From: Candidatus Multivoradales bacterium
GTDB taxonomy: Bacteria > Acidobacteriota > Thermoanaerobaculia > Multivoradales > JAHEKO01
Assembly: GCA_965223855.1 (NCBI GenBank)
Contig: CBDCXM010000009.1
Span: 336,142-400,141, forward strand
DNA length: 64,000 nucleotides
Reading direction: 5' to 3'
Shown: one piece after another, positions 1 to 64,000 of the stretch
How the letters are laid out: every line of letters starts with the position of its first letter
Position numbering within the stretch: position 1 is the stretch's first letter
Made by a program: the position numbers and the translations under genes
Notes under the pieces: generated by a model
Databases searched by the model: none
What the model was told of the DNA's origin: nothing
What the model saw: the letters and a program-made list of their open reading frames with translations, nothing else

Positions 1-358
1 TGTCGACGGCGCGCTCGACTGGAAGCGGCCCCGACTCGGCCACCAACCTGTCGAGCGACGGCCCGTCGACCCACTCCATGGCAATGAAGGAGGTGCCGTC
101 AGGCCCCGCGCTGGCATCGTAGACGGTCACGATCCCGGGGTGGTTGACCCTGCCGGCCGCCCGAGCCTCGAGCACGAATCGGCGCCGAAGCTCTTCCTCC
201 TCCTCCGGGCGGCTGCTCCCGACCGGATCGAGAACCTTGATGGCGACCTTGCGATCGATGTTCGGATCGAGCGCCAGGTAGACCCGACCCATCGACCCGC
301 GGCCGAGTTCGCCGAGGATCTCGAAGCGGCCGATTCTCTCTGGGCCCTGATGTCTCAT
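1..358 (-). CDS. Ser/Thr protein kinase, N-terminal fragment (gene runs off window start)
   Basis: Minus-strand frame from ATG at 358 reads MRHQGPERIGRFEILGELGRGSMGRVYLALDPNIDRKVAIKVL: glycine loop GxGxxG plus the VAIK lysine of Hanks-type kinases. No stop before position 1. Not in the ORF track because it is truncated. Confidence 0.6.
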   Translation of the reverse strand, partial: MRHQGPERIGRFEILGELGRGSMGRVYLALDPNIDRKVAIKVLDPVGSSRPEEEEELRRRFVLEARAAGRVNHPGIVTVYDASAGPDGTSFIAMEWVDGPSLDRLVAESGPLPVERAVD

Positions 359-596
359 CACGAGCTGGAACCGCCGGCATTGTACTGACCACCGGCTGCT
401 CGCCCCTGAGGAACAGGCTAGCCTGCATAGTTCACGAGATCCCGTCACGAAAGGTCGAGGTGCCCGTCAGATCAGGCCACTCGCAGCGACGAGCCCCGGA
501 GGCGTACTTGCAGTACGTCGAGGAGGCGAGGAGTGAGGACGGCCCGAGATGGCGGGCAAGTCGACCTTGCAGTAGGGATCTCGTGAAGAATGCAGG

Positions 597-1889
597 CTAG
601 CGCGGCAGGGGTCGAACCACGACCTGAAGGAGCTCGCTGCCTCTTTGCACCTCGAAGGGGATCGGTCGCCCCGATTCGAGATAGGGGGTCAGCAGCCCCA
701 TCGGGTCGTCGCCGAACGCTTCGCCGGCGACTCTCAACAACAGGTCGCCGGTTCGAAGCCCGTCTTTCTCGGCCGCGCTGCCAGGCGCGACGGCCGTCAC
801 CTCGACGGATCCGTCCGGGCCCGGATCCAGCTGGACGCCGAGTGAGAACTTCGGGCGGTACTCGTCGAGGAGAAGGTCGCCGAGGGCGCGGGAGACCTCG
901 ACAAAGCGTGTGTCGCCGTCCGCCATCCTCGGCTTGTTGGCGTTGGTCAGCGTGACGACGAACGACTCTGCCATCGGCCCGCGGTAGACGAACATCTCGT
1001 AGCCGTAGGCGTCGCCGTTGCGGTTGGCGCCCGGACCGGGGCCGAAGAAGCGCTCGGCCCACTCGGGTTCGAGGATCTTCCCGTCGCGCAGGGCGGTGAG
1101 GAAGCGCCCGGTGTCGCCGGTGGTCGAGGTCTGGCCGCCGCTCCCCATCACCAGCCAGGAGGTCGGTCCCCACCACGGGGGTGCGTTCACTTCGCCGTCG
1201 CTCCGGTTGCCGTAGCCGATCGCCAGCCGCTCCTCCGGTATCGGATCGCCGTTGAAATCGGTGTCGGCCATCTCGGCGGGCCCGTAGATGTGCTCGCGGG
1301 TGTATTCCTGGAAGCTCTCGCCGCTCACGATCTCGACGATCGCCGCCAGCACCCCCCAGGCGGAGTGGGAGTGCTCGTCGCCCTCACCGGGAGGGAAGAG
1401 CAGCTCCTGAGCGAAGATGCGCCGCATCGCCTCGTCGCGATCGATCCAACTGTGATCCGGATCCCGGTCCCCCGGCAGGTCGTGAAAGTCCGGCAGGCCC
1501 GAACCGCCGGTCATCAGGTGGCGGATCGTCGTCGCCCGCTTGTCGGGAGGGACGGCATCGAAGAAGCGGGTGATCGGGTCGTCGAGCGAGAGCCGCCCTT
1601 CCTGCGCGAGCTTGAGGATCGCGACGTGGGTGAAGTCGATCGGTTGCGAGCCGACCGCGAAGATCGTCTCGGGGGTCACGGCAATCCCCTGTTCGCGATT
1701 GGCGAGGCCGTATCCGGCATCGAGGATGGTCTCGCCGTTTCTCACGACGAGCACGGCGCCGGTGAAACCGTCCTCGGCCTGCTCGTCGAGCCAGTCGGGA
1801 AGGGTCGCCCACGAGAGGGGCGTCTCGGCCGTCGCCGCAGTCGCGGCGACGCACAGGGCGATCGACAGGATCGTTCGGGTCTTCGACAT
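597..1889 (-). CDS. beta-lactamase-family serine hydrolase with C-terminal PDZ domain, secreted
   Basis: Start set at internal ATG 1889 (MSKTRTILSIALCVAATAATA signal peptide, GGGAGGAAG Shine-Dalgarno upstream) rather than the ORF-track start. Beta-lactamase/PBP-like fold (FAVGSQPIDFTHVAILKLAQEGRLSLDDP). The usual SxxK is SQPI here, so the Lys is missing. C-terminal PDZ-like GDLLLRVAGE segment. Confidence 0.65.
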   Translation of the reverse strand: MSKTRTILSIALCVAATAATAETPLSWATLPDWLDEQAEDGFTGAVLVVRNGETILDAGYGLANREQGIAVTPETIFAVGSQPIDFTHVAILKLAQEGRLSLDDPITRFFDAVPPDKRATTIRHLMTGGSGLPDFHDLPGDRDPDHSWIDRDEAMRRIFAQELLFPPGEGDEHSHSAWGVLAAIVEIVSGESFQEYTREHIYGPAEMADTDFNGDPIPEERLAIGYGNRSDGEVNAPPWWGPTSWLVMGSGGQTSTTGDTGRFLTALRDGKILEPEWAERFFGPGPGANRNGDAYGYEMFVYRGPMAESFVVTLTNANKPRMADGDTRFVEVSRALGDLLLDEYRPKFSLGVQLDPGPDGSVEVTAVAPGSAAEKDGLRTGDLLLRVAGEAFGDDPMGLLTPYLESGRPIPFEVQRGSELLQVVVRPLPR

Positions 1890-1976
1890 GGGGCTTCCTC
1901 CCGGGCGGACGGTCTGCTTGCGTCGTCTTATCGCTGAGATCAACTCACGACGGCTCGATCGGTTCCGGCGGCCTCG

Positions 1977-2927
1977 TCACTCGGCAAGACTCAGGCCGAG
2001 ACGACGGCATCGCGCCCGTGCGCCAGCGGCTTGAGCAGCCCGTAGACGGTCTCGGCCACCGGCACTGGAGACAGCCGCCCGCCGCGCCCGGCGTACCAGC
2101 TCTCCCTGGAGCGACTCGAGTTCCGTCGGCTTGCCGAGCGAGATGTCGTGGTGGAGCGACGACCGGAGGCCGGGCTCGGTGTCGAGGGCGAACTGCACGT
2201 GACCGGCGAGCCGTTCCTCCGACAGGGCGGCACCTTCGGCCCTCGCGACGGCCGCCGCTTCGTCGAGCAACGCGCGGTAGACACCGAACGCCTCCGGCTC
2301 GGCGCGAATCTCGCCCATCGTCAGGCGCGAGAGAGCGGTCACCCCGGAAGCGGCGCAGATGAAGGCGAACTTGCTCCACAGGTCGCTGCGGATGTCCTCC
2401 GAGAGGGTCGCCTCGATGCCCGCGCTCCCGAAGGCCGTCAGAAGGGCCCGGCCGCGCTCGCTCGACCCGCCGCCCATCTCGCCGAAGATCAGCGTCGCCG
2501 GGCCGGCGATGTGCCGCACGAGGCCCGGCTCGTCGATCGTCGCCAGCAGGTAGACGAGCCCTCCGAGGACGCGCCCTTCGCCGACCGCGTCCGCCAGCAG
2601 TTCCTCGTTGCCGAGCCCGTTCTGGAGCGATACGACGACGGTCTCGGCACCGATCAGCGGCACGATCGCGGGCAGCACGTCGGCGGTGTGCTGCGACTTG
2701 ACCGCTACCAGCACCGCTGCCACCGGCCCGACCTCGTCGGTCTCGGAGGTTGCCGACACCGTGAGCTCGAGGTCGCCCAGGAGACTCTCGAGCCGGAGGC
2801 CCTTCGTCCGCAGCGCTTCGAGATGAGACCCGGGGCGGCCGACGAAGTGCACTTCGTGCCCCGCGCCCTGCAACCGCGCTCCGAAGTAGCCGCCGACACC
2901 GCCCGGTCCCACGACGGCGAACTTCAT
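1977..2927 (-). CDS. panE: 2-dehydropantoate 2-reductase (ketopantoate reductase)
   Basis: Start moved to internal ATG at 2927 (MKFAVVGPGGVGGYFGARL, Rossmann GxGxxG). ApbA/PanE-like N- and C-domains follow. The upstream part of ORF 1977..3137 is a longest-ORF artefact. Confidence 0.65.
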   Translation of the reverse strand: MKFAVVGPGGVGGYFGARLQGAGHEVHFVGRPGSHLEALRTKGLRLESLLGDLELTVSATSETDEVGPVAAVLVAVKSQHTADVLPAIVPLIGAETVVVSLQNGLGNEELLADAVGEGRVLGGLVYLLATIDEPGLVRHIAGPATLIFGEMGGGSSERGRALLTAFGSAGIEATLSEDIRSDLWSKFAFICAASGVTALSRLTMGEIRAEPEAFGVYRALLDEAAAVARAEGAALSEERLAGHVQFALDTEPGLRSSLHHDISLGKPTELESLQGELVRRARRAAVSSAGGRDRLRAAQAAGARARCRRLGLSLAE

Positions 2928-3140
2928 CGGCATCTCCTCCGACAGGGCACGACTTCGTCCGATCGGTTCACGGGCGAAGCGTATCCGAGCCTCCCGGAAG
3001 CGAGCGGCTCGCGCTCGATCGGACGCCCTCAGCGAAGGATTCCGGCCGCACGAACATCTCTCAAGGGTGTGACCCAGCGCCCCGTCCGGAAGCGGCGCTT
3101 CAGCCAACACCCCCGAATGAACCCGAGAGGAGCCCACAAG

Positions 3141-4142
3141 ATGAAAGCCCGAAACCGAGCGAAGCGCCTGGCCGTGACGACGCTACTCGCCCTCTTCATC
3201 CTGCCCGCGATCGTCAGCGCCGCAACGCCCTGCAAACAGACCTCGCTCGCCATGCGCAAGAGCTGCAAGAACGAGGCGCGCGAGGAGTACTGGGTCGAGG
3301 TCGGGATCTGCCGCAACGTCGACCCTGCCGACGAACCGCAGTGCCTCGCCGACGCGCTGGCGGCGAAGGACGAGGCGCTCGAGGAGTGCACCGACGTCTA
3401 CCGCTCGCGCAACAAGCTGTGCCACGACCTCGACGAGGATCGCTACGACCCCGACTTCGACCCGGCCGACTTCACCGACGTCTTCGACAACCGCAACGAC
3501 TACCTGCCGATCGCCGTCGGCAATCGCTGGGTCTACGAGGGCGAGGACGAGACGATCACCGTCGAGGTGCTCGACCAGACGAAGCTGATCGAAGACGTCA
3601 CCTGCATCGTCGTCAACGACCTGGTGGAAGGGGAGGAAGCGATCGAGGACACCGACGACTGGTTCGCGCAGGCCACCAACGGCGACGTTCACTACTGCGG
3701 TGAGATCTCGCGCGACTTCGAGATCTTCGAGGACGACGACCCGGCGCTGCCGGAGCTGGTGGCGATCGACGGCTCCTTCAAGGCGGGCCGCGACGGCTCC
3801 AAGTCGGGCATCCTGATGTTCGACTTCCCGCAGGTGGGGACGTACTACCGCCAGGAGTGGGCGCTCGGCGAGGCGGAGGACGCCGCCGTCGTCATGTCCA
3901 ACAACTACTCCTACGGCGACGATCCCGATCTCGACGCCTTCGTGCCGCAGGACCTCGCCGACGCGATGTGCGATGACGACTGCGTCGTCACGCGCGACTA
4001 CACGCCGCACGATCCCGGCGAGTACGAGCTCAAGTACTACGCTCCCGGCGTCGGCCTCTTCCTCGAGACCAAGCCCGAGGACGGTGAGGTCGTCGAGATC
4101 GTCGAGTGCAATCTCGGCGGGCGCTGCAACGACATCCCCTAG
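3141..4142 (+). CDS. hypothetical secreted protein, very acidic and Cys-rich
   Basis: ATG 3141 preceded by GAGAGGAG Shine-Dalgarno. Signal peptide MKARNRAKRLAVTTLLALFILPAIVSAATP. Long D/E-rich sequence with about 12 Cys. The first 1 kb of ORF 2148..4142 is antisense to panE and was discarded. Confidence 0.5.
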   Translation: MKARNRAKRLAVTTLLALFILPAIVSAATPCKQTSLAMRKSCKNEAREEYWVEVGICRNVDPADEPQCLADALAAKDEALEECTDVYRSRNKLCHDLDEDRYDPDFDPADFTDVFDNRNDYLPIAVGNRWVYEGEDETITVEVLDQTKLIEDVTCIVVNDLVEGEEAIEDTDDWFAQATNGDVHYCGEISRDFEIFEDDDPALPELVAIDGSFKAGRDGSKSGILMFDFPQVGTYYRQEWALGEAEDAAVVMSNNYSYGDDPDLDAFVPQDLADAMCDDDCVVTRDYTPHDPGEYELKYYAPGVGLFLETKPEDGEVVEIVECNLGGRCNDIP

Positions 4143-4226
4143 CGGGACTGGTCCGACGGTACTCGGGCCTGCATCCCCCGAGACGGATCGGACAGCGGCG
4201 CCGGCGGTTGCCGGCGCCGCCCTTTT

Positions 4227-5795
4227 TCATTTCCGGTCGGCGGCGCCGCGAGCGAGGTCTCGCTGGCGACCGACGTCGGGGACCCTCAACTCCCGCTCGC
4301 CACGGAAGCGCGTCAGCAGGGCCTCGGACAGTCTCTCGTGGCTGACCCGGACCCTCTCGCCGGCCGCCAGCATCGCGTAGCCGTCTCCGCCGTTCGCCAG
4401 GAACTGGCTCGAGGCCACGGTGTAGAGGCGGTCGGGATCGAGCGGTTCGCCACCGACGCTTACCTCCTGCAACCGCTCTCCCGCCGGACGTCGCGAGTCG
4501 TAGGTCGTCTCGACCCCGGAGGCCTGAGCCAGTCCGTAGTGGAGGGCGTAGCCGTACTCGAGCAGCTCGTGCAACGCGCGGCCGTCGATCCGCGTTACGA
4601 CGTAGGGGCCGATGAAGGGGTAGACGTTGAGGACCTCCTCGACCGTGATCTCCCCGGGATTGAAGTCGGCCCGCAGGCTGCCCGAGTTGAAGATCGCGAC
4701 GTCGACCCCCGAAGCCTCGCGAAGGGTGTCGGCGAGCAGGTTGCCGAGGTTCGATTCCCGGTAGTAACGGCGGAACGCCAGGCGATCGATCGACGCGACG
4801 ACCTCCGTGAGTTCCGGATGCGCGTCCCGCGCCCGCCGGATCGCGTCGCGGGTCGCAGCGTCGGCCGGAAGATCCTCCGCCGCCACCGGCAGCAGCTCAC
4901 CCTCCTCCAAAGTGACCGTTCCTTCCTCGACCGCGAGCCGCATCCGGCCGAGGTACTTCCCCTGACCGAAGGTGAGGCCGACGAGGGTTCCGGTGACAGG
5001 GTGGCGCGCCGGCTCCCACAGACCGTGGTCGGAGTGGCCGCCCAGGATGACGTCGACGCCGCGCAGCGTGCCGGCCATCGCCCAGTCCTCGTCGAACCCG
5101 CGCTGCACCTCCGGGTCGGCCTCCTTGTCGGTTTGCATCGGTGCCGTGCGGTTCTGGTGGGTCAGCACGACCACCAGATCGACCTCCCCCCGGAGCGCGT
5201 CGACCCACTGCTGGACGATCGGCGTCGGATCGCGCACCTCCAGCCCCTCGACGTGGGCCGGGTTGATCGCGTTGACGAAGGCGTCGACCCCCATCGCGCC
5301 GACGACGCCGACGCGGAACCCTTCCTTTTCGAGGATGGTGTAGGCGCGGGTGAACGGGATGTCGGCCCCGGCGTAGAAGACGTTCGCGCACAGCACCGGG
5401 AAGCGCGCCCGCTGGTGGACCCGCCACAAGCTCTCCCAGCCGTACTCGAACTCGTGATTGCCGAGGTTGACGGCGTCGTAGCCCATCAGGCCGTAGAGGT
5501 CGAACGGCAGGCGGCCCTCGGTCGCCTGCGACAGCGCCCCGGTGTAGATGTCGCCCGCATCGAAGAGGAAGCTCAGCTCCTCCTCTTCCCTGGTCTTCGC
5601 GATCAACGTCGCGAGGTGCGGGATGCCCCCGATCGCCTCGACCTGCGGGTCCCAGAACGCCTCGACCGGCTCGTAGACGCTCTCGATGTCGTTCGTATAG
5701 AGCAGCGTCACGGTCCGCGGCTCCGCCACCAGAGCGCTCGAGACGAGACCGACGAGGGCGGCGGTCAGCGCCCACCGAGGAAGCGGGACGGTCAC
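4227..5795 (-). CDS. bifunctional metallophosphatase / 5'-nucleotidase (UshA family), secreted
   Basis: GTG start at 5795 overlapping the stop of the upstream gene (GTGA). Signal peptide. Calcineurin-like metallophosphoesterase motifs (GNHEFEYG, ILGGHSDH) and a C-terminal 5'-nucleotidase domain. Confidence 0.75.
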   Translation of the reverse strand: MTVPLPRWALTAALVGLVSSALVAEPRTVTLLYTNDIESVYEPVEAFWDPQVEAIGGIPHLATLIAKTREEEELSFLFDAGDIYTGALSQATEGRLPFDLYGLMGYDAVNLGNHEFEYGWESLWRVHQRARFPVLCANVFYAGADIPFTRAYTILEKEGFRVGVVGAMGVDAFVNAINPAHVEGLEVRDPTPIVQQWVDALRGEVDLVVVLTHQNRTAPMQTDKEADPEVQRGFDEDWAMAGTLRGVDVILGGHSDHGLWEPARHPVTGTLVGLTFGQGKYLGRMRLAVEEGTVTLEEGELLPVAAEDLPADAATRDAIRRARDAHPELTEVVASIDRLAFRRYYRESNLGNLLADTLREASGVDVAIFNSGSLRADFNPGEITVEEVLNVYPFIGPYVVTRIDGRALHELLEYGYALHYGLAQASGVETTYDSRRPAGERLQEVSVGGEPLDPDRLYTVASSQFLANGGDGYAMLAAGERVRVSHERLSEALLTRFRGERELRVPDVGRQRDLARGAADRK

Positions 5796-7387
5796 TCGCT
5801 CGCCCGACCTAGCCTTCCGTAGCTCGCCGCCTCGCCTTCGGCCGGCGTCGTCGCCTCGATGAACTCCCTCAGGTGCTGGTTGGAGGTCTCGAGATCCTCG
5901 CGGCGCAAGTACATCATGTGCCCGCTTTCGTACCCCTCGAAACTCAGCCGTTCGCGCAATCGACCGCTACGATCGAGATTCCACAGCACGTACTTGGCGG
6001 TGAAGTAGTCGGTGGCACCGTCGTAGTAGCCCGACTGGACCAGGACCTGGAGGAACGGGTTCTGCGCCATAGCGCGGCGCAGCTCCTCGGCGACGTCGTG
6101 CTCGCCGCGCCCCTCCCACGGCCGCACCGGGCCGAACAGGTTGTACTGGAGATCGGTCTCGAAGCCGAGCTCCTCGCGCAGGTAGTGGTTGATCGCCGGG
6201 GCGAAGGCGTGGTTCCACGAGGTGAGCTCCGGCGAGTAGTCGTAGCGCTCGCCAGCCGCCTTGCGGTCGATGCCGAGGTAGCGCGAGTCGAGCCGCCCGA
6301 TGGTGAAGCCCTCGTCGCGCAGCAGCTCCTTCCAGAACGCCGACACCGGGATCGCCAGGTTGTGGTCGAGCACGAAGCGCTCCGAGACCCCGGCGTAGCG
6401 GGCGACCTGGCGGGCGATCTCGTCGCGCTCGCCCTCTTCGAGGAAACCGCCGCGCGCCAGCGCCGGCAGGTACTGATCGAGGGTGAAGGTCTCCGCCTGC
6501 TCCATCAGCGCGTGGAGATCGAGATTCTGGAGGTCGTCGTCGAGCTGGCCGTGGTAGTGAGCCGCGGCGGCGTAGTAGGGAAGCTTCAGGACCGAGGAGC
6601 GCGGCGCCGGACCCTCGGCCTCCATGCCGAGGCCGGTCGGCGAGACGAGGATCACGCCGTTGAGATACATCCAGTGACGCTCCTGGAGCTCGGCCGCGAG
6701 GCCGGAGACCCTCGTCGTGCCGTAGCTCTCGCCGATCAGGTATTTGGGCGAGCGCCAGCGTCCCTGGCGCGAGACGAAGACGTCGATCCAGTCGGCAAGG
6801 TAGGTGATGTCCGCCTCGACGCCGAAGAACGTCTCGCGATCGACCTCCGGGTCGAGCACCCGCGAGAAGCCGGTGTTGGCCGGGTTGACGTAGACGATGT
6901 CGGCCACATCCAGCAGCGAGTACGGGTTGTCGCGCACACCGTACGGCTGGACAGGGAAGCCCTCGTCGTCGATCACCAGCACCTTGGGGCTGGTGTAGCC
7001 GAGATGCATCCACAGCGAGCCCGACCCGGGGCCGCCGTTGAACGAGACGAAGAGCGGCCTGCGGGTGTCGTCGGCGACGTCGCTGCGGCGGTAGTAGGTG
7101 TAGTGGAGCGCCGCGATGGTCGCGCCGTCCTCGCCGTAGACCGGCTGGGTCCCGGTGGTGACCTCGTAAGGCACCCGCCGGCCGAGGATCTCGACGGTCG
7201 CCGCCCTGGTCAGCGCGGTGTCGGCGGGGAGCTTGCGCTCTGGGAGGCTCTCCATCGGCGACTCGGCGCCCTTCATGCTCTCCTTGTCGTCCTCCGCAGC
7301 CGGCAGAGGGCTTCCGGTCAGGAAGGTGGCGGCGAGCAGAACGGCGCTCCACGAGCGCCGCAGCGAGAAAGCGCGTTCGTGCGACAT
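5792..7387 (-). CDS. serine carboxypeptidase, peptidase S10 family, secreted
   Basis: ATG 7387 with perfect AAGGAGG Shine-Dalgarno. Signal peptide. GESYG catalytic-serine motif and S10-like length (531 aa). 4-nt overlap with the downstream 5'-nucleotidase gene. Confidence 0.65.
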   Translation of the reverse strand: MSHERAFSLRRSWSAVLLAATFLTGSPLPAAEDDKESMKGAESPMESLPERKLPADTALTRAATVEILGRRVPYEVTTGTQPVYGEDGATIAALHYTYYRRSDVADDTRRPLFVSFNGGPGSGSLWMHLGYTSPKVLVIDDEGFPVQPYGVRDNPYSLLDVADIVYVNPANTGFSRVLDPEVDRETFFGVEADITYLADWIDVFVSRQGRWRSPKYLIGESYGTTRVSGLAAELQERHWMYLNGVILVSPTGLGMEAEGPAPRSSVLKLPYYAAAAHYHGQLDDDLQNLDLHALMEQAETFTLDQYLPALARGGFLEEGERDEIARQVARYAGVSERFVLDHNLAIPVSAFWKELLRDEGFTIGRLDSRYLGIDRKAAGERYDYSPELTSWNHAFAPAINHYLREELGFETDLQYNLFGPVRPWEGRGEHDVAEELRRAMAQNPFLQVLVQSGYYDGATDYFTAKYVLWNLDRSGRLRERLSFEGYESGHMMYLRREDLETSNQHLREFIEATTPAEGEAASYGRLGRASE

Positions 7388-7448
7388 GGGACCTCCTTTG
7401 GAAGAGTCGAGCGCAACCTAGCACGCGGCAGGAAGGGCTAGACTCCCC

Positions 7449-7490
7449 CGACTCCGACGAGCCGACTCCGACGAACCGACCCCGATGAAC
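7449..7490. repeat. three tandem imperfect 14-bp direct repeats (cgactccgacgagc / cgactccgacgaac / cgaccccgatgaac)
   Basis: Read directly in the sequence immediately upstream of, and overlapping, the ATG (7485) of the SGNH hydrolase gene. Confidence 0.5.
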
Positions 7491-8375
7491 CCTCCCCACC
7501 CGCATCGCTCCGCGCTCCCCGGCCAGGCCTCCGATCACCGAGCCTCGGGCCGAAGTCGATGGCGGCGCTACGTCGCCCTCGGCGACAGCTTCGCCGAAGG
7601 ATTGGACGATCCTGACGGCAACGGCGGCTTCCACGGCTGGGCGGACCGGCTCGCGGCGCAGCTGGCCTTCGGCGAGGACGGCGTGCGCTACGCCAACCTC
7701 GCCATCCGCGGCCGGCGTACCCGCCGCATCCTCGACGAGCAGCTCGCCCCGGCGATCGCCCTAAAGCCCGACCTCGTGACGCTGTCGTGCGGCACCAACG
7801 ACGTCGTAGCGCGGCGCTTCGACCTCGAGACGGTCGCGACCGACATCGAGCGGCTTCATGCGGAGATCGCCGCGACCGGCGCCACCCTGGTCGCCTTCAC
7901 CCTGCCGGACCTGTCACCGATCATGCTGCTCGGCCGCCTCGTCGCGCCCCGGGTTCGGGCGCTCAACGAGGCGATCCGCGAGATCTCCCGGCGCAGCGGC
8001 GCCCGGCTGCTCGACTTCGATCCCTATCCGATCGTCGGCGATCCGCGGATGTGGAGCGCCGATCGACTGCACGCCAACAGCGCCGGCCACCGGCGGATCG
8101 CGGGGGCGATCGCCCACCTCCTCGATCTTCCCGACAGCAACGAGAGCTGGGCAGAGCCGCTCCCCGAGGTTGCCGCCCCATCCGCTGCACGCCGTCTCGC
8201 CCTGGAAGCCCGCTGGGCCTCGGACTACCTCATTCCATGGTGGTGGCGCCATCTGCGAGGTCGTTCGTCGGGTGACAGCGTCGTGGCCAAGCGGGCGACC
8301 CTGGAGACGGTGAAGGGCACCCCACTCGAAGCGCTCGTCGGCGCGGAAGGCAACCGCGACGCGCAGCTGGCGTAG
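7485..8375 (+). CDS. SGNH/GDSL-family hydrolase (lipase/esterase-like), probably cytoplasmic
   Basis: GDSF block (YVALGDSFAEG) near the N-terminus and a downstream GTND block. No signal peptide. Confidence 0.6.
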   Translation: MNPPHPHRSALPGQASDHRASGRSRWRRYVALGDSFAEGLDDPDGNGGFHGWADRLAAQLAFGEDGVRYANLAIRGRRTRRILDEQLAPAIALKPDLVTLSCGTNDVVARRFDLETVATDIERLHAEIAATGATLVAFTLPDLSPIMLLGRLVAPRVRALNEAIREISRRSGARLLDFDPYPIVGDPRMWSADRLHANSAGHRRIAGAIAHLLDLPDSNESWAEPLPEVAAPSAARRLALEARWASDYLIPWWWRHLRGRSSGDSVVAKRATLETVKGTPLEALVGAEGNRDAQLA

Positions 8376-8386
8376 TTCATCTTCGA

Positions 8387-9139
8387 ATGGAGACGCTTCC
8401 GGTCCACTGGGACCACCTCCTTGTCGCCGTAGTGGCGGTCGCGCTGCCGCTCTACTCGAACCTCACCTGGCAGGCCACCCGGCGGGCGATCGAGAGTCGC
8501 GGCGAGCCGGCGCGAGTCGCCTTCTATCGCGAGGAGGCCTGCTGGCAGCTCGCCGTCTCGCTCGCGATCGCGATCCGCTGGGCCGCTGCCGGTCGCAAGT
8601 GGTCCGAGCTCGGCCTCGGCCCTCTCGCCGGCGGACCGTGGGCGCTGCTCGCGCTGGCCGTCGTCGTTGCCGTCGTCGCGTTCCTTTGGCGTCAGTACCG
8701 GGCGGTCCACGGCGGGCGGGCGGACCTGTCGCAGGTCGCGGAGCAGCTCGACCAGCTCGGCCCCCTGCTGCCCGACACGCCTATCGAGCGCTCCTGGTAC
8801 AAGGCCGTATCGGTCGGTGCCGGTGTCGCCGAGGAGCTCTTCTGGCGCGGCTTCATGCTCTGGTACCTCACCCCATGGCTCGGCCTCGGTTGGAGCGCGG
8901 TGGTCTCCGCCGTCGCGTTCACCCTGCTCCACCTCTATCAGGGGTGGAAACAACTCCCGGGGGTCGCTGTCGGCTCGACCGTCGCCACGGTGCTGAGACT
9001 CGCCACCGGCACCGTTTGGGTGCCGATGCTCCTCCACGCCGCCGGGGATTGGTTCCAGGGGCTTACCGCTGCGGAAGCGCGACGACAGCTCACCTCGACC
9101 GCAGCGGCTGAGCAGGTCGAGACTCCGGTCACCCGGTAG
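8387..9139 (+). CDS. CPBP-family intramembrane metalloprotease (CAAX protease-like)
   Basis: Multi-TM protein with EELFWRG (EExxxR), FTLLH (FxxxH) and HAAGDW motifs. Confidence 0.65.
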   Translation: METLPVHWDHLLVAVVAVALPLYSNLTWQATRRAIESRGEPARVAFYREEACWQLAVSLAIAIRWAAAGRKWSELGLGPLAGGPWALLALAVVVAVVAFLWRQYRAVHGGRADLSQVAEQLDQLGPLLPDTPIERSWYKAVSVGAGVAEELFWRGFMLWYLTPWLGLGWSAVVSAVAFTLLHLYQGWKQLPGVAVGSTVATVLRLATGTVWVPMLLHAAGDWFQGLTAAEARRQLTSTAAAEQVETPVTR

Positions 9140-9263
9140 TCACCCTTCACCCTGCTCGCGGGCCTCGAGGGGCTCGGCCTGCGTCCGAGTACACTCAGGT
9201 ATCGGACGGAAGTGCACCGAAACGACGACTGCCGTCGGCTACAGAGGCAGAAGCAACCCGGGA

Positions 9264-10565
9264 GTGGCTCGATTGGAGAAGGACGAGTCCTTCATCGGTC
9301 GCCGAGGCGCCTGGTCGGGCCGAGTTCGCAAGACGATACCGGCGCTCTTCGCTGCCCTTCTGATCGGCTCCGCAGCCGCCGCGCTACCGCCAGGTACTGC
9401 CCGGAACTGGTCCGAAGACCTCGACCAGTACGCCCGAGTCCTCGAGGAGAGGCACATCGACCTCTACCACGCGGTGCCCAAGGCTGAGTTCCTCTCGGAG
9501 GTCGAAGCTCTCAAGGCGAGACTCCACGAGTTCGACGACGTCGAGGTCGTCGTCGAACTGATGCGGCTGACCCGTCGCGTCGGAGACGGCCACACCGCCA
9601 TTCCGCTCTGGGACCGCGACTACCAGCGCTTCCCTTTCGAGGTCGTCTACCTCGACGGACAGGTCCTCGTCGTCGGAGCGTCGACGAAGCACCGGGGCCT
9701 GCTCGGCGCCCGACTCATCTCGATCGACGGCCATCCGGTTCGAGAGATCGCCGATGCACTCTCCGGAGTGGTTCCGTTCGTCGAGAACCCCTACTCGGAG
9801 AGGATTCGGGTAGGCGGGTACTTCATGCTCGCCGACCTCCTCCATGCCCTCGGGATGACGGCCGAGAAGGGCCGCGCCGAGTTCGTCTTCGATCTCGAAG
9901 ACGGGTCGACGACCCTCCGAGTCGACGCCAGGGCACCTGGCGACCTCGGCATCGACCAGGCTACGCGCCTCAGCCTCCAGAGCTTCGAGGAGCACCACGA
10001 GATCGCAAGGGGTGGACCCGGCGCCTGGGCCTCGTCCCTGGACGCGGGCAGGACGGTGTTCGTCTACCTGAAGCGGTATCCCGACGCGGACGCCTTCGAT
10101 CGCTTCGGCCAGACCGTCGTCGACTTCATCGACGAGAATCAGTCCACAAACCTGATCATCGATCTCCGCGACAGCTACGGCGGAGACTTCTTCTCCGGTC
10201 TGAACTTCGCGTCATGGCTCGTCACGGCAGACTCGATCGACTGGCGGTCCGGGGTCTACACCCTGATCGGTCACCGGACGTTCTCCGCCGCGATGAGCAA
10301 CAGCGTGCAGTTCCGTCAGATCCTCAACGCACGGCTTGTCGGCCAACCGACCGGCGCGCGACCGTGCGGGTATCAGGACGGCGGCTCCTTCCATCTCGAT
10401 CACTCGGGGCTTCTGGTCCTGTACTCGAAGCGCCGCTACTGCTTCGAGGACACCCATGCTCCTGCCGTGACGCCGAGCGTCTCGATCCCCCTCCGCCTCG
10501 AGGACTATCTGACGGGACGCGACCGGGTCATGGAGTGGGTGCTGGAGGACATCGGCAGGCGATAG
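9264..10565 (+). CDS. peptidase S41-like (tail-specific protease-like) secreted protein
   Basis: GTG start (start uncertain). IIDLRDSYGGDF and TFSAAMS resemble the S41 IIDLRxNxGG and catalytic Ser-Ala-Ala blocks. Hydrophobic N-terminal segment. Confidence 0.45.
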   Translation: MARLEKDESFIGRRGAWSGRVRKTIPALFAALLIGSAAAALPPGTARNWSEDLDQYARVLEERHIDLYHAVPKAEFLSEVEALKARLHEFDDVEVVVELMRLTRRVGDGHTAIPLWDRDYQRFPFEVVYLDGQVLVVGASTKHRGLLGARLISIDGHPVREIADALSGVVPFVENPYSERIRVGGYFMLADLLHALGMTAEKGRAEFVFDLEDGSTTLRVDARAPGDLGIDQATRLSLQSFEEHHEIARGGPGAWASSLDAGRTVFVYLKRYPDADAFDRFGQTVVDFIDENQSTNLIIDLRDSYGGDFFSGLNFASWLVTADSIDWRSGVYTLIGHRTFSAAMSNSVQFRQILNARLVGQPTGARPCGYQDGGSFHLDHSGLLVLYSKRRYCFEDTHAPAVTPSVSIPLRLEDYLTGRDRVMEWVLEDIGRR

Positions 10566-10635
10566 GAGTCCCTGCAGGACCGGCTCGTCCTCTGTCCCAC
10601 GCGGCCACGTCGAGGTCGGGGCCGTTCGCCCCGGG

Positions 10636-11838
10636 CTAGCTCGACGGGAGCGCCGATTCGATCGCGCGACGGATCTTCTCCGCCCGATCGGGCGACGCCC
10701 CCAGCTCCTTGTAGACCAGCCTCCCGGACGGATCGACGACCGCAACGCCCGGCTGCCAGGGTAGATCGAGAGCGCGTGCCAGCTCCTCTCCTCCGAGCAG
10801 CAGCGGATAGGGAGCCTCGACTTCGCGCCAGTACGCCTGCGGATCTCCGGTCTCGAAGACGTTCACGCCGAGGAAGGTGACCGGCTGGTCGGCGAGCGAA
10901 GCCGCGAGACGACGGGTGTCGGGCCCCATCGAACGGCACAGCAGGCACCACGTGTTCCAGAAGTCGAGCACGACCACCCGCCCCCGAAGCGATGCCAGAT
11001 CGATGCGCTCGCCGTCGGGGGTCGCGAGATCGAAGCCGGGGGCGCGCGCACCGAGAGCGCTGCCGACCACGGCCTCCACCGGGCCACCCCCGGAGGCGAC
11101 CGGACTCAGCCGGAAGAGATCGCGCGGCAGGTCGGCCTCCGCGTTCACTCCCGACAGAGAGAAGGTCATGGCCGGCGTGGTCGATCCCCCCGGCCAGTAC
11201 CCGCGCAGGGGGAGCAGGGAATCGCGTCCGATGGCCCACTCGACGGACGAAGGGGCTCCGCCGTCGGGCCGCATCTCTACCCGGATCACGTCGCACACCT
11301 CACCGTCCACCGTGTCGACGCCGACGACCACGCTCGTCGAGGTCGGAGCCAGCTCCTTCCAGAAGGGTTGCGCCTCGATGAACTCGGGCAGAAAGCCGTA
11401 GACGGCGGTGGCTGCGAGCCGGTTGGCGCCGTCGCCGACCGGCGCCGTCCGCACCACCCCATCGTCGCCCTCGGTCGCCCAGGCGTTCTCGCCGTCGACC
11501 GCATAGGCGAACCGTCTCTCTTCGATGCCGAACTCCGGCTGCGCGTGGACCGTGCCTTCGACGCGGTACCAGCTGTCGGCGGCGTCGGTGCGCCGCATCA
11601 TGCGGGTGGTGCCGGTGAGAAACCCGGTCGGATCCTCTGGGCCACCCCACTGGAAGTCGTAGGAGACCGCCGGCGTGGCAAGGATCGCTGCCGCGGAAGC
11701 GCGGAGGAGATGTTCCGCCGAATCCTCCATGGCCGAGGCGGCCGGCTCCCGCTGGGAGCAGCCGGTCAAAGCCAGGGCTACCGAAAGCAGGAGGGCGAAC
11801 CGCTCGATGCGACGTCGTGCGTGCCTCACGGCACTCAT
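10636..11838 (-). CDS. TlpA/ResA-like thiol-disulfide oxidoreductase lipoprotein with N-terminal domain of unknown function
   Basis: Start set at internal ATG 11838, giving a lipoprotein signal peptide (MSAVRHARRRIERFALLLSVALALTGC). C-terminal thioredoxin fold with WCLLC (CxxC). Confidence 0.6.
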   Translation of the reverse strand: MSAVRHARRRIERFALLLSVALALTGCSQREPAASAMEDSAEHLLRASAAAILATPAVSYDFQWGGPEDPTGFLTGTTRMMRRTDAADSWYRVEGTVHAQPEFGIEERRFAYAVDGENAWATEGDDGVVRTAPVGDGANRLAATAVYGFLPEFIEAQPFWKELAPTSTSVVVGVDTVDGEVCDVIRVEMRPDGGAPSSVEWAIGRDSLLPLRGYWPGGSTTPAMTFSLSGVNAEADLPRDLFRLSPVASGGGPVEAVVGSALGARAPGFDLATPDGERIDLASLRGRVVVLDFWNTWCLLCRSMGPDTRRLAASLADQPVTFLGVNVFETGDPQAYWREVEAPYPLLLGGEELARALDLPWQPGVAVVDPSGRLVYKELGASPDRAEKIRRAIESALPSS

Positions 11839-11973
11839 CCTAGAACGAGGCCGCAGAGACTTCGGTCGAAGTTCTCGGAACTTTCCCCTCCGAGGTCGCG
11901 TACTCAACTACAGAGCAGCAGTTGTGCTGACACCGCCGGCGGCTGGGAGACCGCCACGAAAAGGGTCGAGACA

Positions 11974-13218
11974 ATGAGTGACGAGACGAAGCAGACGATC
12001 GACGCAGCCACGACGACTTCCGTTCTGGAGGGCTCGAGCCTCTGGCGCCAGTGGGCCGCCTTCATGGCGCTGACGCTGGCGCTGATGGCCGGCGGGCTGA
12101 CGCTCACCGGCTGCGCCGGTGAAGCCAACGGCGACGACGAGGCCAAGGCCGAAGCGTCGGAGGACGGCGAGAAGAGCGCCGACGGCGAAGGTGAAGACGA
12201 GGAGGGCGACGAGACAGCCGCCATCCCCGTAGAGGTCGAGCCGGTCGCCACCGGCACCGTCGCCGCCTACGTGAGCGCGACCGCCAACCTGGTCGCCGAG
12301 AACGATGTCGCGGTGCTCTCCGAGGTCGAGGGCCGGGTCACCAGCCTTTCGGTCGACGAGGGGCACTACGTCCGCCAGGGGCAGGTGCTGGCGCGGCTCG
12401 ACCCGAGCGACGAGCAGATCGCGCTGACCAAGGCGGAGCTGCGGCACGAGAACGCCAAGCTCGCCTACGACCGCAGCGAGGACCTGATGGCCAAGGAGCT
12501 CGTCAGCCGCGAGGAGCACGACAAGCTGACGGTCGACTTCCAGATCGCCCAGCAGGAGCTGGCCGAGGCGAAGTGGGCGCTGGCGCAGACCGTCATCAAG
12601 TCGCCGTTCTCCGGTCGAGTCACGCTGCGCGAAATCCAGCTCGGTCAGCACGTGCGCCCCGGCGATACGCTGTTCCAGATCACCGACTTCGATCCGCTGA
12701 TCGCCCGCATCTACCTCTCCGAGAGCGACATCGTCGGCCTCACCGAGGGAACCGAGACGCGAATCCAGCTCAACGCCGATCCGAGCGTCGTGCTCGCCGG
12801 CCGGATCCGCCAGATCTCGCCGATCGTCGACACCGCCACCGGCACCGTCAAGGTGACGGTCGAAGCGAACGCGGTCTCGGGCGACGGTCCGCCGCCGGTG
12901 AGACCGGGTAGCTTCGTGTCGATCCACGTCGTCCGCGAAACCCACGAGAACGCCCTGACCGTGCCGCGCGAGGCGGTGCTGCGCGAGCTGCAGGCGACCC
13001 ACGTCTTCGTCACCGACGGAGCGACCGCCACCAAGAAGGCGATCCAGCTCGGCATCGAGGACGGCAATCGCGTGCAGGTGCTCGCCGGGCTCGAGGCTGG
13101 AGAGAACGTCATCGTCGCCGGCCAGGGCGGCCTGCGCGAGGGGACGAAGATCCGCGTCCTCGGTGACGAGAGCGACGCGACCGCCGAGACCGACGTCGAC
13201 GTCGCGTCCGCGAGCTGA
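11974..13218 (+). CDS. efflux RND transporter periplasmic adaptor subunit (membrane fusion protein)
   Basis: HlyD/AcrA-like coiled-coil plus beta-barrel regions. Lipobox LTGC. Immediately precedes the RND permeases. A later internal ATG start is also possible. Confidence 0.75.
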   Translation: MSDETKQTIDAATTTSVLEGSSLWRQWAAFMALTLALMAGGLTLTGCAGEANGDDEAKAEASEDGEKSADGEGEDEEGDETAAIPVEVEPVATGTVAAYVSATANLVAENDVAVLSEVEGRVTSLSVDEGHYVRQGQVLARLDPSDEQIALTKAELRHENAKLAYDRSEDLMAKELVSREEHDKLTVDFQIAQQELAEAKWALAQTVIKSPFSGRVTLREIQLGQHVRPGDTLFQITDFDPLIARIYLSESDIVGLTEGTETRIQLNADPSVVLAGRIRQISPIVDTATGTVKVTVEANAVSGDGPPPVRPGSFVSIHVVRETHENALTVPREAVLRELQATHVFVTDGATATKKAIQLGIEDGNRVQVLAGLEAGENVIVAGQGGLREGTKIRVLGDESDATAETDVDVASAS

Positions 13219-13229
13219 GGAGCGAAGCC

Positions 13230-16200
13230 GTGCGCCTGATCGAGTTCTCCCTCACCCGTCGGGTCACCATCGCCATGGGCGCAGTCGCCCTGGTGCTGTT
13301 CGGCCTCGTCGCCTTCCAGCGGCTGTCGATCAACCTGCTGCCCGATCTTTCGTATCCCAGCCTTACGGTCGAGACCCGCTATCCGGGCGCCGCCCCGGCC
13401 GAGATCGAGAGCCTCGTCACGAGACCGATCGAAGAGGTGATCGGCGTCGTCTCCGGCGTCCAGCGGCTGACCTCGACCTCGCGCCCCGGCCTCTCGCAGG
13501 TGACGCTCGAGTTCGACTGGAAGCGCGACATGGACTTCGCCGCGCTCGACGTGCGCGAGAAGCTCGATCTGATCCGCCTGCCCCAGCAGGCGTCGAAGCC
13601 GGTGGTGCTGCGCTTCGATCCGGCGAACGACCCGATCCTGCGGCTCTACCTGACCGGCGGCGAGAGCCTCTATCAGCTCCGCTACGTCGGTGAGGAGGTC
13701 GTCAAGAAGGACCTCGAGTCGACCGAGGGGGTCGCCGCGATCAAGGTCAACGGCGGCTACGAGGAAGAGATTCAGGTGCGGGTCGACGAGGGCAAGCTCT
13801 CGCTCGTCGGGCTCACCATCCAGGACGTCAACACCAAGCTGCTGCAGGAGAACGTCAACCAGGCGGGCGGCAGCCTCTACGAATCGGAAGCGCGCTATCT
13901 GGTGCGCGCCAACAACGAGTTCGAGGGCCTGCCGGACATCCTGCAGACGGTCCTCACCTCTCAGAACGGGCGCGTGGTGCGGGTCTCCGACGTCGCGCGG
14001 GTCGAGCGCGGCCACAAGCGGCGCGAGGTGATCACCCGTCACGGCGCCGAGGAGGCGGTCGAGCTCGCCCTCTACAAGGAGGGGGACTCGAACACCGTGC
14101 AGGTCGCGCGCTCGGTCAGCACGCGGCTCGCCGCGATCGCCGACGAGCTGCCCGAGGGAATCGAGATCTCGACCGGCGTCGACCAGTCGAAGTTCATCCA
14201 GGCGTCGATCCGCGAGGTGCTCTCGAACGCGCTGCTGGGCGGCTTCATCGCCGTGATCGTGCTGCTGCTGTTCCTCAAGGATCCGCGGTCGACCCTCATC
14301 ATCGGCCTGTCGATCCCGATCTCGATCGTGACGACCTTCTTCCTCATGTACCGCACCGGGACGACGCTCAACATCATGTCGCTCGGCGGTCTGGCGCTGG
14401 GCGTCGGCATGCTGGTCGACAACGCGATCGTCGTGCTGGAAGCGGTCTACAAGCACCGCGAGGCCGGCGAGAACCGCTTCGATTCGGCGCTCAAGGGTGC
14501 CTCCGAGGTCGGCCGCGCGGTCATCGCCTCGACGCTGACGACGGTCGCCGTCTTCCTGCCGGTGGTGTTCCTCGACGGTGTCGCGGCGCAGCTCTTCCGC
14601 GACATGGCACTCACCGTGTCGTTCTCGCTCGTCGCGTCGCTGGTGATCGCTCTGACGCTCATTCCGATGCTCGCCGCGGCGCTCGGGGCCACGCGGCTCG
14701 AGTCGGTGCCGACGCCACCGGCCGCCGGCCGGCGCATCGCGCGCTCCATCTGGCGTGTCTTCGTCTGGCTGCCGAGCCTGGTCCTCAAGGGGCTGCGGAT
14801 CGCCGGCGGCTGGGTCGGCCGTGTGCTTACGATCGCCGCGAAGCCGATCAGCAAGGCGTTCGACGGCGTCCTCGGCACCGTGTCGAACGCCTATCCGAAG
14901 CTCCTGGGTTGGGCGCTCGCGCGGCGCATGCTCGTCATCGTCGTCGCGCTGGTGGTCTTCATCGGCGCCCTCGCGCTGGTTCCGGGACTCGGCTTCGACC
15001 TCATCCCCGCCTTCTCGCAGGGTGAGTTCAGCTTCCTCGTCGAGCTGCCGGAAGGGACGCCGCTCGAGGTGGTCGATCGCTACGTCGCCGAAGTACAGGA
15101 CGTGGTGGCGGACGATCCGCGGGTCGGTTCGCTGTCGAGCATCGCCGGCGGACGCGGGCTGAGCCTCACCAACACCGGCACCGAGGGCGAGAACACCGCC
15201 CGCATCCAGGTGCTGATGGCCTCCGGTACGACGCCGCAGGACGAGCAGGCGGTGATCACGGCACTGCGCTCGCGGTTCGACGAAACGCCGGAGGTCGCCT
15301 ACAAGTTCGAGCGGCCGACCTACTTCAGCTTCCGCACCCCGATCGAGGTCGAGATCTACGGCGACCAGCTCGAGGATCTGCACTCGGTGGCCGCCGACGT
15401 GCGCGGCCGGCTGGCCGAGCTGCCCGGCCTCGTCGACGTCAAGTCGTCGGCCGAGCTCGGCAACCCCGAGCTCCAGGTGCGCTTCGACCGCGCCCAGTTC
15501 GCGCAGCTCGACCTGGCGATCGGGACGGTCGCCGACACCATCCGCAACAAGGTGCAGGGCGAGGTCGCGACCCGGCTGACCGAGGGCGACCGCGAGATCG
15601 ACATCGTCGTCCGCTCGGTCGACGTCGGCCAGGCGAAGGTGCGCGACATCGAGAACTTCATCGTCGCGCAGCGCCACGGCGTGCCGGTCTACCTCAAGTC
15701 GATCGCCGACGTGTCGATCGTCGCCGGCCCGAGCGAGATCCGCCGTATCGGCCAGAAGCGCGCCGCGGTGGTCTCCGCCAATCTCGACGGCCGCGACATG
15801 GGCGCGGCGGCGGCCGACGTCCGCCGGGCGCTGACCGAGGTCGTTCTGCCCGCCTCGACCACGGTGGCCGTGAGCGGTCAGGAAGAGGAGCGCACGAGTG
15901 CTCAGAGCTCGCTCCTGATGGCGATGGCGCTGGCGATCTTCCTCGTCTACCTGGTGATGGCCTCGCAGTTCGAGTCGTTCCTCCACCCGTTCGTCATCAT
16001 CTTCTCGCTGCCGCTCGGTGCGATCGGCGTCGTGATGGCGCTCGGCGTCACCGGCAACAGCGTCAACATCGTGGCGATGATCGGCGCCGTCATGCTGGCC
16101 GGCATCGTCGTCAACAACGCGATCGTCCTCATCGACGCCGTCAACCAGCGGCGGCGCGCCGGGATGGCGAAAGAGGAAGCGCTGCTGGCCGCCGGCTCCG

Positions 16201-16520
16201 ACCGCCTGCGGCCGATTCTCATGACGTCCGCAACGACCGTGCTCGGCCTGCTGCCGATGGCCCTCGGCCTCGGCGAGGGGGCGGAGCTTCGGGCGCCGCT
16301 CGCGATCACCGTGATCGGCGGTCTCACCGTGGCGACGCTCCTGACCCTGATCGTCATCCCGGTGGTCTACGCCACCTTCGACCGCCGCGAGTCGCTCGCC
16401 GAGGAGGATCTCGGAGAGCCCGAGGACGACGACCAGGCGAAGGCCGAAGATGACGAAGCCGCCGCAGACGAGGAACCGGACCTCGACGACGCCCTCGAAG
16501 CCGGAGCCGCCGGCGCCTGA
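13230..16520 (+). CDS. RND efflux transporter permease (AcrB/HAE1 family)
   Basis: GTG start with GAGGA Shine-Dalgarno, 11 nt after the adaptor gene stop. 1096 aa, 12-TM AcrB-like architecture with two large periplasmic loops. Confidence 0.85.
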   Translation: MRLIEFSLTRRVTIAMGAVALVLFGLVAFQRLSINLLPDLSYPSLTVETRYPGAAPAEIESLVTRPIEEVIGVVSGVQRLTSTSRPGLSQVTLEFDWKRDMDFAALDVREKLDLIRLPQQASKPVVLRFDPANDPILRLYLTGGESLYQLRYVGEEVVKKDLESTEGVAAIKVNGGYEEEIQVRVDEGKLSLVGLTIQDVNTKLLQENVNQAGGSLYESEARYLVRANNEFEGLPDILQTVLTSQNGRVVRVSDVARVERGHKRREVITRHGAEEAVELALYKEGDSNTVQVARSVSTRLAAIADELPEGIEISTGVDQSKFIQASIREVLSNALLGGFIAVIVLLLFLKDPRSTLIIGLSIPISIVTTFFLMYRTGTTLNIMSLGGLALGVGMLVDNAIVVLEAVYKHREAGENRFDSALKGASEVGRAVIASTLTTVAVFLPVVFLDGVAAQLFRDMALTVSFSLVASLVIALTLIPMLAAALGATRLESVPTPPAAGRRIARSIWRVFVWLPSLVLKGLRIAGGWVGRVLTIAAKPISKAFDGVLGTVSNAYPKLLGWALARRMLVIVVALVVFIGALALVPGLGFDLIPAFSQGEFSFLVELPEGTPLEVVDRYVAEVQDVVADDPRVGSLSSIAGGRGLSLTNTGTEGENTARIQVLMASGTTPQDEQAVITALRSRFDETPEVAYKFERPTYFSFRTPIEVEIYGDQLEDLHSVAADVRGRLAELPGLVDVKSSAELGNPELQVRFDRAQFAQLDLAIGTVADTIRNKVQGEVATRLTEGDREIDIVVRSVDVGQAKVRDIENFIVAQRHGVPVYLKSIADVSIVAGPSEIRRIGQKRAAVVSANLDGRDMGAAAADVRRALTEVVLPASTTVAVSGQEEERTSAQSSLLMAMALAIFLVYLVMASQFESFLHPFVIIFSLPLGAIGVVMALGVTGNSVNIVAMIGAVMLAGIVVNNAIVLIDAVNQRRRAGMAKEEALLAAGSDRLRPILMTSATTVLGLLPMALGLGEGAELRAPLAITVIGGLTVATLLTLIVIPVVYATFDRRESLAEEDLGEPEDDDQAKAEDDEAAADEEPDLDDALEAGAAGA

Positions 16521-16548
16521 CCGCCGGCCGATCGACAAGGAAGCCGCG

Positions 16549-19500
16549 ATGAGCCTGCTCAAACTCTCCGTCAGCCGCCCCGTCACCACCGCGATGGTGC
16601 TGGTGAGCATCCTCGTGCTCGGGGGTATCGCCGCCGCGCGCCTGCCGCTCGCCTACCTGCCGGAGATCGACGTGCCGTTCATCGGCATCCAGATCCCCTA
16701 CCCCAACTCGAATCCGCAGCAGATCGAGAAGGAGATCGTGCGGCCGGTCGAGGAGCTGCTGGCAACGCTGCCGGGAGTCAACTCGCTCAACGCCAACGCC
16801 ACCGCCGATCAGGCGGAGTTCTTCCTCGAGTTCGACTGGGGCAACTCGATCGACATCGTCCGCATGCAGGTGGGCGAGAAGATGGACCAGATCAAGCCCG
16901 AGCTGCCGGCCGGCATCGGCGAGGTCTTCATCTTCTCGTTCAACACGAGCGACATCCCGGTGGTCGAAGGGCGCATCTCAGCCCCCGGGGTCGATCTCTC
17001 CTCGAGCTACGAGCTGATCGAGGCGCGGGTGCTCAACCGCCTGCGCCGCATCCCCGGCGTCGGCCGGGTCGACCTCGACGGCGTGCTGCCGCGCGAGATC
17101 TTCATCGACCTCGTACTCGACGAGATCGCCGCCCACAACGTCGACGTCAGCGCGCTGATCGGCAAGCTCCAGGGGGCGACCTCGAACCTCGTCCTCGGTC
17201 AGGTGGCGGACGATCAGATGAGCTTCACCGCCCGCGCCGTGGGTGACTTCGAGTCGGTCGAGGAGATCCAGACCCTCGCCATCGACCAGCGCGGGCTGAC
17301 CCTCGGCGACATTGCCGAGATCTCCTACGAGCAGCCGCCGATCGGCCACGGCCGGCATCTCGACGGCTCCTACGCCGTCGCCCTGATGGTGTTCAAGGAG
17401 TCGACCGCCAACACCGTCGACGTCGCCAACGAGGTGTTGCGGGTGCTCGACGAGGACATCGGCGCCGATCCGCTCCTCCAGGGGATCAACGTCTTCATGT
17501 GGGACAACCAGGCGGACGCGATCACCAACGGCGTGCAGGGGCTCCTGATGGCGGGCATCATCGGCGGCCTGCTGGCGGTGCTGTGCCTCTACTTCTTCCT
17601 GCGGCGGCTCGATTCGACGCTGATCGTCTCGCTGTCGATCCCGTTCTCGATCATCGCCGCGTGCGGCATCCTCTACTTCCTCGGCGGATCGCTGAACATC
17701 CTGTCGATGATGGGGTTGATGCTCGCGGTCGGCATGCTGGTCGACAACGGCGTCGTGGTGCTCGAATCGATCGACCGCCACCACCGGACGGAGAAGAACC
17801 GCAAGAAGTCGGCGCTCCAGGGCGCCCGCGAGGTCGTCGTGGCGGTCGGCAGCTCGACCCTCACCACCGTGATCGTCTTCCTGCCGCTGATCCTCGGCGG
17901 CAAGACCGACCTCGCCGTCTGGCTCAAGGAGATCGGGGTCGCGATCACCATCGCCCTCGGCTGCTCGCTCTTCACCGCGATGACGCTGATCCCGCTGATG
18001 TCGGCACACTTCCTCGGCCGCAAGAGGTCGAAGCCGATCCGGGCGATGTCGAAGCTCGAGGATCGCTACGCGGCCATCCTCGGATGGACCCTCACCCGGC
18101 CGTGGAAGACGGCGGGCCTGATGATCCTCTTCGCGGTGCTGGGTGTGGTGCCGATGATGACCGGCATGGTCGACGCGGCGATGTTCTCCGGCACGCTCAA
18201 CGAGCGGATCTACTTCAGCTACGAGTTCTCGGAATTCGCCTACAAGTCGCAGGCCGAAGACGCGGTCGACGTGGTCGAGAAGGCGATCGAGCCCCACAAG
18301 GTGCGGCTCGGCATCGATTCGGTCTACAGCTACTACACCTCGAACGAGGCGGGCACGACGCTGACGCTGGCGCAGAAGAACCTCTCGGACGACGAGGTCA
18401 AGGAGCTGCGCAAGCAGGTGCGCGAGGTGCTTCCGGAGATGGCGGGCGTCAAGTTGCGCTTCGACGAGGAGTCGGACTCCGGCGGCAACTCGACCTACTT
18501 CGCCGTCAAGTTCTTCGGTCAGGACACCGACGTGCTGCTCGATCTGGCGACCGAGGCGGCGCGGCGCATCGACACCGTCGAGGGGGTCGAGGACGTCCGC
18601 ACCCCGTTCAAGGAGGCGCAGCGCGAGATCCAGGTGTCGATCGACCGCGAGAAGGCTACCCGCCAGGGGCTGACCGCCCAGGACATGGCGAACATCTTCT
18701 CCTTCACCCTCGGCTCGATGCGGCTGCCGCGCTTCGACGCCGGAGATCGCGAGGTCGACACCTGGCTGGCGCTGCGCATCGAGGACCGCGAGAACCTCGA
18801 GGATCTCAAGAAGATCCAGATCGGCGGTAGCGACGACCGGCCGGTGCGGCTGGGCGACGTCGCGAACTTCCAGTTCGTCAGCCGCCCGCGCGAGATCCAG
18901 CGCGAGAACCGCAAGGTGCGGATGGCGGTGCGCGCCACCTACGAGGGCGAGGACTGGGAGAGCACCCAGAAGGAGATCGAGGGGCTGATGAACGCCTTCG
19001 AGCTCCCCGCAGGCTATTCCTGGAGCTGGAACGACCGCATCATCGAGCAGGGGCAGCAGAACGCCCAGATGGGGGTCAACATGCTGCTGGCGCTGCTGCT
19101 GGTCTACATCGTCATGGCATCGCTCTTCGAATCGCTCGCCCAGCCGTTCGCGATCCTCTTCTCGATCCTCTTCGCCCTCCCCGGAGTCTTCTGGGCGCTG
19201 GCGCTCACCGGCACCTCGTTCAACCTGATGGCGCAGATCGGCATCCTCATCCTGATGGGGATCGTCGTGAACAACGGCATCGTGCTGCTCGACCACGTGA
19301 AGAGGCTGCGCGACAGCGGCCTCACCCAGCACGACGCCTTCCTCCGCGCCGGCCGCGAGCGGCTGCGGCCGATCCTCATGACCGCCTCGACCACCGTCAT
19401 CGGCCTGCTGCCGCTGGCGGTGCGCGGCCCCAACGCCGGCGGCGTCTTCTACTACCCGCTGGCGCGCACCGTGATGGGGGGGCTCATCTCCTCCGTCATC

Positions 19501-19641
19501 CTGACCCTCATCATCCTCCCCTTCTGGAGCGTCTTCATCGAGAAGGGCGTCGCCTGGCTGCGCAACATCTGGCGCCTGTCGGGCGCGCGCAAGAGCGACG
19601 GCGAGGCGGGGGTGCCGGTGGCGGCCGAGACGACGAGCTGA
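16549..19641 (+). CDS. RND efflux transporter permease, second tandem paralogue
   Basis: ATG 16549 (MSLLKLSVSRPVTTAMVLV), 29 nt after the first permease stop. AcrB-like throughout. Confidence 0.85.
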   Translation: MSLLKLSVSRPVTTAMVLVSILVLGGIAAARLPLAYLPEIDVPFIGIQIPYPNSNPQQIEKEIVRPVEELLATLPGVNSLNANATADQAEFFLEFDWGNSIDIVRMQVGEKMDQIKPELPAGIGEVFIFSFNTSDIPVVEGRISAPGVDLSSSYELIEARVLNRLRRIPGVGRVDLDGVLPREIFIDLVLDEIAAHNVDVSALIGKLQGATSNLVLGQVADDQMSFTARAVGDFESVEEIQTLAIDQRGLTLGDIAEISYEQPPIGHGRHLDGSYAVALMVFKESTANTVDVANEVLRVLDEDIGADPLLQGINVFMWDNQADAITNGVQGLLMAGIIGGLLAVLCLYFFLRRLDSTLIVSLSIPFSIIAACGILYFLGGSLNILSMMGLMLAVGMLVDNGVVVLESIDRHHRTEKNRKKSALQGAREVVVAVGSSTLTTVIVFLPLILGGKTDLAVWLKEIGVAITIALGCSLFTAMTLIPLMSAHFLGRKRSKPIRAMSKLEDRYAAILGWTLTRPWKTAGLMILFAVLGVVPMMTGMVDAAMFSGTLNERIYFSYEFSEFAYKSQAEDAVDVVEKAIEPHKVRLGIDSVYSYYTSNEAGTTLTLAQKNLSDDEVKELRKQVREVLPEMAGVKLRFDEESDSGGNSTYFAVKFFGQDTDVLLDLATEAARRIDTVEGVEDVRTPFKEAQREIQVSIDREKATRQGLTAQDMANIFSFTLGSMRLPRFDAGDREVDTWLALRIEDRENLEDLKKIQIGGSDDRPVRLGDVANFQFVSRPREIQRENRKVRMAVRATYEGEDWESTQKEIEGLMNAFELPAGYSWSWNDRIIEQGQQNAQMGVNMLLALLLVYIVMASLFESLAQPFAILFSILFALPGVFWALALTGTSFNLMAQIGILILMGIVVNNGIVLLDHVKRLRDSGLTQHDAFLRAGRERLRPILMTASTTVIGLLPLAVRGPNAGGVFYYPLARTVMGGLISSVILTLIILPFWSVFIEKGVAWLRNIWRLSGARKSDGEAGVPVAAETTS

Positions 19642-19825
19642 AGTCGCTAACCCGGACTTCTCACCAGGTTTCTGCTCCAGGTCCGTGACTTGTTGGAGAT
19701 ACGAGGCTCTTCGTCCTGAGCAGCGCAGGCGTAGCCGTAGCTACATCGAGGAGCGCAGGGACGGAGAAACGCAGTAGATCCAGCAAGATACGGGCCTGGA
19801 GTAGGGAGCTGGTGAGAGGTCCGGG

Positions 19826-21151
19826 CTAGGGGACGGTCACCGACCAGGCCGAGGTGTCGCCTGACTCGAAGCCGTCTTCGAAGATCGGCGGGAGTCTGAA
19901 CACCCAGGCGATGCCGTGGGGCTCGAACTGGATGTTGTTGGAGTTGCCGACGAGGAGCCGGGAACCGCTGAATGAGAGGGCCTCACCGAATGTGTCGAGG
20001 ATCTGGCCGACCGGCGCTCGGAAAGTACCTACCTCTACCCATTCACCGTCGATGTAGCGGTTGTCGTAGACGATCCCCTGCCTGATCTGAGCGCCGTTGT
20101 CGCTCTCGCCGCCTACGAGGGCGATGTTGCCCCTCAGGGCCACGGCAGTGCCGTAGTAGTTGCCGTTGTTGGCGGCGTCCGACGCCAGGAGCTGTTGTTC
20201 TTCGCTCCAAACACCTCCTGAGCGACGGAAGACGTAGGCGGCACCGGGGCCGGGACCGCTTGGCGAAGGGTGCTGTTGCGCGCCAGCGAGCAGCGCATCT
20301 GGCTCCAGGGAGACAGAGAAACCCAGCATGGTGGCAAGAGTCCCGTCAGAAGCGCCCAGCTTCTGCTGAAACTGCCAGTTGGAGCCGTCGAAGGTGTAGA
20401 CGAAGACCGCACCGGAGTTGAGACCTCCGGTGGTGTCGTTGCTGAAGTCGCCCACGACGAGGTCGTCCCCTCGCAGATCTACGGCCCAGCCGAAGCTGTG
20501 GCTACTGGACGGAGCCGAGTCGGTCAACTTCTGCCTCTCGATCCACTGATGGCCTATTCGCTCGAAGTAGTAGACAGCTCCAGGGGTGGCCGTGTCGGCC
20601 CCGGCCCGCATGGCTCCCACAGCCAGCCGGTCTCCCTCTAGTGCAAGAGCCCTCGCGAAGTGGTCCTGTTCGTCGCTGTCTGACCCTCGAATCTTGTCGA
20701 CCTCGATCCAGTTGTCACCTACGCCGCGAATGAAGTAGTAGAAACTCCCCTGGTTCAATTCGTCGTCGTCGAACGGTGCCCCGACGATGGCTACGCTCCC
20801 ATCGATGGCGACCGCAACTCCGAAACCGTCGCCCTCAGCGCCATCGGAAGCTGTAAGCATCGCGTCCTCAACCCAGGTTTCACCTTCGCGCTTGAAGATC
20901 CATGCGGCGCCCTGCTCTTCCTGTCCGCCGATGTCAGCTCCGTTGGCGCCGACGATGGCGTAGTCGCCATCGATATCGACTGCCGAACCGAACCTCCAGC
21001 CGCTCTGTTGCATGACACCTTGCAGCTGAGCCTCGGCCTCCCATTGGCCGCCGGAACCTTCGGAGGCTGCGGCCAGGCCTACAACGTTCGCGACCGGCAG
21101 GAGCAGTAGCGTGAGCGCCCGTCGCTTGGCTCTAGGGGCAAACGGTTCCAT
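19826..21151 (-). CDS. FG-GAP repeat (integrin-alpha-like beta-propeller) secreted protein
   Basis: Signal peptide. Repeated FG/GAP-like blocks (GDYAIVGA, AAWIF, GAVYYF). Lies in a region of lower GC. Confidence 0.55.
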   Translation of the reverse strand: MEPFAPRAKRRALTLLLLPVANVVGLAAASEGSGGQWEAEAQLQGVMQQSGWRFGSAVDIDGDYAIVGANGADIGGQEEQGAAWIFKREGETWVEDAMLTASDGAEGDGFGVAVAIDGSVAIVGAPFDDDELNQGSFYYFIRGVGDNWIEVDKIRGSDSDEQDHFARALALEGDRLAVGAMRAGADTATPGAVYYFERIGHQWIERQKLTDSAPSSSHSFGWAVDLRGDDLVVGDFSNDTTGGLNSGAVFVYTFDGSNWQFQQKLGASDGTLATMLGFSVSLEPDALLAGAQQHPSPSGPGPGAAYVFRRSGGVWSEEQQLLASDAANNGNYYGTAVALRGNIALVGGESDNGAQIRQGIVYDNRYIDGEWVEVGTFRAPVGQILDTFGEALSFSGSRLLVGNSNNIQFEPHGIAWVFRLPPIFEDGFESGDTSAWSVTVP

Positions 21152-22280
21152 CGTCGATGGTCAAGCGTACATCCCATCGGGTGAAGCGAGCCCGAATGTT
21201 GCCTTGGGAACTTGGCCAGTTCGTGAGCCTGAGGGTCCATGGGCCGTCCGCTACCGTGCCTACGAAGACATTGTCTAGCAGCACCAATGGCGTCAGCTCG
21301 TCCTGGTCGTAGGCAACTTGGAGCTCGTCAGCCGGCTCGAAGTCTTTCAGGAGAATCGACTGACCCTGAGGTCCTGTCAGGGCAACGGAGAATCTCGTAT
21401 CCGCCGGCACACTGAAGCCGCGAAGCAAATAGACATCAGCGTCTGAAACCGTGCCGCCGATCGGATCTGATGCGAACGTCAGTGTCGCCTCGGCCCACTC
21501 TCCGGGCTCGAGCACGCCCTCGTTCATCGAGGATGTCTCGATCTGCCTCAGATGGTCGAACTTCACGTTCTGTGTCCGCCTGAACGTAGGGAATCCTGAG
21601 TCGTCCGAGGCCACCTCGATCTGCGCCGTCCTCACGATGGGGCAGTCCTCGGTGTCGTCGAAGGTCATCGCGATATCGACCGGAGGCTCGGGCGCATCGA
21701 CCGGGGGCAGCGTGTGCGTTGAAGGCGAGGTCGCCGGGACGTTGTCGAAGAGAATCCATCCCGCACCGCCAGCCGAGAGGGTGACGTCCTGCGGCACGAT
21801 CCATCGGTTTCTCGGGTCGTAGGTGATCTGCGTTCCGGTGGGAAGGCCAAGGCCACCGTCTCCAGTCAGGTCTTTCGGTACAGAAAGTGTGAAGCCCTCT
21901 GTACCGACGAACACCCGATGGAGGATCGGTTCCCGAGTCTCGTAGGTGTAGTCAAAAAAAGCCAACGTTTCTTCGAAGACACCCGGACCCAGGCTGATGT
22001 TGTTGTTGGGCGCCACCTCGAGACTCACCTCCTGCCCCTCCCCTAGTGTGCCCGAAGTGGGCCCGCTCACCACATCGAAGAAGCTCGTGATCGGCTGGGG
22101 GTGAGACTTGACTTCCCATGGGAGCGGTGTGCCATCCGGAGTCCCGTCGAACGGCACGGCAACGTCGAAGGTCAGACCCGGGAAGTCGCTGGCGTCAGTA
22201 GGAGGGCCGTAGAACTCTGCTACGGGTCCGCTGAAGCTCTGATTCACCTGAATCCCGAGCGCAGGGATCGTTGTGTTCAT
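21132..22280 (-). CDS. hypothetical protein, possible proprotein-convertase P-domain-like C-terminus
   Basis: 382 aa with no obvious signal peptide. C-terminal GPWTLRLTNWPSSQGNIRARFTRWDVRLT resembles the P-domain consensus. 20-nt overlap with the downstream FG-GAP gene. Low GC. Confidence 0.4.
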   Translation of the reverse strand: MNTTIPALGIQVNQSFSGPVAEFYGPPTDASDFPGLTFDVAVPFDGTPDGTPLPWEVKSHPQPITSFFDVVSGPTSGTLGEGQEVSLEVAPNNNISLGPGVFEETLAFFDYTYETREPILHRVFVGTEGFTLSVPKDLTGDGGLGLPTGTQITYDPRNRWIVPQDVTLSAGGAGWILFDNVPATSPSTHTLPPVDAPEPPVDIAMTFDDTEDCPIVRTAQIEVASDDSGFPTFRRTQNVKFDHLRQIETSSMNEGVLEPGEWAEATLTFASDPIGGTVSDADVYLLRGFSVPADTRFSVALTGPQGQSILLKDFEPADELQVAYDQDELTPLVLLDNVFVGTVADGPWTLRLTNWPSSQGNIRARFTRWDVRLTIDDGTVCP

Positions 22281-22324
22281 GCTCGACCCGAGGGGTCCCC
22301 ATCCGACGCCCAGGGCACCGTCAA

Positions 22325-23659
22325 CTATGGGTCGAACGGGGCCCAGGCGTCAGCTACCTGTCGGTAGCGGTCACTGAGCCAGTCGGCGATGGCGGCCCGC
22401 TCCAGCTTGCGCTGTCCACCTGCTCGCGCGGGGGATCCGGCGTGACCGCGCACGCGCCAGCTCTCGGCAACGTCGCCGTCGTAGGCCGTCTCCGGAGCCT
22501 TCGCAACCTCGCGGTAGGCGTCACGGAACGGCTCCCCCTTCGCCACCCGCTGGTAGACGGCATCGGTTGCCGCGCTCGCAGGTTCGATCGCCGAGCGGCA
22601 GCGCTCGCGATCGACCTCGAGCCCTTCGAGCACCGGTACGAAGGTCACCAGCAGGTCGCGCGCCAGGGTCATCCCTTCGAGGAACGGCGCCTTGGTGAGC
22701 TGCAGGTCGCGGTGGTAGCCGGCGCCGACGCCGCCGTAGATATCCCCGATCTCGCCGACCAACGAGCGCAACCGCGCCGCCGCGGCGCGGGCGATCTCGA
22801 GCGGGTCGGGGTTGCGTTTCTGCGGCATGATGCTCGAGCCGGTGGTGGTCGCGGCGCCGAGGCGCAGGAAGGCGTGCTCCTCGCCCGACCAGGCGATGAG
22901 GTCGCGGGCCAGTCGGCCGAGGTCGGTGGCGATCGCCGCGGCGACTCCGAGCACCAGCGCCTCGGTGCGGCCACGGTCGCTCTGGACGGCGACGGTGTTG
23001 ACCTGCACGCGGTCGAAGCCGAGCAGCTCGGCGACCCGCTCGCGGTCGAGCGGCAGGGCAACGCCGTAGCCGGAGGCGCTGCCGAGCGGCGAGCGGTTGA
23101 GGTGGCCCCAGGCGGTCTCGATCCATGGCTGGTGGTCGAGCAACGCGTCGACCCAAGAGTCGAAGTAGTGGCCGAGCGTCGTCGGCATCGCCTGCCGGGT
23201 GTGGGTGTAGCCGGGCATGCTGGTCTCGGCGTGCTCCTGCGCCAGCCCGGCCAACGCGCCGACGGCCTCGAGGAGGGCCTTGTCGAGCTCGAGCAGCGCC
23301 TCGCGCCCCCACAGCCGCAGCGCCGCGATCACCTGATCGTTGCGGCTGCGGCCGGTGTGGATCCGCTTGCCGGCGTCGCCGAGCCTGGCCGTCAGCCGGT
23401 TCTCGATCGCGGTGTGCCCGTCCTCCTCTTCTGAGGCGATCGTGAAGTCGTCGTCCGCGGCGATCGCCGCGAGCTCCCGGCACAGCGCCTCCGCCTCTTC
23501 GGCGGAGAGCACACCGATCTCGGCGAGCATCGTTGCGTGCGCCGCGCTCGCCAGAGCGTCGTGCGGCACCAGCAGGAGGTCGAGCTCCGGGTCGCGACCG
23601 ACGGTCAGTCGGGCGACGGCGGCCGACAGCGGCTCACCCTTGTCCCACAGCCGGCTCAC
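22325..23659 (-). CDS. argH: argininosuccinate lyase
   Basis: Fumarate-lyase signature GSSIMPQKRNPD. GTG start at 23659 overlaps the argG stop (GTGA). The Arg-rich N-terminal extension of ORF 22325..24808 is an artefact. Confidence 0.85.
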   Translation of the reverse strand: MSRLWDKGEPLSAAVARLTVGRDPELDLLLVPHDALASAAHATMLAEIGVLSAEEAEALCRELAAIAADDDFTIASEEEDGHTAIENRLTARLGDAGKRIHTGRSRNDQVIAALRLWGREALLELDKALLEAVGALAGLAQEHAETSMPGYTHTRQAMPTTLGHYFDSWVDALLDHQPWIETAWGHLNRSPLGSASGYGVALPLDRERVAELLGFDRVQVNTVAVQSDRGRTEALVLGVAAAIATDLGRLARDLIAWSGEEHAFLRLGAATTTGSSIMPQKRNPDPLEIARAAAARLRSLVGEIGDIYGGVGAGYHRDLQLTKAPFLEGMTLARDLLVTFVPVLEGLEVDRERCRSAIEPASAATDAVYQRVAKGEPFRDAYREVAKAPETAYDGDVAESWRVRGHAGSPARAGGQRKLERAAIADWLSDRYRQVADAWAPFDP

Positions 23660-24885
23660 GAGCCACTGTCGCCGAACTTGGTGATCACCCGGTGCGCCCG
23701 CAGGCGCAGCGAGTTGACGCGGATGAAGCCGCGCGCATCCTCGGCGTCGTAGCCCCCCTCGACGTCCATCGACGCGAGCGCCTGGTCGTAGAGCGAGCTC
23801 GGTGACGAGCGGCCGAGGATGGTGACCGAGCCCTTGTAGAGCCGCAGCCGCACCTCGCCGTCGATCAGCTTCTCCGACTGGTCGAAGGCGGCGCGGATGA
23901 AATCCATCTCGGGGCTGAACCAGAAGCCGTTGTAGATCAGTTCGGCGAACTTGGGTGCCAGCGAATCGCGGAGCCGCTGGACCTCTCGGTCCATGGCGAT
24001 CCCCTCGAGGTCGCGCAGCGCGTGGTGGAGGATCGTGCCGCCCGGGGTCTCGTAGACGCCGCGCGACTTGATGCCGATGAAGCGGTTCTCGACGATGTCG
24101 ATCCGGCCGATGCCATGGAGCCCGCCGAGTTCGTTGAGGCGGAGGAACAGCTCGAGCGGGTCGGAGATCCGACGGTAGCCGTCGTCGAGCTCGACCGGCC
24201 GCGCGTCGGCGAAGCGCAGCACGATCTCCTCCGGGTCGTCGGGGGCGTCGAGCGGCGAGCGGGTGAGCCGGAACATCTCTTCCGACGGCTCCTGCGCCGG
24301 GTCTTCGAGCATCCCCGCCTCGTAGCTGCAGTGCATCAGGTTCTCGTCGGTGCTGTAGGGCTTCGACACCGTCGCATCGACTTCGAGCCCCTGGGCGGCA
24401 GCGTACTCGAGCAGGTCCTGGCGCCCCTCGAAGCGCTCGAGGAACGCGCGGTCCTTCCACGGCGAGACGACGTCGAGGTTGGCGGCCAGCCCCGCGTAGG
24501 CGAGTTCGAAGCGCACCTGGTCGTTGCCCTTGCCCGTGGCGCCGTGGGCGACGGCGCTCGCCCCGGTCTCGCGCGCCACCGCGATCTGCTCGCGGGCGAT
24601 CAGCGGCCGCGCCAGGGCGGTGCCCAGCAGATAGCGGTTCTCGTAGATCGCGTTGCCCGCCACCGCCGGGAAGATGAAGTCGGTAACAAGCTCTTCGCGC
24701 AGGTCGCTCACGCGGACCTCGACCGCCCCCTGCTGCCTGGCGCGCTCGGCCACCGCCTCGAAGTCCTCCCGCTGGCCGACGTCGGCGACGAAGGCGACGA
24801 CGTCCCACCCCTCCTCCTGAAGGAAGCGCAGGATGCAGGCCGTGTCGAGCCCGCCGCTGTAGGCGAGAACAATGCGTCGTTTCAT
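23656..24885 (-). CDS. argG: argininosuccinate synthase
   Basis: AYSGGLDTS-type motif (LAYSGGLDTACIL) and full-length ArgG similarity. Confidence 0.9.
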   Translation of the reverse strand: MKRRIVLAYSGGLDTACILRFLQEEGWDVVAFVADVGQREDFEAVAERARQQGAVEVRVSDLREELVTDFIFPAVAGNAIYENRYLLGTALARPLIAREQIAVARETGASAVAHGATGKGNDQVRFELAYAGLAANLDVVSPWKDRAFLERFEGRQDLLEYAAAQGLEVDATVSKPYSTDENLMHCSYEAGMLEDPAQEPSEEMFRLTRSPLDAPDDPEEIVLRFADARPVELDDGYRRISDPLELFLRLNELGGLHGIGRIDIVENRFIGIKSRGVYETPGGTILHHALRDLEGIAMDREVQRLRDSLAPKFAELIYNGFWFSPEMDFIRAAFDQSEKLIDGEVRLRLYKGSVTILGRSSPSSLYDQALASMDVEGGYDAEDARGFIRVNSLRLRAHRVITKFGDSGS

Positions 24886-25003
24886 GGCGTCTCTCCGTCC
24901 GGAGGCGAGGCTACCGCCGTCTCAACTCCCGGCGCCAGTACCGCGGGTGGGGTTGTCGTCCCCGGGACCGGGGGTGCCCGCCCGCGAGGATCTATCGACC
25001 TGC

Positions 25004-26404
25004 TCAGTCCCCCCGGGTCTCGCGCTCCTGGAAGCGCTCGGCGAGCGAGCGCAGGAAACCGCTGACCCACGGCTTGATGGCGTCGAGCTCCTCGAGCAGC
25101 TGGTCGCGGCTGACCCGCTCGACGACCGTCTCTTCGAGCGTCACGACGCTCGCGGTGCGCGGCTCCGAGGTCATGATCGCCGTCTCGCCGAAGCACTCGC
25201 CCGGCCCGATGGTGCGGAGCGACACCTTCTCCCCGTCGATCTCCTTGAACACCTCGCACGAGCCGCTGGCGATGATGTAGGCGTGCTCGCCGGGGTCCCC
25301 CTCCCGCATCAGCAGATGCCCCGCCTCGAAGGTCTCGAGCGGCAGGCTGCCGCCGCGCATGAAGCCGACGATGTCCTGACGCAGCTCGACGACCGTCTGC
25401 TGCCTGTCCTCGGGTTTGCGCGCCATCGCTTTCTCGAGGATCCGCACCAGCTCGCGCGGTGCTCCGGCATCGTCCGGCAGCGGGGTGAAGTGGCGCTGGC
25501 GGGCCCGCAGGATCACCGTCTCGCTGGTGCGCCCCTCGTAGGGCGGCCGGCGGGCGACGAGGAAGTAGAGCATCGCGCCGACGGCGAAGATGTCCGCCCG
25601 GGCGTCCATCTCTCCCCCGGCCGCCTGCTCGGGCGACATGTAGCCCGGGGTACCGATGACCCTCCGCCCCCAGATCCGGGTGAACGTGCTCGACACCGGG
25701 TCGTCGATCTTCGCCAGCTCGCCGTCGGGGTCCGCCAGCCTCGCCAGCCCCCAGTCGACCAGGTAGACCTCGCCGAACTCCCCCACCATGACGTTCTCCG
25801 GCTTGACGTCGCGATGGACGACCCCTCGCTTGTGGGCGAAGGCGAGGGCGTTGCAGACCTTGACGACCACCTCCAGGAGGTCGAAGAGGGCGCCCCGCTC
25901 GATCGGCCCGGGCGGCAGCTCACGGACGAGCTCGGCGTAGGTCCGCCCCTCGAGGAGCTTCATCGTGAAGTGGAGCCGCCCGTCCTCGGTCCTTCCCAGA
26001 TCGTGGACCGGCACGATGTTGGGATGCTGCAACTGACCGGTGATCTGAGCCTCCCTCAGGAACGACTGGACCGCCTGGCGTTCGTCCTCCATCTCCGTCC
26101 GCAAGAGCTTCCGCGCCAGCCGGCGCCTCAGGGTGCGGTCGTGCAGCAGCTCGACGATCGCCATCCCGCCGCTGCCGATCTCCTCGCCCGTCTCGAAGCG
26201 CTCCTCGTCAGGCGGCAGGACGTTGGCCACCAGATCCGCCTTCGCCCGTTCGTCGAGCCGTTCCGGGGGGTCGTCGCGGGAACCGAGGAGACGCTTGAAC
26301 CAACCCTTCCGCGCACCGGAACCCTCCACGCGCGTCCCCTCGAGCACGGTCGCCGTACCGCCGTGTGTGCCCGATCCGGAACCGCTGGAGCGACCTTTCG
26401 TCAC
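25004..26404 (-). CDS. Ser/Thr protein kinase with C-terminal cyclic-nucleotide-binding (CAP-like) domain
   Basis: Kinase subdomains (GSGGMAIV, HRDVKPEN, DWG, GTPGYMSPE), then a cNMP-binding domain (FGETAIM...RTASV). GTG start. Confidence 0.75.
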   Translation of the reverse strand: MTKGRSSGSGSGTHGGTATVLEGTRVEGSGARKGWFKRLLGSRDDPPERLDERAKADLVANVLPPDEERFETGEEIGSGGMAIVELLHDRTLRRRLARKLLRTEMEDERQAVQSFLREAQITGQLQHPNIVPVHDLGRTEDGRLHFTMKLLEGRTYAELVRELPPGPIERGALFDLLEVVVKVCNALAFAHKRGVVHRDVKPENVMVGEFGEVYLVDWGLARLADPDGELAKIDDPVSSTFTRIWGRRVIGTPGYMSPEQAAGGEMDARADIFAVGAMLYFLVARRPPYEGRTSETVILRARQRHFTPLPDDAGAPRELVRILEKAMARKPEDRQQTVVELRQDIVGFMRGGSLPLETFEAGHLLMREGDPGEHAYIIASGSCEVFKEIDGEKVSLRTIGPGECFGETAIMTSEPRTASVVTLEETVVERVSRDQLLEELDAIKPWVSGFLRSLAERFQERETRGD

Positions 26405-26507
26405 CGGCGAATCGTATCAACGGCTTCGCCCCACGACTGTGGCAAACGAGGCTTCTCTCGCGACCTGCGCCAGGTCGTCGTCTCCCCGTCTCGTAACATG
26501 GCCGACA

Positions 26508-28685
26508 GTGAAGAAACGAGCCAAGGCCGGGGCTCCGAGCGCCCTGCGCGACTGGGCGCCGGTGGGCCTTTCGCTGGTGCTCCTCGTCGCCGCTATCGTC
26601 GCGACGGTCGCCGAGCCGACCGCGATGACGACCCTGCGTCACGCGGCGTTCGACGCCTACCAGCGCCTGCAGCCCCGCGAGTACCGGCCGGCCCCGGTGC
26701 GGGTGATCGACATCGACGAGGAGAGTCTCGACCGGCACGGCCAGTGGCCGTGGCCGCGGACGACGCTCGCCACGTTGATCGAACGGCTCGACGAAGCCGG
26801 AGCGCGCTCGATCGCCCTCGACGTCATGCTCGCCGAGCCGGACCGCACCTCGCCACAGCTCGCGCTCGAGAGTTGGGCCGCGGACCCGGCCGTCCGGGAC
26901 CTGGTGGCGCGCCTGCCCGATCACGACGAGGCTCTCGAGAAGAGGCTCGCCGCCTCGCCGGTAGTCACCGGCTTCATCCTCGATCAGGAGACCCAGGGAG
27001 AGACGCCGCTCGAGAAGGGGAGGATGGTGCTCGCCGGCGATCCGGCCGCCGCCTTCCTGCCGCCGTTTCGCGGTGCCGTCACCTCTCTGCGAGCGTTCGA
27101 GGCCGCGGCGGCGGGCAACGGTGCCCTCAACATGATCCCGAGCAACGACGGCATCGTCCGTCAGCTGCCCCTGTTGCTCGGCCACGGCGGAGCGGTGCGG
27201 CCCGGTCTGGCCGCCGAGGCTCTGCGGGTCGCCGAGGGCGCCGACAACTACGTCGTCAAGGCGTCGGGGGCGAGCGGCGAGGGGCGCTTCGGCGGCCGCA
27301 CCGGCATTGTCAACGTGCGGATCGGCGACCTCGAGCCGATCGTCACCGACGCGCGCGGCGCTGTCTGGCTCCACTACTCGGACCCGGTCCCCGAGCGCAC
27401 GCTCCCGGCCTGGAAGGTGCTGGCGGGCGACGTCCCGGAAGGCGCTCTCGAAGGGGGCATCCTCTTCCTCGGCACCTCCGCCGCGGGCCTCCACGACCTG
27501 CGCCTCGACCCACTCGGCCGGATCGCCCCGGGAGCAGAGGTGCACGCCCAGGGGATCGAGCAGATCCTGCAGGGGACCTATCTGACGAGGCCCGACTGGG
27601 CGCGGGCGGCCGAGATCCTCTTCATGGTGGCGATGTGGTTCGTGCTCGTCGCGCTGATCCTGCGCTTCGGCGCGCTGCCGGCGGCGGTGATCGGCATCGC
27701 GACGATCGCCGCCGCCTACCTCGGCTCGTGGTTCGCTTTCGATCGTCTGCGGCTGCTGCTCGATCCAACCTTTCCCTCGCTGTCGGCGCTGTCGATCTAC
27801 TTTGTCTGCTCGGTGGCGCAGCACTGGCGCGCGGAGCGCGATCGCACCTGGATCCGCGACGCCTTCTCGAGCTATATCTCGCCCAATCTCGTCCGGCACC
27901 TGATCGACAACCCCGGCGATCTCGCTCTCGGCGGCGAGCGACGCGAGTGCAGCTTCGTGATGACCGACCTCGAGTCGTTCACCACACTGGTCGAGAACCT
28001 CGAACCGACGGTCGCCGTCAGCCTGCTCAACGAGTACCTCGACGGCATCGTCGACATCGCGCTGGCGCGCGACGGCACCATCGACCGCATCGTCGGCGAC
28101 GCGGTAGCGGTGATGTTCTCGGCGCCGGCGGTGCAGCCCGACCACGCCGAACGCGCCGTCGCCTGCGCCCTCGAGATCGACGCGTTCGCCCGGCGCTTCA
28201 GCGCCGCCAGGGGCGAGCAGGGGGTCGAGGTCGGGCGGACGCGGATCGGCGTCAACACGGGCGTCGTCACCGTCGGCAACGTCGGCGGCGACCGGATCGT
28301 CGACTATCGTGCCCTCGGCGATCCGGTCAACACGGCCGCACGCCTCGAGACGGTCAACCGACACCTCGGTACCAACGTCTGCGTGAGCGCGGCGACCGTC
28401 GCCGCCTGCCCCGACTTCCACGGCCGCCCGATCGGACGCCTCCTGCTCAAGGGGAAATCCGAGGCGGTCGAGGCGTTCGAGCCGCTGTCGCGGGAAGAGG
28501 CGGCGGGGGCTTCGAACACGGCCTATCTGCGGGCGTTCGCCCTGATGGAGGAGGAGGCGGCGGAGGCCCCCGCCGCCTTCGACCGACTGCGGCAGCAACA
28601 CCCCGACGACCCCCTGGTCGCCCTCCACGCCGATCGCCTCGCCGCCGGCGAGACCGGCTCGACCATCGCCTTCTCCGAGAAGTAG
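26508..28685 (+). CDS. CHASE2 sensor-domain adenylate/guanylate cyclase
   Basis: GTG 26508 (alternative ATG about 110 nt downstream). N-terminal TM, periplasmic CHASE2-like domain, three TM helices, class III cyclase domain (FVMTDLESFT, RIGVNTGVVTVGNVG). The ORF-track start at 26133 is antisense to the kinase gene. Confidence 0.75.
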   Translation: MKKRAKAGAPSALRDWAPVGLSLVLLVAAIVATVAEPTAMTTLRHAAFDAYQRLQPREYRPAPVRVIDIDEESLDRHGQWPWPRTTLATLIERLDEAGARSIALDVMLAEPDRTSPQLALESWAADPAVRDLVARLPDHDEALEKRLAASPVVTGFILDQETQGETPLEKGRMVLAGDPAAAFLPPFRGAVTSLRAFEAAAAGNGALNMIPSNDGIVRQLPLLLGHGGAVRPGLAAEALRVAEGADNYVVKASGASGEGRFGGRTGIVNVRIGDLEPIVTDARGAVWLHYSDPVPERTLPAWKVLAGDVPEGALEGGILFLGTSAAGLHDLRLDPLGRIAPGAEVHAQGIEQILQGTYLTRPDWARAAEILFMVAMWFVLVALILRFGALPAAVIGIATIAAAYLGSWFAFDRLRLLLDPTFPSLSALSIYFVCSVAQHWRAERDRTWIRDAFSSYISPNLVRHLIDNPGDLALGGERRECSFVMTDLESFTTLVENLEPTVAVSLLNEYLDGIVDIALARDGTIDRIVGDAVAVMFSAPAVQPDHAERAVACALEIDAFARRFSAARGEQGVEVGRTRIGVNTGVVTVGNVGGDRIVDYRALGDPVNTAARLETVNRHLGTNVCVSAATVAACPDFHGRPIGRLLLKGKSEAVEAFEPLSREEAAGASNTAYLRAFALMEEEAAEAPAAFDRLRQQHPDDPLVALHADRLAAGETGSTIAFSEK

Positions 28686-28686
28686 C

Positions 28687-29403
28687 TCAGCGCTCGGAGG
28701 CGGCTTCGATCCGCCGGGCCTGCTCGAGCTGCGCCTCGATGTTGGCGAGCCAGGCACGGCCGTCGGCGGTGCGCGCCAGGAGTTGCATCGCCGGCTCGCA
28801 GTAGCGCTGGACGATCTTCGAGAAGAAGTGCGGGAAGTCCGCTTCGAGGTCCCGCGGGCTACCGTAGCCGAGGCGTTCATTGACGCCCGTTTCCTCGAAC
28901 TCGTAGTAGAGCGCCGGGTAGCGGCGGCGGGCGTGCGGCTCCGCCACCTGCCCGAGCAGATCGGCGGCGCGCGCGAGCCCCGGGAGGTCTTCGACCTCCT
29001 GGTAGGCGTCCTTTTCGGGCACCGGGAAACGGGTCCGATCGATGCAGGCGGTCATCCGCTCGACGTCGAGCAGCGGATGGCTCGCGAATCGCTCGCAGAC
29101 GAACTGGATGGCGCGATCGACGTGGTAAGGGCCGAGAGCGGCGTCGGTCGCCTCGAGGGGAAGCTCGACCACCGCGTCGCCGATCCCGGTCGCTCGGCGA
29201 CCCGGGTCGTCACCGCGGCACAGATCCGGCACGTAACCGATGTCGTGGCACAGGAGCGATGCGAGGACGTCCAGGCGATCGCAGGCCGGCACGGTTCCGC
29301 TCCGGTCGAGCCCTTCGAGGACCGCTTTGCCGACGAGGGTGACGAGCACCGTGTGGTGAGCGTTGTGGTAGAGCGCGTTGCACGAGGCCAGCCGCCCCAG
29401 CAC
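28687..29403 (-). CDS. HD-domain metal-dependent phosphohydrolase
   Basis: H...HD signature (YHNAHHT, LLCHDIGY). GTG 29403 as in the ORF track. The frame stays open upstream, so an alternative GTG at 29583 would add about 60 aa and overlap the OmpA-like gene end. Confidence 0.5.
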   Translation of the reverse strand: MLGRLASCNALYHNAHHTVLVTLVGKAVLEGLDRSGTVPACDRLDVLASLLCHDIGYVPDLCRGDDPGRRATGIGDAVVELPLEATDAALGPYHVDRAIQFVCERFASHPLLDVERMTACIDRTRFPVPEKDAYQEVEDLPGLARAADLLGQVAEPHARRRYPALYYEFEETGVNERLGYGSPRDLEADFPHFFSKIVQRYCEPAMQLLARTADGRAWLANIEAQLEQARRIEAASER

Positions 29404-29540
29404 CTCGACCGCGATCTCCCGCAGCGCGGCCGCATGCTCCCCCGCTTCGGGATCGGCCGCGAGAAAGCCCGCCTCCAGCCGCTCGGCGACGAGTTCGACG
29501 AGGGCGGCGGAAGGCTCGAACGATGGCGCCCCGCCGCCGA

Positions 29541-30215
29541 TCAGCGCACCCTGACGACGACCCTGCGATTCCGCGGTTCGCGCACCCCGTCTCCCGTCGG
29601 CACCGCCGGTTGCGATTCACCGAACGCCTCGATGGCGATCGCCGCTGCAGGGACACCGGCCTCGATCAGCCTGTCGCGCACCGCTTCGGCCCGTCGCCGC
29701 GACAGGCCGTCGTTGAGCGTCTCGGTCCCCGAAGTGTCGGTGTGACCGGCCACCCGGATCGCCGCAGTCGCACGCTGTCGGAGGTCTTCGAGCAGCTCGT
29801 CCATCGCCCCGTCCGCCCCGCCCGCCAGCCGGGTCGTGCCGAGCTCGAAGAGGACGGTCCAGTCCGTCGGAGCGGGAGGCTCGTGCTCGATCGCCGGAGA
29901 AAAGCCGAGCTCGAGCCCGTCGACCTCCACCGTGCGGATGTCACTCAGATCGTCGAAGGAGACCGCCTCGTAGGCGGAGTCGAGCAGCGCGCTCTCGCCG
30001 TCGCGCGTCACTTCGATCGCGCCGACAGTGCCGTCCTCGTCGGGCAGCAGGACGACGTACTGGCGCCATTCGGGCTCCTCCTCGACCGGCTCTTCGCCAC
30101 CAAGGAGCGGCAGCACCACCGAGTCAGGCGGCCACCAGTGGACCGGCACCCGCTGCGCGGCACAACCTGGAAGCAGGAGAGCTCCGATCAGCACGACCGC
30201 CCGCGCTCGGTTCAT
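29541..30215 (-). CDS. OmpA-family peptidoglycan-binding lipoprotein
   Basis: Lipobox LLLPGC. C-terminal OmpA_C-like domain (RVAGHTDTSGTETLNDGLSRRRAEAV, NRRVVVRV). Confidence 0.65.
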   Translation of the reverse strand: MNRARAVVLIGALLLPGCAAQRVPVHWWPPDSVVLPLLGGEEPVEEEPEWRQYVVLLPDEDGTVGAIEVTRDGESALLDSAYEAVSFDDLSDIRTVEVDGLELGFSPAIEHEPPAPTDWTVLFELGTTRLAGGADGAMDELLEDLRQRATAAIRVAGHTDTSGTETLNDGLSRRRAEAVRDRLIEAGVPAAAIAIEAFGESQPAVPTGDGVREPRNRRVVVRVR

Positions 30216-30658
30216 TCGGCTGCGCTCTCCAACCTCACGAGAAATCGCGTGCCTCGGATCCCGATCGTGCCGACCGGGGTCTCCACGTTCGCCGATTCGG
30301 GCGACAGCTTGGCGATCAGGCCGGAGACGTAGAGCAGCGTGCCGCGGGCGAGGCGGGAGAGGAACGCCCCCTCGCTCGCACCCGCCTCGTAGACGTACTC
30401 GTCGATCGTGAGACTGGTGTCGGGGCCGATCGACAGTCGGGAGTCGTCGATGAACAGCACCCCCAGGGCGCCGTCGGATCCGGTCTCCAGGGTGTCGTCC
30501 TGGAACACCGCGGCGCCCAGCTCGGCAGCGCTGCGCTCCCCGCCCGACACGATGAAGGCACTTCCACTCAACTCCTTGACGTGGCCGACGGGCTCGGACG
30601 CCGCGACGGCACCGGCCGAGAGGACCACGAGAACCAACCAGAGACGGCGATGCATCAC
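30212..30658 (-). CDS. FecR-domain secreted protein
   Basis: Signal peptide. FecR-like beta-sandwich sequence (SGSAFIVSGGERSAAELGAAVFQDDTLETGSDGALGVLFID). ATGA overlap with the OmpA-like gene. Confidence 0.55.
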   Translation of the reverse strand: MMHRRLWLVLVVLSAGAVAASEPVGHVKELSGSAFIVSGGERSAAELGAAVFQDDTLETGSDGALGVLFIDDSRLSIGPDTSLTIDEYVYEAGASEGAFLSRLARGTLLYVSGLIAKLSPESANVETPVGTIGIRGTRFLVRLESAAE

Positions 30659-30784
30659 CTCTCCCTTCCCTTCAGATGGCTGTTACACGACCCTCACAGA
30701 ATAGCACCGCCACCTCGCCGGGCAGCTGCCGACAGCGCCACACAGGTCGAAAAATCGCTATGACAGACTACCGACACCCTACCC

Positions 30785-32596
30785 ATGGCAGATATGGCAG
30801 GTCACACCACAGGCCGCGTCCTCCTCGCCATCGCGCTCGTCGCGGTGATGGCGCCCGCTGCCTGGTCCCAGGAGGAGACGGCGCCGGTCCGCACCGCCGA
30901 CGAGGAGCACGCGGCGCTCTTCCTCGAAGACCGCTTCCCGGCCGCCACGACCTGCGCCACCTGTCACCCCGACCACTACCGCGAGTGGTCGGTGTCGCCG
31001 CACGCCTACGCGCAGATGAGCCCCGTTTTCAACGCCATGCACGGGACGATTCTCAAGCTGACCAACGGCACGAACGGCGACTTCTGCATCCGCTGCCACA
31101 CGCCGGTGGGGATGAACCTCGGCGAGCCCGAGTTCATGAGCAACATGGACCGCCACCCGACCTCGCGGGAAGGGGTCACCTGCATCGTCTGCCACCGGGT
31201 CAATCGCGCCTACGGCAAGCTCAGCGGACGGCTGGCGATCGTCGAGGGCGACGTCTTCGACACCGTCTACGGACCGACCGGAGGCGAGGAGCTCGAGCGG
31301 GTGATCGACAGCTCCGAGTTTCGCGTCAACACCGAGCGGGGGCAGGCCGGGCGGGCGATCCACGCCGAGGCGGAGCCGTTCTTCCAACTCCGAGAGGCGG
31401 GCATCTGCGGAACCTGCCACGACGTCAACCTGGTGAACGGCTTCCGTCTCGAGGAGGCGTTCAGCGAGTTCAAGACGTCACCGGCCGCGCGCCGGGGGGT
31501 GACGTGCCAGGACTGCCACATGGGGACGGAGCCGGGAATCGCCTCCGGGTTCCGCCAGGGGCCGGCGGCAATGATCGGCACCCGGCCGACCGCCGAGCGC
31601 CGGCTCACGAATCACATGTTCATCGGGCCGGATTACTCGATCGTCCACCCGGGGATCTTCCCGCACAACACCCGGGCCTCCGAACTGGCGACGATCCGCG
31701 ACTGGCTCCAGTTCGACTGGGAAGCGGGCTGGGGCACCGACGCCTTCGAGCTCGAAGCGCCGGAGGACTACGAGTTCCCCGAGGTGTGGGCCTCCGCCGA
31801 CGACCGCTACGACGCCCGCGACATCCTCGACGCCAACCTCACGCTGCTCGACGAGGCCAACCAGGCGCGCCTCCAGCTGCTGCGCGCCGGTTACGTTCTC
31901 GGGGACACGAAGGTCGAGAAGAAGGGTCGCGGGCTCGCCTTCTCGATCGAAGTCCGCAACGCCACCGACGGTCACGGCGTGCCGACCGGCTTCGACGCCG
32001 AGAGGCTCGTCTGGCTCGAAGTGACGGTCGCGGACGCGGACGGCGAGGTCGTCTTCCGCTCCGGCGATCTCGACCCGAACGGCGACGTGCGCGACCTGCA
32101 CTCCCTCTACGTCCACAACGGCGAGCTGCCTCTCGACCGCTACCTCTTCAGCCTCCAGTCGAAGTTCCTGACCCGGATGGTGCGGGGCGGCGAGCGCGAG
32201 CAGGTGCTGGCGATCAACTACTCGCCCGACCCTCTGCCGTTCCTGCGACCCTCGGTCACCTCGACGATCCTCACCGGGAGACCTCGCGGCGCCCGCAAGC
32301 ACAAGCAGAACCTCGCTCCGCTCGGTCACCGCGTGGCGCGCTACGAGGTGCCGGCGGCCAAGCTCACCGGGCGCCCGCCGTACCGGGCCACGTTCCGGCT
32401 CAAGGCGGCGATGGTGCCGGTGAATCTGGTCCACGAAATCAAGGACGTCGGGTTCGACTACTTCATGAGCGCTCGCGACGTCGCCGAGCGAGTGGTGGCA
32501 GGCCATCTCGTCCTCTGGGAACGACAGCTCGCCCTCGAAGACGGTGCCGAACCGCCCCAAGCCGAAGAAGCCGTGGATGCCGCCGCGTCGCCCTAG
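30785..32596 (+). CDS. multihaem c-type cytochrome, 5 CxxCH sites, periplasmic
   Basis: Signal peptide. CATCH, CIRCH, CIVCH, CGTCH and CQDCH were counted directly in the translation. Confidence 0.75.
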   Translation: MADMAGHTTGRVLLAIALVAVMAPAAWSQEETAPVRTADEEHAALFLEDRFPAATTCATCHPDHYREWSVSPHAYAQMSPVFNAMHGTILKLTNGTNGDFCIRCHTPVGMNLGEPEFMSNMDRHPTSREGVTCIVCHRVNRAYGKLSGRLAIVEGDVFDTVYGPTGGEELERVIDSSEFRVNTERGQAGRAIHAEAEPFFQLREAGICGTCHDVNLVNGFRLEEAFSEFKTSPAARRGVTCQDCHMGTEPGIASGFRQGPAAMIGTRPTAERRLTNHMFIGPDYSIVHPGIFPHNTRASELATIRDWLQFDWEAGWGTDAFELEAPEDYEFPEVWASADDRYDARDILDANLTLLDEANQARLQLLRAGYVLGDTKVEKKGRGLAFSIEVRNATDGHGVPTGFDAERLVWLEVTVADADGEVVFRSGDLDPNGDVRDLHSLYVHNGELPLDRYLFSLQSKFLTRMVRGGEREQVLAINYSPDPLPFLRPSVTSTILTGRPRGARKHKQNLAPLGHRVARYEVPAAKLTGRPPYRATFRLKAAMVPVNLVHEIKDVGFDYFMSARDVAERVVAGHLVLWERQLALEDGAEPPQAEEAVDAAASP

Positions 32597-34022
32597 GGGC
32601 TTGCTGAGGAACCCTCGTGGGTCGCGCGCCGGCCTCATCTTCGCCGCCGCGACGCTGATGGCGACGGCGATCGGCGCCGCCGAGCCTCCCACCGAGGGAG
32701 ACGGCGAGAGCGCGAGCCGCCTCACCGACGAGGCGATCCCACTGCAGGTCGATGCGGTACCCGAGCGGCCGAAGCCGCCCCTCGAGCTCGGCGAACCGTT
32801 CCTCGGCACCGGCACCCTGCGCCCCGGCTTCCGACTGCCGACCGGCGCCGTGTGGCAGCCGGCGCTCGTCGCTTTCGGCTCCCTGAGGACCGCGGCCCAG
32901 AGCTTCGACTCCGGCGCCGGCAGGGTGAGCGAGCTCGTCGCCCGGTTGGACCTCTTCGCCAACCTTCAGCTCTCGGGAACGGAGCGCGTGGTCGTCGGCT
33001 TCCGGCCGCTCGACCGCGACGGTCGCTTCACCTCGTACGTCTTCTCGAGCGACGTCCCGGGGATCGAGGACGGGTCCCGCGACGAGTGGAACGGCGAGGT
33101 GACGAGCGTCTACTTCGAGGGAGACTTCGGCGAGATCTTCCCCAATCTCTCGAAGGACGACTTCAGCCGCACCGACGTAGGTTTCTCGGCCGGCCGTCAG
33201 CCGCTGATCTTCCAGGAAGGGATGCTGATCAACGACTCGATCGACGGCATCGGGTTGACCCGCAACACGCTTCAGCCGGGCAATCTGTCGAACTTCCGCG
33301 CCACGCTCTTCCTCGGCTTCGACGAGGTCGGCCGGCCCGACCGCATCGACGACGACGCGCGGCTCGTCGCGCTCCTGACCTCGACCGATACCAGGAGGTC
33401 GACCTGGGACGTCGATCTCGCGTGGGTGGAATCGCAGGTCGAGGGAGACCTCCTGGCCGGCGGGATCAGCGCGATTCAGAGACTCGGGCACTACAACACC
33501 GCGTTTCGACTGCTCGGCTCTTCAGCCCTCGACCGGGAAAGCGACCTCGTCTCCGACGGCTGGCTGCTGCTCAACGAGGTGTCGTGGACGCCGCACCACA
33601 GCCACGACCTCGTCTACGTCAACACCTTCGTCGCCGCCGACCGCTTCTCGTCCGCGGCGCGCGGGCCGAGCACCGGAGGCCCGCTCGGGCGCGCGGGCAT
33701 CAACTTCGCTGCCGTCGGGCTGGGCAACTACGGCGCGGCGCTGAGCTCGGAGGCCGAGGACGTCGCCGGCGCGGCGGTCGGCTACCAGCGCTTCTTCGAT
33801 CACACCCGCAAGCAGCTCCTCGTCGAGGCTGGCGCGCGTCTCGGCACCCGTTCCGGGAGCGCCGACTCCGCCGCCGTCACCGTGCGGTTTCAGACCGCGC
33901 TCAAGCGCCACTACGTGCTGGTGCTCGATGCCTTCGGCGGCTACCGCGACCCGGGACCCGCAGCACCCGGCGGCCGGCAGGAGCTACTCGGTGCGCGGGT
34001 CGAACTGGTGACGAAGTTCTGA
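32577..34022 (+). CDS. outer-membrane beta-barrel (porin-like) protein
   Basis: ATG 32577 (alternative GTG 32544). N-terminal signal peptide. Alternating amphipathic strands. C-terminal residue is Phe (TKF), as in bacterial OMPs. Overlaps the upstream cytochrome by 20 nt and the downstream one by ATGA. Confidence 0.55.
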   Translation: MPPRRPRGLLRNPRGSRAGLIFAAATLMATAIGAAEPPTEGDGESASRLTDEAIPLQVDAVPERPKPPLELGEPFLGTGTLRPGFRLPTGAVWQPALVAFGSLRTAAQSFDSGAGRVSELVARLDLFANLQLSGTERVVVGFRPLDRDGRFTSYVFSSDVPGIEDGSRDEWNGEVTSVYFEGDFGEIFPNLSKDDFSRTDVGFSAGRQPLIFQEGMLINDSIDGIGLTRNTLQPGNLSNFRATLFLGFDEVGRPDRIDDDARLVALLTSTDTRRSTWDVDLAWVESQVEGDLLAGGISAIQRLGHYNTAFRLLGSSALDRESDLVSDGWLLLNEVSWTPHHSHDLVYVNTFVAADRFSSAARGPSTGGPLGRAGINFAAVGLGNYGAALSSEAEDVAGAAVGYQRFFDHTRKQLLVEAGARLGTRSGSADSAAVTVRFQTALKRHYVLVLDAFGGYRDPGPAAPGGRQELLGARVELVTKF

Positions 34023-36061
34023 TGGCGGCCGCCCGCCTCCTCGGCCCGGCGGTGGCCGGTCTGCTCGCGATCGGCCCGGTGGCGGCGGCCGAGACCCCGG
34101 CGGCGCGCGACCCGGCGAAGATCGTCACCGCCGAGGCGTGCGGCGAGTGCCATCTCGAGGAGTTCGAGGTGTGGAAGACGACGCCTCACGCACTCGGCTT
34201 CAAGTCGCTCCACCGCAGCGCCGACGCTGAAGAGATCGCGCGCAAGATGGGTCATCGGCTCATCAAGCGCGACAGCCCCTGCCTCGAATGTCACTACACG
34301 ACGGCACTCGACGGCGAGCGCGAACGCGCGGTGTCGGGAGTGTCGTGCGAGTCGTGCCACGGCGCCGGCCGCGACTGGATCGAGGTACACAACGACTACG
34401 GCCCCGACGCCACCTTCGCCACCGAGACCGACGCCCACCGCGAGCAGCGAATCGCCGCCAGCCGAGCGGCCGGGATGCTGCGGCCGACCGACCTCTACGA
34501 GGTGGCCGCCAACTGCTTCGGCTGCCACACGGTGCCCAACGAGGAGCTCGTCAACGTCGGCGGCCACACGACGGGCAGCATCGGCTTCGAGCTGGTCGAG
34601 TGGTCGCAGGGCGAGATCCGGCATAACTTCGTCGCGGCGCAGCGGGGCGGGAGCAAGGAGAACGTCGAGCGCTCCGACGAGCGCAAGCGGCTGATGTACG
34701 TCGTCGGCCGATCGCTCGAGCTCGAGTACGCGCTGCGCGGACTCGCCAAAGCGACCGAGGACGGGGCCTACGCGAAGTCGATGATCCGCAAGGTTCGCAA
34801 CGCGGTTGCCGAGGTCGGCGACATCGCGGCGGTCACGACCCTCGCGCCGGTCAACACCATGACCGCCGCGGTGCGCGAAGCCCGGGTCAGCCAGGGGAAC
34901 GCAGCCGAGCTGCTGGCCGCCGCCGATCGGGTGAGCGCGGCGACCAGAGCGCTGCTCCGGGAGCCGGCCGGCGCGCAGGTGGCGGCCCTCGATCCTCTGA
35001 GACTCGGCCAGCCGCTCCCGGGGACGGATCAACTCGCCGAGGACGAGCGCGAGGGCCTCGAGGACCCCGTCGAGGGCGCGGCCGAGACCGTCCCGGCGGC
35101 CGTCGCCGCGGCGGCCGCACCCGGAGAGCCCGGCGCCACCACCGCCGGCGCCGGCAGCGGTCGGAGCGTGCCCGACTACGCTCGCAAGACCCGGCTGCGA
35201 CCGACCTCGCCGCACCGCACGATCGACGCCGGCGCGTGCAGCGGCTGCCACGAGGAGCAGAACGCCTGGTGGTTCGACGACCCTCACTACGCCGCCGCCG
35301 AGCCGTTTCACGAGGGCGATCCGAAGAACGCCCAGATCGCCCGGCTCTACGGGCTCGCGGCCGGCGAGGCGACCAGGGGAAACCAGCTGTGCATGGACTG
35401 TCACGGCACGGTCGTCACCGGCAAGGAGCGCCGCGAAGTGTGGGACGGGGTGAGCTGCCAGAGCTGCCACGGTGGCGCCGCCGACTACCTCGAGCCGCAC
35501 AAGGAAGGGGACGAGACGGCCGGAGATCAGCGCAGCGGCTACCTCGCCGCACTCGGTCTCGGCATGAAGGAGCTGCGTCGTCCCGAGGTGCGGGCGCGCA
35601 ACTGCGCGAGCTGCCACTACATCACCGACCCGCGTCTGATCTCCGCCGGGCACCCGACCGGCAGGGACTTCCGGATCGTCGAGCGGATGCCGCGGATTCG
35701 CCACTGGGAGCGGGCCGATCTCGACGCCTCCGCCCTCGAGAGCGCCTTCCGCGACGAGGTGGCACGGCGAGGAGCGATTCCCGAGGTTGTCCTCGCCTCG
35801 CTGCCGGCGGGAGAGTCGCCGCTCGCCGCCGCTGCGACGGCGACGCGGACCCGCCGCGCGGGAGGGGGCTCCCGCCCCGTCAGAGCCCTGCCGCCGCGAC
35901 AGCGACCGGTCGATCCGATCGCCATCCCGGACCCTGCGAGCGTCGGCCCGCTCGACCTCCCCCCCTTCGACCCTCCGGCGGACGACGCGCCGCTCGAGGA
36001 GGTCCTGGCGCTGATTCAGCAGCGACTCGCCCTCATCTACGAAAACGTTCAGGAGCCGTGA
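34022..36061 (+). CDS. multihaem c-type cytochrome, 8 CxxCH sites
   Basis: Signal peptide. CGECH, CLECH, CESCH, CFGCH, CSGCH, CMDCH, CQSCH and CASCH were counted directly. Confidence 0.75.
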   Translation: MAAARLLGPAVAGLLAIGPVAAAETPAARDPAKIVTAEACGECHLEEFEVWKTTPHALGFKSLHRSADAEEIARKMGHRLIKRDSPCLECHYTTALDGERERAVSGVSCESCHGAGRDWIEVHNDYGPDATFATETDAHREQRIAASRAAGMLRPTDLYEVAANCFGCHTVPNEELVNVGGHTTGSIGFELVEWSQGEIRHNFVAAQRGGSKENVERSDERKRLMYVVGRSLELEYALRGLAKATEDGAYAKSMIRKVRNAVAEVGDIAAVTTLAPVNTMTAAVREARVSQGNAAELLAAADRVSAATRALLREPAGAQVAALDPLRLGQPLPGTDQLAEDEREGLEDPVEGAAETVPAAVAAAAAPGEPGATTAGAGSGRSVPDYARKTRLRPTSPHRTIDAGACSGCHEEQNAWWFDDPHYAAAEPFHEGDPKNAQIARLYGLAAGEATRGNQLCMDCHGTVVTGKERREVWDGVSCQSCHGGAADYLEPHKEGDETAGDQRSGYLAALGLGMKELRRPEVRARNCASCHYITDPRLISAGHPTGRDFRIVERMPRIRHWERADLDASALESAFRDEVARRGAIPEVVLASLPAGESPLAAAATATRTRRAGGGSRPVRALPPRQRPVDPIAIPDPASVGPLDLPPFDPPADDAPLEEVLALIQQRLALIYENVQEP

Positions 36062-36062
36062 C

Positions 36063-37697
36063 GTGAGCGAGCCGTTCGAACCGGGCAAGACCGTGCTCAA
36101 GCAGATCGAGCAGTACGGCGACCGCTGGAGCGCCTACGGCGCGAGCGAGAGCATCGTCTCGATCTCCGACAGGCTCACCCTCGAGGAGATGAGGGAGATC
36201 GACGTCTTCTCCGACTACGACGACTCGTTCCTCGAGAAGATCCGCTCCGACGTCTCGGTGGCGGTGTGGAAGCCGGACTCGGTGCTGTTCGAGGAAGGGA
36301 GCTACATCGACCTCGCCTTCGTCGTCCTCGAGGGAGAGGTCGAGACCTTCGTCGCCGGGATCGGCAAGGGTGAAGCGACGCCGCAGCCGATCTTCGACGC
36401 CACACGCACCGTGCTGGGCGACGCCGAGACCACCCTGGCGGCCGAGCGCACCACACTGATGCCGACGCTCTCGCCGCCGAGGCGGGCGCCGAAGGAGATC
36501 ACGCTCCTCGCTTCGATGGACTTCGACATGCCGCGCGAAGGCACCGTGAGACTCGGCCCCGGCGAGGTGTTCGGCGAGATCGGCGCCCTGAGCGGCTGGC
36601 CTCAGTCGGTGACGGCACGGACCGTGACCGAGTGCCGTCTGGTGCAGATCCGGATCAACGCGCTCAGGCTGATGAAGCGCAAGTCCGCGGCACTCAAGGA
36701 GCGCCTCGACGAGCGCTACCGCGAGCGCTCGCTGAGCGCGCAGCTGCGGACGACGCCGCTCCTGAGGCGCTCGAGCCCGCTGGTGATCGAGGCGCTCAAG
36801 GACGAGGTCGAGCTCGTCTCCTGCGAGCCGGGAGAGACGGTGCTCACCCACGGCGACGAGCCCGACGCGCTCTATCTGGTGCGCTCCGGCTTCCTCAAGC
36901 TGCTGCAGCCGCTGGCCGACGGTCAGATCGCCGTCTCGTACCTGTCGAAGGGGATGACCCTCGGCGAGGCGGAGCTGCTGCTGCCCGAGATCGACGGCTG
37001 GCAGGTCAGCGCCGAATCGGTCGAGTACAGCGAGCTGGTGCGGATCCCGGCACCGGTCTTCGACAATCTCCTGCGCAACGAGCCGCTGATCGAAGCCGAT
37101 CTTTGGGCGTCGGCTCAGGAGCGCATCCGCGAGTCCGGCTTCGCGCGGCGGCACATCGGTCACGCGGAGTTCCTCCAGGAGGCGCTCGACACCGGGCTCG
37201 TTCAGGGCAACAGCATCCTGGTGATCGACCTCGAATCCTGCACCCGATGCGACGACTGCGTGCGCGCCTGTGCCGACACGCACGAGGGGCGCCCCCGCTT
37301 CGTGCGCGAGGGAGACAAGTACGCCAACCTCCTGATCGCCAAGTCCTGCTACCACTGCCGGGATCCGGTCTGTCTCGTCGGCTGCCCGACCGGCGCGATC
37401 CATCGCGCCGGGCTGAGCGATGTCGTCGAGATCGAAGACGAAATCTGTATCGGCTGCGCGAGCTGTTTCCGCAACTGCCCGTACGACGCGATCGTCATGC
37501 ACGAGACCGGCGACCTGTGGCCGGACGACATGATCCCGGTCGGGCTGCGAGGGCGCGATCGCCAGGTCGCCAGCAAGTGCGACCTTTGTGCCGACACCGG
37601 TCACGGGCCGGCGTGTGTCAGCAACTGCCCTCAGGGTTGCGCCTACCGGGTCGGATCGCTGGAGGAGTTCCAACGGCTGATGAGCGGGGAGAGCTAG
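36063..37697 (+). CDS. tandem cyclic-nucleotide-binding domains fused to a 2x[4Fe-4S] ferredoxin-type domain
   Basis: GTG start 1 nt after the cytochrome stop. Two CAP-like cNMP-binding segments (GEVFGEIGAL; LGEAELL). Cys clusters CTRCDDCVRAC, CYHCRDPVCLVGCP, CIGCASCFRNCP and CDLCAD. Confidence 0.7.
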   Translation: MSEPFEPGKTVLKQIEQYGDRWSAYGASESIVSISDRLTLEEMREIDVFSDYDDSFLEKIRSDVSVAVWKPDSVLFEEGSYIDLAFVVLEGEVETFVAGIGKGEATPQPIFDATRTVLGDAETTLAAERTTLMPTLSPPRRAPKEITLLASMDFDMPREGTVRLGPGEVFGEIGALSGWPQSVTARTVTECRLVQIRINALRLMKRKSAALKERLDERYRERSLSAQLRTTPLLRRSSPLVIEALKDEVELVSCEPGETVLTHGDEPDALYLVRSGFLKLLQPLADGQIAVSYLSKGMTLGEAELLLPEIDGWQVSAESVEYSELVRIPAPVFDNLLRNEPLIEADLWASAQERIRESGFARRHIGHAEFLQEALDTGLVQGNSILVIDLESCTRCDDCVRACADTHEGRPRFVREGDKYANLLIAKSCYHCRDPVCLVGCPTGAIHRAGLSDVVEIEDEICIGCASCFRNCPYDAIVMHETGDLWPDDMIPVGLRGRDRQVASKCDLCADTGHGPACVSNCPQGCAYRVGSLEEFQRLMSGES

Positions 37698-37700
37698 GCC

Positions 37701-38531
37701 TTGACTCACCGCCACCGCAGCGCGCGCCGGTCGAGGGCGGCCGTGATCGCGGCCTCCGTCGCCGCGCTCGCAGTGGTCGTCTACGTCGGCGGCGCGACCC
37801 TGTGGGAGGTGGCTCCGGGAACTCCGTTGAGCATCGGCTTCGGTGTCGCGGCGGCGATCCTCCTTCTCGGGGCAGCCCTCTACGGCGCGCGGCGGCGACT
37901 CGTACGCCTCGCCTCGCGACGCAGCCTCGGGACAGCCTCGAGCTGGCTCGCCTTTCATCTCTACGGCAGCCTCCTCTTCCTGCTGCTCGTGCACCTCCAC
38001 TCCGGCTTCGCCGTTCCGAGCGAAGGGGTGACCTGGTGGCTGTGGGCACTCTCCTGGTGGACGGTCGTCACGGGGGTCGCCGGTCGGCTGCTGCAACTGT
38101 GGATCCCCAGAGCGCTCGGCTCGGGCCTGTCGGTGGAGGTGCTCTACGAGCGCATCCCCGAGCTGATCGAGGAGCTGCGCGAACGGTCGGAGACTCTCGC
38201 CGCCACTTGCGACGAGTCGGTGCAGAATCTCTACTCCAACCAGGTGGCGAAGCAGCTCACGGGGCCGAGGCGCCGCTGGATCTACTTCGTCGATCCGGCC
38301 GGCGGAGCGCGGTCGCAACTGCGTGAGTTCGACTACCTGCGCACGATGCTGCCGCCGGAGGAGCAGGACAAACTCGATCGACTGGCGGGGTACCTGCGCA
38401 CGAAGCTCGAATTCGACGCTCACTACACCCTGCAGGGAGTGCTGCGCTCGTGGCTGTGGATCCACGTCCCGCCGTCGCTGGCGGTGCTCGCCCTGGTCAT
38501 CGTCCACGTCTTCGCGGTCACCTACTACTGA
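37701..38531 (+). CDS. integral membrane protein, putative dihaem b-type cytochrome (quinol-interacting subunit)
   Basis: TTG start 3 nt after the preceding stop. About 5 TM helices. Two helices each carry a His-x13-His pair (H86/H100 and H255/H269), the bis-His spacing seen in cytochrome b and NarI-type dihaem proteins. Confidence 0.45.
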   Translation: MTHRHRSARRSRAAVIAASVAALAVVVYVGGATLWEVAPGTPLSIGFGVAAAILLLGAALYGARRRLVRLASRRSLGTASSWLAFHLYGSLLFLLLVHLHSGFAVPSEGVTWWLWALSWWTVVTGVAGRLLQLWIPRALGSGLSVEVLYERIPELIEELRERSETLAATCDESVQNLYSNQVAKQLTGPRRRWIYFVDPAGGARSQLREFDYLRTMLPPEEQDKLDRLAGYLRTKLEFDAHYTLQGVLRSWLWIHVPPSLAVLALVIVHVFAVTYY

Positions 38532-38546
38532 TGGCGGACTCACACG

Positions 38547-40127
38547 ATGGCGGCTAAGCGTCGGCAGGGGAAGGGCTCCTACGGCCGCTGGCAACTGCCG
38601 GTGGCGAGGCGCTATCTCGTCCCGGGGTCGAGGGGGCGTCGGATGGTCCTGGCGGCCGCGCTCTTCGCGCTCATCCTGGCCGCGGTGGCGGCAGACTTCC
38701 GGCTGCGGCGCGGCAAGGCGCTCTCCAAGGGCGCGCTGTCGTCGCACCACGCCCTCCAGGAGCAGGACTGCGCCTCCTGCCACGTCGAGTTCGATGCGGT
38801 GAGCGACGACCGCTGCTCCTCGTGCCACGAGAAGTTCGGCGATCAGCTCGGCGTCTACACCTTCGCCGCTCACTACCTGTACCGGTCGACCGACTTCCAG
38901 CGCGTCGTCGCCTCGGAACACGAGCTGCCGTGCTCCTCCTGCCATCTCGAGCACGCGGGGCGCGAAGCTCAGATCACCCGCGTACCGGATTCGCGCTGTC
39001 TCGACTGTCACGAATACGGCGCCTTCGGCGACGACCACCCGGAGTTCGCCTTCGCGCGGGAGGAGGCCGCCGAGGCGGGCGGCCTGCACTTCCCTCACAT
39101 CGAGCACATTCGCGAAGTGATGGCGCAGCAGAACCTGCACGACGTCGAGCGGTCGTGCCTCTACTGTCATCGGCCGGAGGCGGACGGGCGCTCGTTCCAG
39201 CCGATCGAGTTCGATCTCCATTGCGACTCCTGCCACCTCACGACGACTACGGCGACGCCGCGGCTGCCGATCGCAGGAGAGGCGGGCGAGGAGGATGGTC
39301 CCGGAGTCGAGACGCTGGAAGCAATCCGCGCTCGCGGCGGCCCGGGCACGGAGTGGGCCTACTACACGAACCCCAACGAGTTCCGCCGCACCGGGCCGCG
39401 GATCCTCAAGTCGCCGCTGCATCACGAGGATCCATGGATTCTCGACAACCTGCGCCGGCTGCGGCGCGAGCTCTATCCCGACGCCGGGCTCGCCGACCTC
39501 CTGACCGCCTCCCCCGATGCCCCGGTGCATCGATTGAGCGAGGTCTACGGCGAGGCGATCGCCACCCTGCAGTCACAGGTCGACGGCCTGCGTGCCCGCC
39601 CCGAGCCGGAGATCCAACGTGACCTCGCGAAGCTCTCCGCGCTCCTGACCGAGGCGGAGCGGAGCCTCCTCGATCCCTATACCCCCCTCGACGAGACCGA
39701 GTTCCAGCTCGCCCTCGAGCGACCCGATCCGAATCTGTCGGCGGAGCAAGTCGACTCGATCGACCGCCTCGCCGACGAGCTGACGACGCCGTGCCGCCAG
39801 TGCCACATCGTCGAGAACGCCACCCTCGCCCGGGTCCAGACCGATCAGCGGACTCTCCTGAGCGCCGAGTTCGACCACCGCGCCCACATCCTCCAGCGGC
39901 GCTGTCTCGACTGCCATCGCGAGATCCCCGTACTCGAGCACCTGAACTCCCCCGAGCCGGTCGATCCCGCGATCGACAACGCCGGCATTCACAACCTGCC
40001 GCGCATCGAAGCGTGCCGGGAGTGCCACCAGCCGCGCCAGGTCTCGGACCGCTGCGTCACCTGCCACGTCTTTCATCCGGACAAGAACCGGCGATCGGAA
40101 CTGCTGCTCTACCTGGAGACCGGCTGA
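38547..40127 (+). CDS. membrane-anchored multihaem c-type cytochrome, 10 CxxCH sites
   Basis: N-terminal TM anchor (MVLAAALFALILAAVAADF). Ten CxxCH motifs were counted (CASCH, CSSCH x2, CLDCH x2, CLYCH, CDSCH, CRQCH, CRECH, CVTCH). Confidence 0.75.
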   Translation: MAAKRRQGKGSYGRWQLPVARRYLVPGSRGRRMVLAAALFALILAAVAADFRLRRGKALSKGALSSHHALQEQDCASCHVEFDAVSDDRCSSCHEKFGDQLGVYTFAAHYLYRSTDFQRVVASEHELPCSSCHLEHAGREAQITRVPDSRCLDCHEYGAFGDDHPEFAFAREEAAEAGGLHFPHIEHIREVMAQQNLHDVERSCLYCHRPEADGRSFQPIEFDLHCDSCHLTTTTATPRLPIAGEAGEEDGPGVETLEAIRARGGPGTEWAYYTNPNEFRRTGPRILKSPLHHEDPWILDNLRRLRRELYPDAGLADLLTASPDAPVHRLSEVYGEAIATLQSQVDGLRARPEPEIQRDLAKLSALLTEAERSLLDPYTPLDETEFQLALERPDPNLSAEQVDSIDRLADELTTPCRQCHIVENATLARVQTDQRTLLSAEFDHRAHILQRRCLDCHREIPVLEHLNSPEPVDPAIDNAGIHNLPRIEACRECHQPRQVSDRCVTCHVFHPDKNRRSELLLYLETG

Positions 40128-40465
40128 TGGGAGCGCGGCTGCTGTGCAAGACCGGCAAGCTGGAGGGGCTCGAGTTCTCGCTCGGCGAAGAGACGACCGT
40201 GGGTCGCCGCCGCTCGAGCGACGCGGTGGTCGACGCCCCCGGGGTTTCGGGCACGCACGCGACGATCCGCTGGTCGGAGGAGGGCGGCCGCTACGAGCTC
40301 GAGGACCTCGGCAGTACCAACGGCACCCTGCTCGACGGCGTCCCCGCCCAGGGCATCGAGCCTCTCGGGACCCTGCACGTCATCACCTTCGGGCGGCACC
40401 ACAGCTTCATCTTCGTGTGGGACGGCGCGACCCCGACCGGCACGACGAGCGCCGAGGAGGAGTAG
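40127..40465 (+). CDS. small FHA-domain protein
   Basis: ATGA overlap with the decahaem gene. FHA signature (TVGRRRSSDAVVDAPGVSGTHATI...DLGSTNGTLLDG). 112 aa. Confidence 0.6.
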   Translation: MGARLLCKTGKLEGLEFSLGEETTVGRRRSSDAVVDAPGVSGTHATIRWSEEGGRYELEDLGSTNGTLLDGVPAQGIEPLGTLHVITFGRHHSFIFVWDGATPTGTTSAEEE

Positions 40466-40519
40466 GCCGCTCTCCCCCCCTCGGCCTCGGCCCCTCGGAG
40501 AACTCCGAGCCCGGGCTCG

Positions 40520-41017
40520 TCAGGACTCTCGCGAATCGGGCGGCGAATCGGGCTTGGCCTTCTTGAGGAAGCGCAGCGTCAAGAAGTTGGCGAGCGTGAG
40601 CGCAACGGCGATCTCGAAACGCCCGACCGCGACCGCCACGCCGACCGCGGCGGTACTCCAGATGCTCGCCGCGGTCGCCGTGCCGTGTACGGTCACTCCG
40701 CGCTTGACGATCGCCCCACCACCGAGGAAACCGACCCCGGTCAGCAGCCCCTGGATGATCCTGCCGAGTTCCGGGCTGGCGTTGCCGAGCACCGAGCGCG
40801 CCAGCAGCACATAGGCGGTGCTCGCCATCGCCACCAGCGGGAAGGTGCGCAACCCGAGACTGCGCTCCTCCTGTTCGCGGTCCCACGCGATCGGCAACGC
40901 AAGCAGAAACGAAGCGCCGAGCAGCAGGAGGTGCTCCAGGACGCTCGCCGGATCGACCAGTTCGCTCAAACCGTCTCCTCCCCCGCTCCCTCGCCGCTCA
41001 TCATGTCGGCGATCCAC
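40520..41017 (-). CDS. MgtC/SapB-family membrane protein
   Basis: MgtC-like TM core (GLLTGVGFLGGGAIVKRG, IWSTAAVGVAVAVG). The start may lie downstream of 41017, because that start overlaps the MarR gene end by 52 nt. Confidence 0.55.
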   Translation of the reverse strand: MDRRHDERRGSGGGDGLSELVDPASVLEHLLLLGASFLLALPIAWDREQEERSLGLRTFPLVAMASTAYVLLARSVLGNASPELGRIIQGLLTGVGFLGGGAIVKRGVTVHGTATAASIWSTAAVGVAVAVGRFEIAVALTLANFLTLRFLKKAKPDSPPDSRES

Positions 41018-41466
41018 TCGACCGCACCGATCAGGTCCTGCCGCTGCCGGTCGTCGAGCGAGTCGAAGCGCCGCTGAAACTCATCGCCCAGTGGCAGCGG
41101 CAGCCGGGCGGCGACCGCTCTGCCCGCCTCCGTCGCGACGATATGCACGTTGCGGCGATCCACCGGGTCGCGAACCCGGTCGATCCAACCCTTCGCTTCG
41201 AGGCGATCGATCACACCGACGAGGGTGCTCGGGCTGACGAAGAGTTGAGCCGCGATCGCGCGGGAGGTCACCGCCTCGCCCGTCACGACAGCGAGCAGGC
41301 ACAGGAGCTGAGGCATCGTGACCCCTTCGCGGTTCGACAGTCCCCGCGAATGGACGTCGAGCGCATGGCCCATGCGGCGAACGGCCGCTACCAGAGCGAG
41401 CGACTGCTCGAGGGAGCGCTCAGTCCTGTCCGGGGGCAAGGCTTCGCTTGACAAGGCCGACACCAA
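40966..41466 (-). CDS. MarR-family transcriptional regulator
   Basis: Winged-helix MarR pattern (TMPQLLCLLAVVTGEAVTSRAIAAQLFVSPSTLVGVIDRLEAKGWIDRVRDPVDRRNVHIV). TTG or GTG start. Confidence 0.65.
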   Translation of the reverse strand: MVSALSSEALPPDRTERSLEQSLALVAAVRRMGHALDVHSRGLSNREGVTMPQLLCLLAVVTGEAVTSRAIAAQLFVSPSTLVGVIDRLEAKGWIDRVRDPVDRRNVHIVATEAGRAVAARLPLPLGDEFQRRFDSLDDRQRQDLIGAVEWIADMMSGEGAGEETV

Positions 41467-41530
41467 TCATTAGTGTAAGAACCGTTACAGCAGTACCGCT
41501 TGCTTCAAGAACAGTCTAAAGGAGCCCCCC

Positions 41531-42469
41531 GTGGACATCAACCAGGCACTCGAGCCCGCGAAAGACCGTCTCCAGGAGTGGGGCGACACCTTGATCGCAC
41601 TGGCGCCGAATCTCGTCGCCGGAATCCTGATTCTCGTCTGTGCCTGGCTCCTCTCGAAGCTCGGCCGCCGAGCGGTCGAGAAGATCGCACTCCGAGCCGC
41701 CGCCCGCAGCGCCATCGCGAGACTGCTCGGCACGGCCACGGCCGTCGGCATCATGGTCGCCGGTCTGTTCGTCGCCCTCGGGGTGCTGCAACTCGACAAG
41801 ACGGTGACCTCCCTCCTCGCCGGTGCCGGTGTGATCGGAATCGCCCTCGGTTTCGCTGCGCAGAGCATGGCGGCGAACATCCTCTCCGGCACCGTCATCT
41901 CGCTGCGCAAGCCGTACAAGGAGGGAGACGTCATCGAGTCGGCGGAGCACTTCGGCACCGTCGAGGTGATCGACCTTCGCGTGACCGAGATCCTCACGCC
42001 CGAGGGCCAGACTGTCCTGCTACCGAACAAAGAGGTTCTCGAGCAGCCGCTCGTCAACTACAGCAGACTCGGACTGCGCAGGATCGATCTCAGCGTCGGC
42101 GTCTCCTACTCCGACGATCTCGACTCGGCGGCCGCTATCGCGAGAGAGGCGGTCTCCGGCATCTCGAGTCGCCTCGAGGAACGCGAGGTCGAACTCTTCT
42201 ACACCGAGTTCGGGTCGAGCTCGATCGACTTCACGGTGCGCTTCTGGATTCCGTTCGAGCGCCAGAGCGACTACCTGTCGGCCCGATCGGAAGCGATCGT
42301 CCGCATCAAGAAGGCGTTCGACGCCCACGACATCACCATCCCGTTCCCGATCCGGACTCTCGACTTCGGCATCGAGGGGGCTCAGACGCCCGATGCCGTG
42401 ATCACCGCCCTCCCCGCCCTCGGGAGCCCGACACCTCATCATCACACTACGGAAAGGAAGGCCTCATGA
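41531..42469 (+). CDS. mechanosensitive ion channel, MscS family
   Basis: GTG start with AAAGGAG Shine-Dalgarno. Three N-terminal TM helices plus the MscS beta-domain (GDVIESAEHFGTVEVIDLRVTEILTPEGQTVLLPN). Confidence 0.75.
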   Translation: MDINQALEPAKDRLQEWGDTLIALAPNLVAGILILVCAWLLSKLGRRAVEKIALRAAARSAIARLLGTATAVGIMVAGLFVALGVLQLDKTVTSLLAGAGVIGIALGFAAQSMAANILSGTVISLRKPYKEGDVIESAEHFGTVEVIDLRVTEILTPEGQTVLLPNKEVLEQPLVNYSRLGLRRIDLSVGVSYSDDLDSAAAIAREAVSGISSRLEEREVELFYTEFGSSSIDFTVRFWIPFERQSDYLSARSEAIVRIKKAFDAHDITIPFPIRTLDFGIEGAQTPDAVITALPALGSPTPHHHTTERKAS

Positions 42470-42783
42470 ACCGTCATCGCAGAAGACAGGTCCAGCAGCG
42501 ACTGAACTCCGAGCATCACCGGCTGGAGGCTCGTCTCCACCTCGTCAAGGCGCGCATCGCCCGGCTGCGAGCCGAGCTCGCCGGCACCTCCCGTTCGGCG
42601 CTCGACCGGGTCGAGGAGCGCAAGCAGAAGTTCGAGCGCGCGCTCGACCGCCTGGAGCAGGCCGGGGCGGACACCTGGGAGGCGGCCGGGCGTCACGCCT
42701 CGAGCGCCTGGAGTCACCTCGAGAGCGCCTACCGCGATCTCACCCGCGGCCTCGACCGCAACTTGTCGACCGACGCCGGCTAA
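42466..42783 (+). CDS. hypothetical small coiled-coil protein
   Basis: ATGA overlap with the MscS gene and a GGAAAGGAAGG Shine-Dalgarno. Highly charged helical sequence. No recognised domain. Confidence 0.4.
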   Translation: MNRHRRRQVQQRLNSEHHRLEARLHLVKARIARLRAELAGTSRSALDRVEERKQKFERALDRLEQAGADTWEAAGRHASSAWSHLESAYRDLTRGLDRNLSTDAG

Positions 42784-42820
42784 ACAACCGGACGTCCGGG
42801 CTACTGCTCCGGCGCCGGCC

Positions 42821-44440
42821 TCAGTCGAGGATCGGATCCTTGTAGCCCGTGAGCTGCCAGCGGATCAGCGATACCGGAATGACTCCGGCGGCGTCGACTT
42901 CCTCGAAGAAGCCCGAGAGGGTGAAGTCGTCGCCGAGCTGCTCCGAGCGCTCCCGCAGCAGCTCCTCGATCAGCACCTTGCCCGTGATGTAGCTCGTGCC
43001 GTAGCCCGGCTGGCGCAGGTAGAGAAGCTGTTCGAACCCGAGCAGGTCGAGGTCCTCGCGCATCCAGCCCCGCGGCGTCCATTCGACGTGAAAGTCGCGC
43101 GCCTCGGCCATCGTCTTGTCGTTGGAGTGAACCCACAGCGACCCGAGGCCGCGCGCGGCGCGCTGCGCGAGCATGATCCAGACGATCTCGCGCACCCGCG
43201 GATTGTCGTCATAGAGGCCGGCGTGCATCATCATCTCCTCGACCCCGGTCGCCATCCCCTCGGCGCGCGAGTCGAAGATGTTGTAGAGGAGCGGCCCGCG
43301 GCGGATCGGGCTGGGGTGCGGGTCGCTCTCCATCCGTGCGAGATCCCACCAGTGGTAGAAGTGGGTCCACAGCGTCATCGGCTCGAAATGGATCGCCGTG
43401 CGGAAGAAGTTGCGCTCCTGCTCGGGAACAAAACTGCCGATCCGGGCCCGTAGCGCCGGGTCCATGTAGTCCTTCATCTCGAGGACGTCGTTGTCCTCGA
43501 GGAAGCGCAGGTAGTCCGTCACCGCAGCGTTGGCCCGCTCGTCGTACTCCTCGGGCGAGGCGATCGCCACGAGAGGCGGCAGATCACGGTTGCGGTGCTC
43601 CTCGAGCCGCAGGGAGGCGTGCGCGCGGTCGAGCTCACGCTCGAGCAGGCGCACCTCGTCCTCCCAGGTCAGCGGCACCAGGTGGACGTTGTGCAGATAC
43701 CAGGTGTAGTGCTCGCGGCCGATGCCGGAGGAACCGGTCTTGGACGCCGTCTGCTGCTCGAGCCAGCCGATGAAGTCGACCGTCGCCCGGTGGGCCGCGG
43801 CGCGCGCCTCGGCAAGTGCGTCGCCGGCGCCCTCGATCCGATCGGCGAGCCCGGCCAGAACTTCGGCCTGGTCGCGCAGGTCGCCGATCCCCGCTTCCCA
43901 CAGCTCTCGCGCGTTGCCGGTCAGGTTGCCGCGAGCCTGGGCCAGAAGCGGCGCGATGGTCGAGAGTTCCGAACGCAGCTTCTCCGCAGCAGCCTCGGTG
44001 AGCGGGAACTCGTAGGTCCACAACTCGACCACGCCGTGATGAGTCGGCCCCTCGTGAGCCGGTGTGTCACTCTGATAGGTCCACACCGACTTGTAGAAGG
44101 CGGGATCGCGCTGCCACGGCCGGAGCACCCGCAGGTTGAAGTCGAGCCCGTTCATCTCGGCGCGCACGATGTGGTAATCCACCTGCCGTTCGACCGGCCA
44201 ACCTTCCGGGTCGATCGCCGCCAGCCGCTGCTGTAGCGCTTCGAGACCGGTCCGCTGTTCGGCCAGGGCAGCCTCGGTGTAGTCGGGCGCACCGTCGAGA
44301 AGTCGCGGTCGCTCCAGCTGGCGCCAGTCGGCGAAGAGATCGAGCAGCTCTTCGTAGCCGTCGGCTGCCGCGGGTGAAACGGTCGCGGCGATCGAAACAA
44401 CGGCAAGCAGGGTCGCGATCGTGAGTCGTGGGCTCTTCAT
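42821..44440 (-). CDS. secreted protein, DUF885-like (uncharacterised; putative hydrolase)
   Basis: Signal peptide. 539 aa. General resemblance to the DUF885 family (weak recollection). Confidence 0.4.
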   Translation of the reverse strand: MKSPRLTIATLLAVVSIAATVSPAAADGYEELLDLFADWRQLERPRLLDGAPDYTEAALAEQRTGLEALQQRLAAIDPEGWPVERQVDYHIVRAEMNGLDFNLRVLRPWQRDPAFYKSVWTYQSDTPAHEGPTHHGVVELWTYEFPLTEAAAEKLRSELSTIAPLLAQARGNLTGNARELWEAGIGDLRDQAEVLAGLADRIEGAGDALAEARAAAHRATVDFIGWLEQQTASKTGSSGIGREHYTWYLHNVHLVPLTWEDEVRLLERELDRAHASLRLEEHRNRDLPPLVAIASPEEYDERANAAVTDYLRFLEDNDVLEMKDYMDPALRARIGSFVPEQERNFFRTAIHFEPMTLWTHFYHWWDLARMESDPHPSPIRRGPLLYNIFDSRAEGMATGVEEMMMHAGLYDDNPRVREIVWIMLAQRAARGLGSLWVHSNDKTMAEARDFHVEWTPRGWMREDLDLLGFEQLLYLRQPGYGTSYITGKVLIEELLRERSEQLGDDFTLSGFFEEVDAAGVIPVSLIRWQLTGYKDPILD

Positions 44441-44556
44441 GGCATCCTCCCGGGTAGTCGAACCCCGAGTGTGCCAGAGCCGGCGCTTCTCCAGAGCCGA
44501 GGCCTGGCCGGAGCCGTACCTTCTTCTGCAAGCGGAGACACGGACAAGGAGATGCC

Positions 44557-45018
44557 ATGCACGAGATGAGCGCCCTCACCACCTGGTTCCTGCCCTTCCT
44601 GCCCAAGCTCTTCGCCGCCTTCGCCGCCGGCGCCATCGTCGGCCTCGAACGCCAGCGTGCCAGCGGCTCGATCGGCATCCGGCACTGCGTTCTGGTATGC
44701 GCCGGCGCGACGACCTACATGGCGACCGGCCACCTGATCCTCGAACACACCCAACTCGTGGGCGATCCGACCCGCATAGCGAGTCAGATCATCACCGGCA
44801 TCGGCTTCCTCGGCGCCGGCGCGATCCTGCGCGGGGACGGCGGCGTGAGCGGCCTCGCTTCCGCCGCCACCGTATGGTTCCTGGGCGCTCTCGGAATCCT
44901 GATCGGCTGCGACTTCCCCCTGATCGGAGTCCTCCTGGCAGCGGTGGTCGCCCTTCTGCTGATGGCGCTCAGCAGCTTCGAGACAAGCCTGAGGAAGCGG
45001 CGAGCCAGTTCAGGCTAG
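44557..45018 (+). CDS. MgtC/SapB-family membrane protein (second paralogue)
   Basis: IITGIGFLGAGAILRGDGGVSGLASAATVWFLGALGILIG matches the MgtC core. Confidence 0.6.
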   Translation: MHEMSALTTWFLPFLPKLFAAFAAGAIVGLERQRASGSIGIRHCVLVCAGATTYMATGHLILEHTQLVGDPTRIASQIITGIGFLGAGAILRGDGGVSGLASAATVWFLGALGILIGCDFPLIGVLLAAVVALLLMALSSFETSLRKRRASSG

Positions 45019-45482
45019 CCGTCTCCGCGGCGCACCAGCGGCCGGCGACGATCGAGCACTCTGCGTGGGCGCTCCCGCTCGCGCAACGCCTGCAGGCCTC
45101 GTTCGACCGCCGCCTGTTGCACCGCGCGTTCGAACGCCTCGCTCTCGTCGATCTGCGCCTGCCTCTTCGCCAGGTAGGCGTCCCTCGCCTCCGCCTGCCG
45201 GGCGAGCCAGTTGCGCACGGAGGCCCGCGTCGCGCGCTGCCGCCGCCTCAGCTCGCCGACGGTAGCGGAGCCGCCGTCGGCGCCGACGAGAACCCGCTCG
45301 TCGGGCAGCGCCCGGATCTGAGCGGGCCTCATGGTCTCGAGCTGCCTTGCGGTGATGCGCTCCGTCGTCGCGACGGGCGCCTCCCGCGCTTGAACTCTGC
45401 GCTGGGCATCGCCCTGCGTTGCCAGCGCCCAGACCGCCATAGTCATCGCACCAGCCACCAGCAATCTCGCTCTCGTCCTCAT
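45015..45482 (-). CDS. hypothetical secreted protein
   Basis: Start at internal ATG 45482, giving signal peptide MRTRARLLVAGAMTMAVWALA. Charged helical C-terminal part. 8 nt downstream of the preceding gene. Confidence 0.4.
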   Translation of the reverse strand: MRTRARLLVAGAMTMAVWALATQGDAQRRVQAREAPVATTERITARQLETMRPAQIRALPDERVLVGADGGSATVGELRRRQRATRASVRNWLARQAEARDAYLAKRQAQIDESEAFERAVQQAAVERGLQALRERERPRRVLDRRRPLVRRGDG

Positions 45483-45490
45483 CGCCGCTC

Positions 45491-46597
45491 CTACTTGTGA
45501 GAGGTGCACACCGGACCGCGAATGAAGACGTCCAGCGTGTACAGGATCTTGTCGTTCGGGGTGACGACCCAGTCGATCGAGGGCCGCCACGACGTTGCAC
45601 CCGGGACGAATCCCGAAGGAAGTGTTCCCGACGCAGGGGTCGTCCTCCCCTCGTCCGGGTCGGTCTCGTCTTCGAGGTGACTGCTGAACTCGGCGTGATC
45701 GAGCACCCAGCCGTTGCTCAGAGAGATCTGGTACCGGTCGGTGCCCGAGTCGTCACCGATCGTCCCCCAGCAGTTCTCGTGAGAGGCGCGGATGGTCGGC
45801 GGCGGCGATCCCACGACGACACCTTCCTGGATGCCGAGGATGTCGGCGACCCCCCACTGACAGGAGCCCTCGAAGCTCGCGCCGGTGCAGCCACCGGCGT
45901 TGGCGTCCCGACCGCACTCGAGGTTGACGACGTCCTCGGTCGGGAACTGACGGACTTCGGTCGGTACCGGCACGGGAAAGACCGGCGACAGCTTTCCGTC
46001 GGCCGTCTCGATCTGAATGCCGAAGACGCAGTTGTCGTGAACGCCGGCCGGCACGAGGCCGCCGATCGCGTCATCGAACCAGTTCTCCACCTCGAGTTGG
46101 TGGCTCGTCGTCGGCGAGGCGATGAACCACACCTTGCCCGCCTGATCGCCGAAGCCGCTGCCACCGACCAGCAGACCGAGCCCCGGCGTGATCCCGAAGC
46201 CGAAGATCCGCTCGATGCGGGGACCCGGTATGTACTCGAACCCGCGCTCGAACTCCCGGCGTTCGAGCCGGATCCGCACGGAGATCTGGATCTCGTCCTG
46301 GCCGACGATGTTGCAGTCGCCCGACGTCACCCGCGCCGGGAAGCTGCCCGGGCTGTCGTAGACGTGGTCGAGGTCGGCCAGCGGCAAGGCGGCGTTGTTG
46401 AAGGCGTCCGAGTCGCCGTCGCCGTAGTCGAGCGTGACATCGCAGATGCCCTGCCCCTCGACCCGGAAGGTGACCGTGTCGCCGACGAAGACCGAAGCCG
46501 GGTTCGCGGAAATCCCCGAAACAAAGTCCTGCGCCAGCGCCGGCGAGCTGACGATCCAGAGCGTCGCCGCGACGCACCCCAACAGGCGGTTCCTCAT
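45491..46597 (-). CDS. hypothetical secreted Cys-containing protein with PKD/Ig-like N-terminal segment
   Basis: Start at internal ATG 46597 with AAAGGGGGG Shine-Dalgarno and signal peptide (MRNRLLGCVAATLWIVSSPALA). VFVGDTVTFRVEGQG...DYGDGD resembles a PKD domain. The upstream part of ORF 45491..47725 is antisense to the deaminase gene. Confidence 0.45.
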   Translation of the reverse strand: MRNRLLGCVAATLWIVSSPALAQDFVSGISANPASVFVGDTVTFRVEGQGICDVTLDYGDGDSDAFNNAALPLADLDHVYDSPGSFPARVTSGDCNIVGQDEIQISVRIRLERREFERGFEYIPGPRIERIFGFGITPGLGLLVGGSGFGDQAGKVWFIASPTTSHQLEVENWFDDAIGGLVPAGVHDNCVFGIQIETADGKLSPVFPVPVPTEVRQFPTEDVVNLECGRDANAGGCTGASFEGSCQWGVADILGIQEGVVVGSPPPTIRASHENCWGTIGDDSGTDRYQISLSNGWVLDHAEFSSHLEDETDPDEGRTTPASGTLPSGFVPGATSWRPSIDWVVTPNDKILYTLDVFIRGPVCTSHK

Positions 46598-46686
46598 AGT
46601 CCCCCCTTTTGAACTGAGAGCCCTCATTGTCTCAGATGGGGGCGAGACTCCTGTGGTCTGCGTTACAGGACGCGTGTCGACCCGCC

Positions 46687-47169
46687 TCAGGCGATCTCGG
46701 TCACCCGCTCGTCCTGCGGTCCCTCGACCGCCTCGACGGCCACCCCGTGCGCGCGCAGATAGTCGACCCCGTTGGCGCCCGCGTAGCCTCCGCCGACGAC
46801 GACCACCTTGGTGATGCCCGCGTGGTGAATCAGTTTCGCGCACAGCACGCATGGCTCGCCGGTGACGAGCAGCCAGGCTCCCTGGGTGGCGACGCCGGAA
46901 GCCGCACAGTTGCAGATGACGTTCATCTCCGCATGGTGGCAGCCGATCTCCATCCGCGTTCCCGACTGCACCCCGAGCTCGTCGCGCGAGCAGACATCTC
47001 CGCCGCACAGATCCCCGCCGCCGCGCGGACCCCCGTTGTAGCCGTCCATCAGGGTCACGTTGCGGCTCGGGTCGAGCAACAGAGCCCCGAACTTTCGCCG
47101 CGGGCAGTTCGACGCCTTGGCGAGCGCCAGACACTGCTCGATCCGGATGCGGATGTGTTTTTCTTTCAA
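46687..47169 (-). CDS. dCMP / cytidine-deoxycytidylate deaminase family protein
   Basis: Zinc-binding CDA signature (CHAEMNVI...PCVLCAKLI). Confidence 0.7.
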   Translation of the reverse strand: MKEKHIRIRIEQCLALAKASNCPRRKFGALLLDPSRNVTLMDGYNGGPRGGGDLCGGDVCSRDELGVQSGTRMEIGCHHAEMNVICNCAASGVATQGAWLLVTGEPCVLCAKLIHHAGITKVVVVGGGYAGANGVDYLRAHGVAVEAVEGPQDERVTEIA

Positions 47170-47377
47170 CTCGAAATCTCCTCCGCGCCGATCTGTTGCG
47201 GCACCCGATGCTGTGTCGCCTCAACGAACAGAGCCTCGCCGAACTCTTGGGTGGCTCGCTCTCGAGGAGAGAACGGCCCTCGTGCGACGAGGGAACGATA
47301 GCAGCGACGCCTCTCACTGAACTCCGGCTCCGTGGCGTTGTAGTCTTCTCAGCAAATCTGTCGAATTGGAGAAGTTG

Positions 47378-48382
47378 ATGGACGTCGAGCGATACCAGCG
47401 CGCCGCAGCCAGTCCGGCGTTGTACCTCTGCCTGCTGGGCCTGGCACTCGGGGTCGCAGGGTGCCCTCCGACCACGGTCCCGCCGTCGGCCCCGCCGCTC
47501 CCTCCGGAGCTCGATTTCCCCGCCGCCTACAGGGTCCAGGCCGCCGGACAGGTCCAGGTGGACACGATCGAGCTGCCGGGGACCGCGACGATGGACTATC
47601 TCGTCTACCCGAGCGGTCGGGTGGTCGTCACGCATCTCGACGTCCGGGTCCCGGACCTCGACATCGTCGTCTACTTTCTCTGGTGGGAGACCGACCGAGA
47701 GCGGCTGCGATGCAATCGGATGCACCTGACCGAGCCGGTCGTCGCCAGCCTGGTCGGCGATCGGATCGATTTCGCTGTCGGATCGGCCGCGATGCGGGGG
47801 GTGTCGTTCTTTGAGCGCTCGCCCTCGGGTGATTGCTCAGGGCGCCACCGGCGACTCGAGGTTTCCAACGACGGCGTGTTCTCCGTCCTGCACGACCCCG
47901 ACATGCCGAAGTGGGAGATGCGTGCCGCCTTCACGGCAACCTTCGACGGCAACAGCGTGCCGCTCGACTTCCGACTCGACGGCCGGTTTCTGAACCGGCC
48001 GCCGATGGCGTCGATGGGCGTCGCCGAGGCGGGCACGACGAGCTGGGAGCTCATCGGCGAGGGATGTCCGGTCGCCCAGGAGGAGTCCAAGATCCCGCCG
48101 AACCGTCCGGAGGGGCTGGTGCTCGATCTGCGTTCCTTCTCCTACGACAACGACAGCCGCGAAAGCGAGACCCGCTTTCAGGTGAAGTTCCCGCGTGGAG
48201 ACATCAGCACCGAGCAGTGGGCCAAGTCGAGCGGCGGCAAGTACGAGTACCTGGGCGAGGGCCGTCTCCTCGGACCGGTTCTCTTCGAGGCGGGCAAGGC
48301 CCATTCGCTGATGCTGACCGTCACCGATCGCACCGGGGCCAAGGCCCGACAGATCTGCCAGTTCGAGGTTTCGCCGTCATGA
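47378..48382 (+). CDS. hypothetical lipoprotein
   Basis: ATG 47378 with GGAGA Shine-Dalgarno. Lipobox LALGVAGC. No recognised domain. Confidence 0.5.
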   Translation: MDVERYQRAAASPALYLCLLGLALGVAGCPPTTVPPSAPPLPPELDFPAAYRVQAAGQVQVDTIELPGTATMDYLVYPSGRVVVTHLDVRVPDLDIVVYFLWWETDRERLRCNRMHLTEPVVASLVGDRIDFAVGSAAMRGVSFFERSPSGDCSGRHRRLEVSNDGVFSVLHDPDMPKWEMRAAFTATFDGNSVPLDFRLDGRFLNRPPMASMGVAEAGTTSWELIGEGCPVAQEESKIPPNRPEGLVLDLRSFSYDNDSRESETRFQVKFPRGDISTEQWAKSSGGKYEYLGEGRLLGPVLFEAGKAHSLMLTVTDRTGAKARQICQFEVSPS

Positions 48383-49707
48383 GCTCACTCCTCTCCCGGA
48401 TCCACCCTCGCTCCTTCGCGCTGCCGCTCCTTCTCCTCGTCGGCGCAGTCACGCCCGGCTGCGGCTTCTTCATCGACGAGTTCATCCCGCGCGGCCCGTC
48501 GCTCGAGTGCACGGCTCAGGTCCGCAGCGCAGACGGCCATGTCGAGACGATCTCCAGCCTCACCCACCCCGACTTCGTGGAGATCGTCACCAGTGGCGGT
48601 ACCACCGAGACGGCACAGCTGCGCGAGTACTTCCTGTGTGAAGCCGGCAGTTGTCCCGCTCCCGATGCCTGCCCCCGCTTCTCCTCGATCGCCAACGCGG
48701 AGGCGGACTGGGAGTCCTGGCTCGGCCTGCGGGTTCGTGGCCAGACCGCCGAGCCGACCTCCGTGTTCGGCCAGTTCGAAGGCCCGTGGTGCCTCGTCCC
48801 GGACACGATCGTCTGCACGGAAGCGGCCTTCCAGGAAGGCTACGGCGATTGCGGGCTGCTCCCGTCCGTCGATCGGTTGCCGATCTGCCCGGACGCTCCG
48901 CCGCCACCGCCCGGCGATCCGTGCCTCGAGATCGCCTGCAGTGGTGGCGTACCCTGCACCTCGGTCGACTTCGGTGACCTGCCGCTCGGCGGCACGGCGA
49001 CCGAAACGGTGACCGTGAGCAACTGCGGCGCCACCGCCAGCCCCGATATCGCACTGGTGCTCGACGGCGAGATCCTGCCGGACCTCGCATTCGGACAGCG
49101 CGACTTCGCGGTCACCCGTAACGACTGCCTCCCCGACACCCCGGAAGAGATGCTGGCGGGCGAGGAGATCCTCACCAACCCGTTGGTCGACGCCGTCAAC
49201 TCGCGCTGCGAGTTCGACGTCACCTTCGCACCCGAGAACCCGCGCGAGCACGGTGCCGAGATCGCCTTCCGCAGCGACCTCGACCCGCGCCACCAGATTG
49301 TCCTCAGGGGCAACGGCCTCGGCGGAAGCCTCATCTTCGAAGTGCCCGATCTGCCCGACCCGCGGGCGATTCCGCCGGCGATCTGCGTCGATGCGGTCGT
49401 CGGGAGCTGCACGCGCAGCCGCATCGTCCGGATCACCAACACCGGCCCGGGTGCGGTCACGATCACCGACGTCCGTCTCGACCGCGGGGCTCCGAACTGG
49501 CAGGTCGTCATGCCGACGGGCGCGGCCCTGCCGGTGACCCTCGGGCCGGCCGATCCCCCCTTCGACGTCACGGTGCGCTGGTGCACGAGCGCCCCGCCGG
49601 AAGAGCTGGACGGTCAGCTGGTCATCGACACGAACTCTCCCGACACCCCGACCTTCCTGCTCGGGCTCAACCGACAGGGCAGCGGTACCTGCCCGCCCGG
49701 AACCTGA
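48379..49707 (+). CDS. hypothetical Cys-rich lipoprotein
   Basis: ATGA overlap with the preceding lipoprotein gene. Lipobox GAVTPGC. Many Cys, and a PPPPPGDPC stretch. Confidence 0.5.
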   Translation: MSSLLSRIHPRSFALPLLLLVGAVTPGCGFFIDEFIPRGPSLECTAQVRSADGHVETISSLTHPDFVEIVTSGGTTETAQLREYFLCEAGSCPAPDACPRFSSIANAEADWESWLGLRVRGQTAEPTSVFGQFEGPWCLVPDTIVCTEAAFQEGYGDCGLLPSVDRLPICPDAPPPPPGDPCLEIACSGGVPCTSVDFGDLPLGGTATETVTVSNCGATASPDIALVLDGEILPDLAFGQRDFAVTRNDCLPDTPEEMLAGEEILTNPLVDAVNSRCEFDVTFAPENPREHGAEIAFRSDLDPRHQIVLRGNGLGGSLIFEVPDLPDPRAIPPAICVDAVVGSCTRSRIVRITNTGPGAVTITDVRLDRGAPNWQVVMPTGAALPVTLGPADPPFDVTVRWCTSAPPEELDGQLVIDTNSPDTPTFLLGLNRQGSGTCPPGT

Positions 49708-49765
49708 CGCCAGGAACCTGGTGCTCGACACCTGACGCTCGGAGCCTGGCGTCGGTATCCGGGGC

Positions 49766-50176
49766 TCAGCCCAACGCTTCGAGCTGCCGGCGCAGGTCGT
49801 CCGGCAGCGGCTTCTTTTCGCCCGTCCGGTAGTCGATCAGCACGACGACTCCCTTACCCCGGGCGACCGGCTTGTCGGGGGTCGAGGCTCGCGCCGCCCG
49901 GTAGTCCATGCCGAAGCTGGTAGTGCCGAGTCTCGAGATCCGCGTGCCGACGACGATCTCCTCCGGATAATGAACCGCCTCGAGGAAATCGCAGCTCGTG
50001 TGGGCGAGGATCGGGCCCGTCTCCGGGGTGCCGTCGGTCGCGAGGCCGAGCTGCCGGAAGCACTCGATCCTGGCGGTCTCGAACCAGGTGAAGTAGCGCG
50101 CGTTGTTCACGTGACCGAGCGCGTCGAGCTCGGACCAGTGCAGGCGGAAGGTGACGGTGACCGGAAAGCCGTCCAT
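49766..50176 (-). CDS. acyl-CoA thioesterase, 4HBT/YbgC hotdog family
   Basis: HWSELDALGHVNNARYFTWFE is the typical 4HBT N-terminal motif. 136 aa. Confidence 0.65.
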   Translation of the reverse strand: MDGFPVTVTFRLHWSELDALGHVNNARYFTWFETARIECFRQLGLATDGTPETGPILAHTSCDFLEAVHYPEEIVVGTRISRLGTTSFGMDYRAARASTPDKPVARGKGVVVLIDYRTGEKKPLPDDLRRQLEALG

Positions 50177-50246
50177 CCCGGCATCCTAGCCCGTTCTTCT
50201 CAGACGGCAGCGGCCTGATTTCGCCGGTGACGGGCGGCCAACCGGG

Positions 50247-50681
50247 CTACTGCGGCTCGAGAGGAACGGACTGCCGGTTCCGGCGGCCGCCGCTCTCCCA
50301 CAGATAGCTGACCATCGCCGGCCTGCCCTGCCATTCGAGCACTGCGACGCGCAGGTCGCAGCGCCTGACCCTGCGGTCCCGGGTCAGCACCCTCACGGCC
50401 AGGGTCGCTTCCGGATCGGGATCGCAGACCAGTCCCGCCAGCCGCCGGGCGAGGACCTGCCGGCGGTCGTCCGGGTGCACCAGCTCGCCGAAGCTCATCC
50501 GCGCCAGCTCGCGCGGTCGGTAGCCCAGATGCTTCGAGACCGCCGGATTGGAGTACCTCAGAAGGCCGTCCTGCGCCACCAGGATCATCTCGCCGGCATG
50601 GTCGGCCACCTGGCGGAACGCGTCGCCCCCTGTGAGCCGGGCTCGGTCGGGGGTCGCTGTGGCGGCGATCGGAATCGTCAT
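50247..50681 (-). CDS. stand-alone PAS-domain protein
   Basis: Start at internal ATG 50681 with a strong GAGGAGGAAG Shine-Dalgarno. PAS-like core (ILVAQDGLLRYSNPAVSKHLGYRPRELARMSFGELVHPDD). The upstream part of the track ORF is antisense to the MscS gene. Confidence 0.5.
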   Translation of the reverse strand: MTIPIAATATPDRARLTGGDAFRQVADHAGEMILVAQDGLLRYSNPAVSKHLGYRPRELARMSFGELVHPDDRRQVLARRLAGLVCDPDPEATLAVRVLTRDRRVRRCDLRVAVLEWQGRPAMVSYLWESGGRRNRQSVPLEPQ

Positions 50682-50913
50682 CTCCCTCTTCCTCCTCGAC
50701 ACTGCTTCTCGCAAGGTCCATACCGACTCAGGCCGGGCTCGCAACTCCCTGACGGGGAGGCACTTACAGCATCCCGCAACCGTGGCGGCGATCCTCGAGC
50801 CTCCCGGCGACCGGGGAGTTCTTCCCCGGTCGAACGGCGCCGGCGCGACCTCGACACCTGCGACCACAGTGAGCCCCAGCCGGTAAGATCGCCCGGCAGC
50901 CCCCTGAGATCCC

Positions 50914-51807
50914 ATGGAACCCGACGCAGCGATCGAAAAGGTCAAGAGCGCACTCGACGTGCCGCTGTTCTCGATCGCCGGCACCGAGATCACGGCGGCG
51001 ACCCTGACGGCGTTCTTCCTCATCGTCGTCGCTTCCTTCGTCATCTCGAAGTTGCTGCGCAAGGGCGTCGAGCGCTTCCTGACGGCGCGCGAGGTCGAAG
51101 ACCATGGAACCCGTGCGGTCATCTCGCGGCTGCTGCACTACGTGATCGTCTTCGTCGGCGTCGGCACGGCCCTTCACACGATCGGCATCAACCTGAGCGC
51201 TCTCTTCGCCGCCGGGGCACTCTTTGCCGTGGCGATCGGTTTCGCGATGCAGAACGTCACCGCGAACTTCGTCTCCGGCGTCATCCTGCTCGTCGAGCGG
51301 TCGATCAAGCCGGGAGACGTGATCGAGGTCAACGGCGCCATGGTGCGGGTGCGCGACATGGGCATCCGCGCCACGATCGTGCGCACGCTCGACGACGAGG
51401 ACGTGGTGATCCCCAATTCGGTGCTGGTCCAGGGTGAGGTCAAGAACTTCACCTTTCGCGACGACCTCTACCGGTTGCGGGTCGAGGTCGGCGTCGCCTA
51501 CGAATCGGATCTGCACCGGGTGCGGGACGTGCTCGAGGCGTGCACACGCAGCCTCGATTGGCGCAGCGATCAGAGGGACCCGGTCGTCCTGCTGACCCTC
51601 TTCGGCAGCTCCTCCGTCGACTACGAGATCTCGGTGTGGACCGAGAACCCCTGGAAGAGCCGCTCCGACCGCTCGCGCCTGCGAGAAGCGATCTGGTGGG
51701 CGTTCCAGGAAGCGGGCATCACGATCGCCTTCCCGCAGCTCGACGTTCACTTCGACGACCGGGAGGGGAAGAGGCCGGACTTGAGAAAGGTGCAGGCCTC
51801 GGAGTGA
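50914..51807 (+). CDS. mechanosensitive ion channel, MscS family (second paralogue)
   Basis: TM helices plus MscS beta-domain (GDVIEVNGAMVRVRDMGIRATIVRTLDDEDVVIPNS). Confidence 0.75.
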   Translation: MEPDAAIEKVKSALDVPLFSIAGTEITAATLTAFFLIVVASFVISKLLRKGVERFLTAREVEDHGTRAVISRLLHYVIVFVGVGTALHTIGINLSALFAAGALFAVAIGFAMQNVTANFVSGVILLVERSIKPGDVIEVNGAMVRVRDMGIRATIVRTLDDEDVVIPNSVLVQGEVKNFTFRDDLYRLRVEVGVAYESDLHRVRDVLEACTRSLDWRSDQRDPVVLLTLFGSSSVDYEISVWTENPWKSRSDRSRLREAIWWAFQEAGITIAFPQLDVHFDDREGKRPDLRKVQASE

Positions 51808-51890
51808 ACCGCCGGCGCCGCAGGCGAAAGTCCGCCCCGGGCTCCCAGCCAGGGCACATCGCACTCGAGCCGGACGCAGGCGAGGTTTCG

Positions 51891-52871
51891 ATGAGCCTCA
51901 TCGGTTACCGCGGCGAGCGAATCGCCGAAGTCGAGACCGTGGATCTCGCCGATGTCCGCGACTACCTCGACCGCTTCGACGTCACCTGGGTCAACGTCGA
52001 TGGCCTCGGCGACGGCCGGCTCCTGCACGAGCTGGCGGAGCTCTTCGGCATGCACGCCCTGGCGCTCGAAGACGTCGTGCACGTAGGCCAGCGGCCAAAG
52101 GTCGAGATCTACGAAGAGGATCTCTTCATCGTCGCCCAGATGGTCTCGCTCGATGATCGTTCCACCGCCTCCGAGCAGATCAGTCTCTACCTCACCGACC
52201 GCTGCGTCATCACCTTCCAGGAGCGGCCCGGGGACTGTCTCGAGCCCGTACGGCAGCGATTGCGAGCCGGCCATCGACGGCGGCTGCGGGAGCGGGGCCC
52301 CGACTACCTCGCCTACGCCATTCTCGACGCGGTCATCGACCACTACTTCCCGACCCTCGAGGAGTTCCAGGACCGGCTGGAAGCGTTCGAGGAGCGCCTG
52401 CGCGAAGGGGTCGAGGATCCGCACGACGAGATCCGAGGCACCCGACGCGACCTGCAGACGCTGCGCCAGGCGATCCAGCCGACCCGCGACGCGACCCGCC
52501 TGCTGGCGGCGACCGAGCTGCCGCGAATCACCGCCGAGACTCAGACCTTCCTGCGCGATTGCCACGACCACGTGCTCGAGGCGGTCGAGCAGCTCGAATC
52601 GTGCCGCGAGATCGCCTCCGGGCTGATGGACCTCCACCTCGCCGCAGAGAGCCATCGGGCCAACGAGACCATGAAGGTGCTCACGCTGGTGGCGACGATC
52701 TTCATGCCGTTGTCGTTTCTTGCCGGCGTCTACGGCATGAACTTCGACTCGTCGCTGCCGGGCAACATGCCCGAGCTGTCGATCCCTTACGGCTACGTCG
52801 GCCTGCTCGGCATCATGCTGGTGCTCGCAGTCCTGATGCTGATCTTCTTTCGCAGGAACCGCTGGCTGTGA
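51891..52871 (+). CDS. corA: CorA-family magnesium/cobalt transporter
   Basis: Start at internal ATG 51891. C-terminal two TM helices carrying the YGMNF (GMN) signature. Confidence 0.75.
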   Translation: MSLIGYRGERIAEVETVDLADVRDYLDRFDVTWVNVDGLGDGRLLHELAELFGMHALALEDVVHVGQRPKVEIYEEDLFIVAQMVSLDDRSTASEQISLYLTDRCVITFQERPGDCLEPVRQRLRAGHRRRLRERGPDYLAYAILDAVIDHYFPTLEEFQDRLEAFEERLREGVEDPHDEIRGTRRDLQTLRQAIQPTRDATRLLAATELPRITAETQTFLRDCHDHVLEAVEQLESCREIASGLMDLHLAAESHRANETMKVLTLVATIFMPLSFLAGVYGMNFDSSLPGNMPELSIPYGYVGLLGIMLVLAVLMLIFFRRNRWL

Positions 52872-52995
52872 CCGCTCCCCGCGGGAACCAGCCGAGCCTG
52901 TGCGGAGTCGAAGCCGACGCAGTTGTGCCGAGCGACCTGAGACCGCTTCCAACGACACCGAACCCGAATCCCGAGCCAACCCTGGAGACCGACCG

Positions 52996-54336
52996 ATGAT
53001 CCGCAACCTCTCCCGCACGCTCCTCAGCCTCGCAGTTTTCGCCCTCACGGCCGTCCATGCAGGAGCCGACGACTGGCCGCAGTGGCGCGGCGCCGACCGC
53101 GACGGCAAGTCGGCCGAGACCGGGCTTCTCCAGAGCTGGCCGGAGGGCGGCCCGCCGCTCGCCTGGACGGCGGAAGGGCTCGGAAGCGGCTTCTCGAGCC
53201 TCTCGGTCGCCGACGGTCGCATCTATACGCTGGGCGACCTCGAGGACTCGCAGTACGCGATCGCCCTGAGCGAAGAGACGGGCGAGATTCTCTGGAAGAC
53301 CGCCATCGGCCCGTCGTGGGAGGACCGATTCCTCGGGCCCCGCTCGACGCCGACCATCGACGGCGACCACGTCTACATCATGAGCACCGAGGGCGACGTG
53401 ATCTGCCTCGAGGCCGCGACCGGCACCGAGAAATGGCGCCGCAGCCTGCCGAACGACTTCGAGAGCAACATGATGCAGGCGATGGGGTCGACCGACTGGA
53501 AATACTCGGAGTCGCCGCTGGTCGACGGCGACCGGGTGATCGTCACCCCGGGGGTCACGCCGGCAGCGCTGGTCGCGCTCGACAAGGCCACCGGAGAGAC
53601 GATCTGGCAGGCGCCGATCGGCCGCATCGGCTCGGCGGGCGCGCACGGCGCCGGCTACTCGTCGGTGGTGGTCTCGCACGGCGCCGGCGTCAAGCAGTAC
53701 GTGCAGCTCATCGGCCGCGGAGTGATCGGCATCGAAGCCGAGAGCGGGCGCCATCTGTGGGGATACAACAGGGTGGCCAACGACATCGCGAACATCCCGA
53801 CTCCGATCGTCGACGGCGACCATGTGTTCGCGACCACCGGCTACGGCACCGGCGCGGCGCTGATCCGAATCGTCCCGGCCGAGGAAGGGAGCGAGGACGC
53901 CGAGGAGGGAAAGCTCGCCGCCGAGGAGGTCTACTTCCTCGAAGCCGACACCTTCCAGAACCATCACGGCGGCGTCATTCTCCACGATGGCTATCTGTAC
54001 GCGGGCACCGGCCACAATCGGGGGTTCCCGGTGGCGGTCAAGCTGGACGACGGATCGGTGGCCTGGGGGCCGGAGCGCAACGACGGCAGCGGCTCGGCTG
54101 CGGTGGCCTACGCGGACGGGCGGCTCTATTTCCGCTACCAGAACGGGGTGGTGGTGCTGATCGAGGCGACGCCGGACGAGTATCGGGAGCACGGCTCGTT
54201 CGAGATTCCCGAGGTCGAGCACCCGAGCTGGCCGCATCCGGTGATCTCGGACGGCAAGCTCTATCTGCGCGAGCAGGACAAGTTGTATGTCTACGACGTG
54301 CGGGCGCCGGTGACGGAGGCGGCGGGAGCCTTCTGA
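52996..54336 (+). CDS. PQQ-like beta-propeller repeat secreted protein (BamB/YxaL-like), paralogue 1
   Basis: Start at ATG 52996 gives a signal peptide followed by the WPQWRG motif. Repeated propeller blades. Confidence 0.6.
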   Translation: MIRNLSRTLLSLAVFALTAVHAGADDWPQWRGADRDGKSAETGLLQSWPEGGPPLAWTAEGLGSGFSSLSVADGRIYTLGDLEDSQYAIALSEETGEILWKTAIGPSWEDRFLGPRSTPTIDGDHVYIMSTEGDVICLEAATGTEKWRRSLPNDFESNMMQAMGSTDWKYSESPLVDGDRVIVTPGVTPAALVALDKATGETIWQAPIGRIGSAGAHGAGYSSVVVSHGAGVKQYVQLIGRGVIGIEAESGRHLWGYNRVANDIANIPTPIVDGDHVFATTGYGTGAALIRIVPAEEGSEDAEEGKLAAEEVYFLEADTFQNHHGGVILHDGYLYAGTGHNRGFPVAVKLDDGSVAWGPERNDGSGSAAVAYADGRLYFRYQNGVVVLIEATPDEYREHGSFEIPEVEHPSWPHPVISDGKLYLREQDKLYVYDVRAPVTEAAGAF

Positions 54337-54632
54337 GGCTAGTCACCTGGGGCCGGGCGGGCCTTCGATGAGGAGAGGAACTCGGGTATTTCGAGCGGGG
54401 CCTTGCGCCGCTAGAGCCGGTCTCTGAGGAGCGTGGAAGCCGCGCCCGAGGGGGACGGCGCGCGTCAGGGGTGGGAGAACCCTCGACGCGCGCTCGCTCG
54501 CCTGCGCCGGGTACCCGCTCGATAGAAGGACGGCTTTCGGGGCTTGGCGAGAGCCCCCTCGGGCCCGGCTTCCACGCTCCTCAGAGACCTACCGCCCTTG
54601 TTCTTGCGGACCTCCCTTCGGCCCTAGGCCTG

Positions 54633-55949
54633 TCAGGGGGCGGCTTCGGCAACCGTATCCGCCTCCTCAGCAAGACAATAGAGAGAAGAGGATCCTCGGA
54701 GGTAGAGCTCGCTTCCCGCGAGGGCGGGCGAAGCGGCGAAGTCCTCGTCAAGCTGGTTCTCGGCCAGTACTTCGAACTCGGGGCCGGTGCCGAGGACGAC
54801 GGTCGTGCCGCCGCGGCCGACGATGTAGATGCGGCCGTCGGCGGCCACGAGGGAGGAGTAGACGCCGTCGATCCCCGGCAGGCGGACGGGGCCGAAGCGC
54901 TTCTCGCCGGTCTTCGCGTCGAGGCTCGTGAGGATGCCGGTGTTGACCTTGAGGAAGTAGAGCTGGTCGCCGTAGAGGACGGGTGACGGGACATAGGGAG
55001 TGTCTTCGTCGTACGACCAGGCGAACTCGTCTTCGGTGCCGGCGGCCTCGGGCCGGATCGCCTTGAAGGCGGCGCCGCGGAAGCCGCTGGTGGCGTAGAC
55101 GAGGCCGTTTGCGTAGATCGGCGACGGCACGACGTTGACGGTCTGGCCGCCGACCGCCCAGCGCTCTTCGCCGGTCGCGAGGTCGTAGCCGCGCACGGCG
55201 CCGGTGGCGCTGACGACCACCTCGGTCACGCCGTCGCGCTCGATGACGATCGGGGTCGACCACGAGGTGACCTCTTCGCGTTCGTGGCGCCAGCGCTCCT
55301 CGCCGCTGGTCTTGTCGAAGACGACGAGGAAGGAGTCGCCCTCGTGATCCCAGTTGAGGACGAGCGCGTCGCCCGCGAGCACCGGCGACGAGCCTTCGCC
55401 GAAGCCGCGGCGGGTGGCCATGTCACCCAGGTCCTTCGACCACAGAAGGTCGCCCTCGAGGTCGTAGACGTAGGTGCCCAGCGAGCCGAAGTGGGCGACG
55501 AGGACCTCGCCGTCGGTGACCGGCGAAGCCGACGCCCAGGAGGCGTCGGTGTGGGTCCCCTCGTGCGGTTCTTTCTCGATCGGGACGTGCTCCCACGTCT
55601 TCTCGCCGGTCGCCCGGTCATAGGCGAGGACGGTCATCCGCAGCGGGCCGTCGGGAGCGACGCCGCGCTGGCCTTCCTGCGGCCCGCTCGGAGCCCGGGT
55701 CGGCACCGCGGTGACGACGTAGACGCGCTCGCCCCAGACGATCGGCGAGCCGTGGCCGTAGCCGGGGATATCGGCCTTCCATCGCACGTTCCTCTCCTCC
55801 GACCACTCGAGCGGCGGCTCGGCGTCGGGAGCGGCGCCGCTGGCGAGCGGGCCGCGCCACTGCGGCCAGGCGGCCTCTCCGGCTGCGGCGAACGTCGCCG
55901 GCGTGAGCGCCAACGCGAGAAGAGCTGCAGTGACTCTGTTCGGTGCCAT
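54633..55949 (-). CDS. PQQ-like beta-propeller repeat secreted protein, paralogue 2
   Basis: ATG 55949 with GGAGG Shine-Dalgarno. Signal peptide then AAWPQWRGP. Same blade pattern as the neighbouring paralogues. Confidence 0.6.
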   Translation of the reverse strand: MAPNRVTAALLALALTPATFAAAGEAAWPQWRGPLASGAAPDAEPPLEWSEERNVRWKADIPGYGHGSPIVWGERVYVVTAVPTRAPSGPQEGQRGVAPDGPLRMTVLAYDRATGEKTWEHVPIEKEPHEGTHTDASWASASPVTDGEVLVAHFGSLGTYVYDLEGDLLWSKDLGDMATRRGFGEGSSPVLAGDALVLNWDHEGDSFLVVFDKTSGEERWRHEREEVTSWSTPIVIERDGVTEVVVSATGAVRGYDLATGEERWAVGGQTVNVVPSPIYANGLVYATSGFRGAAFKAIRPEAAGTEDEFAWSYDEDTPYVPSPVLYGDQLYFLKVNTGILTSLDAKTGEKRFGPVRLPGIDGVYSSLVAADGRIYIVGRGGTTVVLGTGPEFEVLAENQLDEDFAASPALAGSELYLRGSSSLYCLAEEADTVAEAAP

Positions 55950-56094
55950 CGGGAAGACCTCCACATGGTGAGTGAATCGGACGGCGATCGTACCGTGCCG
56001 ATTCGTCGTGGCTGCGGCACGGGTACACTGCACCTCCCATTCCGGGCGCGGTCTGCGGAACCGACTGCGCTCCTGCGGGAGAGGAGACGAATCG

Positions 56095-56646
56095 ATGGCA
56101 ACTGCTCAGAGTTCCGGCCTCGCGTGGCTGGTCTTCGTGTTCATGACCGTGGCGTCTTGGGGCGTCTACGGGATCTTCCTTCACAACGGCCAGACGGCGA
56201 TGGGCGACCCGGTCAACGGGCGCTACAAGGCGTTCCTCTTCGTCGGCGTCGCCTACTTCCTGACCGCGGTGCTGGCGCCGCTCGTGCTACTGAAGCTCCG
56301 CGGCGCCGAGTGGGCGATGCCCGCCTCAGGCATCACCTGGTCTCTGGTGGCGGGGATCGTCGGCGCCGCCGGGGCGTTCGGCGTGCTGCTCGCCTTCGGC
56401 GCCGGCGGCACCCCTGCTTCGGTGATGTCGCTCGTCTTCGCCGGAGCGCCGGTCGTCAACGCGATCGTCGCTCTGACCTGGCATCCGCCGGCCGGAGGCA
56501 TCGGCTCGATCCGCTGGCCGTTCTTTGCAGGCATCGTGCTCGCCGCGCTCGGGGGCTACCTCGTGACGGTGTTCAAACCGGCACCGGGACCGGCTCCCGG
56601 CTCCCCACCGAAAGCGCCGACCGAGGTCGCCTCGCAGCAGAAATAG
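56095..56646 (+). CDS. hypothetical integral membrane protein (about 5 TM)
   Basis: ATG 56095 with GGGAGAGGAG Shine-Dalgarno. Hydrophobic throughout. Sits between the propeller genes. Confidence 0.4.
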   Translation: MATAQSSGLAWLVFVFMTVASWGVYGIFLHNGQTAMGDPVNGRYKAFLFVGVAYFLTAVLAPLVLLKLRGAEWAMPASGITWSLVAGIVGAAGAFGVLLAFGAGGTPASVMSLVFAGAPVVNAIVALTWHPPAGGIGSIRWPFFAGIVLAALGGYLVTVFKPAPGPAPGSPPKAPTEVASQQK

Positions 56647-56769
56647 CCGGCGGTCGATGCCGGTCCGCATGCGGCGAGCCGCCTGCTAGAATCGGGCAGG
56701 TCGCTTTCCCCGGAAGACGCATCCGCGCCCTCCGAATCCACACCTCCAAGAGCCCACAAGGAGTCGCAC

Positions 56770-58980
56770 GTGCCAGCACGAATCAGGACGCTCTTTCTCT
56801 TCGCTACGGCGCTCGCGGTCGCCTCGACCACCGTCGCCGGTGACTGGACCCACTGGCGGGGACCGACCCGCAACGGCGTCTCCCCGGAGACCGGCTTGCT
56901 GGAAGCCTGGTCGGCCGAGGGGGAGAACCTGCTGTGGAGGGTCGAGGACTTCATCGGCCGCTCGACGCCGGTGGTGTTCGGCAACCGGGTGTGCGCCAAC
57001 GGGCGCGCCGGCGAGGGCGCCGAGCGGCAGGAGATGGTCGCCTGCTTCGATGCCGAGACCGGCGAGCGGCTTTGGGAGCGACGGTTCAACGTCTTCCACA
57101 CCTCGGTGCCGTGGACCCGTGTCGGCTGGGCCAACATCACGGCGGATGCGGAGACCGGCTATCTCTACGTCCAGGGGGTGGGCGGCCTCTTCCACTGCCT
57201 CGACAGTGCCGACGGCAGCATCGTCTGGTCGCGCAACCTGATCGAGGACTTCGGCTTCATGGAGGGCTACGGCGGGCGCACCCAGACGCCGGTCGTCGAC
57301 GAAGACAGGGTCATCGTGACCTTCGCCAACACCAGCTGGGGCGACGAAGGCAGGCCGCTCCACCGCCTGCGCGCCTTCGACAAGCGGACCGGGGAGCAGC
57401 TCTGGGTCGCTTCGCCCGCCAACTCGATGGCCGACAAGAACAGTCAGTCGACGCCGGCGATCGCCGTCATCGGCGGGCGGAGGCTGGTGATCCAGGGCAA
57501 CGGCGGCGGCTGGATCTACGCCGTAGAGGCTCGGACCGGCCGCGAGGTGTGGGGTTTCCACCTCAGCCAGCGCGGCATCAACACCTCGGTGCTGGTGGAA
57601 GGCACGACGGTCTATGCCATGCACAGCGAGGAGAACGTCGACGAGGGGACGATGGGCCGAGTGGTGGCGATCGACGCCACCGGTTCGGGCGACGTCACAG
57701 CGACCCACGAGCTGTGGCGCTCCGACATCGGCGCCGGCTTCACATCGCCCGCTCTCGCTGACGGCAAGCTGTTCGTCGTCGACAATTCCGCCAACCTCTA
57801 CGCCCTCGACCCGGAGACGGGAGAGGAGCTGTGGGAGCTCAACGTCGGTCGTGTCGGCAAAGGCTCGCCCGTGTGGGCGGACGGCAAGATCTACCTCACC
57901 GAGGTCAACGGCCGCTTCGCCATCGTCGATGCGAGCGGCGAGGAAGGGACTCTTCTCGACCTCGAGCAGCTGCGCGTCGGGCGCCGCCGGCCGGAGATCT
58001 ACGGCTCACCGGCGATCGCCAACGGGCGGATCTACTTCACCACCGACGCCGGGCTCTACGCACTCGGACAGGGCGACCCGAGCCCGGCGGCGACGGTAGA
58101 GCTCGACCTCGAGGAGCCGTCGATCCCCTCCGACACCGCCGCCGCCACGATTCGCGTCGTCCCGGGCGACCTCCAACTCGCCTTCGGCGAGACGGCCAGC
58201 TTCCGGGTGGATGCCTTCGACGAGCTCGGCCGTCGGCTCGGCTCGCGCCAGGCGGAACTCGCGGTGGAGGGCATCGAAGGCTCGATCGACGGTGACACGC
58301 TCACGGCAGGTTCACTGCCGGGCACCGGATCTGTCGTCGCCACCTTCGACGACATGACGGCGAAGGCCCGGATCCGCGTGGTCCCCTCGATCCCGTTCTC
58401 GGAGGACTTCGAGGGTACCGAGACCGGCTCCCGCCCCGGTTACATGCTCGGCTACCTCGCCCGCTTCGCCGTCGCCGAGCACGACGGCAGCAAGGTGCTC
58501 GCCAAGGGGCCGTCGCCGGTCAAGATCCACCGCCACATCACCTTCCTCGGCGCGCCGTGGCATGACAACTACACCGTCGAGGCGGACCTCAAGGCCGACG
58601 CCGAGAACCCCGAGAATCCCGATCTCGGGCTCATCAACGGCGGCTACACCATGGAGCTCCTCTCGATCGGCGCCCGTCCGGGTGCCCCTCCGGGGCCGAA
58701 GCTCCAGGTGCGCTCGTGGCAGGCGGGGCTGCGCATCGCCACCGATATCGAGTTCGACTGGACACCCGGTACCTGGTACCGGATGAAACTCCGTGTCGAT
58801 CAGCAGGAAGACTCGGCGCTCATCCGCGGCAAGGTGTGGCCGCGTGGCGAGGACGAGCCGGCCGACTGGTCGATCGAGGTCACCGACGCACTGCCGATTC
58901 TCTCCGGCGCCGCCGGGATCTCCGCCTACTCCCCCTCTTTCGTCTACTTCGACAACTTTCAGGTGAGTGAGAACGAATGA
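56770..58980 (+). CDS. PQQ-like beta-propeller secreted protein with C-terminal Ig-like and DUF1080/LamG-like domains, paralogue 3
   Basis: GTG start with AAGGAG Shine-Dalgarno. Signal peptide then GDWTHWRGP. The C-terminal 220 aa end in VYFDNFQV, typical of DUF1080 concanavalin-like domains. Confidence 0.6.
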   Translation: MPARIRTLFLFATALAVASTTVAGDWTHWRGPTRNGVSPETGLLEAWSAEGENLLWRVEDFIGRSTPVVFGNRVCANGRAGEGAERQEMVACFDAETGERLWERRFNVFHTSVPWTRVGWANITADAETGYLYVQGVGGLFHCLDSADGSIVWSRNLIEDFGFMEGYGGRTQTPVVDEDRVIVTFANTSWGDEGRPLHRLRAFDKRTGEQLWVASPANSMADKNSQSTPAIAVIGGRRLVIQGNGGGWIYAVEARTGREVWGFHLSQRGINTSVLVEGTTVYAMHSEENVDEGTMGRVVAIDATGSGDVTATHELWRSDIGAGFTSPALADGKLFVVDNSANLYALDPETGEELWELNVGRVGKGSPVWADGKIYLTEVNGRFAIVDASGEEGTLLDLEQLRVGRRRPEIYGSPAIANGRIYFTTDAGLYALGQGDPSPAATVELDLEEPSIPSDTAAATIRVVPGDLQLAFGETASFRVDAFDELGRRLGSRQAELAVEGIEGSIDGDTLTAGSLPGTGSVVATFDDMTAKARIRVVPSIPFSEDFEGTETGSRPGYMLGYLARFAVAEHDGSKVLAKGPSPVKIHRHITFLGAPWHDNYTVEADLKADAENPENPDLGLINGGYTMELLSIGARPGAPPGPKLQVRSWQAGLRIATDIEFDWTPGTWYRMKLRVDQQEDSALIRGKVWPRGEDEPADWSIEVTDALPILSGAAGISAYSPSFVYFDNFQVSENE

Positions 58981-60452
58981 ACCGCAACAGCCTCTTCGTC
59001 GTCGCCGCTCTCGCGGCTCTGATCGCTCTTCCCGCCATCGCCCAGGACGCGGCGATGTTCGGCAACGGCCCGCAGCGCAACATGACTTCGGATGCCACCG
59101 ACCTTCCCACCGAGTGGGACCTGGGGAGCGGCAAGAACGTGCTGTGGAAGCAGCAGCTCGGTTCGCAGTCCTACGGCGGTCCGGTGCTCTTCGACGACCG
59201 CATCTACGTCGGCACCAACAACGAAGCCGAGCGCAACCCGGCGATCACCGGCGACCGCGGGAACGTGATGGCGTTCAACGCCACCACCGGTGAGTTCCTG
59301 TGGCAGGCGGCTCACGCCAAGCTGACCTCGGGCCGGGTGCATGACTGGCCGCTCCAGGGGGTCTGCGCGGCGCCCTACGTCGAGGGCGACCGCCTCTGGT
59401 ACGTGTCGAACCGTGCGGAGATCATCGCCGCCGACGTCGACGGCTTCCGCGACGGTGAGAACGACGGACCGTACACCTCGGAGGAGCACAGCTCCGAGAT
59501 CGACGAGGATGTGATCTGGAAGGTCGACATGATCGGCGATCTCGACGTCTTCCCGCACAACCTGGCCGTCGGCAGCCCGCTGGCTGTCGGCGACAAGCTG
59601 TTCATCGTCACCGGCAACGGCGTCGACGAGGGACACATCAACATCCCTTCGCCCGACGCGCCGAGCTTCCTCGCCGTCGACAAGAACACCGGCGAAGTGC
59701 TGTGGACCTCGGACGCACCGGGGCCGAGCATCCTCCACGGCCAGTGGTCGAACCCGGCCTACGGAGTGATCGGCGGTACGCCTCAGGTGGTCTTCCCCGG
59801 CGGTGACGGCTGGCTCTATTCGTTCCACCCCGACTCCGGCGAGCTGCTGTGGAAGTTCGACTGCAACCCCAAGGACTCGATCTGGGAGCTCGGCGGCATG
59901 GGGACGCGCAACGCGATCATCTCGACGCCGGTGATCCACAACGACCGCGTCTACCTCGGCGTCGGCCAGGATCCCGAGCACGGCGAAGGGGTCGGCAACT
60001 TCTGGGTGATCGACGCGACGAAGCGCGGTGAGCTCGGTGCGGACGCGGTCGTGTGGCATCGCGGCGGGGAAGAGTTCGGCCGCACGATCTCGACGGCGGC
60101 GATCCACGACGGCATCGTCTACATCGCCGACCTCTCCGGCTTCCTCTACGCCCTCGATGCCGACACCGGCGAGCACTACTGGACCTACGACGCCTTCGCG
60201 GCGGTGTGGGGCTCGGCGTTCGTCGCCGACGGCAAGGTCTACCTCGGTGACGAGGACGGCGACATCGTGGTGCTCGAGGCCGGCAAGGAGATGAACCTGA
60301 TCGCCGAGACCAACCTCGGATCGGCGGTCTACACGACGCCGGTGGCGCGCGACGGCACGCTCTACATCGCCAGCCGCAACATGCTCTTCGCCTTCCAGGA
60401 GGGGGCGATGCTCGAGGCCGCCGAGGGCGGCGAAACAGCAGCGGCGCCGTGA
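58977..60452 (+). CDS. PQQ-like beta-propeller repeat secreted protein, paralogue 4
   Basis: ATGA overlap with paralogue 3. Signal peptide. Propeller blades (GDRLWYVS, DKLFIVTGNG, DGIVYIADLSGFLYALD). Confidence 0.6.
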   Translation: MNRNSLFVVAALAALIALPAIAQDAAMFGNGPQRNMTSDATDLPTEWDLGSGKNVLWKQQLGSQSYGGPVLFDDRIYVGTNNEAERNPAITGDRGNVMAFNATTGEFLWQAAHAKLTSGRVHDWPLQGVCAAPYVEGDRLWYVSNRAEIIAADVDGFRDGENDGPYTSEEHSSEIDEDVIWKVDMIGDLDVFPHNLAVGSPLAVGDKLFIVTGNGVDEGHINIPSPDAPSFLAVDKNTGEVLWTSDAPGPSILHGQWSNPAYGVIGGTPQVVFPGGDGWLYSFHPDSGELLWKFDCNPKDSIWELGGMGTRNAIISTPVIHNDRVYLGVGQDPEHGEGVGNFWVIDATKRGELGADAVVWHRGGEEFGRTISTAAIHDGIVYIADLSGFLYALDADTGEHYWTYDAFAAVWGSAFVADGKVYLGDEDGDIVVLEAGKEMNLIAETNLGSAVYTTPVARDGTLYIASRNMLFAFQEGAMLEAAEGGETAAAP

Positions 60453-61525
60453 GCGATCTCGCCTCCAGGGTCGAGGCTGCTCGGGAGCAGCTCGACGCTC
60501 ACGTGCGCGACACGGTCGCCTGGCACTTCGACCCGGAGACCGGCTGCCCGTTCTGGCTCGACTTCGCCTCGAAGCTCGACTTCGATCCGCGCGAACGGAT
60601 CCACGGCTACAAGGATCTCGCGGTCCTGGGACACTTCGAGGACGAGTGGCTCCGCGGCGGCCCGATCCGCCGCTGGGTGCCGAAGGGGCTGGCCGACAAG
60701 CCGCTCTACGTCTTCGAAACCGGCGGCTCCACCGGGCTGCCGAAGTCGCGCGTCAACATCGAGGACTTCCAGACCGACTACGAGCTCTTCAGCGACACCC
60801 TTTCCGACGAGACCTTCCCGAAGGGCGCCGACTGGTTGATGCTCGGCCCCACCGGGCCGCGTCGGCTGCGCCTCGCGATCGAGCACCTCGCTCAGCACCG
60901 CGGCGGCGTCGCCTTTCACGTCGACCTCGACCCGCGCTGGGTCAACAAGCTGATCAAGGCGGGCAAGCACCAGGAGATGCAGCTCTACAAGGAGCACGTC
61001 ATCGACCAGGGCTTGAAGATCCTGCGCGCCCACGACTCGGTCGAGTGCCTCTTCACGACGCCGAAGCTCCTCGAGGCGCTGTGCGAGAAGATCTCGCTCA
61101 CCAAGGCGGGCATCAAGGGGATCTTCTGCGGCGGCACCGAGATGAACGCCCAGTTCCACCGCTTCGCCCGCGAGGAGCTGGTGCCGGGGATCGACTTCCA
61201 GCCGACCTACGGCAACACGTTGATGGGCCTCGCCTGCAACAAGCCGTTCGAGCTCACCGAGAACTACGAGATCACCTACTACGCCCCGGCGCCACGTGCG
61301 ATCTTCGACATCGTCAACCCCGACGACCCGACCGAGACCGTCGGTTACGGCGAGACGGGGCGCGTCATGCTGACGACGCTCACGAAGGAGTTCTTCATGC
61401 CGCGCTTCCTCGAGCGCGACGAGGGCGAGCGGGCGGAGCCGACCGACCGGTTCCCGTGGGACGGGGTGACGAACCTGAGGCTCTTCCAGCGGTTGGAGAG
61501 TTCGGTGGTGGTGGGGGTGTACTAG
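60449..61525 (+). CDS. ANL-superfamily adenylate-forming enzyme (PaaK / F390-synthetase-like)
   Basis: GTGA overlap with propeller paralogue 4. P-loop-like ETGGSTGLPKS near the N-terminus. 358 aa, shorter than canonical PaaK. Confidence 0.45.
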   Translation: MSDLASRVEAAREQLDAHVRDTVAWHFDPETGCPFWLDFASKLDFDPRERIHGYKDLAVLGHFEDEWLRGGPIRRWVPKGLADKPLYVFETGGSTGLPKSRVNIEDFQTDYELFSDTLSDETFPKGADWLMLGPTGPRRLRLAIEHLAQHRGGVAFHVDLDPRWVNKLIKAGKHQEMQLYKEHVIDQGLKILRAHDSVECLFTTPKLLEALCEKISLTKAGIKGIFCGGTEMNAQFHRFAREELVPGIDFQPTYGNTLMGLACNKPFELTENYEITYYAPAPRAIFDIVNPDDPTETVGYGETGRVMLTTLTKEFFMPRFLERDEGERAEPTDRFPWDGVTNLRLFQRLESSVVVGVY

Positions 61526-61550
61526 GAGTTGAAAGTCCCCAGGGCGCCGG

Positions 61551-61614
61551 AAACTACTAGAAATCTGTAGTTTTCCGTCAAGCCGGCATAACGTAACTAC
61601 AGTTTTACTGTAGT
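61551..61614. promoter_or_regulatory. two inverted repeats sharing ACTAC/GTAGT half-sites upstream of abiEi (putative operator)
   Basis: IR1 is AAACTAC-n9-GTAGTTT (61551-61573). IR2 is ACTACAGT-ttt-ACTGTAGT (about 61596-61614). Both sit in an AT-rich stretch directly before GTG 61623. Confidence 0.45.
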
Positions 61615-61622
61615 ATGGCGTA

Positions 61623-62210
61623 GTGGCACAACAGCGGATCGACCGGCGGAGGACCCTCGCCAACCTCGCTGGTCAACAGAAGGGCTACTTCCTGGCATCC
61701 CAGGCCGTCGATGCCGGCTACAGCTATCAGGCCCAGAAGTACCACACGGATCGAGGCAACTGGATTCGAATTGATCGAGGCCTATACCGGCTTCGAGACT
61801 GGCCTGTCGGCCCATACGACGATCTGGTCCGCTGGTCACTGTGGAGCCGAGGCCGCGCTGTCATCTCGCACGAGACGGCACTCGACGTCCACGATCTCGG
61901 TGACGTCAACCCCAGTCGCATCCACCTGACCGTCCCCTCGACCTTCCACGCCAGGTCGGCTCAGGTGCACCTCCATCGCGCAGACCTCGACCCGTCCGAC
62001 ATCAGCGAACACGACGGATATCGAGTCACCACGCCCCTCAGGACCCTGCTCGATGCGGCTGTCAGCGATCTCGACCAGGACTACCTCACAGGCGCCGTCG
62101 ACGATGCCCGTTCCCGCGACCCGACCATCGCTCCCAGGCTTCTCCGGATCGCAGATGCGTTCGGGCCTCGCGCTGCCCTCCGTATCGAGAGAGCCCTCGC
62201 CGAACTGTGA
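61623..62210 (+). CDS. abiEi: type IV toxin-antitoxin AbiEi-family antitoxin / transcriptional regulator
   Basis: N-terminal winged HTH plus the characteristic C-terminal domain (sequence resemblance to AbiEi_4-type proteins). GTGA-coupled to the downstream nucleotidyltransferase. Confidence 0.65.
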   Translation: MAQQRIDRRRTLANLAGQQKGYFLASQAVDAGYSYQAQKYHTDRGNWIRIDRGLYRLRDWPVGPYDDLVRWSLWSRGRAVISHETALDVHDLGDVNPSRIHLTVPSTFHARSAQVHLHRADLDPSDISEHDGYRVTTPLRTLLDAAVSDLDQDYLTGAVDDARSRDPTIAPRLLRIADAFGPRAALRIERALAEL

Positions 62211-63073
62211 CCGCCTACGCCACTGCCGCCGCTCTCCGCCAGGCGATCGAAGAGCGTCTTCGCCATCGGTCCGAGACCACGGGAGAGAGTCTCGATCGTC
62301 TGCGACGCAGGCTCGTCTTTGAACGCCTGCTGGTTCGACTCCAGGAGTCTCAGCCTGGGAGCTGGATCCTGAAAGGAGGGATGGCGCTCGAACTTCGGCT
62401 TGGAGATCGAGCCCGAGCCACCAAGGATCTCGACCTGGCGCTACGAGAGAGCGAACCGACGGAAGAACTCGTGCTCACGAAGCTGGCGCAAGCAATCCAG
62501 ATCGAAGTCGATCAAGACCGATTCGAGTTCGAGATTCGCGGCATCCGGAGCATGGCGCCCCATGTCTCTCCCGACACTGTCTGGCGAGTCAACCTTCTCG
62601 CGAAGCTGGCAGGGCGGGAGTTCGGCTCGATCCGCGCCGACATCGTTACGCGAACCGACGAGATCGCGTCAACCGAGACTTTTCTGCCTACGCCCACCCT
62701 GGACATCCCCGAGTTGCAGACTCGCGAAGTGGAGATCGTCGATCCGAAACAGCACTTTGCAGAGAAGCTCCACGCGGTCACTCGTTCCTTCGCCAACCGA
62801 CCCAACACGCGCTCTCGAGACCTGGTCGATCTGGTTCTGTTGATCGAGAACGGCCTACGCGCCGATCAACGGCTCGCCAAGACACTCGCGCACGTCTTCG
62901 ACCACCGCGGCACTCACTCTCTGGAGGGCCCTTTGCCCGAACTCCCGGAGAGCTGGCGCCCGGAGTTCGACAGAGCCGTTCGAGACTTGCAACTCGGACC
63001 CAAGAGCCTCGATGAGGCCGTCGAACTCGTCGAGACCTTCCTGAGTCGGACTTTCTCCAACCCCGAAGGGTGA
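62207..63073 (+). CDS. abiEii: type IV toxin-antitoxin AbiEii-family nucleotidyltransferase toxin (DUF1814)
   Basis: DUF1814-like sequence (ILKGGMALELRLGDRARATKDLDLAL carrying the NTase Gx10DxD-type motif). Paired with AbiEi. Confidence 0.65.
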   Translation: MTAYATAAALRQAIEERLRHRSETTGESLDRLRRRLVFERLLVRLQESQPGSWILKGGMALELRLGDRARATKDLDLALRESEPTEELVLTKLAQAIQIEVDQDRFEFEIRGIRSMAPHVSPDTVWRVNLLAKLAGREFGSIRADIVTRTDEIASTETFLPTPTLDIPELQTREVEIVDPKQHFAEKLHAVTRSFANRPNTRSRDLVDLVLLIENGLRADQRLAKTLAHVFDHRGTHSLEGPLPELPESWRPEFDRAVRDLQLGPKSLDEAVELVETFLSRTFSNPEG

Positions 63074-63103
63074 GTCCGGCCGGCAAGGCTCGACTCGCCC
63101 GAG

Positions 63104-64000
63104 CTACACCGGATAGACCTTCAGTACCTCGTCCCCGTAGTGGTTGATCACCTTGACGGCGATCTTCCCTGACTCGGGCTTGTCGAACGGGCGACTCTCG
63201 GTCCGGTAGAGGGTCGACCAGGCGTCCTCGTCGATCTCCGCCTTGAGCGCCTTCTTGAGCTTCTCGTAGGGCTTGTCGGCGCCGGTGAAGTAGGCATGAC
63301 GGACGAAGAAGCTCTCGCCGTTGTAGTCGGTATCGAGGAACCAACAGGCGATCTCGTCGGTGGTGCTGGAGCGGATCTCGCCAGTGGTCGGGTCGTAGAC
63401 GTCGAGACCGTGGATCTCGACCTGCATGCGGCCGCCCTCGACTTCGCGCAGCTCGATGTCCGGCTCGCCGAACACCATGAAGAGATTGCCGGCGCCGGTC
63501 TTCTTGAGGAGTTCCTCGCCCATCGAGAGATCGGGGTTCATCCGCACCAGCAGCACCGGCAGCTTGCCGTACTGCTTCGAGGCTTCGGCGATGAAACCTC
63601 GTTCCGCAGTCGCTCCTTCGGGTGAGATCGCCTTCGCCTTCTCGCTCGCGTGGGCATCGAAGGCGAAGCCGAGTACCAGCAGCAGGTCGAAGCCGACCCC
63701 CGCCACCGCCTCCTTGGCCGCCCCTTCGATCTGATCCTTGCCGACCGTACCGTGCTCGGGGCCGATCGCGATCGCCACGCGCTTTCTCTTGCCGTCGGCG
63801 TCCTCGTACTCGCCCGCCGCCTGCACCCAGGCGCCGGCGAACGGCTCGACGAAGTCGAACTCGAGCCGCTCCTCGCGGCGGGTGTTCTGGACCCCGGCCT
63901 TCCGCAGATTGTCGAGGATCATCGACTCGAACCCCTCGCCGCCGCGCTCGGCGGCCGCCGCCCGGCGTTCCTCGCCCTCCCCCGCCGGGCGTTCGGCCGA
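63104..64000 (-). CDS. hypothetical protein, C-terminal part (frame stays open to the window end)
   Basis: Minus-strand ORF ends at 63104. The same frame has no stop up to position 64000, so the N-terminus lies outside the window. No confident domain call. Confidence 0.4.
   Translation of the reverse strand, partial: SAERPAGEGEERRAAAAERGGEGFESMILDNLRKAGVQNTRREERLEFDFVEPFAGAWVQAAGEYEDADGKRKRVAIAIGPEHGTVGKDQIEGAAKEAVAGVGFDLLLVLGFAFDAHASEKAKAISPEGATAERGFIAEASKQYGKLPVLLVRMNPDLSMGEELLKKTGAGNLFMVFGEPDIELREVEGGRMQVEIHGLDVYDPTTGEIRSSTTDEIACWFLDTDYNGESFFVRHAYFTGADKPYEKLKKALKAEIDEDAWSTLYRTESRPFDKPESGKIAVKVINHYGDEVLKVYPV

Follow-up and report, generated by a model that had tools for sequence, protein, structure and literature searches.

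A short FHA-domain protein encoded behind a decahaem cytochrome gene in a Candidatus Multivoradales bacterium as a probable single-domain form of a conserved adaptor

The open reading frame (ORF) at 40127–40465 of the 64-kb stretch of DNA analysed here (the window) is a real gene for a complete FHA domain. Based on the comparison with related loci, its product is a shortened adaptor, which comprises only the first domain (N-FHA) of an FHA-linker-FHA protein and comes without the linker motif, the second domain (C-FHA), a flavoprotein and an adjacent kinase. On balance, we lean towards the reading that it is a functional cytoplasmic subunit that reads phosphothreonine (pThr) and has as its target the inner-membrane module of a system for trans-envelope electron transfer.

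The FHA gene and its operon

The earlier note on this DNA had placed an FHA mini-ORF at these coordinates, 3′ of a decahaem cytochrome gene, and the ORF, the Pfam FHA domain and the TGATG overlap are all present (Table 1). The ORF of 112 aa is intact, and its GC content at the three codon positions (0.66/0.52/0.95) is typical of coding sequence in a window of 68% GC. Pfam FHA (PF00498) matches residues 23–89 over profile positions 1–67 of 67 with E = 1.4e-15 and 57.9 bits (gathering cut-off, 20.7). No second FHA domain was found in any frame of the 64-kb window, where this is the sole FHA ORF. Inspection of the pThr-binding GR and SxxH loops, which the same note had proposed, ruled out the absence of the core residues: R27, S41, H44 and also N65 are present, and the whole set of contacts (G26-R27, S41, H44, N65-G66-T67) is kept and aligned with the GarA equivalents. 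From these residues, the 112-aa protein is predicted to bind pThr peptides.

The AlphaFold (AF2) model, obtained with an alignment of 54 orthologues (pLDDT 91.7), has the complete 11-strand-type β-sandwich of the FHA fold at about residues 1–100 (strands over 4–97), followed by a disordered tail (101–112). In Foldseek, over 100 FHA structures were matched by this model at a probability of 1.00. The nearest structures were OdhI and GarA (rmsd 1.5–1.6 Å, 28–33% identity; TM 0.78/0.84 for OdhI), which are the nearest solved structures by sequence too (E about 1e-6).

The stop codon of the decahaem gene (TGA, 40125–40127) and the start codon of the FHA gene (ATG, 40127–40129) have one A in common, i.e., they overlap by 1 nt. 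No terminator-like or sigma-70-like site was found near the FHA gene. Among orthologues, the gap between the two genes ranges from −11 to +182 bp, often with an ATGA overlap.

Table 1. Features of the window (64 kb) referred to in the text, in order of position.
Feature	Position	Strand	Description
Partial Pkinase	2–466	−	Pfam
Hanks-type Ser/Thr kinase with canonical C-terminal cNMP-binding domain	25004–26404	−	Pfam Pkinase E = 6e-38, cNMP_binding E = 1e-23
CHASE2-domain adenylate/guanylate cyclase	26133–28685	+	Pfam CHASE2 E = 1e-52, Guanylate_cyc E = 3e-16; divergent from the kinase; context only
Secreted pentahaem c554-like cytochrome	30785–32596	+	Pfam Cytochrome_C554; C-terminal domain of ~300 aa; first gene of the operon
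Putative outer-membrane β-barrel	32544–34022	+	Signal peptide, C-terminal ...VTKF; conserved synteny with the cytochromes
Secreted octahaem cytochrome, two c554-like tetrahaem modules	34022–36061	+	Eight CxxCH, signal peptide; Pfam Cytochrome_C554 E = 5e-24
Cytoplasmic FeS protein, two CNB-like domains and four [4Fe-4S] motifs	36063–37697	+	Pfam cNMP_binding ×2, Fer4 families
5-TM membrane protein, putative dihaem cytochrome b	37701–38531	+	Four invariant His; cytoplasmic helical domain of ~110 aa
Decahaem c-type cytochrome	38547–40127	+	Ten CxxCH; Pfam Cytochrome_C7 and c3; one N-terminal TM anchor
GGAG, Shine-Dalgarno-like element	40115–40118	+	Inside the decahaem gene, 8 nt 5′ of the FHA ATG; presumed function
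TGATG stop/start overlap, decahaem gene/FHA gene	40125–40129	+	Read from the sequence
FHA protein, 112 aa	40127–40465	+	Orthologue of the N-FHA domain of the FHA-linker-FHA adaptor; 14-residue tail DGATPTGTTSAEEE

The decahaem cytochrome consists of a conserved cytoplasmic N-terminal tail, a TM helix and a periplasmic haem domain. Its homologues (n = 429) are at most 59% identical to the window protein, and K9, G10, L17, Y23, P26 and R29 of the tail are nearly invariant. In the 5-TM protein, the invariant histidines form the pairs H86/H100 and H255/H269, each with a 14-residue spacing, in TM3 and TM5, and the protein probably binds haem. It gave no Pfam, NCBIfam or PDB sequence match, and a profile search against PDB sequences gave hits at chance level only. 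The first CNB-like domain of the FeS protein holds a disordered, Thr-containing insert (T116 and T130/T131, with the motif RTVLGD at T116), and the Arg that contacts cNMP is replaced by a Gln (Q181, 98% conserved). The start of the octahaem gene overlaps the preceding stop codon as TGATG. The gene with this stop codon, the actual start of which is probably 3′ of 32544, encodes the putative outer-membrane barrel, assigned as such from its two termini; no Pfam match was found for it, and its profile search against PDB sequences gave chance-level hits only. In the NCBIfam scan of all the operon proteins nothing scored over a cut-off, and the weak matches (DmsB, DsrO, HmcB, DsrJ and QrcA) were all far below the family cut-offs.

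Based on this gene set, electrons would pass from the four-cluster FeS protein to the 5-TM dihaem-b-type protein, then to the TM-anchored periplasmic decahaem cytochrome, the secreted octahaem cytochrome and, finally, the pentahaem cytochrome with the putative outer-membrane barrel. We infer the direction of this flow, its extracellular end point and an extracellular role of the conduit.

Related loci and the full-length adaptor

Because the FHA protein found nothing but itself in a word-indexed search for homologues, the decahaem cytochrome was used as the synteny anchor. As a result, 80 related loci were collected, in which the decahaem gene was found 80 times, the 5-TM gene 75, the flavoprotein gene 67 and the FeS gene 63 times. 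Their hosts belong to at least six phyla, and the synteny is nearly universal across Acidobacteriota, Rhodothermales, Bacteroidota/Cytophagia, Ignavibacteria/Chlorobi-labelled MAGs, KSB1 and Gemmatimonadota. The cluster is also present in the cultured Sulfidibacter corallicola M133, at about 1.025–1.038 Mb of NZ_CP071793.1. Three proteins make up the membrane module common to the loci, namely a cytoplasmic protein that combines four [4Fe-4S] motifs and two CNB-like domains, a 5-TM protein in which four His are invariant, and the decahaem cytochrome. The FHA gene was found in 76 of the 80 loci, directly 3′ of this module on the same strand, or after the 5-TM gene if the order was permuted; in the permuted loci L024 and L078 it remains between the membrane module and the flavoprotein gene. 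Three of the four loci without an FHA gene are contigs that end too early, and L003 has the cluster without any FHA gene. Judged by gene order, the FHA gene belongs to the cluster almost obligatorily and is no chance neighbour. The cluster is uncurated in Pfam and NCBIfam and, apart from the parallel in one 2026 preprint, otherwise undescribed.

In the relatives, the FHA gene normally encodes a protein of 270–410 aa with an N-FHA domain, a disordered linker and a second, canonical C-FHA domain. The usual next gene encodes an FAD/NAD(P)-FHA-FHA-[2Fe-2S] flavoprotein with a TrxR-like reductase part. An apparent fusion of N-FHA and flavoprotein in L036 was rejected as gene-fusion evidence, being an artefact of masked N runs. 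The linkers carry the motif T-x-[IVLMF]-[DEG]-x5-L-P in 1–4 copies, with 86 instances in 46 of 70 linkers versus 3.5 ± 1.9 in shuffled sequences. In the AF2 model of a two-FHA orthologue, the linker motif was docked on neither FHA domain (linker pLDDT 59–71).

The window protein, the "mini-protein" of the earlier note, is a truncated form of this adaptor. It is 44–47% identical to residues 1–97 of the adaptors of L002 and L052, has a family HMM score of 133 bits (rank 65 of 77, comparable to clade relatives) and starts with MGARLLCKTG, where the family has MxARLFCKTG (shared MxARLxCKTG; M1 97%, A3 97%, G10 94%). The identity from residue 1, the shared N-terminus and the position directly 3′ of the decahaem gene are the grounds on which we assign it as an orthologue of the adaptor N-FHA. 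Within the adaptor, this domain shows the highest conservation.

It is unlikely, in our estimation, that the window gene is a remnant of the adaptor, in which a deletion or rearrangement put the convergent MgtC/MarR genes 54 bp past the stop codon, took away the linker, C-FHA, flavoprotein and neighbouring kinase, and left an N-FHA stub, translated but with little or no function. The protein is uniquely short: out of 1.84 billion representatives, the best 150 include none that is shorter, and no relative among them is below 172 aa. It was a singleton in the word-indexed search and has no relative above about 53% identity; its family HMM score, however, equals those of clade relatives with full-length adaptors. 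Three family-conserved positions are altered with respect to the consensus (R46T, D50S, Q97V), but the ORF is intact over the whole domain, with conservation extending to F96, all pThr residues kept and a confident model. The GC3 of 0.95 and the preservation of both the start overlap and the Shine-Dalgarno-like element are also against a remnant. The window protein, with a tail of only 14 residues, has no match to the linker motif. The flavoprotein is missing from the window, and the top 120 homologues included none from the 3,226,005-bp contig. Yet, the two-FHA adaptor is kept in L008, L023, L045 and L073, where the flavoprotein is absent, and therefore the adaptor has a role independent of the flavoprotein. 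A co-loss of C-FHA with the flavoprotein was rejected, as the pattern is inconsistent between these four loci and L006, L032 and L074, which have one FHA domain and the flavoprotein. The existence of a cluster without an FHA gene (L003) agrees with the possibility of loss.

Similarly unlikely is a structural subunit on the cytoplasmic face of the complex that acts independently of phosphorylation and to which the nearby kinases are irrelevant. Precedents for such FHA domains are the YscD or EssC folds and the binding of GarA to KGD via a phosphomimetic Asp, and the Yop-YscD_cpl model also matched the window ORF. The conservation of the pThr residues in N-FHA is 68% for R (plus K in 18%), 88% for S, 96% for H and 87% for N; about 30% of orthologues have another residue at the position of the Arg, which is K or S in the types from Ignavibacteria, Cytophagia and KSB1. 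However, the window protein and its clade retain every canonical pThr residue, and those of the C-FHA domain of orthologues and of the FHA-b domain of the flavoprotein are conserved at 97–100%. In the FeS, 5-TM and decahaem proteins, the cytoplasmic parts revealed no Thr under strict conservation other than in structural motifs. On the other hand, the linkers bear Thr-centred motifs of the pT-x-x-[D/E/I/L] type, the kind read by FHA domains.

Kinases and the proposed mechanism

Relative to chance, the cluster edge is strongly enriched in Hanks kinases: of the 35 kinases in the flanks, 26 are at most 1 kb from it, a zone that makes up only 25% of the flank that could be used. In 22 of the 51 loci having at least 2.5 kb of downstream flank, the next gene encodes a receptor-type Hanks kinase; this share of fewer than half would suit a structural subunit, but the strong positional bias to the edge does not. 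The cluster-linked kinases have two receptor-kinase architectures that follow the phylum, with TonB_C-like or PEGA domains, and no cNMP-kinase was found among them. A receptor kinase adjacent to the window cluster is absent. PP2C-type phosphatases were found neither in the Pfam scan of 38 window ORFs nor among the conserved cluster neighbours.

Both Hanks-type kinases reported in the window by the earlier note were recovered, and the only complete one, at 25004–26404, has a phosphate-binding cassette FGETAIMTSEPRTASVV that retains its Arg. The divergent CHASE2 cyclase probably starts near 26430. A specific form of the earlier model, in which this cNMP-dependent kinase, driven by the cyclase, phosphorylates the operon proteins and the FHA protein reads the marks, seems improbable. 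The canonical cassette would accord with it, as would the location of the kinase/cyclase pair 4.4 kb upstream of the operon and the presence of a FecR/OmpA-family operon that diverges from the gene for the first cytochrome. However, neither a cNMP-kinase nor a CHASE2 cyclase lies within 10 kb in any related locus, the kinases linked to the cluster in other genomes are receptor kinases of the membrane, and the FeS CNB-like domains have an invariant Gln for the cNMP-binding Arg, so that a shared cNMP signal is doubtful. The link of the 25004–26404 kinase to the operon is weak and circumstantial, because no relative has the pair within 10 kb. The more general part of the claim, a phospho-dependent regulation of the conduit, stands better, as the synteny in 76 of 80 loci, the pThr residues and the kinase bias suggest.

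Based on the above, we propose the following for a pThr-reading subunit. In the relatives, a kinase-controlled multivalent pThr/FHA scaffold would let the electron carrier of the cytoplasmic NAD(P)H side dock at the membrane module or leave it. The N-FHA domain of the window protein probably binds the membrane module itself, presumably in a phosphorylation-dependent manner. As candidate sites for this binding, the FeS protein has its Thr loop (RT116VLGD), the 5-TM protein its cytoplasmic domain and the decahaem cytochrome its conserved N-terminal tail. Counting against this reading, covariation of N-FHA Arg27 with FeS T10, FeS T116 and 5-TM T200 gave no signal. The single-FHA form would thereby act as a small regulator in the style of OdhI and GarA.

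More tentatively, and with less confidence than we place in a pThr-reading subunit, the window operon could be a reduced copy of a widespread, unrecognised class of trans-envelope conduits. In these, NAD(P)H-side TrxR-like-FHA-FHA-[2Fe-2S] carriers would be coupled to the FeS/dihaem-b/multihaem-c chain via a pThr-FHA scaffold, which is written by periplasm-sensing receptor Hanks kinases.

Comparison with known systems and significance

In the "NHC" cluster of Ferrigenium straubiae, a nonahaem cytochrome with a TM anchor carries an FHA domain at its cytosolic end and has 5-TM and cytosolic [4Fe-4S] proteins as neighbours (bioRxiv 10.64898/2026.01.22.701106, section 6.3.2; IMG 28784098774), and a "forkhead-associated protein" with 10 CXXCH occurs in 27 genomes of Gallionellaceae (PMC9900912). 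Likened by description, the NHC and the window have the same triad (a cytosolic [4Fe-4S] protein, a motif-less 5-TM protein and a single-TM multihaem c) with the FHA domain on the cytoplasmic side. However, the Ferrigenium FHA is fused to the cytochrome, whereas the window FHA is a separate, translationally coupled ORF with a stop codon between the two. Moreover, the Ferrigenium host is an Fe(II) oxidiser of the Betaproteobacteria, and the flavoprotein, the linker motif and the outer-membrane module are not in its description. No CxxCH-containing protein was found among the 150 best FHA relatives. The NHC may provide independent support for a physical FHA-cytochrome association. The statement of the earlier note that such regulation had not been described is nearly correct; the exception is this preprint of May 2026 with its FHA-nonahaem cytochrome fusion. 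The multihaem/β-barrel cluster of Thermoanaerobaculia (NHL-repeat, PPIase) of Flieder et al. 2021 was considered as the same system and rejected, since it is a different cluster. The FHA hits in PMC10734482 are FhaB/FhaC haemagglutinin and not FHA domains.

OdhI and GarA of Corynebacterium and Mycobacterium are small lone FHA proteins that bind a large redox enzyme complex and regulate it, as the window form could, and are switched by Hanks kinases via a Thr-bearing tail. Their partner is 2-oxoglutarate dehydrogenase, whereas the partner suggested by the window genome is the cytochrome/FeS membrane module. With the NCBIfam OdhI equivalog (NF041660), the window FHA scored 31.2 bits, below the cut-off of 200. 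The window FHA lacks the N-terminal ETTS extension of OdhI/GarA, because its fold begins at residue 3, and its C-terminal tail (...TGTTSAEEE) has only a loose resemblance to their phospho-acceptor.

Rv1747, an ABC transporter of M. tuberculosis, has two FHA domains, a disordered linker with Thr phospho-acceptors and a nearby Hanks kinase gene. The full-length orthologues share this two-FHA/linker architecture on a membrane complex, whereas the window FHA is single and without a linker. The adaptor has no sequence relation to Rv1747 beyond the FHA fold, and clustering or phase separation is a conjecture here.

As in NarHI and Tmc/Hmc/DsrMKJOP, a cytoplasm-facing multi-cluster FeS protein and a membrane protein with paired His in two helices, as would fit two stacked b haems, lead to a periplasmic multihaem c. 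Unlike in these complexes, the window FeS protein carries two CNB-like domains and the 5-TM protein has no Pfam or PDB relative. To our knowledge, they contain no FHA proteins. The adjacency of a gene for a secreted multihaem cytochrome and a gene for a secreted protein with an outer-membrane-type C-terminus, with more periplasmic multihaem cytochromes behind them, is shared with MtrCAB and Geobacter Pcc/Ext, the barrel being putative here. The window cytochromes and putative porin gave NCBIfam scores of 23–37 bits for MtrA/DmsE, MtrC/OmcA and MtrB/OmbB, far below the cut-offs (192–325), and nothing reached the threshold for ExtKL.

The control of extracellular and trans-membrane electron transfer is usually taken to be transcriptional. 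An FHA subunit, FHA domains in the reductase and kinases at the cluster edge would point to a fast post-translational gating of electron flow. If there is homology with the Gallionellaceae FHA-cytochrome fusion, the latter would be gene-fusion evidence for the action of FHA at the cytoplasmic end of the cytochrome. If the reading as a conduit class is true, Ser/Thr phosphorylation would switch electron export post-translationally, possibly by clustering as proposed for Rv1747. Sediments and soils are rich in the carrier lineages (Acidobacteriota, Rhodothermales, Ignavibacteria, KSB1 and Gemmatimonadota), and with Sulfidibacter corallicola M133 as a cultured carrier the idea is directly testable.

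The FHA gene and its operon

The FHA gene was found as the last of seven plus-strand genes, spaced by -1 to +15 nt except at one uncertain start (Table). Its ATG (40127-40129) overlaps the TGA of the decahaem cytochrome gene (40125-40127) by one base, and a GGAG lies 8 nt upstream. The 112-codon ORF has a GC distribution by codon position of 0.66/0.52/0.95, which is the coding signature in this window of 68% GC. It matches the whole Pfam FHA model (E=1.4e-15, 57.9 bits, cut-off 20.7) and is the sole FHA ORF of the 64 kb window. The earlier note had described an FHA mini-protein coupled to the decahaem gene, and the ORF, the Pfam match, the ATG/TGA overlap and exactly ten CxxCH motifs were all found; the FHA assignment is secure and the feature is real. 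The pThr-binding residues of the GR and SxxH loops, which that note had singled out for checking, are also present: all pThr-contacting residues of characterised FHA domains are kept (G26-R27, S41-x-x-H44, S63-x-N65-G66-T67) and align with their GarA equivalents. The AlphaFold model (54 orthologues, pLDDT 91.7) consists of a beta-sandwich at residues 1-100 and a disordered stretch at 101-112. A Foldseek search against the PDB placed OdhI first (8p5x_G, 4qcj; 33% identity, rmsd 1.5-1.6 A, TM 0.78/0.84), ahead of GarA, FhaA, ArnA, CT664, EmbR and DgcB. By its contact residues, the model and these matches, the protein is an FHA domain that is both complete and canonical, ending in a 14-residue tail, DGATPTGTTSAEEE.

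Table. Features of the operon and its surroundings, with examples from related loci (L-numbered; coordinates within the locus)
Feature	Coordinates	Strand
Secreted pentahaem c554-like cytochrome	30785-32596	+
Secreted protein, no family match, ends ...VTKF; putative outer-membrane barrel	about 32580-34022	+
Secreted octahaem cytochrome; TGATG overlap here too	34022-36061	+
Cytoplasmic FeS protein, two cNMP_binding-fold domains and four [4Fe-4S] motifs	36063-37697	+
5-TM protein, no relative in Pfam, NCBIfam or PDB	37701-38531	+
TM-anchored decahaem cytochrome; CxxCH motifs preceded by a basic tail and one TM helix	38547-40127	+
FHA gene	40127-40465	+
FecR-domain protein	30212-30682	-
OmpA-family protein	29541-30215	-
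ORF, no family match	28687-29403	-
Pkinase, cut by window edge	2-466	-
Pkinase + cNMP_binding	25004-26404	-
Flavoprotein, example	L002:12491-14767	
Flavoprotein, example	L052:12500-14863	
Flavoprotein, example	L081:10001-12301	
FHA-linker-FHA adaptor with linker motif, example	L061:3830-4894	
FHA-linker-FHA adaptor with linker motif, example	L022:5186-6196	
FHA-linker-FHA adaptor with linker motif, example	L027:11685-12929	
Cluster-edge kinase, example	L002:14786-16597	-
Cluster-edge kinase, example	L003:5084-6973	-
Cluster-edge kinase, example	L015:15077-17338	
Cluster-edge kinase, example	L058:13931-16048	

In the 5-TM protein, two pairs of histidines 14 residues apart (H86/H100 in TM3, H255/H269 in TM5) are invariant among 28 aligned orthologues. 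Because this spacing is expected for two stacked b haems, the protein probably represents an unrecognised dihaem cytochrome b family. It also has a conserved cytoplasmic helical domain of ~110 aa. The FeS protein carries no export signal. Its first CNB-like domain (cassette FGEIGALSGWPQSVTA) has Gln (Q181, 98% conserved) in place of the cyclic-phosphate-binding Arg, and the second cassette is degenerate; a cNMP ligand is therefore doubtful, and whatever is bound is probably neither cAMP nor cGMP. The gene layout suggests a chain that links FeS clusters in the cytoplasm, across the membrane, with haems in the periplasm and possibly in the outer membrane. Its logic can be compared with that of a porin-cytochrome module added to NarHI or to the Tmc/Hmc/Dsr complexes. 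No operon protein reached the NCBIfam threshold of any of these families. In the decahaem cytochrome, the cytoplasmic N-terminal tail (residues 1-33, 38547-38650) is conserved at K9, G10, L17, Y23, P26 and R29, which hints at a cytoplasmic binding partner.

Elsewhere in the window, genes for a HlyD-family membrane-fusion protein and then, in tandem, two AcrB-family RND transporters of ~1,100 aa each occupy 11368-19641, with a very high GC3 (0.93-0.96). Two PQQ/BamB-like beta-propeller proteins are encoded at 52900-54336 (+) and 54633-56033 (-), near long ORFs without a Pfam match (45491-47725(-), 47366-48382(+), 48385-49731(-)).

Related loci across phyla

A word-indexed search with the window FHA protein returned only the protein itself, and no relative above about 53% identity was found in an exhaustive search of 1.84 billion representatives. 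The decahaem cytochrome has 429 homologues, and a scan of GTDB species representatives gave 80 related loci, with taxa assigned by record title. These belong to Acidobacteriota (Thermoanaerobaculia, Holophagae, Vicinamibacterales, 'Ca. Multivoradales') and to Rhodothermales, Bacteroidota/Cytophagia, Ignavibacteria, Chlorobi-labelled MAGs, KSB1 and Gemmatimonadota; among them is the cultured Sulfidibacter corallicola M133. In 76/80 loci an FHA ORF lies 3' of the decahaem gene, with a spacing of -11 to +182 bp, or 3' of the 5-TM gene where the order is permuted. In three of the other four the contig stops short of this position, and L003 is the only true absence. That locus (JAPUJD010000025.1, 3529-6973) alone has room for the FHA adaptor yet lacks it; it also lacks the flavoprotein described below, and a receptor kinase abuts its decahaem gene, 8 bp apart.

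The adaptor is usually 270-410 residues long and has two FHA domains. Alignment of the window protein with the first of these (N-FHA) starts at residue 1 and gives 44-47% identity, and both share the N-terminus MxARLFCKTG. The next gene in 67 of the 80 loci encodes a flavoprotein of about 750-800 residues, in which a TrxR-like FAD/NAD(P) domain (Pyr_redox_2) is joined to two FHA domains and, at the C-terminus, to a [2Fe-2S] ferredoxin domain. Its homologues number in the hundreds and carry just the generic public names 'FHA domain-containing protein' or 'FAD-dependent oxidoreductase'. An apparent 918-aa N-FHA/flavoprotein fusion (L036:11639-14395) was rejected as an artefact of masked N runs in the record. 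Beyond the cluster genes, all-against-all clustering of the locus ORFs gave a protein kinase as the sole conserved neighbour.

Phospho-signalling and candidate kinases

In the second FHA domain of the adaptor (C-FHA), the G, R, S, H, S, N and T are kept at 96-100%; the corresponding values in N-FHA are R 68% (K 18%), S 88%, H 96% and N 87%. The second FHA domain of the flavoprotein is equally canonical, as read from the L002 sequence, since a shift of 1-2 columns affects the family alignment; the first FHA domain lacks the Asn. The two adaptor domains are joined by Pro-, Ala- and Glu-rich linkers (median 99 residues) containing 1-4 copies of the motif [E/G]-[K/R/G]-T-x-[I/V/L/F/M]-[D/E/G]-x5-L-P-x-x-L, which is conserved across phyla. 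We counted 86 instances in 46/70 linkers against 3.5 +/- 1.9 in shuffled linkers, a contrast that is indicative and not a probability, as the motif was defined post hoc and the sequences are mutually related. Thr with an acidic or hydrophobic residue at +3 is a type of site recognised by FHA domains. In the AlphaFold model of one two-FHA orthologue both domains are confident, and the linker (pLDDT 59-71) forms short helical turns at LPxxL.

Hanks-type kinases concentrate at the cluster edge: 26/35 of the kinase ORFs in the flanks start within 1 kb of it, where only 25% of the usable flank lies (binomial p about 1e-9, uncorrected for phylogeny). Where the downstream flank extends to 2.5 kb or more, a kinase occurs in 22/51 loci. 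These kinases are of the receptor type, in two kinds following phylum: Pkinase with a C-terminal TonB_C-like domain, convergent with the cluster, in Acidobacteriota, and Pkinase with PEGA domains, co-directional with it, in Rhodothermales and Ignavibacteria. The proposal that the conduit is assembled or regulated in a phospho-dependent way gains from the presence of FHA proteins in the cluster across phyla, and this conservation lends strong support to phospho-dependent recognition as a putative part of the electron-transfer system.

Candidate contact sites were sought in the membrane module (FeS protein, 5-TM protein and decahaem cytochrome). The first CNB-like domain of the FeS protein contains a variable, low-complexity disordered insert in which two Thr motifs are semi-conserved, PIFDxSRT(V/M)xG and (G/K)T(V)(L/F)(M/F), represented in the window by RT116VLGD and ERT130T131LMP. 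The strict form [KR]T.[IVLMFY][DEG] occurs in 16/62 inserts against 1.5 in shuffles, and these motifs are candidate FHA contact sites. Further candidates are the decahaem tail and, in the 5-TM protein, RT234KLEF of the cytoplasmic domain. No covariation of the N-FHA Arg with candidate Thr sites (FeS T10 and T116, 5-TM T200) was found.

Both kinases named in the earlier note are real. The one with a C-terminal cNMP_binding domain has a canonical cassette (FGETAIMTSEPRTASVV) and is divergent from a CHASE2 nucleotide cyclase gene, and the pair (25004-28685) looks like a bacterial cNMP-dependent protein kinase module. Its proposed role as a kinase of operon proteins fared less well, however: no such pair lies within 10 kb of any related locus, and the cluster-edge kinases of other loci are of other types. 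A link to the operon is possible and circumstantial. Next to this module, a minus-strand operon (28687-30682) runs divergently from the first cytochrome gene, and their starts are 103 bp apart. FecR-domain genes often partner CHASE2 sensors.

The minimal form in the window and known systems

The window adaptor gene contains N-FHA only, and convergent MgtC and MarR genes lie 54 bp past its stop. No linker motif, second FHA domain or flavoprotein was found in any frame of the window. In a search with the L002 flavoprotein, the 3,226,005-bp contig of the window was absent among the best 120 matches, all at least 53% identical, which suggests that this genome has no flavoprotein. Shorter single-FHA forms of 154-219 residues occur in L006, L032 and L074 and in four relatives of the FHA protein (P0269, P0295, P0307, P0361); these four were inspected and keep linker motifs. 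Among the 150 best relatives none is as short as 112 residues. The window copy is a lineage-specific minimal form.

Two-FHA adaptors occur without the flavoprotein in L008, L023, L045 and L073, so the adaptor has a flavoprotein-independent role. Contact between N-FHA and the membrane module is the most economical reading. We somewhat favour a working pThr-reader subunit for the window copy; the alternatives partly overlap with it. That the gene is a remnant, having lost the linker and C-FHA, seems unlikely: by family HMM its domain scores 133 bits (rank 65 of 77), the same level as clade relatives whose adaptors are full-length (L002 130, L004 129, L008 126), and for this reason it does not look unusually decayed. 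A structural role independent of phosphorylation, to be weighed with the looser Arg of N-FHA in the family and the intact pThr contacts of the window protein, is about as improbable.

Functionally, the window protein is best compared with OdhI and GarA, which are small FHA proteins and, controlled by Hanks kinases, switch a redox enzyme complex. The window protein may work like them, but it misses the OdhI equivalog threshold and has no N-terminal ETTS extension, which places it outside the OdhI/GarA family. The FHA-linker-FHA module of Rv1747 is the nearest parallel to the full-length adaptor.

A full-text literature search combining FHA, multihaem and extracellular electron transfer returned nothing relevant, and the multihaem/beta-barrel cluster of Thermoanaerobaculia (Flieder et al. 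2021) is a different one. In Ferrigenium straubiae, a nonahaem cytochrome that has a single TM helix and an FHA domain in the cytosol neighbours a motif-less 5-TM protein and a cytosolic [4Fe-4S] protein; according to the authors, FHA domains and multihaem cytochromes had not been reported together before (May 2026 preprint, bioRxiv 10.64898/2026.01.22.701106). For the Gallionellaceae, 27 genomes are recorded in a pangenome table as having a 10-CXXCH 'forkhead-associated protein' (PMC9900912). Matched by description, the Ferrigenium triad is the same as that of the window, with the FHA domain fused there and encoded separately here. The fused domain occupies the position of the decahaem N-terminal tail. 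If the two systems are homologous, the fusion puts the FHA domain at the cytoplasmic end of the cytochrome. Given the Ferrigenium fusion, the statement in the earlier note that this had not been described for extracellular electron-transfer systems is largely, though not wholly, correct. The larger system that the FHA gene points to would comprise an FHA adaptor with Thr motifs, an FHA-containing reductase-ferredoxin, receptor kinases and a chain of FeS, putative dihaem-b and multihaem proteins, undescribed except for one preprint paragraph, and it is testable in a cultured organism.

Follow-up and report, generated by a model that had tools for sequence, protein, structure and literature searches.

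Predicted exported beta-propeller genes and an EhpF-type adenylating enzyme gene make up the 5' half of an operon that is widely conserved and horizontally spread

EhpF and EhpG, an adenylating enzyme of the ANL superfamily and a protein of the aldehyde dehydrogenase (ALDH) fold, belong to the D-alanylgriseoluteic acid pathway of Pantoea agglomerans, and their genes are neighbours in Pantoea, Streptomyces and Proteus. LuxE/LuxC, which reduce fatty acids in bacterial bioluminescence, follow a two-protein logic in which an acyl-AMP synthetase without a carrier domain hands its acyl group to a reductase of the ALDH superfamily, yielding an aldehyde. In proteins of the ACSF4/AASDH type, an adenylating enzyme and a PQQ-type propeller are fused in one cytosolic eukaryotic protein with a carrier domain. 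Beta-propellers of related repeat type include the eight-bladed BamB (YfgL), the PQQ-dependent alcohol/sugar dehydrogenases, the acido-empty-quinoprotein (TIGR04528) and tetrathionate hydrolase of Acidithiobacillus ferrooxidans, an exported enzyme that is built as a PQQ-like eight-bladed propeller and is not known to need a cofactor. A description of the conserved module reported here was not found in the literature searched.

The window, that is the whole 64 kb stretch of DNA analysed, contains six genes with checked open reading frames at 52996-61525, comprising four PQQ_2 propellers (PropA to PropD), one membrane protein and one adenylating enzyme (ANL), all of them at the positions given by an earlier sequence-only reading (Table 1). 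The gene calls of the source (PropC, 736 aa; PropD, 491 aa; ANL, 358 aa) agree in length. The chaining of two propellers and the ANL that had been described was located as an ATGA overlap at 58977-58980 (PropC/PropD) and a GTGA overlap at 60449-60452 (PropD/ANL). The 8.5-kb cluster is thus real but not self-contained: it makes up the 5' half of an operon that is conserved widely and has spread horizontally, and that a defence island cuts short in the window.

Table 1. Coordinates of the features in the window
Feature	Start	End	Strand	Description
PropA	52996	54336	+	PQQ_2-type beta-propeller, 446 aa, predicted exported, WPQWRG at aa 27-32
PropB	54633	55949	-	PQQ_2-type beta-propeller, 438 aa, predicted exported, WPQWRG past the signal peptide
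Small integral membrane protein	56095	56646	+	183 aa, five hydrophobic segments, candidate half-size DMT/EamA-like permease
PropC, N-terminal part	56770	58140	+	Signal peptide, WTHWRG at aa 26-31, eight-bladed BamB-like/tetrathionate-hydrolase-like propeller
PropC, Big_2-like Ig domain	58141	58389	+	About aa 458-540
PropC, ConA-like lectin/glucanase beta-sandwich	58390	58980	+	About aa 541-736, ends in the ATGA overlap with PropD
PropD	58977	60452	+	PQQ_2-type propeller, 491 aa, predicted exported, degenerate N-terminal motif, GTGA overlap with ANL
EhpF-type adenylating enzyme (ANL superfamily)	60449	61525	+	358 aa, naturally without the C-terminal subdomain
AbiEi/AbiEii toxin-antitoxin pair	61623	63073	+	Outside the module, in place of the EhpG-like ALDH
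Type III R-M methyltransferase gene, 3' part	63104	64000	-	Same inserted defence island

The module was mapped by tblastn at 83 ANL-centred loci, and de novo clustering of open reading frames was added. The core order is PropC (736 aa), PropD, ANL, an EhpG-like ALDH, an Fe-ADH, a predicted exported PQQ_3 propeller and a HemN-like radical SAM enzyme; an EamA-like membrane protein gene is an optional 5' member, and the set is frequently extended by another propeller, a TonB receptor of the siderophore type, a flavin monooxygenase and a PaaK-like ligase. The operon is common to at least six bacterial phyla, its taxa being Poribacteria, Latescibacterota, Gemmatimonadota, Acidobacteriota, Calditrichia and Phycisphaerae, and KSB1 too. 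The gene order of the window is repeated in a relative (L001/L002; identities of 72% for PropC, 80% for PropD and 88% for ANL), and PropC and PropD lie immediately 5' of the ANL, with PropD orthologues at 51-80% identity, in 46 of the 70 loci with enough upstream flank; because of these recurrences the gene order is considered to be beyond chance. The junctions, which are overlaps in the window and gaps of 0-60 nt in most loci, indicate translational coupling, and orthologues across phyla that keep this order, with overlaps or such gaps, are only 39-80% identical. The clustering is conserved across phyla. An ALDH gene was found 3' of the ANL in 59 of 71 loci, adjacent in 28 and separated by insertions of 0.4-7 kb in the rest. 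By clustering, the Fe-ADH was recovered in 34 loci, the radical SAM enzyme in 24, the PQQ_3 propeller likewise in 24, and the distal genes (flavoprotein, PaaK-like ligase and receptor) in 6-11 loci each. The module ALDH is 28-31% identical to EhpG over nearly its full length (E 2e-31 and 5e-39), and a Cys-containing GGxxC motif is aligned between them. The Fe-ADH scored 244 bits with the ErcA model and 228 bits with the lactaldehyde reductase (FucO) model, both below cutoff; the radical SAM enzyme was HemN/ChuW-like at about 170 bits, below all cutoffs, and the TonB receptor passed TIGR01783 (275 bits, cutoff 223.5).

The ANL matched EhpF in the PDB (3hgu/3l2k) with E 1.7e-44, residues 17-358 being aligned with 22-366 of the 366-residue chain. 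It is about 360 aa long and stops at the same point as EhpF, and the Gly-rich GGSTGLPK and YGNT motifs common to both are intact; it is a full-length enzyme, not a fragment or pseudogene. Among 82 orthologues, 37% of positions were at least 98% invariant. Relatives number more than 8000, at 67-88% identity from phylum to phylum, and clustering at 50% reduces the clade to a single full-length representative. Unlike EhpF/EhpG, this separate and very tight clade (31-35% identity to EhpF-type proteins) occurs without phenazine genes and among predicted exported propellers, Fe-ADH, radical SAM enzyme and TonB receptor, and its partner gene is absent from the window; in relatives, an EhpG-homologous ALDH-fold protein of about 470 aa comes next, often overlapping. 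Some EhpF-like proteins carry the PGAP label 'arylcarboxylate reductase', and in others the EhpF-like domain is fused to a class III aminotransferase or Zn-ADH, which fits an aldehyde product. An EhpF-type ANL without the thioester-forming C-terminal domain, together with the EhpG-like partner in relatives, points to carboxylate reduction. The coupling of propellers to an adenylating enzyme proposed by the sequence-only reading is therefore borne out by the conserved loci, whereas ligation or protein modification as its role is not favoured. The likeness to LuxE/LuxC is one of analogy, in the shared two-protein logic: neither ANL nor ALDH had a LuxE or LuxC Pfam match, and luciferase and LuxD are lacking.

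PropA, PropB, PropC and PropD scored 108.6, 75.8, 114 and 93.5 bits, respectively, with Pfam PQQ_2 (76-114 bits, all above the cutoff of 27.6), and share 23-26% pairwise identity, and are therefore distant paralogues. PropA, which is 32% identical to Prop405, a downstream propeller of the module, has an orthologue at the equivalent position in L001 and L002. PropB, convergent with PropA and divergent from the membrane-protein gene, has an orthologue (64-66% identity) at the matching place in the same two loci, and PropB-like genes adjoin the module in L015, L037, L073 and L079. In PropD, the loop VGQDPEHGEG was invariant among 55 orthologues. By eye and by hydropathy, the four N-termini show a basic start and then a strongly hydrophobic stretch, with no Cys (lipobox) within the first 35 residues; export of PropA to PropD is therefore predicted from sequence, as is that of U373 (another module propeller) and Prop405 via signal peptides, and it is in this predicted sense that the four genes, earlier called secreted exoproteins, deserve the name. 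Six-frame translation of the whole window gave exactly three occurrences of W-x-x-[WFY]-[RH]-G, namely WPQWRG in PropA and PropB and WTHWRG in PropC, each just past the signal peptide as had been noticed before, and PropD has a degenerate MFGNGPQRN at this position. Since W-P-Q-W-R-G was also found in other propellers of the related loci (96 open reading frames, including U373 and Prop405), the motif marks the whole propeller group, not these three genes particularly.

Two assignments of the propellers were rejected. With two equivalog models of BamB they reached 32-73 bits against cutoffs of 285 and 423 (PropA, 56 bits against 285 with TIGR03300), and lack the lipoprotein Cys, so that they are not ordinary BamB homologues. 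With PQQ dehydrogenase and TIGR04528 models they share the repeat type but reached 17-59 bits against cutoffs of 480-830, their propeller part measures 440-490 aa against about 550-780 aa, and no PQQ site is apparent in them. U373 passed PF13570 ('Beta-alanine-activating enzyme, beta-propeller'; 273 bits, cutoff 133) and so recalls ACSF4/AASDH, but in the module the adenylating enzyme and propellers are separate genes and the propellers carry predicted signal peptides.

PropC (56770-58980) has the most elaborate architecture. The AlphaFold model of its propeller (pLDDT 90, pTM 0.90) gave BamB (E 6e-18) and tetrathionate hydrolase (E 9e-16; PDB 6l8a, 7cqy) as best Foldseek matches, and the latter was also matched in sequence (E 1.8e-12), although at about 15% identity; no sulfur-metabolism genes were noted among the annotated neighbouring genes. 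Among 46 orthologues, invariant polar residues lie in GYGGRTQTP, DKNTQSTP, HSEENxDEG and GRVGKGSP, among others. The C-terminal 276 aa had no Pfam or NCBIfam match even at E<=0.1, DUF1080 included. Its model (pLDDT 93.5) matched Big_2-CBM56 domains (7r3t/7quz) in the Ig part, for which there was no HMM match, and a galactocerebrosidase lectin domain and CBM66 are better structural matches of the tail than DUF1080. Of the Ig-like and DUF1080/LamG tail suggested earlier, the Ig and ConA-like/LamG-type folds thus stand by structure, and DUF1080 membership is not supported. The small membrane protein gene noticed among the propellers (hydropathy segments 6-30, 44-71, 79-106, 107-129 and 141-163) had no Pfam or NCBIfam match, but is kept directly 5' of PropC in L001 (83%) and L026 (69%), and a homologue in L073 (39%) gave a weak full-length EamA match (E 0.0015).

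Our tentative reading, with a probability of about 0.42, is that the exported propellers handle an external carboxylated compound, which the ANL and its partner reduce by way of an aldehyde to an alcohol, with the region as the 5' half of the operon responsible. The propellers would act in the periplasm or at the cell surface, binding or processing a carboxyl-bearing compound that is probably glycan-associated, and the lectin-like tail of PropC may serve as an anchor or targeting device; the likeness to tetrathionate hydrolase indicates that such a propeller can be an enzyme without a cofactor. After uptake through the TonB-dependent receptor and the small permease, the EhpF-like enzyme would adenylate the carboxylate and, because it has no thioester-forming domain, transfer the acyl moiety to the EhpG-like partner at its catalytic Cys, and this partner would use NAD(P)H to free an aldehyde. 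The Fe-ADH would then turn this into an alcohol; a further modification might come from the HemN-like radical SAM enzyme. The EhpF/EhpG route itself, from carboxylate through acyl-AMP to aldehyde, is reportedly a proposal of Bera et al. 2010 (cited in PMC3175449), not a demonstrated reaction.

A possible but rather doubtful alternative is biosynthesis, the cytoplasmic enzymes, from the EhpF/EhpG-like reductase and Fe-ADH to the HemN-like radical SAM enzyme, flavin monooxygenase and PaaK-like ligase, building a small molecule (such as a metallophore, signal or cofactor) that is exported, used or bound by the propellers and recaptured by the TonB receptor. Some HemN-like radical SAM enzymes are class C methyltransferases that act in natural-product pathways, and the module enzyme may be such a methyltransferase. 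EhpF/EhpG themselves stem from an antibiotic (phenazine) pathway, the receptor passes a siderophore-receptor model, and the flavoprotein has CmlS halogenase and QhpG/LodB cofactor maturases as its best models, all of which are typical company in biosynthetic clusters; BamB, too, has lately been pulled down by PQQ probes (PMC13088180). However, the conserved set holds no scaffold-forming enzyme (NRPS, PKS, terpene synthase or phz genes), the flavoprotein, PaaK-like ligase and receptor are confined to the few loci counted above, and the lectin-like and Ig domains of PropC, with sulfatase, peptidase and lyase-like genes neighbouring the Poribacteria loci, resemble a utilisation locus more. That the module represents what is left of a cluster for a phenazine-type or other aromatic antibiotic, with the ANL as a true orthologue of EhpF and phenazine-1,6-dicarboxylate as its substrate, is scarcely credible: EhpF is the sole solved homologue and plasmid homologues of the ANL are annotated as phenazine biosynthesis proteins, but the clade stands apart by the identities given above and the gene clusters conserved at the 83 loci included no phzA-G homologue.

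We consider it unlikely that there is no functional link and that ordinary PQQ_2 paralogues stand by chance next to a separate reductase operon of the EhpF/EhpG type. These phyla have many PQQ_2 genes, PropC-PropD pairs occur with no ANL within 10 kb in L088 and L089, and no propeller was found within 6 kb in 15 of the 83 ANL loci, which come mostly from Blastocatellia and other Acidobacteriota; in some of these 15, where the flank allows, a propeller lies 7-10 kb off, with glycosyltransferase and MacB-type ABC genes between. Against chance stand the close-packed PropC-PropD-ANL order kept despite such divergence, the genes of U373 and Prop405 interleaved and overlapping with those of cytoplasmic enzymes, and other PQQ_2 genes flanking the ANL where PropC and PropD are missing (L008, L058-L061, L068, L072, L073, L076 and L079). 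A role as BamB orthologues or paralogues in outer-membrane protein assembly is very improbable, since closeness of fold is opposed by the model scores and missing lipobox Cys, by the presence of four to six copies at each locus, of which one bears lectin and Ig domains, and by operon partners that are cytoplasmic oxidoreductases, not Bam components.

In the window the module ends after the ANL, and no aldehyde dehydrogenase, Fe-ADH or radical SAM homologue was found in the whole window. The genes directly 3' are an AbiE pair (Pfam AbiEi_4 and AbiEii; PADLOC AbiEi 227 bits, AbiEii 248 bits) and a type III methyltransferase gene, whose match to PADLOC MTase_III (246 bits) covers model positions 717-981 of 983 and whose reading frame is open up to the window end; the partner genes therefore lie beyond the window or have been lost. 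Insertions between ANL and ALDH are common in other loci, and in L041 this interval contains a transposase, an AbiEi gene and a TonB receptor.

The gene set described by the sequence-only reading at 52996-61525, namely four PQQ_2 propellers (PropA-PropD), a small membrane protein and an adenylating enzyme (ANL), was found to be accurate, and the features of the window (GC content ~68%) were listed in the table. Products identical to PropC, PropD and ANL are on record in a public protein collection, each from the one 3.2-Mb contig, and the starts of these three genes therefore match the depositor's gene calls. The three genes are translationally coupled: an ATGA overlap joins PropC to PropD and a GTGA overlap joins PropD to ANL, both of which had been claimed from the sequence. 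A promoter and terminator scan of 52500-62500 was uninformative, returning zero sigma-70-like sites and 6 terminator-like sites against 3.7 expected, 0 of which lay between PropC, PropD and ANL. The membrane protein had no HMM match, and a distant homologue of it gave only a weak EamA match. Because no Rfam family reached its gathering score in a scan of the entire window, there is no riboswitch clue to a ligand. PropA is directly preceded by genes for an MscS-type mechanosensitive channel and a CorA Mg2+ transporter, which are outside the conserved module described below.

Features of the window (positions in nucleotides of the window; residue ranges refer to the encoded protein)
Feature	Position	Strand	Length	Remark
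Long ORF	12711-16610	-		near RND gene; no Pfam match
RND (AcrB-family) efflux pump gene	16450-19641	+
Long ORF	24872-28804	+		near RND gene; no Pfam match
Multihaem c-type cytochrome	32852-36061	+	1069 aa
Multihaem c-type cytochrome	38547-40127	+	526 aa
Overlapping-frame ORFs	47366-49707	+		apparently Pro-rich, hydrophobic N-termini
ORF within the Pro-rich stretch	47833-49707			no Pfam match
MscS-type mechanosensitive channel	50914-51807	+
CorA Mg2+ transporter	~51900-52871	+
PropA	52996-54336	+	446 aa
PropB	54633-55949	-	438 aa
Membrane protein	56095-56646	+	183 aa	five hydrophobic segments
PropC	56770-58980	+	736 aa
PropC invariant loop HSEENxDEG	57622-57648			aa 285-293
PropD	58977-60452	+	491 aa
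PropD invariant loop VGQDPEHGEG	59958-59990			aa 328-338
ANL (adenylating enzyme)	60449-61525	+	358 aa
AbiEi	61623-62210	+		type IV toxin-antitoxin pair with AbiEii
AbiEii	62207-63073	+		type IV toxin-antitoxin pair with AbiEi
Type III R-M methyltransferase, 3' third	63104-64000	-		frame open past window end

All four propellers are members of Pfam PQQ_2 (PF13360, cutoff 27.6 bits), with scores of 108.6 (PropA), 75.8 (PropB), 114.3 (PropC) and 93.5 (PropD), and share 23-26% pairwise identity. Their N-termini are basic and then strongly hydrophobic, and signal peptides were predicted for each of them. Translation of the 64 kb in six frames gives just 3 copies of the motif W-x-x-[WFY]-[RH]-G, one each straight after the signal peptides of PropA, PropB and PropC, exactly as had been noticed for three of the propellers. 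The idea that these proteins are ordinary BamB homologues was not supported. Proteobacterial BamB carries a lipoprotein signal peptide with a lipobox Cys, and no Cys was found within the first 35 residues of PropA-PropD; the BamB equivalog models gave 32-73 bits against a cutoff of 285 (TIGR03300) and 26-60 bits against 423 (NF008351), and the neighbouring genes included no bam gene. The models for PQQ-dependent dehydrogenases, the hallmarks of which are PQQ and Ca/Ln ligand residues and a vicinal disulfide (PMC13088180), gave no more than 54 bits with TIGR03075 (cutoff 480) and no more than 27 with TIGR03074 (cutoff 833).

The PropC model built from a 46-sequence alignment was confident (pLDDT 90, pTM 0.90), and in a fold search the structures nearest to its propeller were BamB and tetrathionate hydrolase, the latter being an enzyme formed by a PQQ-like propeller. 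When residues 450-736 were modelled separately (pLDDT 93.5), two domains were seen, a Big_2-like Ig domain with a fold match to Big_2-CBM56 and a beta-sandwich of the ConA-like lectin/glucanase fold, superposable on lectin or GH16-type domains. The tail was assigned by structure prediction and fold search, the HMM scan having given no match: aa 461-736 corresponded to no Pfam (E<=0.1) or NCBIfam (E<=0.01) family, DUF1080 included, and PF06439 (DUF1080) was found in 0 of the 120 PropC orthologues listed. Of the extra domains ascribed earlier to one paralogue, the Ig-like and lectin-like ones were thus retained and DUF1080 was not. Among 46 orthologues, the polar residues at the '[ST]P' strand starts of PropC (R64, R170, Q172, N224, Q226, N271 and K364) are invariant; the non-adjacent pair C75/C92 and the acidic loop HSEENxDEG are invariant as well, and PropD has the invariant loop VGQDPEHGEG at the equivalent position. 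We read the invariant PropC residues and the acidic/His loops of both proteins as a probable conserved binding or active site, in which the two loops may form a metal or ligand site.

The adenylating enzyme aligns over residues 17-358 of 358 with residues 22-366 of the 366-residue EhpF chain (PDB 3hgu/3l2k, E 1.7e-44). EhpF is a phenazine-tailoring enzyme of the Pantoea agglomerans phenazine (D-alanylgriseoluteic acid) pathway and is presented, in a title cited in PMC3175449, as an atypical ANL member. As in an EhpF-type protein, the sequence stops with the N-terminal domain and the A9/A10 C-terminal subdomain is absent. The motifs GGSTGLPK and YGNT are intact, invariant and common to EhpF (consensus GG[ST]TGxPK and YGxT), and these Gly-rich and YGxT motifs, together with homology across the large N-terminal domain, place the enzyme in the ANL superfamily. 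The HMM classification proposed earlier returned PQQ_2 for all four propellers, neither BamB nor DUF1080, and a Pfam AMP-binding score just below the cutoff (26.8 against 29.9). Since the whole EhpF chain is aligned, the 358-aa length is native and not a truncation; this end-to-end match, the intact motifs and the constant length of the orthologues (355-372 aa) dispose of the concern that ANL might be a fragment, a pseudogene or a PaaK cut short. Its relatives number more than 8000, and the best 120 of them are each at least 75% identical. Among GTDB species representatives there were 586 genomic matches, and the best 80 of the 586 (66-77% identical) came from Poribacteria, Latescibacterota, Gemmatimonadota, Calditrichia, Phycisphaerae and Acidobacteriota (Blastocatellia, Thermoanaerobaculaceae and Polarisedimenticolia). 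In 82 sequences, 37% of ANL positions were at least 98% invariant. A library clustered at 50% identity held this clade as one full-length representative plus fragments, followed by a few representatives at 40-44% and by EhpF-type proteins at 32-38%.

The proteins of the window and of L001, its closest relative, were placed by tblastn on 83 ANL-centred loci, and all ORFs of these loci were clustered de novo. The recurrent gene order was PropC-PropD-ANL-ALDH-FeADH-U373-radical SAM, in which ALDH is an EhpG-like aldehyde dehydrogenase, FeADH an Fe-alcohol dehydrogenase and U373 a PQQ_3 propeller; frequent 3' additions were a further propeller (Prop405), a TonB-dependent receptor, a flavin monooxygenase and/or a PaaK-like ligase. 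PropC and PropD stood directly 5' of ANL in 46 of the 70 loci with sufficient flank, which speaks against the possibility, raised earlier, that the genes do not cluster elsewhere. ALDH lay 3' of ANL in 59 of 71 loci, adjoining it in 28 and separated from it elsewhere by 0.4-7 kb of inserted genes. The ALDH proteins are 28-31% identical over nearly the full length to Pantoea EhpG and its Streptomyces goshikiensis equivalent (E 2e-31 and 5e-39) with the Cys motif aligned, and the genes ehpF and ehpG overlap in the same manner. FeADH is a group III alcohol dehydrogenase with ErcA and lactaldehyde reductase (FucO) as best models, each under cutoff. The radical SAM protein is HemN/ChuW/HemW-like, under every cutoff; membership in ChuW/HutW (haem degradation) was rejected (174 bits against a cutoff of 400), and its ChuW-likeness gives a loose hint at a propionate-bearing tetrapyrrole as possible substrate. 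The TonB-dependent receptor passes a model for siderophore receptors, the flavoprotein is similar to the CmlS halogenase and to QhpG/LodB maturases, and U373 passes Pfam PF13570 (PQQ_3 / ACSF4-type propeller) with 273 bits. U373 and Prop405 carry signal peptides and a WxxFRG / WPRYRG motif, and exported propellers thus alternate with cytoplasmic enzymes in the operon. L001/L002, which come from a marine metagenome, likewise have PropA, PropB and the membrane protein upstream, together with an inserted Ser/Thr kinase. Each module protein belongs to a known superfamily, the members being annotated as hypothetical, 'PaaK-like' or 'BamB', and no paper describing the module was found in the literature searched.

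The association of propellers with ANL is strong, and it is not obligatory. Two more distant PropC-PropD pairs (L088 and L089), 53% identical to those of the window, had no ANL within 10 kb. Both adjoin a Tricorn-like S9 peptidase and follow genes for ribosomal proteins L31/L33 and for a TPR protein; a 386-aa gene following the pair in L088 was considered as a diverged ANL and ruled out by BLASTP. Conversely, 15 ANL loci, mostly from Blastocatellia and other Acidobacteriota, had no propeller within 6 kb; in some of them, flank permitting, a propeller was found 7-10 kb downstream, beyond a GT4 glycosyltransferase and a MacB-type ABC exporter. Where PropC and PropD are missing, other PQQ_2 genes often flank ANL (L008, L058-L061, L068, L072, L073, L076 and L079). 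Several variants were also recorded. The Blastocatellia locus L057 (L057:8502-9922 and L057:12576-19711) carries an AIR-synthase-related protein and a deaminase 5' of ANL, and 3' of it a GT4 glycosyltransferase, a formamidase-like protein, a MacB-type ABC exporter and then a PQQ_2 propeller. In Poribacteria, a 233-aa Vgb-lyase-like / NHL-type propeller gene stands between ANL and ALDH in L003 (L003:11211-11912), L006, L007, L010 and 12 other loci, and a YhgA-like transposase-related gene lies between PropD and ANL in L003/L006/L007. In Calditrichia (L004:7811-9964 and L005), an ankyrin-repeat/PQQ_2 fusion of 717 aa lies between PropD and ANL, directly 5' of ANL.

In the window the module stops after ANL, and no homologues of ALDH, FeADH or the radical SAM protein were found anywhere in the 64 kb, so that only its front half is present. 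In an attempt to read on past the window, an exact 53-mer (63881-63933) had no match in JGI metagenome contigs. The first defence gene (AbiEi) starts 97 nt past the ANL stop, and the gene order indicates that a defence island has been inserted exactly at the ANL/ALDH junction. This junction is a frequent insertion point elsewhere, being occupied in L041 by a transposase, an AbiEi gene and a TonB receptor.

The ANL-ALDH pair would work like EhpF/EhpG. EhpF reportedly lacks the C-terminal subdomain and is said to have been proposed to convert, with EhpG, a carboxylate to an aldehyde via an acyl-adenylate. By analogy, ANL would adenylate a carboxylate and, since it has no thioester-forming domain, would pass the acyl group to the Cys of its ALDH-fold partner, the same logic of acyl handover as in LuxE/LuxC; NAD(P)H would then release an aldehyde, which FeADH would convert to an alcohol. 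The Pfam families of LuxE and LuxC themselves were not matched by ANL (E<=0.01) or ALDH (E<=0.1). EhpF-like domains also exist fused to a class III aminotransferase or a Zn-dependent alcohol dehydrogenase (P0312, 824 aa, and P0358, 725 aa), an independent hint that fits an aldehyde product, and the PGAP label 'arylcarboxylate reductase' of some homologues was counted as a further hint. Unlike EhpF/EhpG, the pair belongs to a clade of its own that is much more strongly conserved and stands in a wholly different context, and no phz genes occur among the conserved genes of the related loci.

As to what the module does, we favour utilisation, in which the exported propellers would bind or process an external compound that would then be imported and reduced. 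No other component is as numerous as the propellers, one propeller carries lectin and Ig domains, the Poribacterial versions adjoin sulfatase, peptidase, dioxygenase and lyase-like genes, and no scaffold-forming biosynthetic enzyme is conserved; each of these points argues for utilisation over a biosynthetic or cofactor role. The latter is nevertheless a serious rival. BamB was recently reported to be captured by PQQ probes (PMC13088180), and on that ground propellers of this kind may bind small redox ligands. In a specific form, the module would make or salvage a small organic, possibly metal-binding or redox, ligand for dedicated exported 'empty' PQQ-like propellers; the EhpF/EhpG-FeADH-radical SAM-flavoprotein set would tailor it, the siderophore-type TonB receptor would recapture it and the HSEENxDEG and VGQDPEHGEG loops would bind it. 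We regard this version as improbable; if true, cofactor and propellers would make up an enzyme system that is new and comparable to that of PQQ and the quinoproteins.

In Acidobacteriota, Planctomycetota, Poribacteria and related phyla, mostly uncultured, few families of unknown function have expanded as much as the PQQ_2/BamB-like propellers, and the module gives a subset of these propellers fixed genetic partners and hence an experimental handle. ANL, with 67-88% identity between phyla, is conserved to an exceptional degree and belongs to the barely studied EhpF type without a C-terminal domain; through its pairing with an ALDH-fold partner, carboxylate reduction by two proteins would no longer be confined to one antibiotic pathway and would be present in thousands of genomes of environmental bacteria and sponge symbionts. 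Were the substrate identified, several thousand 'hypothetical proteins' would gain an annotation together, and a common environmental compound processed by the carrier bacteria could come to light. The interest of the module thus lies in its breadth, the extreme conservation of ANL and this handle, tempered for the window by the presence of the front half alone.

Elsewhere in the window, an RND efflux pump gene has two long ORFs nearby, and the Pro-rich ORFs lie just 5' of an opposite-strand thioesterase-like ORF. The two large multihaem c-type cytochromes have c554/c7/c3 and MtrC-like domain matches, which suggests a putative extracellular or periplasmic electron-transfer locus.

Follow-up and report, generated by a model that had tools for sequence, protein, structure and literature searches.

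The window analyzed here is a 64-kb stretch of genomic DNA from a Candidatus Multivoradales bacterium. Near its right end lie two plus-strand genes, abiEi and abiEii, preceded by a short leader and followed by a convergent mod gene (Table 1). The gene upstream of the leader is AMP-binding-like and stops at position 61525, and position 61526 marks the boundary between metabolic and defence genes. The antitoxin gene comes first, with the toxin gene directly downstream. The two reading frames share 4 nt (GTGA), in agreement with the coupling described in an earlier note on this DNA, and a 4-nt overlap is also present in 54 of the 68 relatives with an adjacent AbiEii. Both open reading frames are full length relative to their families. 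Exact copies of the two proteins are known from this one genome only, and each forms a single-member cluster.

Table 1. Features of the abiE locus (window coordinates)
Feature	Position	Strand	Length	Remarks
abiE leader, predicted promoter/operator region	61526..61622	+	97 nt	upstream stop (61525) to abiEi GTG
Candidate operator palindrome IR1 (distal)	61551..61573		23 nt	AAACTACTAGAAATCTGTAGTTT; 12/12 match to AAACTA-N11-TAGTTT
Candidate operator palindrome IR2 (proximal)	61594..61616		23 nt	TAACTACAGTTTTACTGTAGTAT; 10/12 match to AAACTA-N11-TAGTTT
-10-like hexamer TAGTAT	61611..61616	+		6 nt before abiEi GTG; inside IR2 right arm
abiEi, putative antitoxin/autorepressor	61623..62210	+	195 aa	GTG start
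abiEii, predicted DUF1814 nucleotidyltransferase toxin	62207..63073	+	288 aa	GTG start
mod, C-terminal part of type III-like Mod DNA methyltransferase	63104..64000	-	298 codons	convergent with abiE; still open at 64000

AbiEii matched Pfam family AbiEii (PF08843; 3.7e-31) and the corresponding PADLOC model (3.2e-74). Its family profile aligned over the full length of MenT3 (Rv1045; 3.6e-27), the best match among solved structures, while a single-sequence search of the PDB gave only a weak match to AbiGII. The nucleotidyltransferase (NTase) catalytic residues, to which the earlier note had tied its reading of the toxin, are retained at every motif position. Using the motifs as defined in PMC3985639, hG[GS]x15DhD is represented by K56-G57-G58-x15-D74-L75-D76, and with the motif III lysine (K187) and motif IV aspartate (D208), all NTase motifs I to IV are present. 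Across a family alignment of 25 members, G57, G58, R70, T72, D74, D76, K187, D205, and D208 are invariant. D74, K187, and D208 align with D80, K189, and D211 of MenT3, and the spacing of R70, T72, D74, and D76 equals that of R63, T65, D67, and D69 in the Streptococcus agalactiae toxin. T72, two residues before the first catalytic aspartate and aligned with MenT3 S78 and S. agalactiae AbiEii T65, is a candidate phospho-acceptor.

The antitoxin matched Pfam AbiEi_4 (PF13338) over residues 11 to 57 (2.4e-7; 31.2 bits, cutoff 25) and PADLOC AbiEi (4.3e-68). It has more than 2000 homologues, the closest non-identical ones being 60-66% identical, and NCBI annotates its plasmid relatives as AbiEi-family antitoxins. 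Sequence searches of the PDB returned nothing useful for the single sequence and no match for the family profile; only a fold search recovered AbiEi and Rv2827c. The top PDB match of the AlphaFold model was AbiEi (6Y8Q; full length, E 4e-7, prob 1.00), followed by Rv2827c (1ZEL). AbiEi consists of an N-terminal winged helix-turn-helix (AbiEi_4/COG5340), which is modelled with low confidence (pLDDT 45-65), and a C-terminal antitoxicity domain. Sequence, profile, and fold evidence all uphold the two family assignments, and the agreement of PADLOC, Pfam, the toxin profile match to MenT3, and the antitoxin fold match bears out the previously proposed AbiEi/AbiEii pairing. The prediction that the cassette encodes an intact AbiEi/AbiEii (MenAT3-like) toxin-antitoxin pair is therefore well supported; it is an ordinary addition to a known family, and the understanding of how AbiE systems work is unchanged by these findings.

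The leader has a GC content of 0.464, compared to 0.680 for the window, and that of its repeat-bearing span is 0.364. It carries two inverted repeats, as had been noted before, although at 97 nt it is longer than the approximately 90 bp originally given. IR1 has 7-nt arms (AAACTAC/GTAGTTT) and begins at -72 from the start codon. IR2 contains perfect 8-nt arms (ACTACAGT/ACTGTAGT; 61596-61603 and 61607-61614) and begins at -29, a position common to 11 relatives of the same class. The palindromes are offset by 43 nt from start to start, with 20 nt between them, and together reach an operator score of 22/24. With up to two mismatches allowed, they are the sole matches to AAACTA-N11-TAGTTT in the 64-kb window (0.03 expected by chance), and none of 100 shuffles gave two matches. 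The ACTAC/GTAGT half-sites reported earlier are indeed dense here (5 copies in 72 nt, 61553-61624, versus 88 in 64 kb, both strands), the fifth copy (61620-61624) overlapping the abiEi GTG start; across the family, however, conservation centres on the core AACTA/TAGTT, with variation at the fifth base of ACTAC.

The earlier note would have been refuted by a lack of conservation of the repeats in homologous loci; the comparison showed instead that position, length, spacing, and core sequence are all conserved. A palindrome pair 41-44 nt apart lies upstream of abiEi in 75 of 81 loci, and the best-pair score is above the 99th percentile of the null in 75/81 (above the null maximum in 55/81). Of these 75 loci, 67 have a spacing of 42-43 nt. 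Operator sites occur at 59 per 11,178 upstream positions compared to 6 per 1.37 Mb elsewhere, an enrichment of ~1200-fold over background. In an alternative reading without an operator, the repeats would serve the upstream AMP-binding-like gene as a terminator or RNA structure, or would form a structured 5' leader: folded as RNA, the 100-nt leader yields two hairpins (-30 kcal/mol; z = -2.3 versus shuffles), and IR1, which lies 25 nt past the upstream stop codon, has a short T run behind it. However, a terminator scan of the leader found none, A and T predominate in the stems, and IR2 lacks a T tract. Conservation moreover extends beyond pairing to primary sequence (AACTA/TAGTT), and neither the distance from the palindromes to the abiEi start nor their 42-43-nt spacing changes with the upstream gene, be it AMP-binding-like, as in the window, or the unrelated hsdR, as in relatives. 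Given the scan result and the conserved sequence, spacing, and position, we rejected the terminator or RNA-structure explanation, which we regard as highly improbable. Instead, we infer that the palindrome pair is a self-repression site conserved in relatives, with binding and repression by AbiEi as predicted activities.

A strict sigma-70 (E. coli-type) scan of the leader detected no promoter, and no -35 element was evident there. Nevertheless, among the 81 loci, 54 have a TANNNT hexamer placed exactly 6 nt upstream of the start codon and 62 have one at a distance of 5-9 nt (background rate, 0.6%), and only 15 have a Shine-Dalgarno-like sequence. In view of these spacing statistics across loci, the requirement for a canonical -35/-10 promoter was dropped in favor of a -10-only leaderless promoter. 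Because a TANNNT hexamer sits 6 nt before the start codon across loci, the data suggest that the abiE mRNA is leaderless and that its -10 element is covered by the second palindrome; this suggestion comes from spacing statistics only, gathered mostly from Actinomycetota loci, and may not fit the window's host. If the mRNA is leaderless, the repeats would not be cotranscribed with abiE, a further point against an RNA structure. A literature search of incomplete coverage found no description of a leaderless abiE promoter.

The base composition of the cassette sets it apart from its surroundings. GC3 is 0.74 for abiEi and 0.71 for abiEii, versus 0.89-0.95 for all neighbours tested, and because these values lie below those of the neighbours, the pair is taken to be of foreign origin: the cassette was horizontally acquired, probably recently. 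The low-GC region described previously proved to be confined to the 1.55-kb abiE cassette itself (GC 0.618); GC returns to 0.68-0.73 within the minus-strand gene, and the mod fragment is host-like (GC3 0.896). A second low-GC patch in the window, at ~19.5-22 kb, is unrelated to defence; its genes code for FG-GAP-repeat and P-domain proteins.

The convergent gene does run off the window, as first described, its frame from 63104 still being open at the last position. The tentative earlier suggestion that it encodes the C-terminal region of a DNA methyltransferase was also confirmed: its C-terminal 278 residues matched PADLOC MTase_III (1.3e-75) at positions 709-981 of a 983-position profile, and its homologues (65-75% identity), which carry PF01555, go by the names of adenine-specific or site-specific DNA methyltransferase. 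Only the C terminus was read, and the catalytic domain and any res gene would lie past the window end at 64000; in two related loci, a ResIII gene is located upstream of mod. Neither tRNA genes nor remnants of hsdR, hsdM, or hsdS were found in the 64-kb window. Of the proposed start of a defence island, AbiE plus one mod gene are visible, and an island continuing past the window end is plausible. The genome gains a predicted intact toxin-antitoxin/abortive-infection cassette adjoining a restriction-modification (R-M) gene.

Relatives of the AbiE pair come mostly from Actinomycetota, and in this clade the pair is usually part of a type I R-M operon: 55 of 80 relatives have the order hsdR-abiEi-abiEii-hsdM-hsdS, whereas the window pair is solo. 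Our literature search, again of incomplete coverage, found no description of AbiE inside type I R-M operons. The missing hsdR/hsdM/hsdS context, together with the restriction of both proteins to one genome, might indicate a remnant without activity, in which an orphan regulator and a dead toxin moved without the partners present in most relatives. We consider this very unlikely, since both proteins are full length, all invariant catalytic residues are kept, the operator scores 22/24, the -10 spacing is canonical, and ~25 of the 80 relatives likewise lie outside type I R-M operons. A more speculative idea concerns the actinobacterial-type clade, in which the AbiEi-controlled leaderless promoter might also drive the type I modification and specificity genes, in an operon abiEi-abiEii-hsdM-hsdS that follows hsdR. 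AbiEi would then control R-M expression, with the tRNA-targeting toxin coupled to the R-M system as its back-up or addiction arm. We hold this to be doubtful. If true, the window would contain the same regulated cassette captured free-standing beside a type III-like R-M system, implying a modular toxin-antitoxin unit for "control and back-up" that can pass from one R-M type to another.

Taken together, the sequence data make it very likely that the locus is a self-contained, horizontally acquired MenAT3-like AbiE cassette whose promoter, operator, neutralization, and role are as proposed here. RNA polymerase would start at or next to the abiEi GTG from the -10-only promoter TAGTAT (61611-61616), producing a leaderless bicistronic abiEi-abiEii mRNA. 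The N-terminal winged helix-turn-helix of AbiEi would bind IR1 and IR2; 23-bp repeats overlapping a promoter, with autoregulation, have experimental precedent (PMC7319586). The AbiEi C-terminal domain would neutralize AbiEii, most likely by inducing auto-phosphorylation of T72. Precedents exist for antitoxin-induced phosphorylation (bioRxiv 10.64898/2026.01.19.700257) and for tRNA 3'-end modification (PMC7450476). MenT4 is not phosphorylated by its antitoxin, and therefore neutralization of the phosphorylation type is not universal.

The predicted role is abortive-infection defence and/or stabilization of the neighbouring R-M locus. S. agalactiae AbiE did not protect E. coli from 32 coliphages, and therefore a defence role is not guaranteed. 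With identical parts, the cassette could instead serve chiefly for addiction or stabilization, or as a stress-responsive chromosomal toxin-antitoxin system like M. tuberculosis MenAT3, keeping the R-M locus or island and not acting in abortive infection. Apart from the coliphage result, this possibility is favored by the stabilization of plasmids and other mobile elements by AbiE systems (PMC3985639), by the study of MenT3, the nearest solved toxin, as a growth-control toxin, and by the foreign composition of the cassette. The position of the pair inside type I R-M operons in 55/80 relatives is also as expected of a module that travels with and stabilizes R-M genes, but colocation with R-M is equally expected of defence islands. 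In addition, L. lactis AbiE and the RlegTA/SanaTA relatives confer phage resistance, and addiction and defence roles can coexist. We therefore view a role without abortive infection as possible but on the unlikely side, and retain defence and/or stabilization as the predicted role.

Toxin or Abi genes are known as accessories of R-M loci, for example, the PrrC anticodon nuclease within the EcoprrI hsd locus. The likeness here lies in the placement of abiE between hsdR and hsdM in 55/80 relatives and beside mod in the window. Unlike the PrrC-type arrangement, the window cassette is convergent with mod and outside the mod operon, a positional association. Among AbiE systems, the S. agalactiae reference (classed as type IV and recently proposed as type VII) is likewise bicistronic, with an antitoxin of 195 aa and the same two-domain fold, and its toxin shares the hG[GS]x15DhD motif and the R-x-T-x-D-x-D spacing; antitoxin identity is nevertheless only ~14%. 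The operators also differ. In S. agalactiae, one 23-bp repeat is the inverted copy of the other, with 3 bp between them, and the two lie over the -35 and -10 elements (PMC7319586), whereas here each 23-nt element is itself palindromic, the gap is 20 nt, only IR2 overlaps the predicted -10 element, and a leaderless transcript is predicted. Rv2827c, the antitoxin of Rv2827c-Rv2826c (MenA4-MenT4), is ~100 aa longer than AbiEi. It binds four 23-bp repeats (gaps of 13 and 4 bp), distributed across the sequence preceding the start codon, with negative cooperativity and autoregulation (PMC7319586). Because the architecture in the window differs from these characterized operators, their stoichiometry and cooperativity are not transferable to it.

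The closest characterized relative is M. tuberculosis MenA3-MenT3 (Rv1044-Rv1045), a COG5340 antitoxin and a DUF1814/COG2253 toxin in the same antitoxin-first order. Sequence identity is only ~25-30%; the MenT3 phospho-acceptor S78 corresponds to T72, and its essential residues D80, K189, and D211 correspond to D74, K187, and D208. The region upstream of rv1044 showed no inverted repeats, and MenA3 failed to bind it (PMC7319586). Unlike rv1044, the clade represented in the window carries a strongly conserved palindrome pair. Thus, where MenA3 has no identifiable operator, our comparison provides a precise candidate operator for a large AbiEi clade (>2000 homologues), namely, AAACTA-N11-TAGTTT occurring twice, 42-43 nt apart, and tied to a predicted leaderless -10-only promoter.

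The cassette, in which a leader precedes abiEi (antitoxin) and abiEii (DUF1814 nucleotidyltransferase toxin), is an intact further member of the AbiE/MenAT family, with the two open reading frames joined by a four-base overlap, GTGA. AbiEi matched Pfam AbiEi_4 with a score above the family cutoff and the PADLOC AbiEi model (4e-68); more than 2000 homologues of ~200 amino acids were found, the nearest nonidentical ones at 60 to 66% identity, and the GTG start of abiEi is consistent with their N termini. For an AlphaFold model based on the homologue alignment (pLDDT 78; C-terminal domain high, N-terminal domain low), the best-matching solved structures were 6Y8Q (S. agalactiae AbiEi, E 4e-7) and 1ZEL (M. 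tuberculosis Rv2827c). AbiEii matched Pfam AbiEii (4e-31) and PADLOC AbiEii (3e-74), and a 25-member AbiEii family profile matched M. tuberculosis MenT3/Rv1045 over its full length (3.6e-27). These Pfam, PADLOC, family profile, and fold matches bear out the pair named in an earlier note, whose finding is real and whose interpretation was essentially correct. Relatives had already been named AbiE-type by annotation pipelines.

Features of the abiE cassette and its surroundings (window positions)
Feature	Position	Strand	Description
FG-GAP-repeat protein	19826-21151	-	second low-GC patch
Protein with proprotein-convertase P-domain	21132-22280	-	second low-GC patch
Upstream genes	56770-61525		two consecutive PQQ-type beta-propellers (4-nt overlap), then AMP-binding-like enzyme
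abiE leader	61526-61622		97 nt, intergenic; GC 0.46 vs window mean 0.68
IR1	61551-61573		AAACTACTAGAAATCTGTAGTTT; 23-nt element in leader
IR2	61594-61616		TAACTACAGTTTTACTGTAGTAT; 23-nt element in leader, perfect 8-nt arms
-10-like hexamer	61611-61616		TAGTAT in IR2 right arm, then GGCGTA, then GTG
abiEi	61623-62210	+	195 aa, GTG start
abiEii	62207-63073	+	288 aa, GTG start
Mod C-terminus	63104-64000	-	298 codons, end at 63104, still open at 64000

Loss of the nucleotidyltransferase catalytic residues, which the earlier note had raised as a ground for doubt, was not seen, since all motif residues of AbiEii are kept, invariant in the family alignment (G57, G58, R70, T72, D74, D76, K187, D205, and D208), and aligned with those of characterized toxins. 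They fit the motif hG[GS]x15DhD as well as the residues of motifs III and IV that mutagenesis established in S. agalactiae AbiEii (PMC3985639), and the catalytic residues align with D80, K189, and D211, which are essential in MenT3 (PMC7450476). T72 aligns with the MenT3 phospho-acceptor S78, for which the S. agalactiae AbiEii counterpart is T65. Translation is blocked by MenT3 and by S. agalactiae AbiEii, both of which attach pyrimidines to the 3'-CCA end of tRNA (PMC7450476; bioRxiv 10.64898/2026.01.19.700257); MenT3, MenT1, and AbiEii are neutralized via antitoxin-induced auto-phosphorylation of a Ser/Thr, the residue aligned with T72 (bioRxiv 10.64898/2026.01.19.700257). By analogy, the window AbiEii would act on tRNA 3'-CCA ends in the same way and stop translation, and it would be neutralized through AbiEi-induced auto-phosphorylation at T72. 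Judged by its sequence, the pair has all of the features required for such a scheme.

As the earlier note reported, two inverted repeats with ACTAC/GTAGT half-sites, IR1 (distal) and IR2 (proximal), precede abiEi. These pentamers occur 5 times within 72 nt of the leader region versus 88 times in the entire window (both strands). The fifth half-site, GTAGT at 61620-61624, overlaps the abiEi start codon outside both 23-nt palindromes; it is without counterpart in relatives and may be a chance occurrence. With up to two mismatches allowed, IR1 and IR2 were the sole matches to AAACTA-N11-TAGTTT in the 64 kb (0.03 expected by chance).

Conservation of the repeats was assessed in the 150 nt 5' of every abiEi start in 80 homologous loci fetched by AbiEi similarity (52 to 65% identity to the window protein; mostly Actinomycetota). 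Sites matching AAACTA-N11-TAGTTT at at least 10 of 12 positions numbered 59 in 11,178 upstream positions versus 6 in 1.37 Mb of other locus sequence, a ~1200-fold enrichment. We then scored the best two sites 41 to 44 nt apart in each locus against a null of 4000 random 155-nt segments. The pair score exceeded the 99th percentile of the null in 75/81 loci (window counted), so that the lack of conservation in homologous loci that the earlier note had allowed for was not found, and it exceeded the null maximum in 55 of the 81. Of the 75 loci passing the 99th percentile, 67 had a spacing of 42 or 43 nt; the window pair scored 22/24 with a spacing of 43. The proximal palindrome starts at about -29 from the start codon (window and closest class) or at about -40 to -48. 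In the alignment of the -29 class, AACTA and TAG of the proximal element are invariant. Across the loci, inner arm positions differ yet remain self-complementary (AAACTAAAG...CTTTAGTTT, AAACTATAT...GTATAGTTT, and AAACTACAG...CTGTAGT). The conserved half-site core is thus AACTA/TAGTT, of which the ACTAC/GTAGT half-sites are the local version in the window.

The possibility that the repeats serve as a terminator of the upstream gene was rejected, since they stay at the same place with respect to abiEi both in most relatives, where that gene is hsdR, and in the window, where it encodes an unrelated AMP-binding-like enzyme; a terminator scan of the leader found none. The repeats appear instead to be a well-conserved putative operator, and the comparison adds a candidate consensus and spacing for the AbiE clade of the window.

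The relatives also point to a promoter. TANNNT lies exactly 6 nt 5' of the abiEi start codon in 54/81 loci and 5 to 9 nt 5' in 62/81 (background rate, 0.6%); a Shine-Dalgarno-like sequence precedes abiEi in only 15/81. Start codons are GTG in 44/81 loci and TTG in 6/81. In the window leader, a strict sigma-70 scan gave no promoter site, and no -35 was evident. Leaderless mRNA is common in Actinomycetota. The simplest reading of the spacing, seen in mostly actinobacterial loci, is a -10-only promoter giving a leaderless abiE mRNA; abiE transcripts of this clade probably lack a leader, and many open with a GTG start codon. AbiEi bound at IR2 would occlude the -10-like TAGTAT. This predicted promoter is a further addition from the comparison of relatives.

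Next to the cassette, the minus-strand fragment matched PADLOC MTase_III (1.3e-75; profile positions 709 to 981 of 983), and its homologues, thousands at 65 to 75% identity, carry the name adenine-specific or site-specific DNA methyltransferase, and PF01555 is present in many of them, confirming the guess of a methyltransferase C terminus. In two related loci, mod is downstream of a ResIII gene, and a restriction-modification (R-M) system very probably extends past position 64000. In the two related loci, the Mod homologue is called as two adjacent PF01555 ORFs 3' of the ResIII gene (L082:4481-11371, 383 and 456 aa; L081:4938-11305, 361 and 434 aa). In L082, res and mod are separated by HicA/HicB and MNT/HepT toxin-antitoxin pairs, and toxin-antitoxin modules seem recurrent beside this R-M family. 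L081 also contains PQQ_2 propeller genes close by and could derive from an organism related to that of the window.

The genes upstream of the cassette are ordinary; the AMP-binding-like enzyme (358 aa) matched Pfam below the gathering score. The proposed start of a defence island is plausible and partly borne out, with abiE beside a type III-like mod and R-M very probably continuing. The proposed edge of a low-GC defence or mobile region is reduced to the 1.55-kb cassette itself (GC 0.618), with no extended low-GC region around it by composition. Only the cassette looks recently acquired, because GC3 is 0.74 and 0.71 in the abiE pair versus 0.89 to 0.95 in the three upstream genes and 0.896 in the mod fragment. 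No tRNA genes were found in the 64-kb window. A second low-GC patch (19500-22300; 1-kb GC of 0.61 to 0.64) contained no recognized defence or mobility genes.

Frequent embedding in type I R-M operons likewise emerged from the relatives: in 55/80, the abiE pair lies inside such an operon on a single strand (e.g., L009:7388-14182), in the order hsdR, leader with two palindromes, abiEi, abiEii, hsdM, hsdS. Since these genes are co-oriented and hsdM starts -23 to +6 nt from the abiEii stop (47/50 loci), the layout suggests that the promoter under presumed AbiEi control also drives hsdM and hsdS at these loci. No hsd genes are present in the window, and its cassette stands alone. A literature search of incomplete coverage did not find this arrangement described. 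Across the 80 relatives, AbiEi is more conserved than AbiEii (52 to 65% versus 34 to 50% identity to the window proteins), partly an ascertainment effect of picking loci by AbiEi similarity; in 11, no AbiEii homologue was detected next to abiEi.

Among characterized systems, MenA3, which pairs with MenT3, the closest toxin of solved structure, showed no binding to the DNA upstream of its own gene. The stoichiometry and cooperativity of AbiEi binding are not predictable from characterized AbiE/MenAT operators because the architecture differs: each 23-nt window element is itself a palindrome, and the gap between elements is 20 nt, compared to 3, 4, or 13 bp in the characterized operators.
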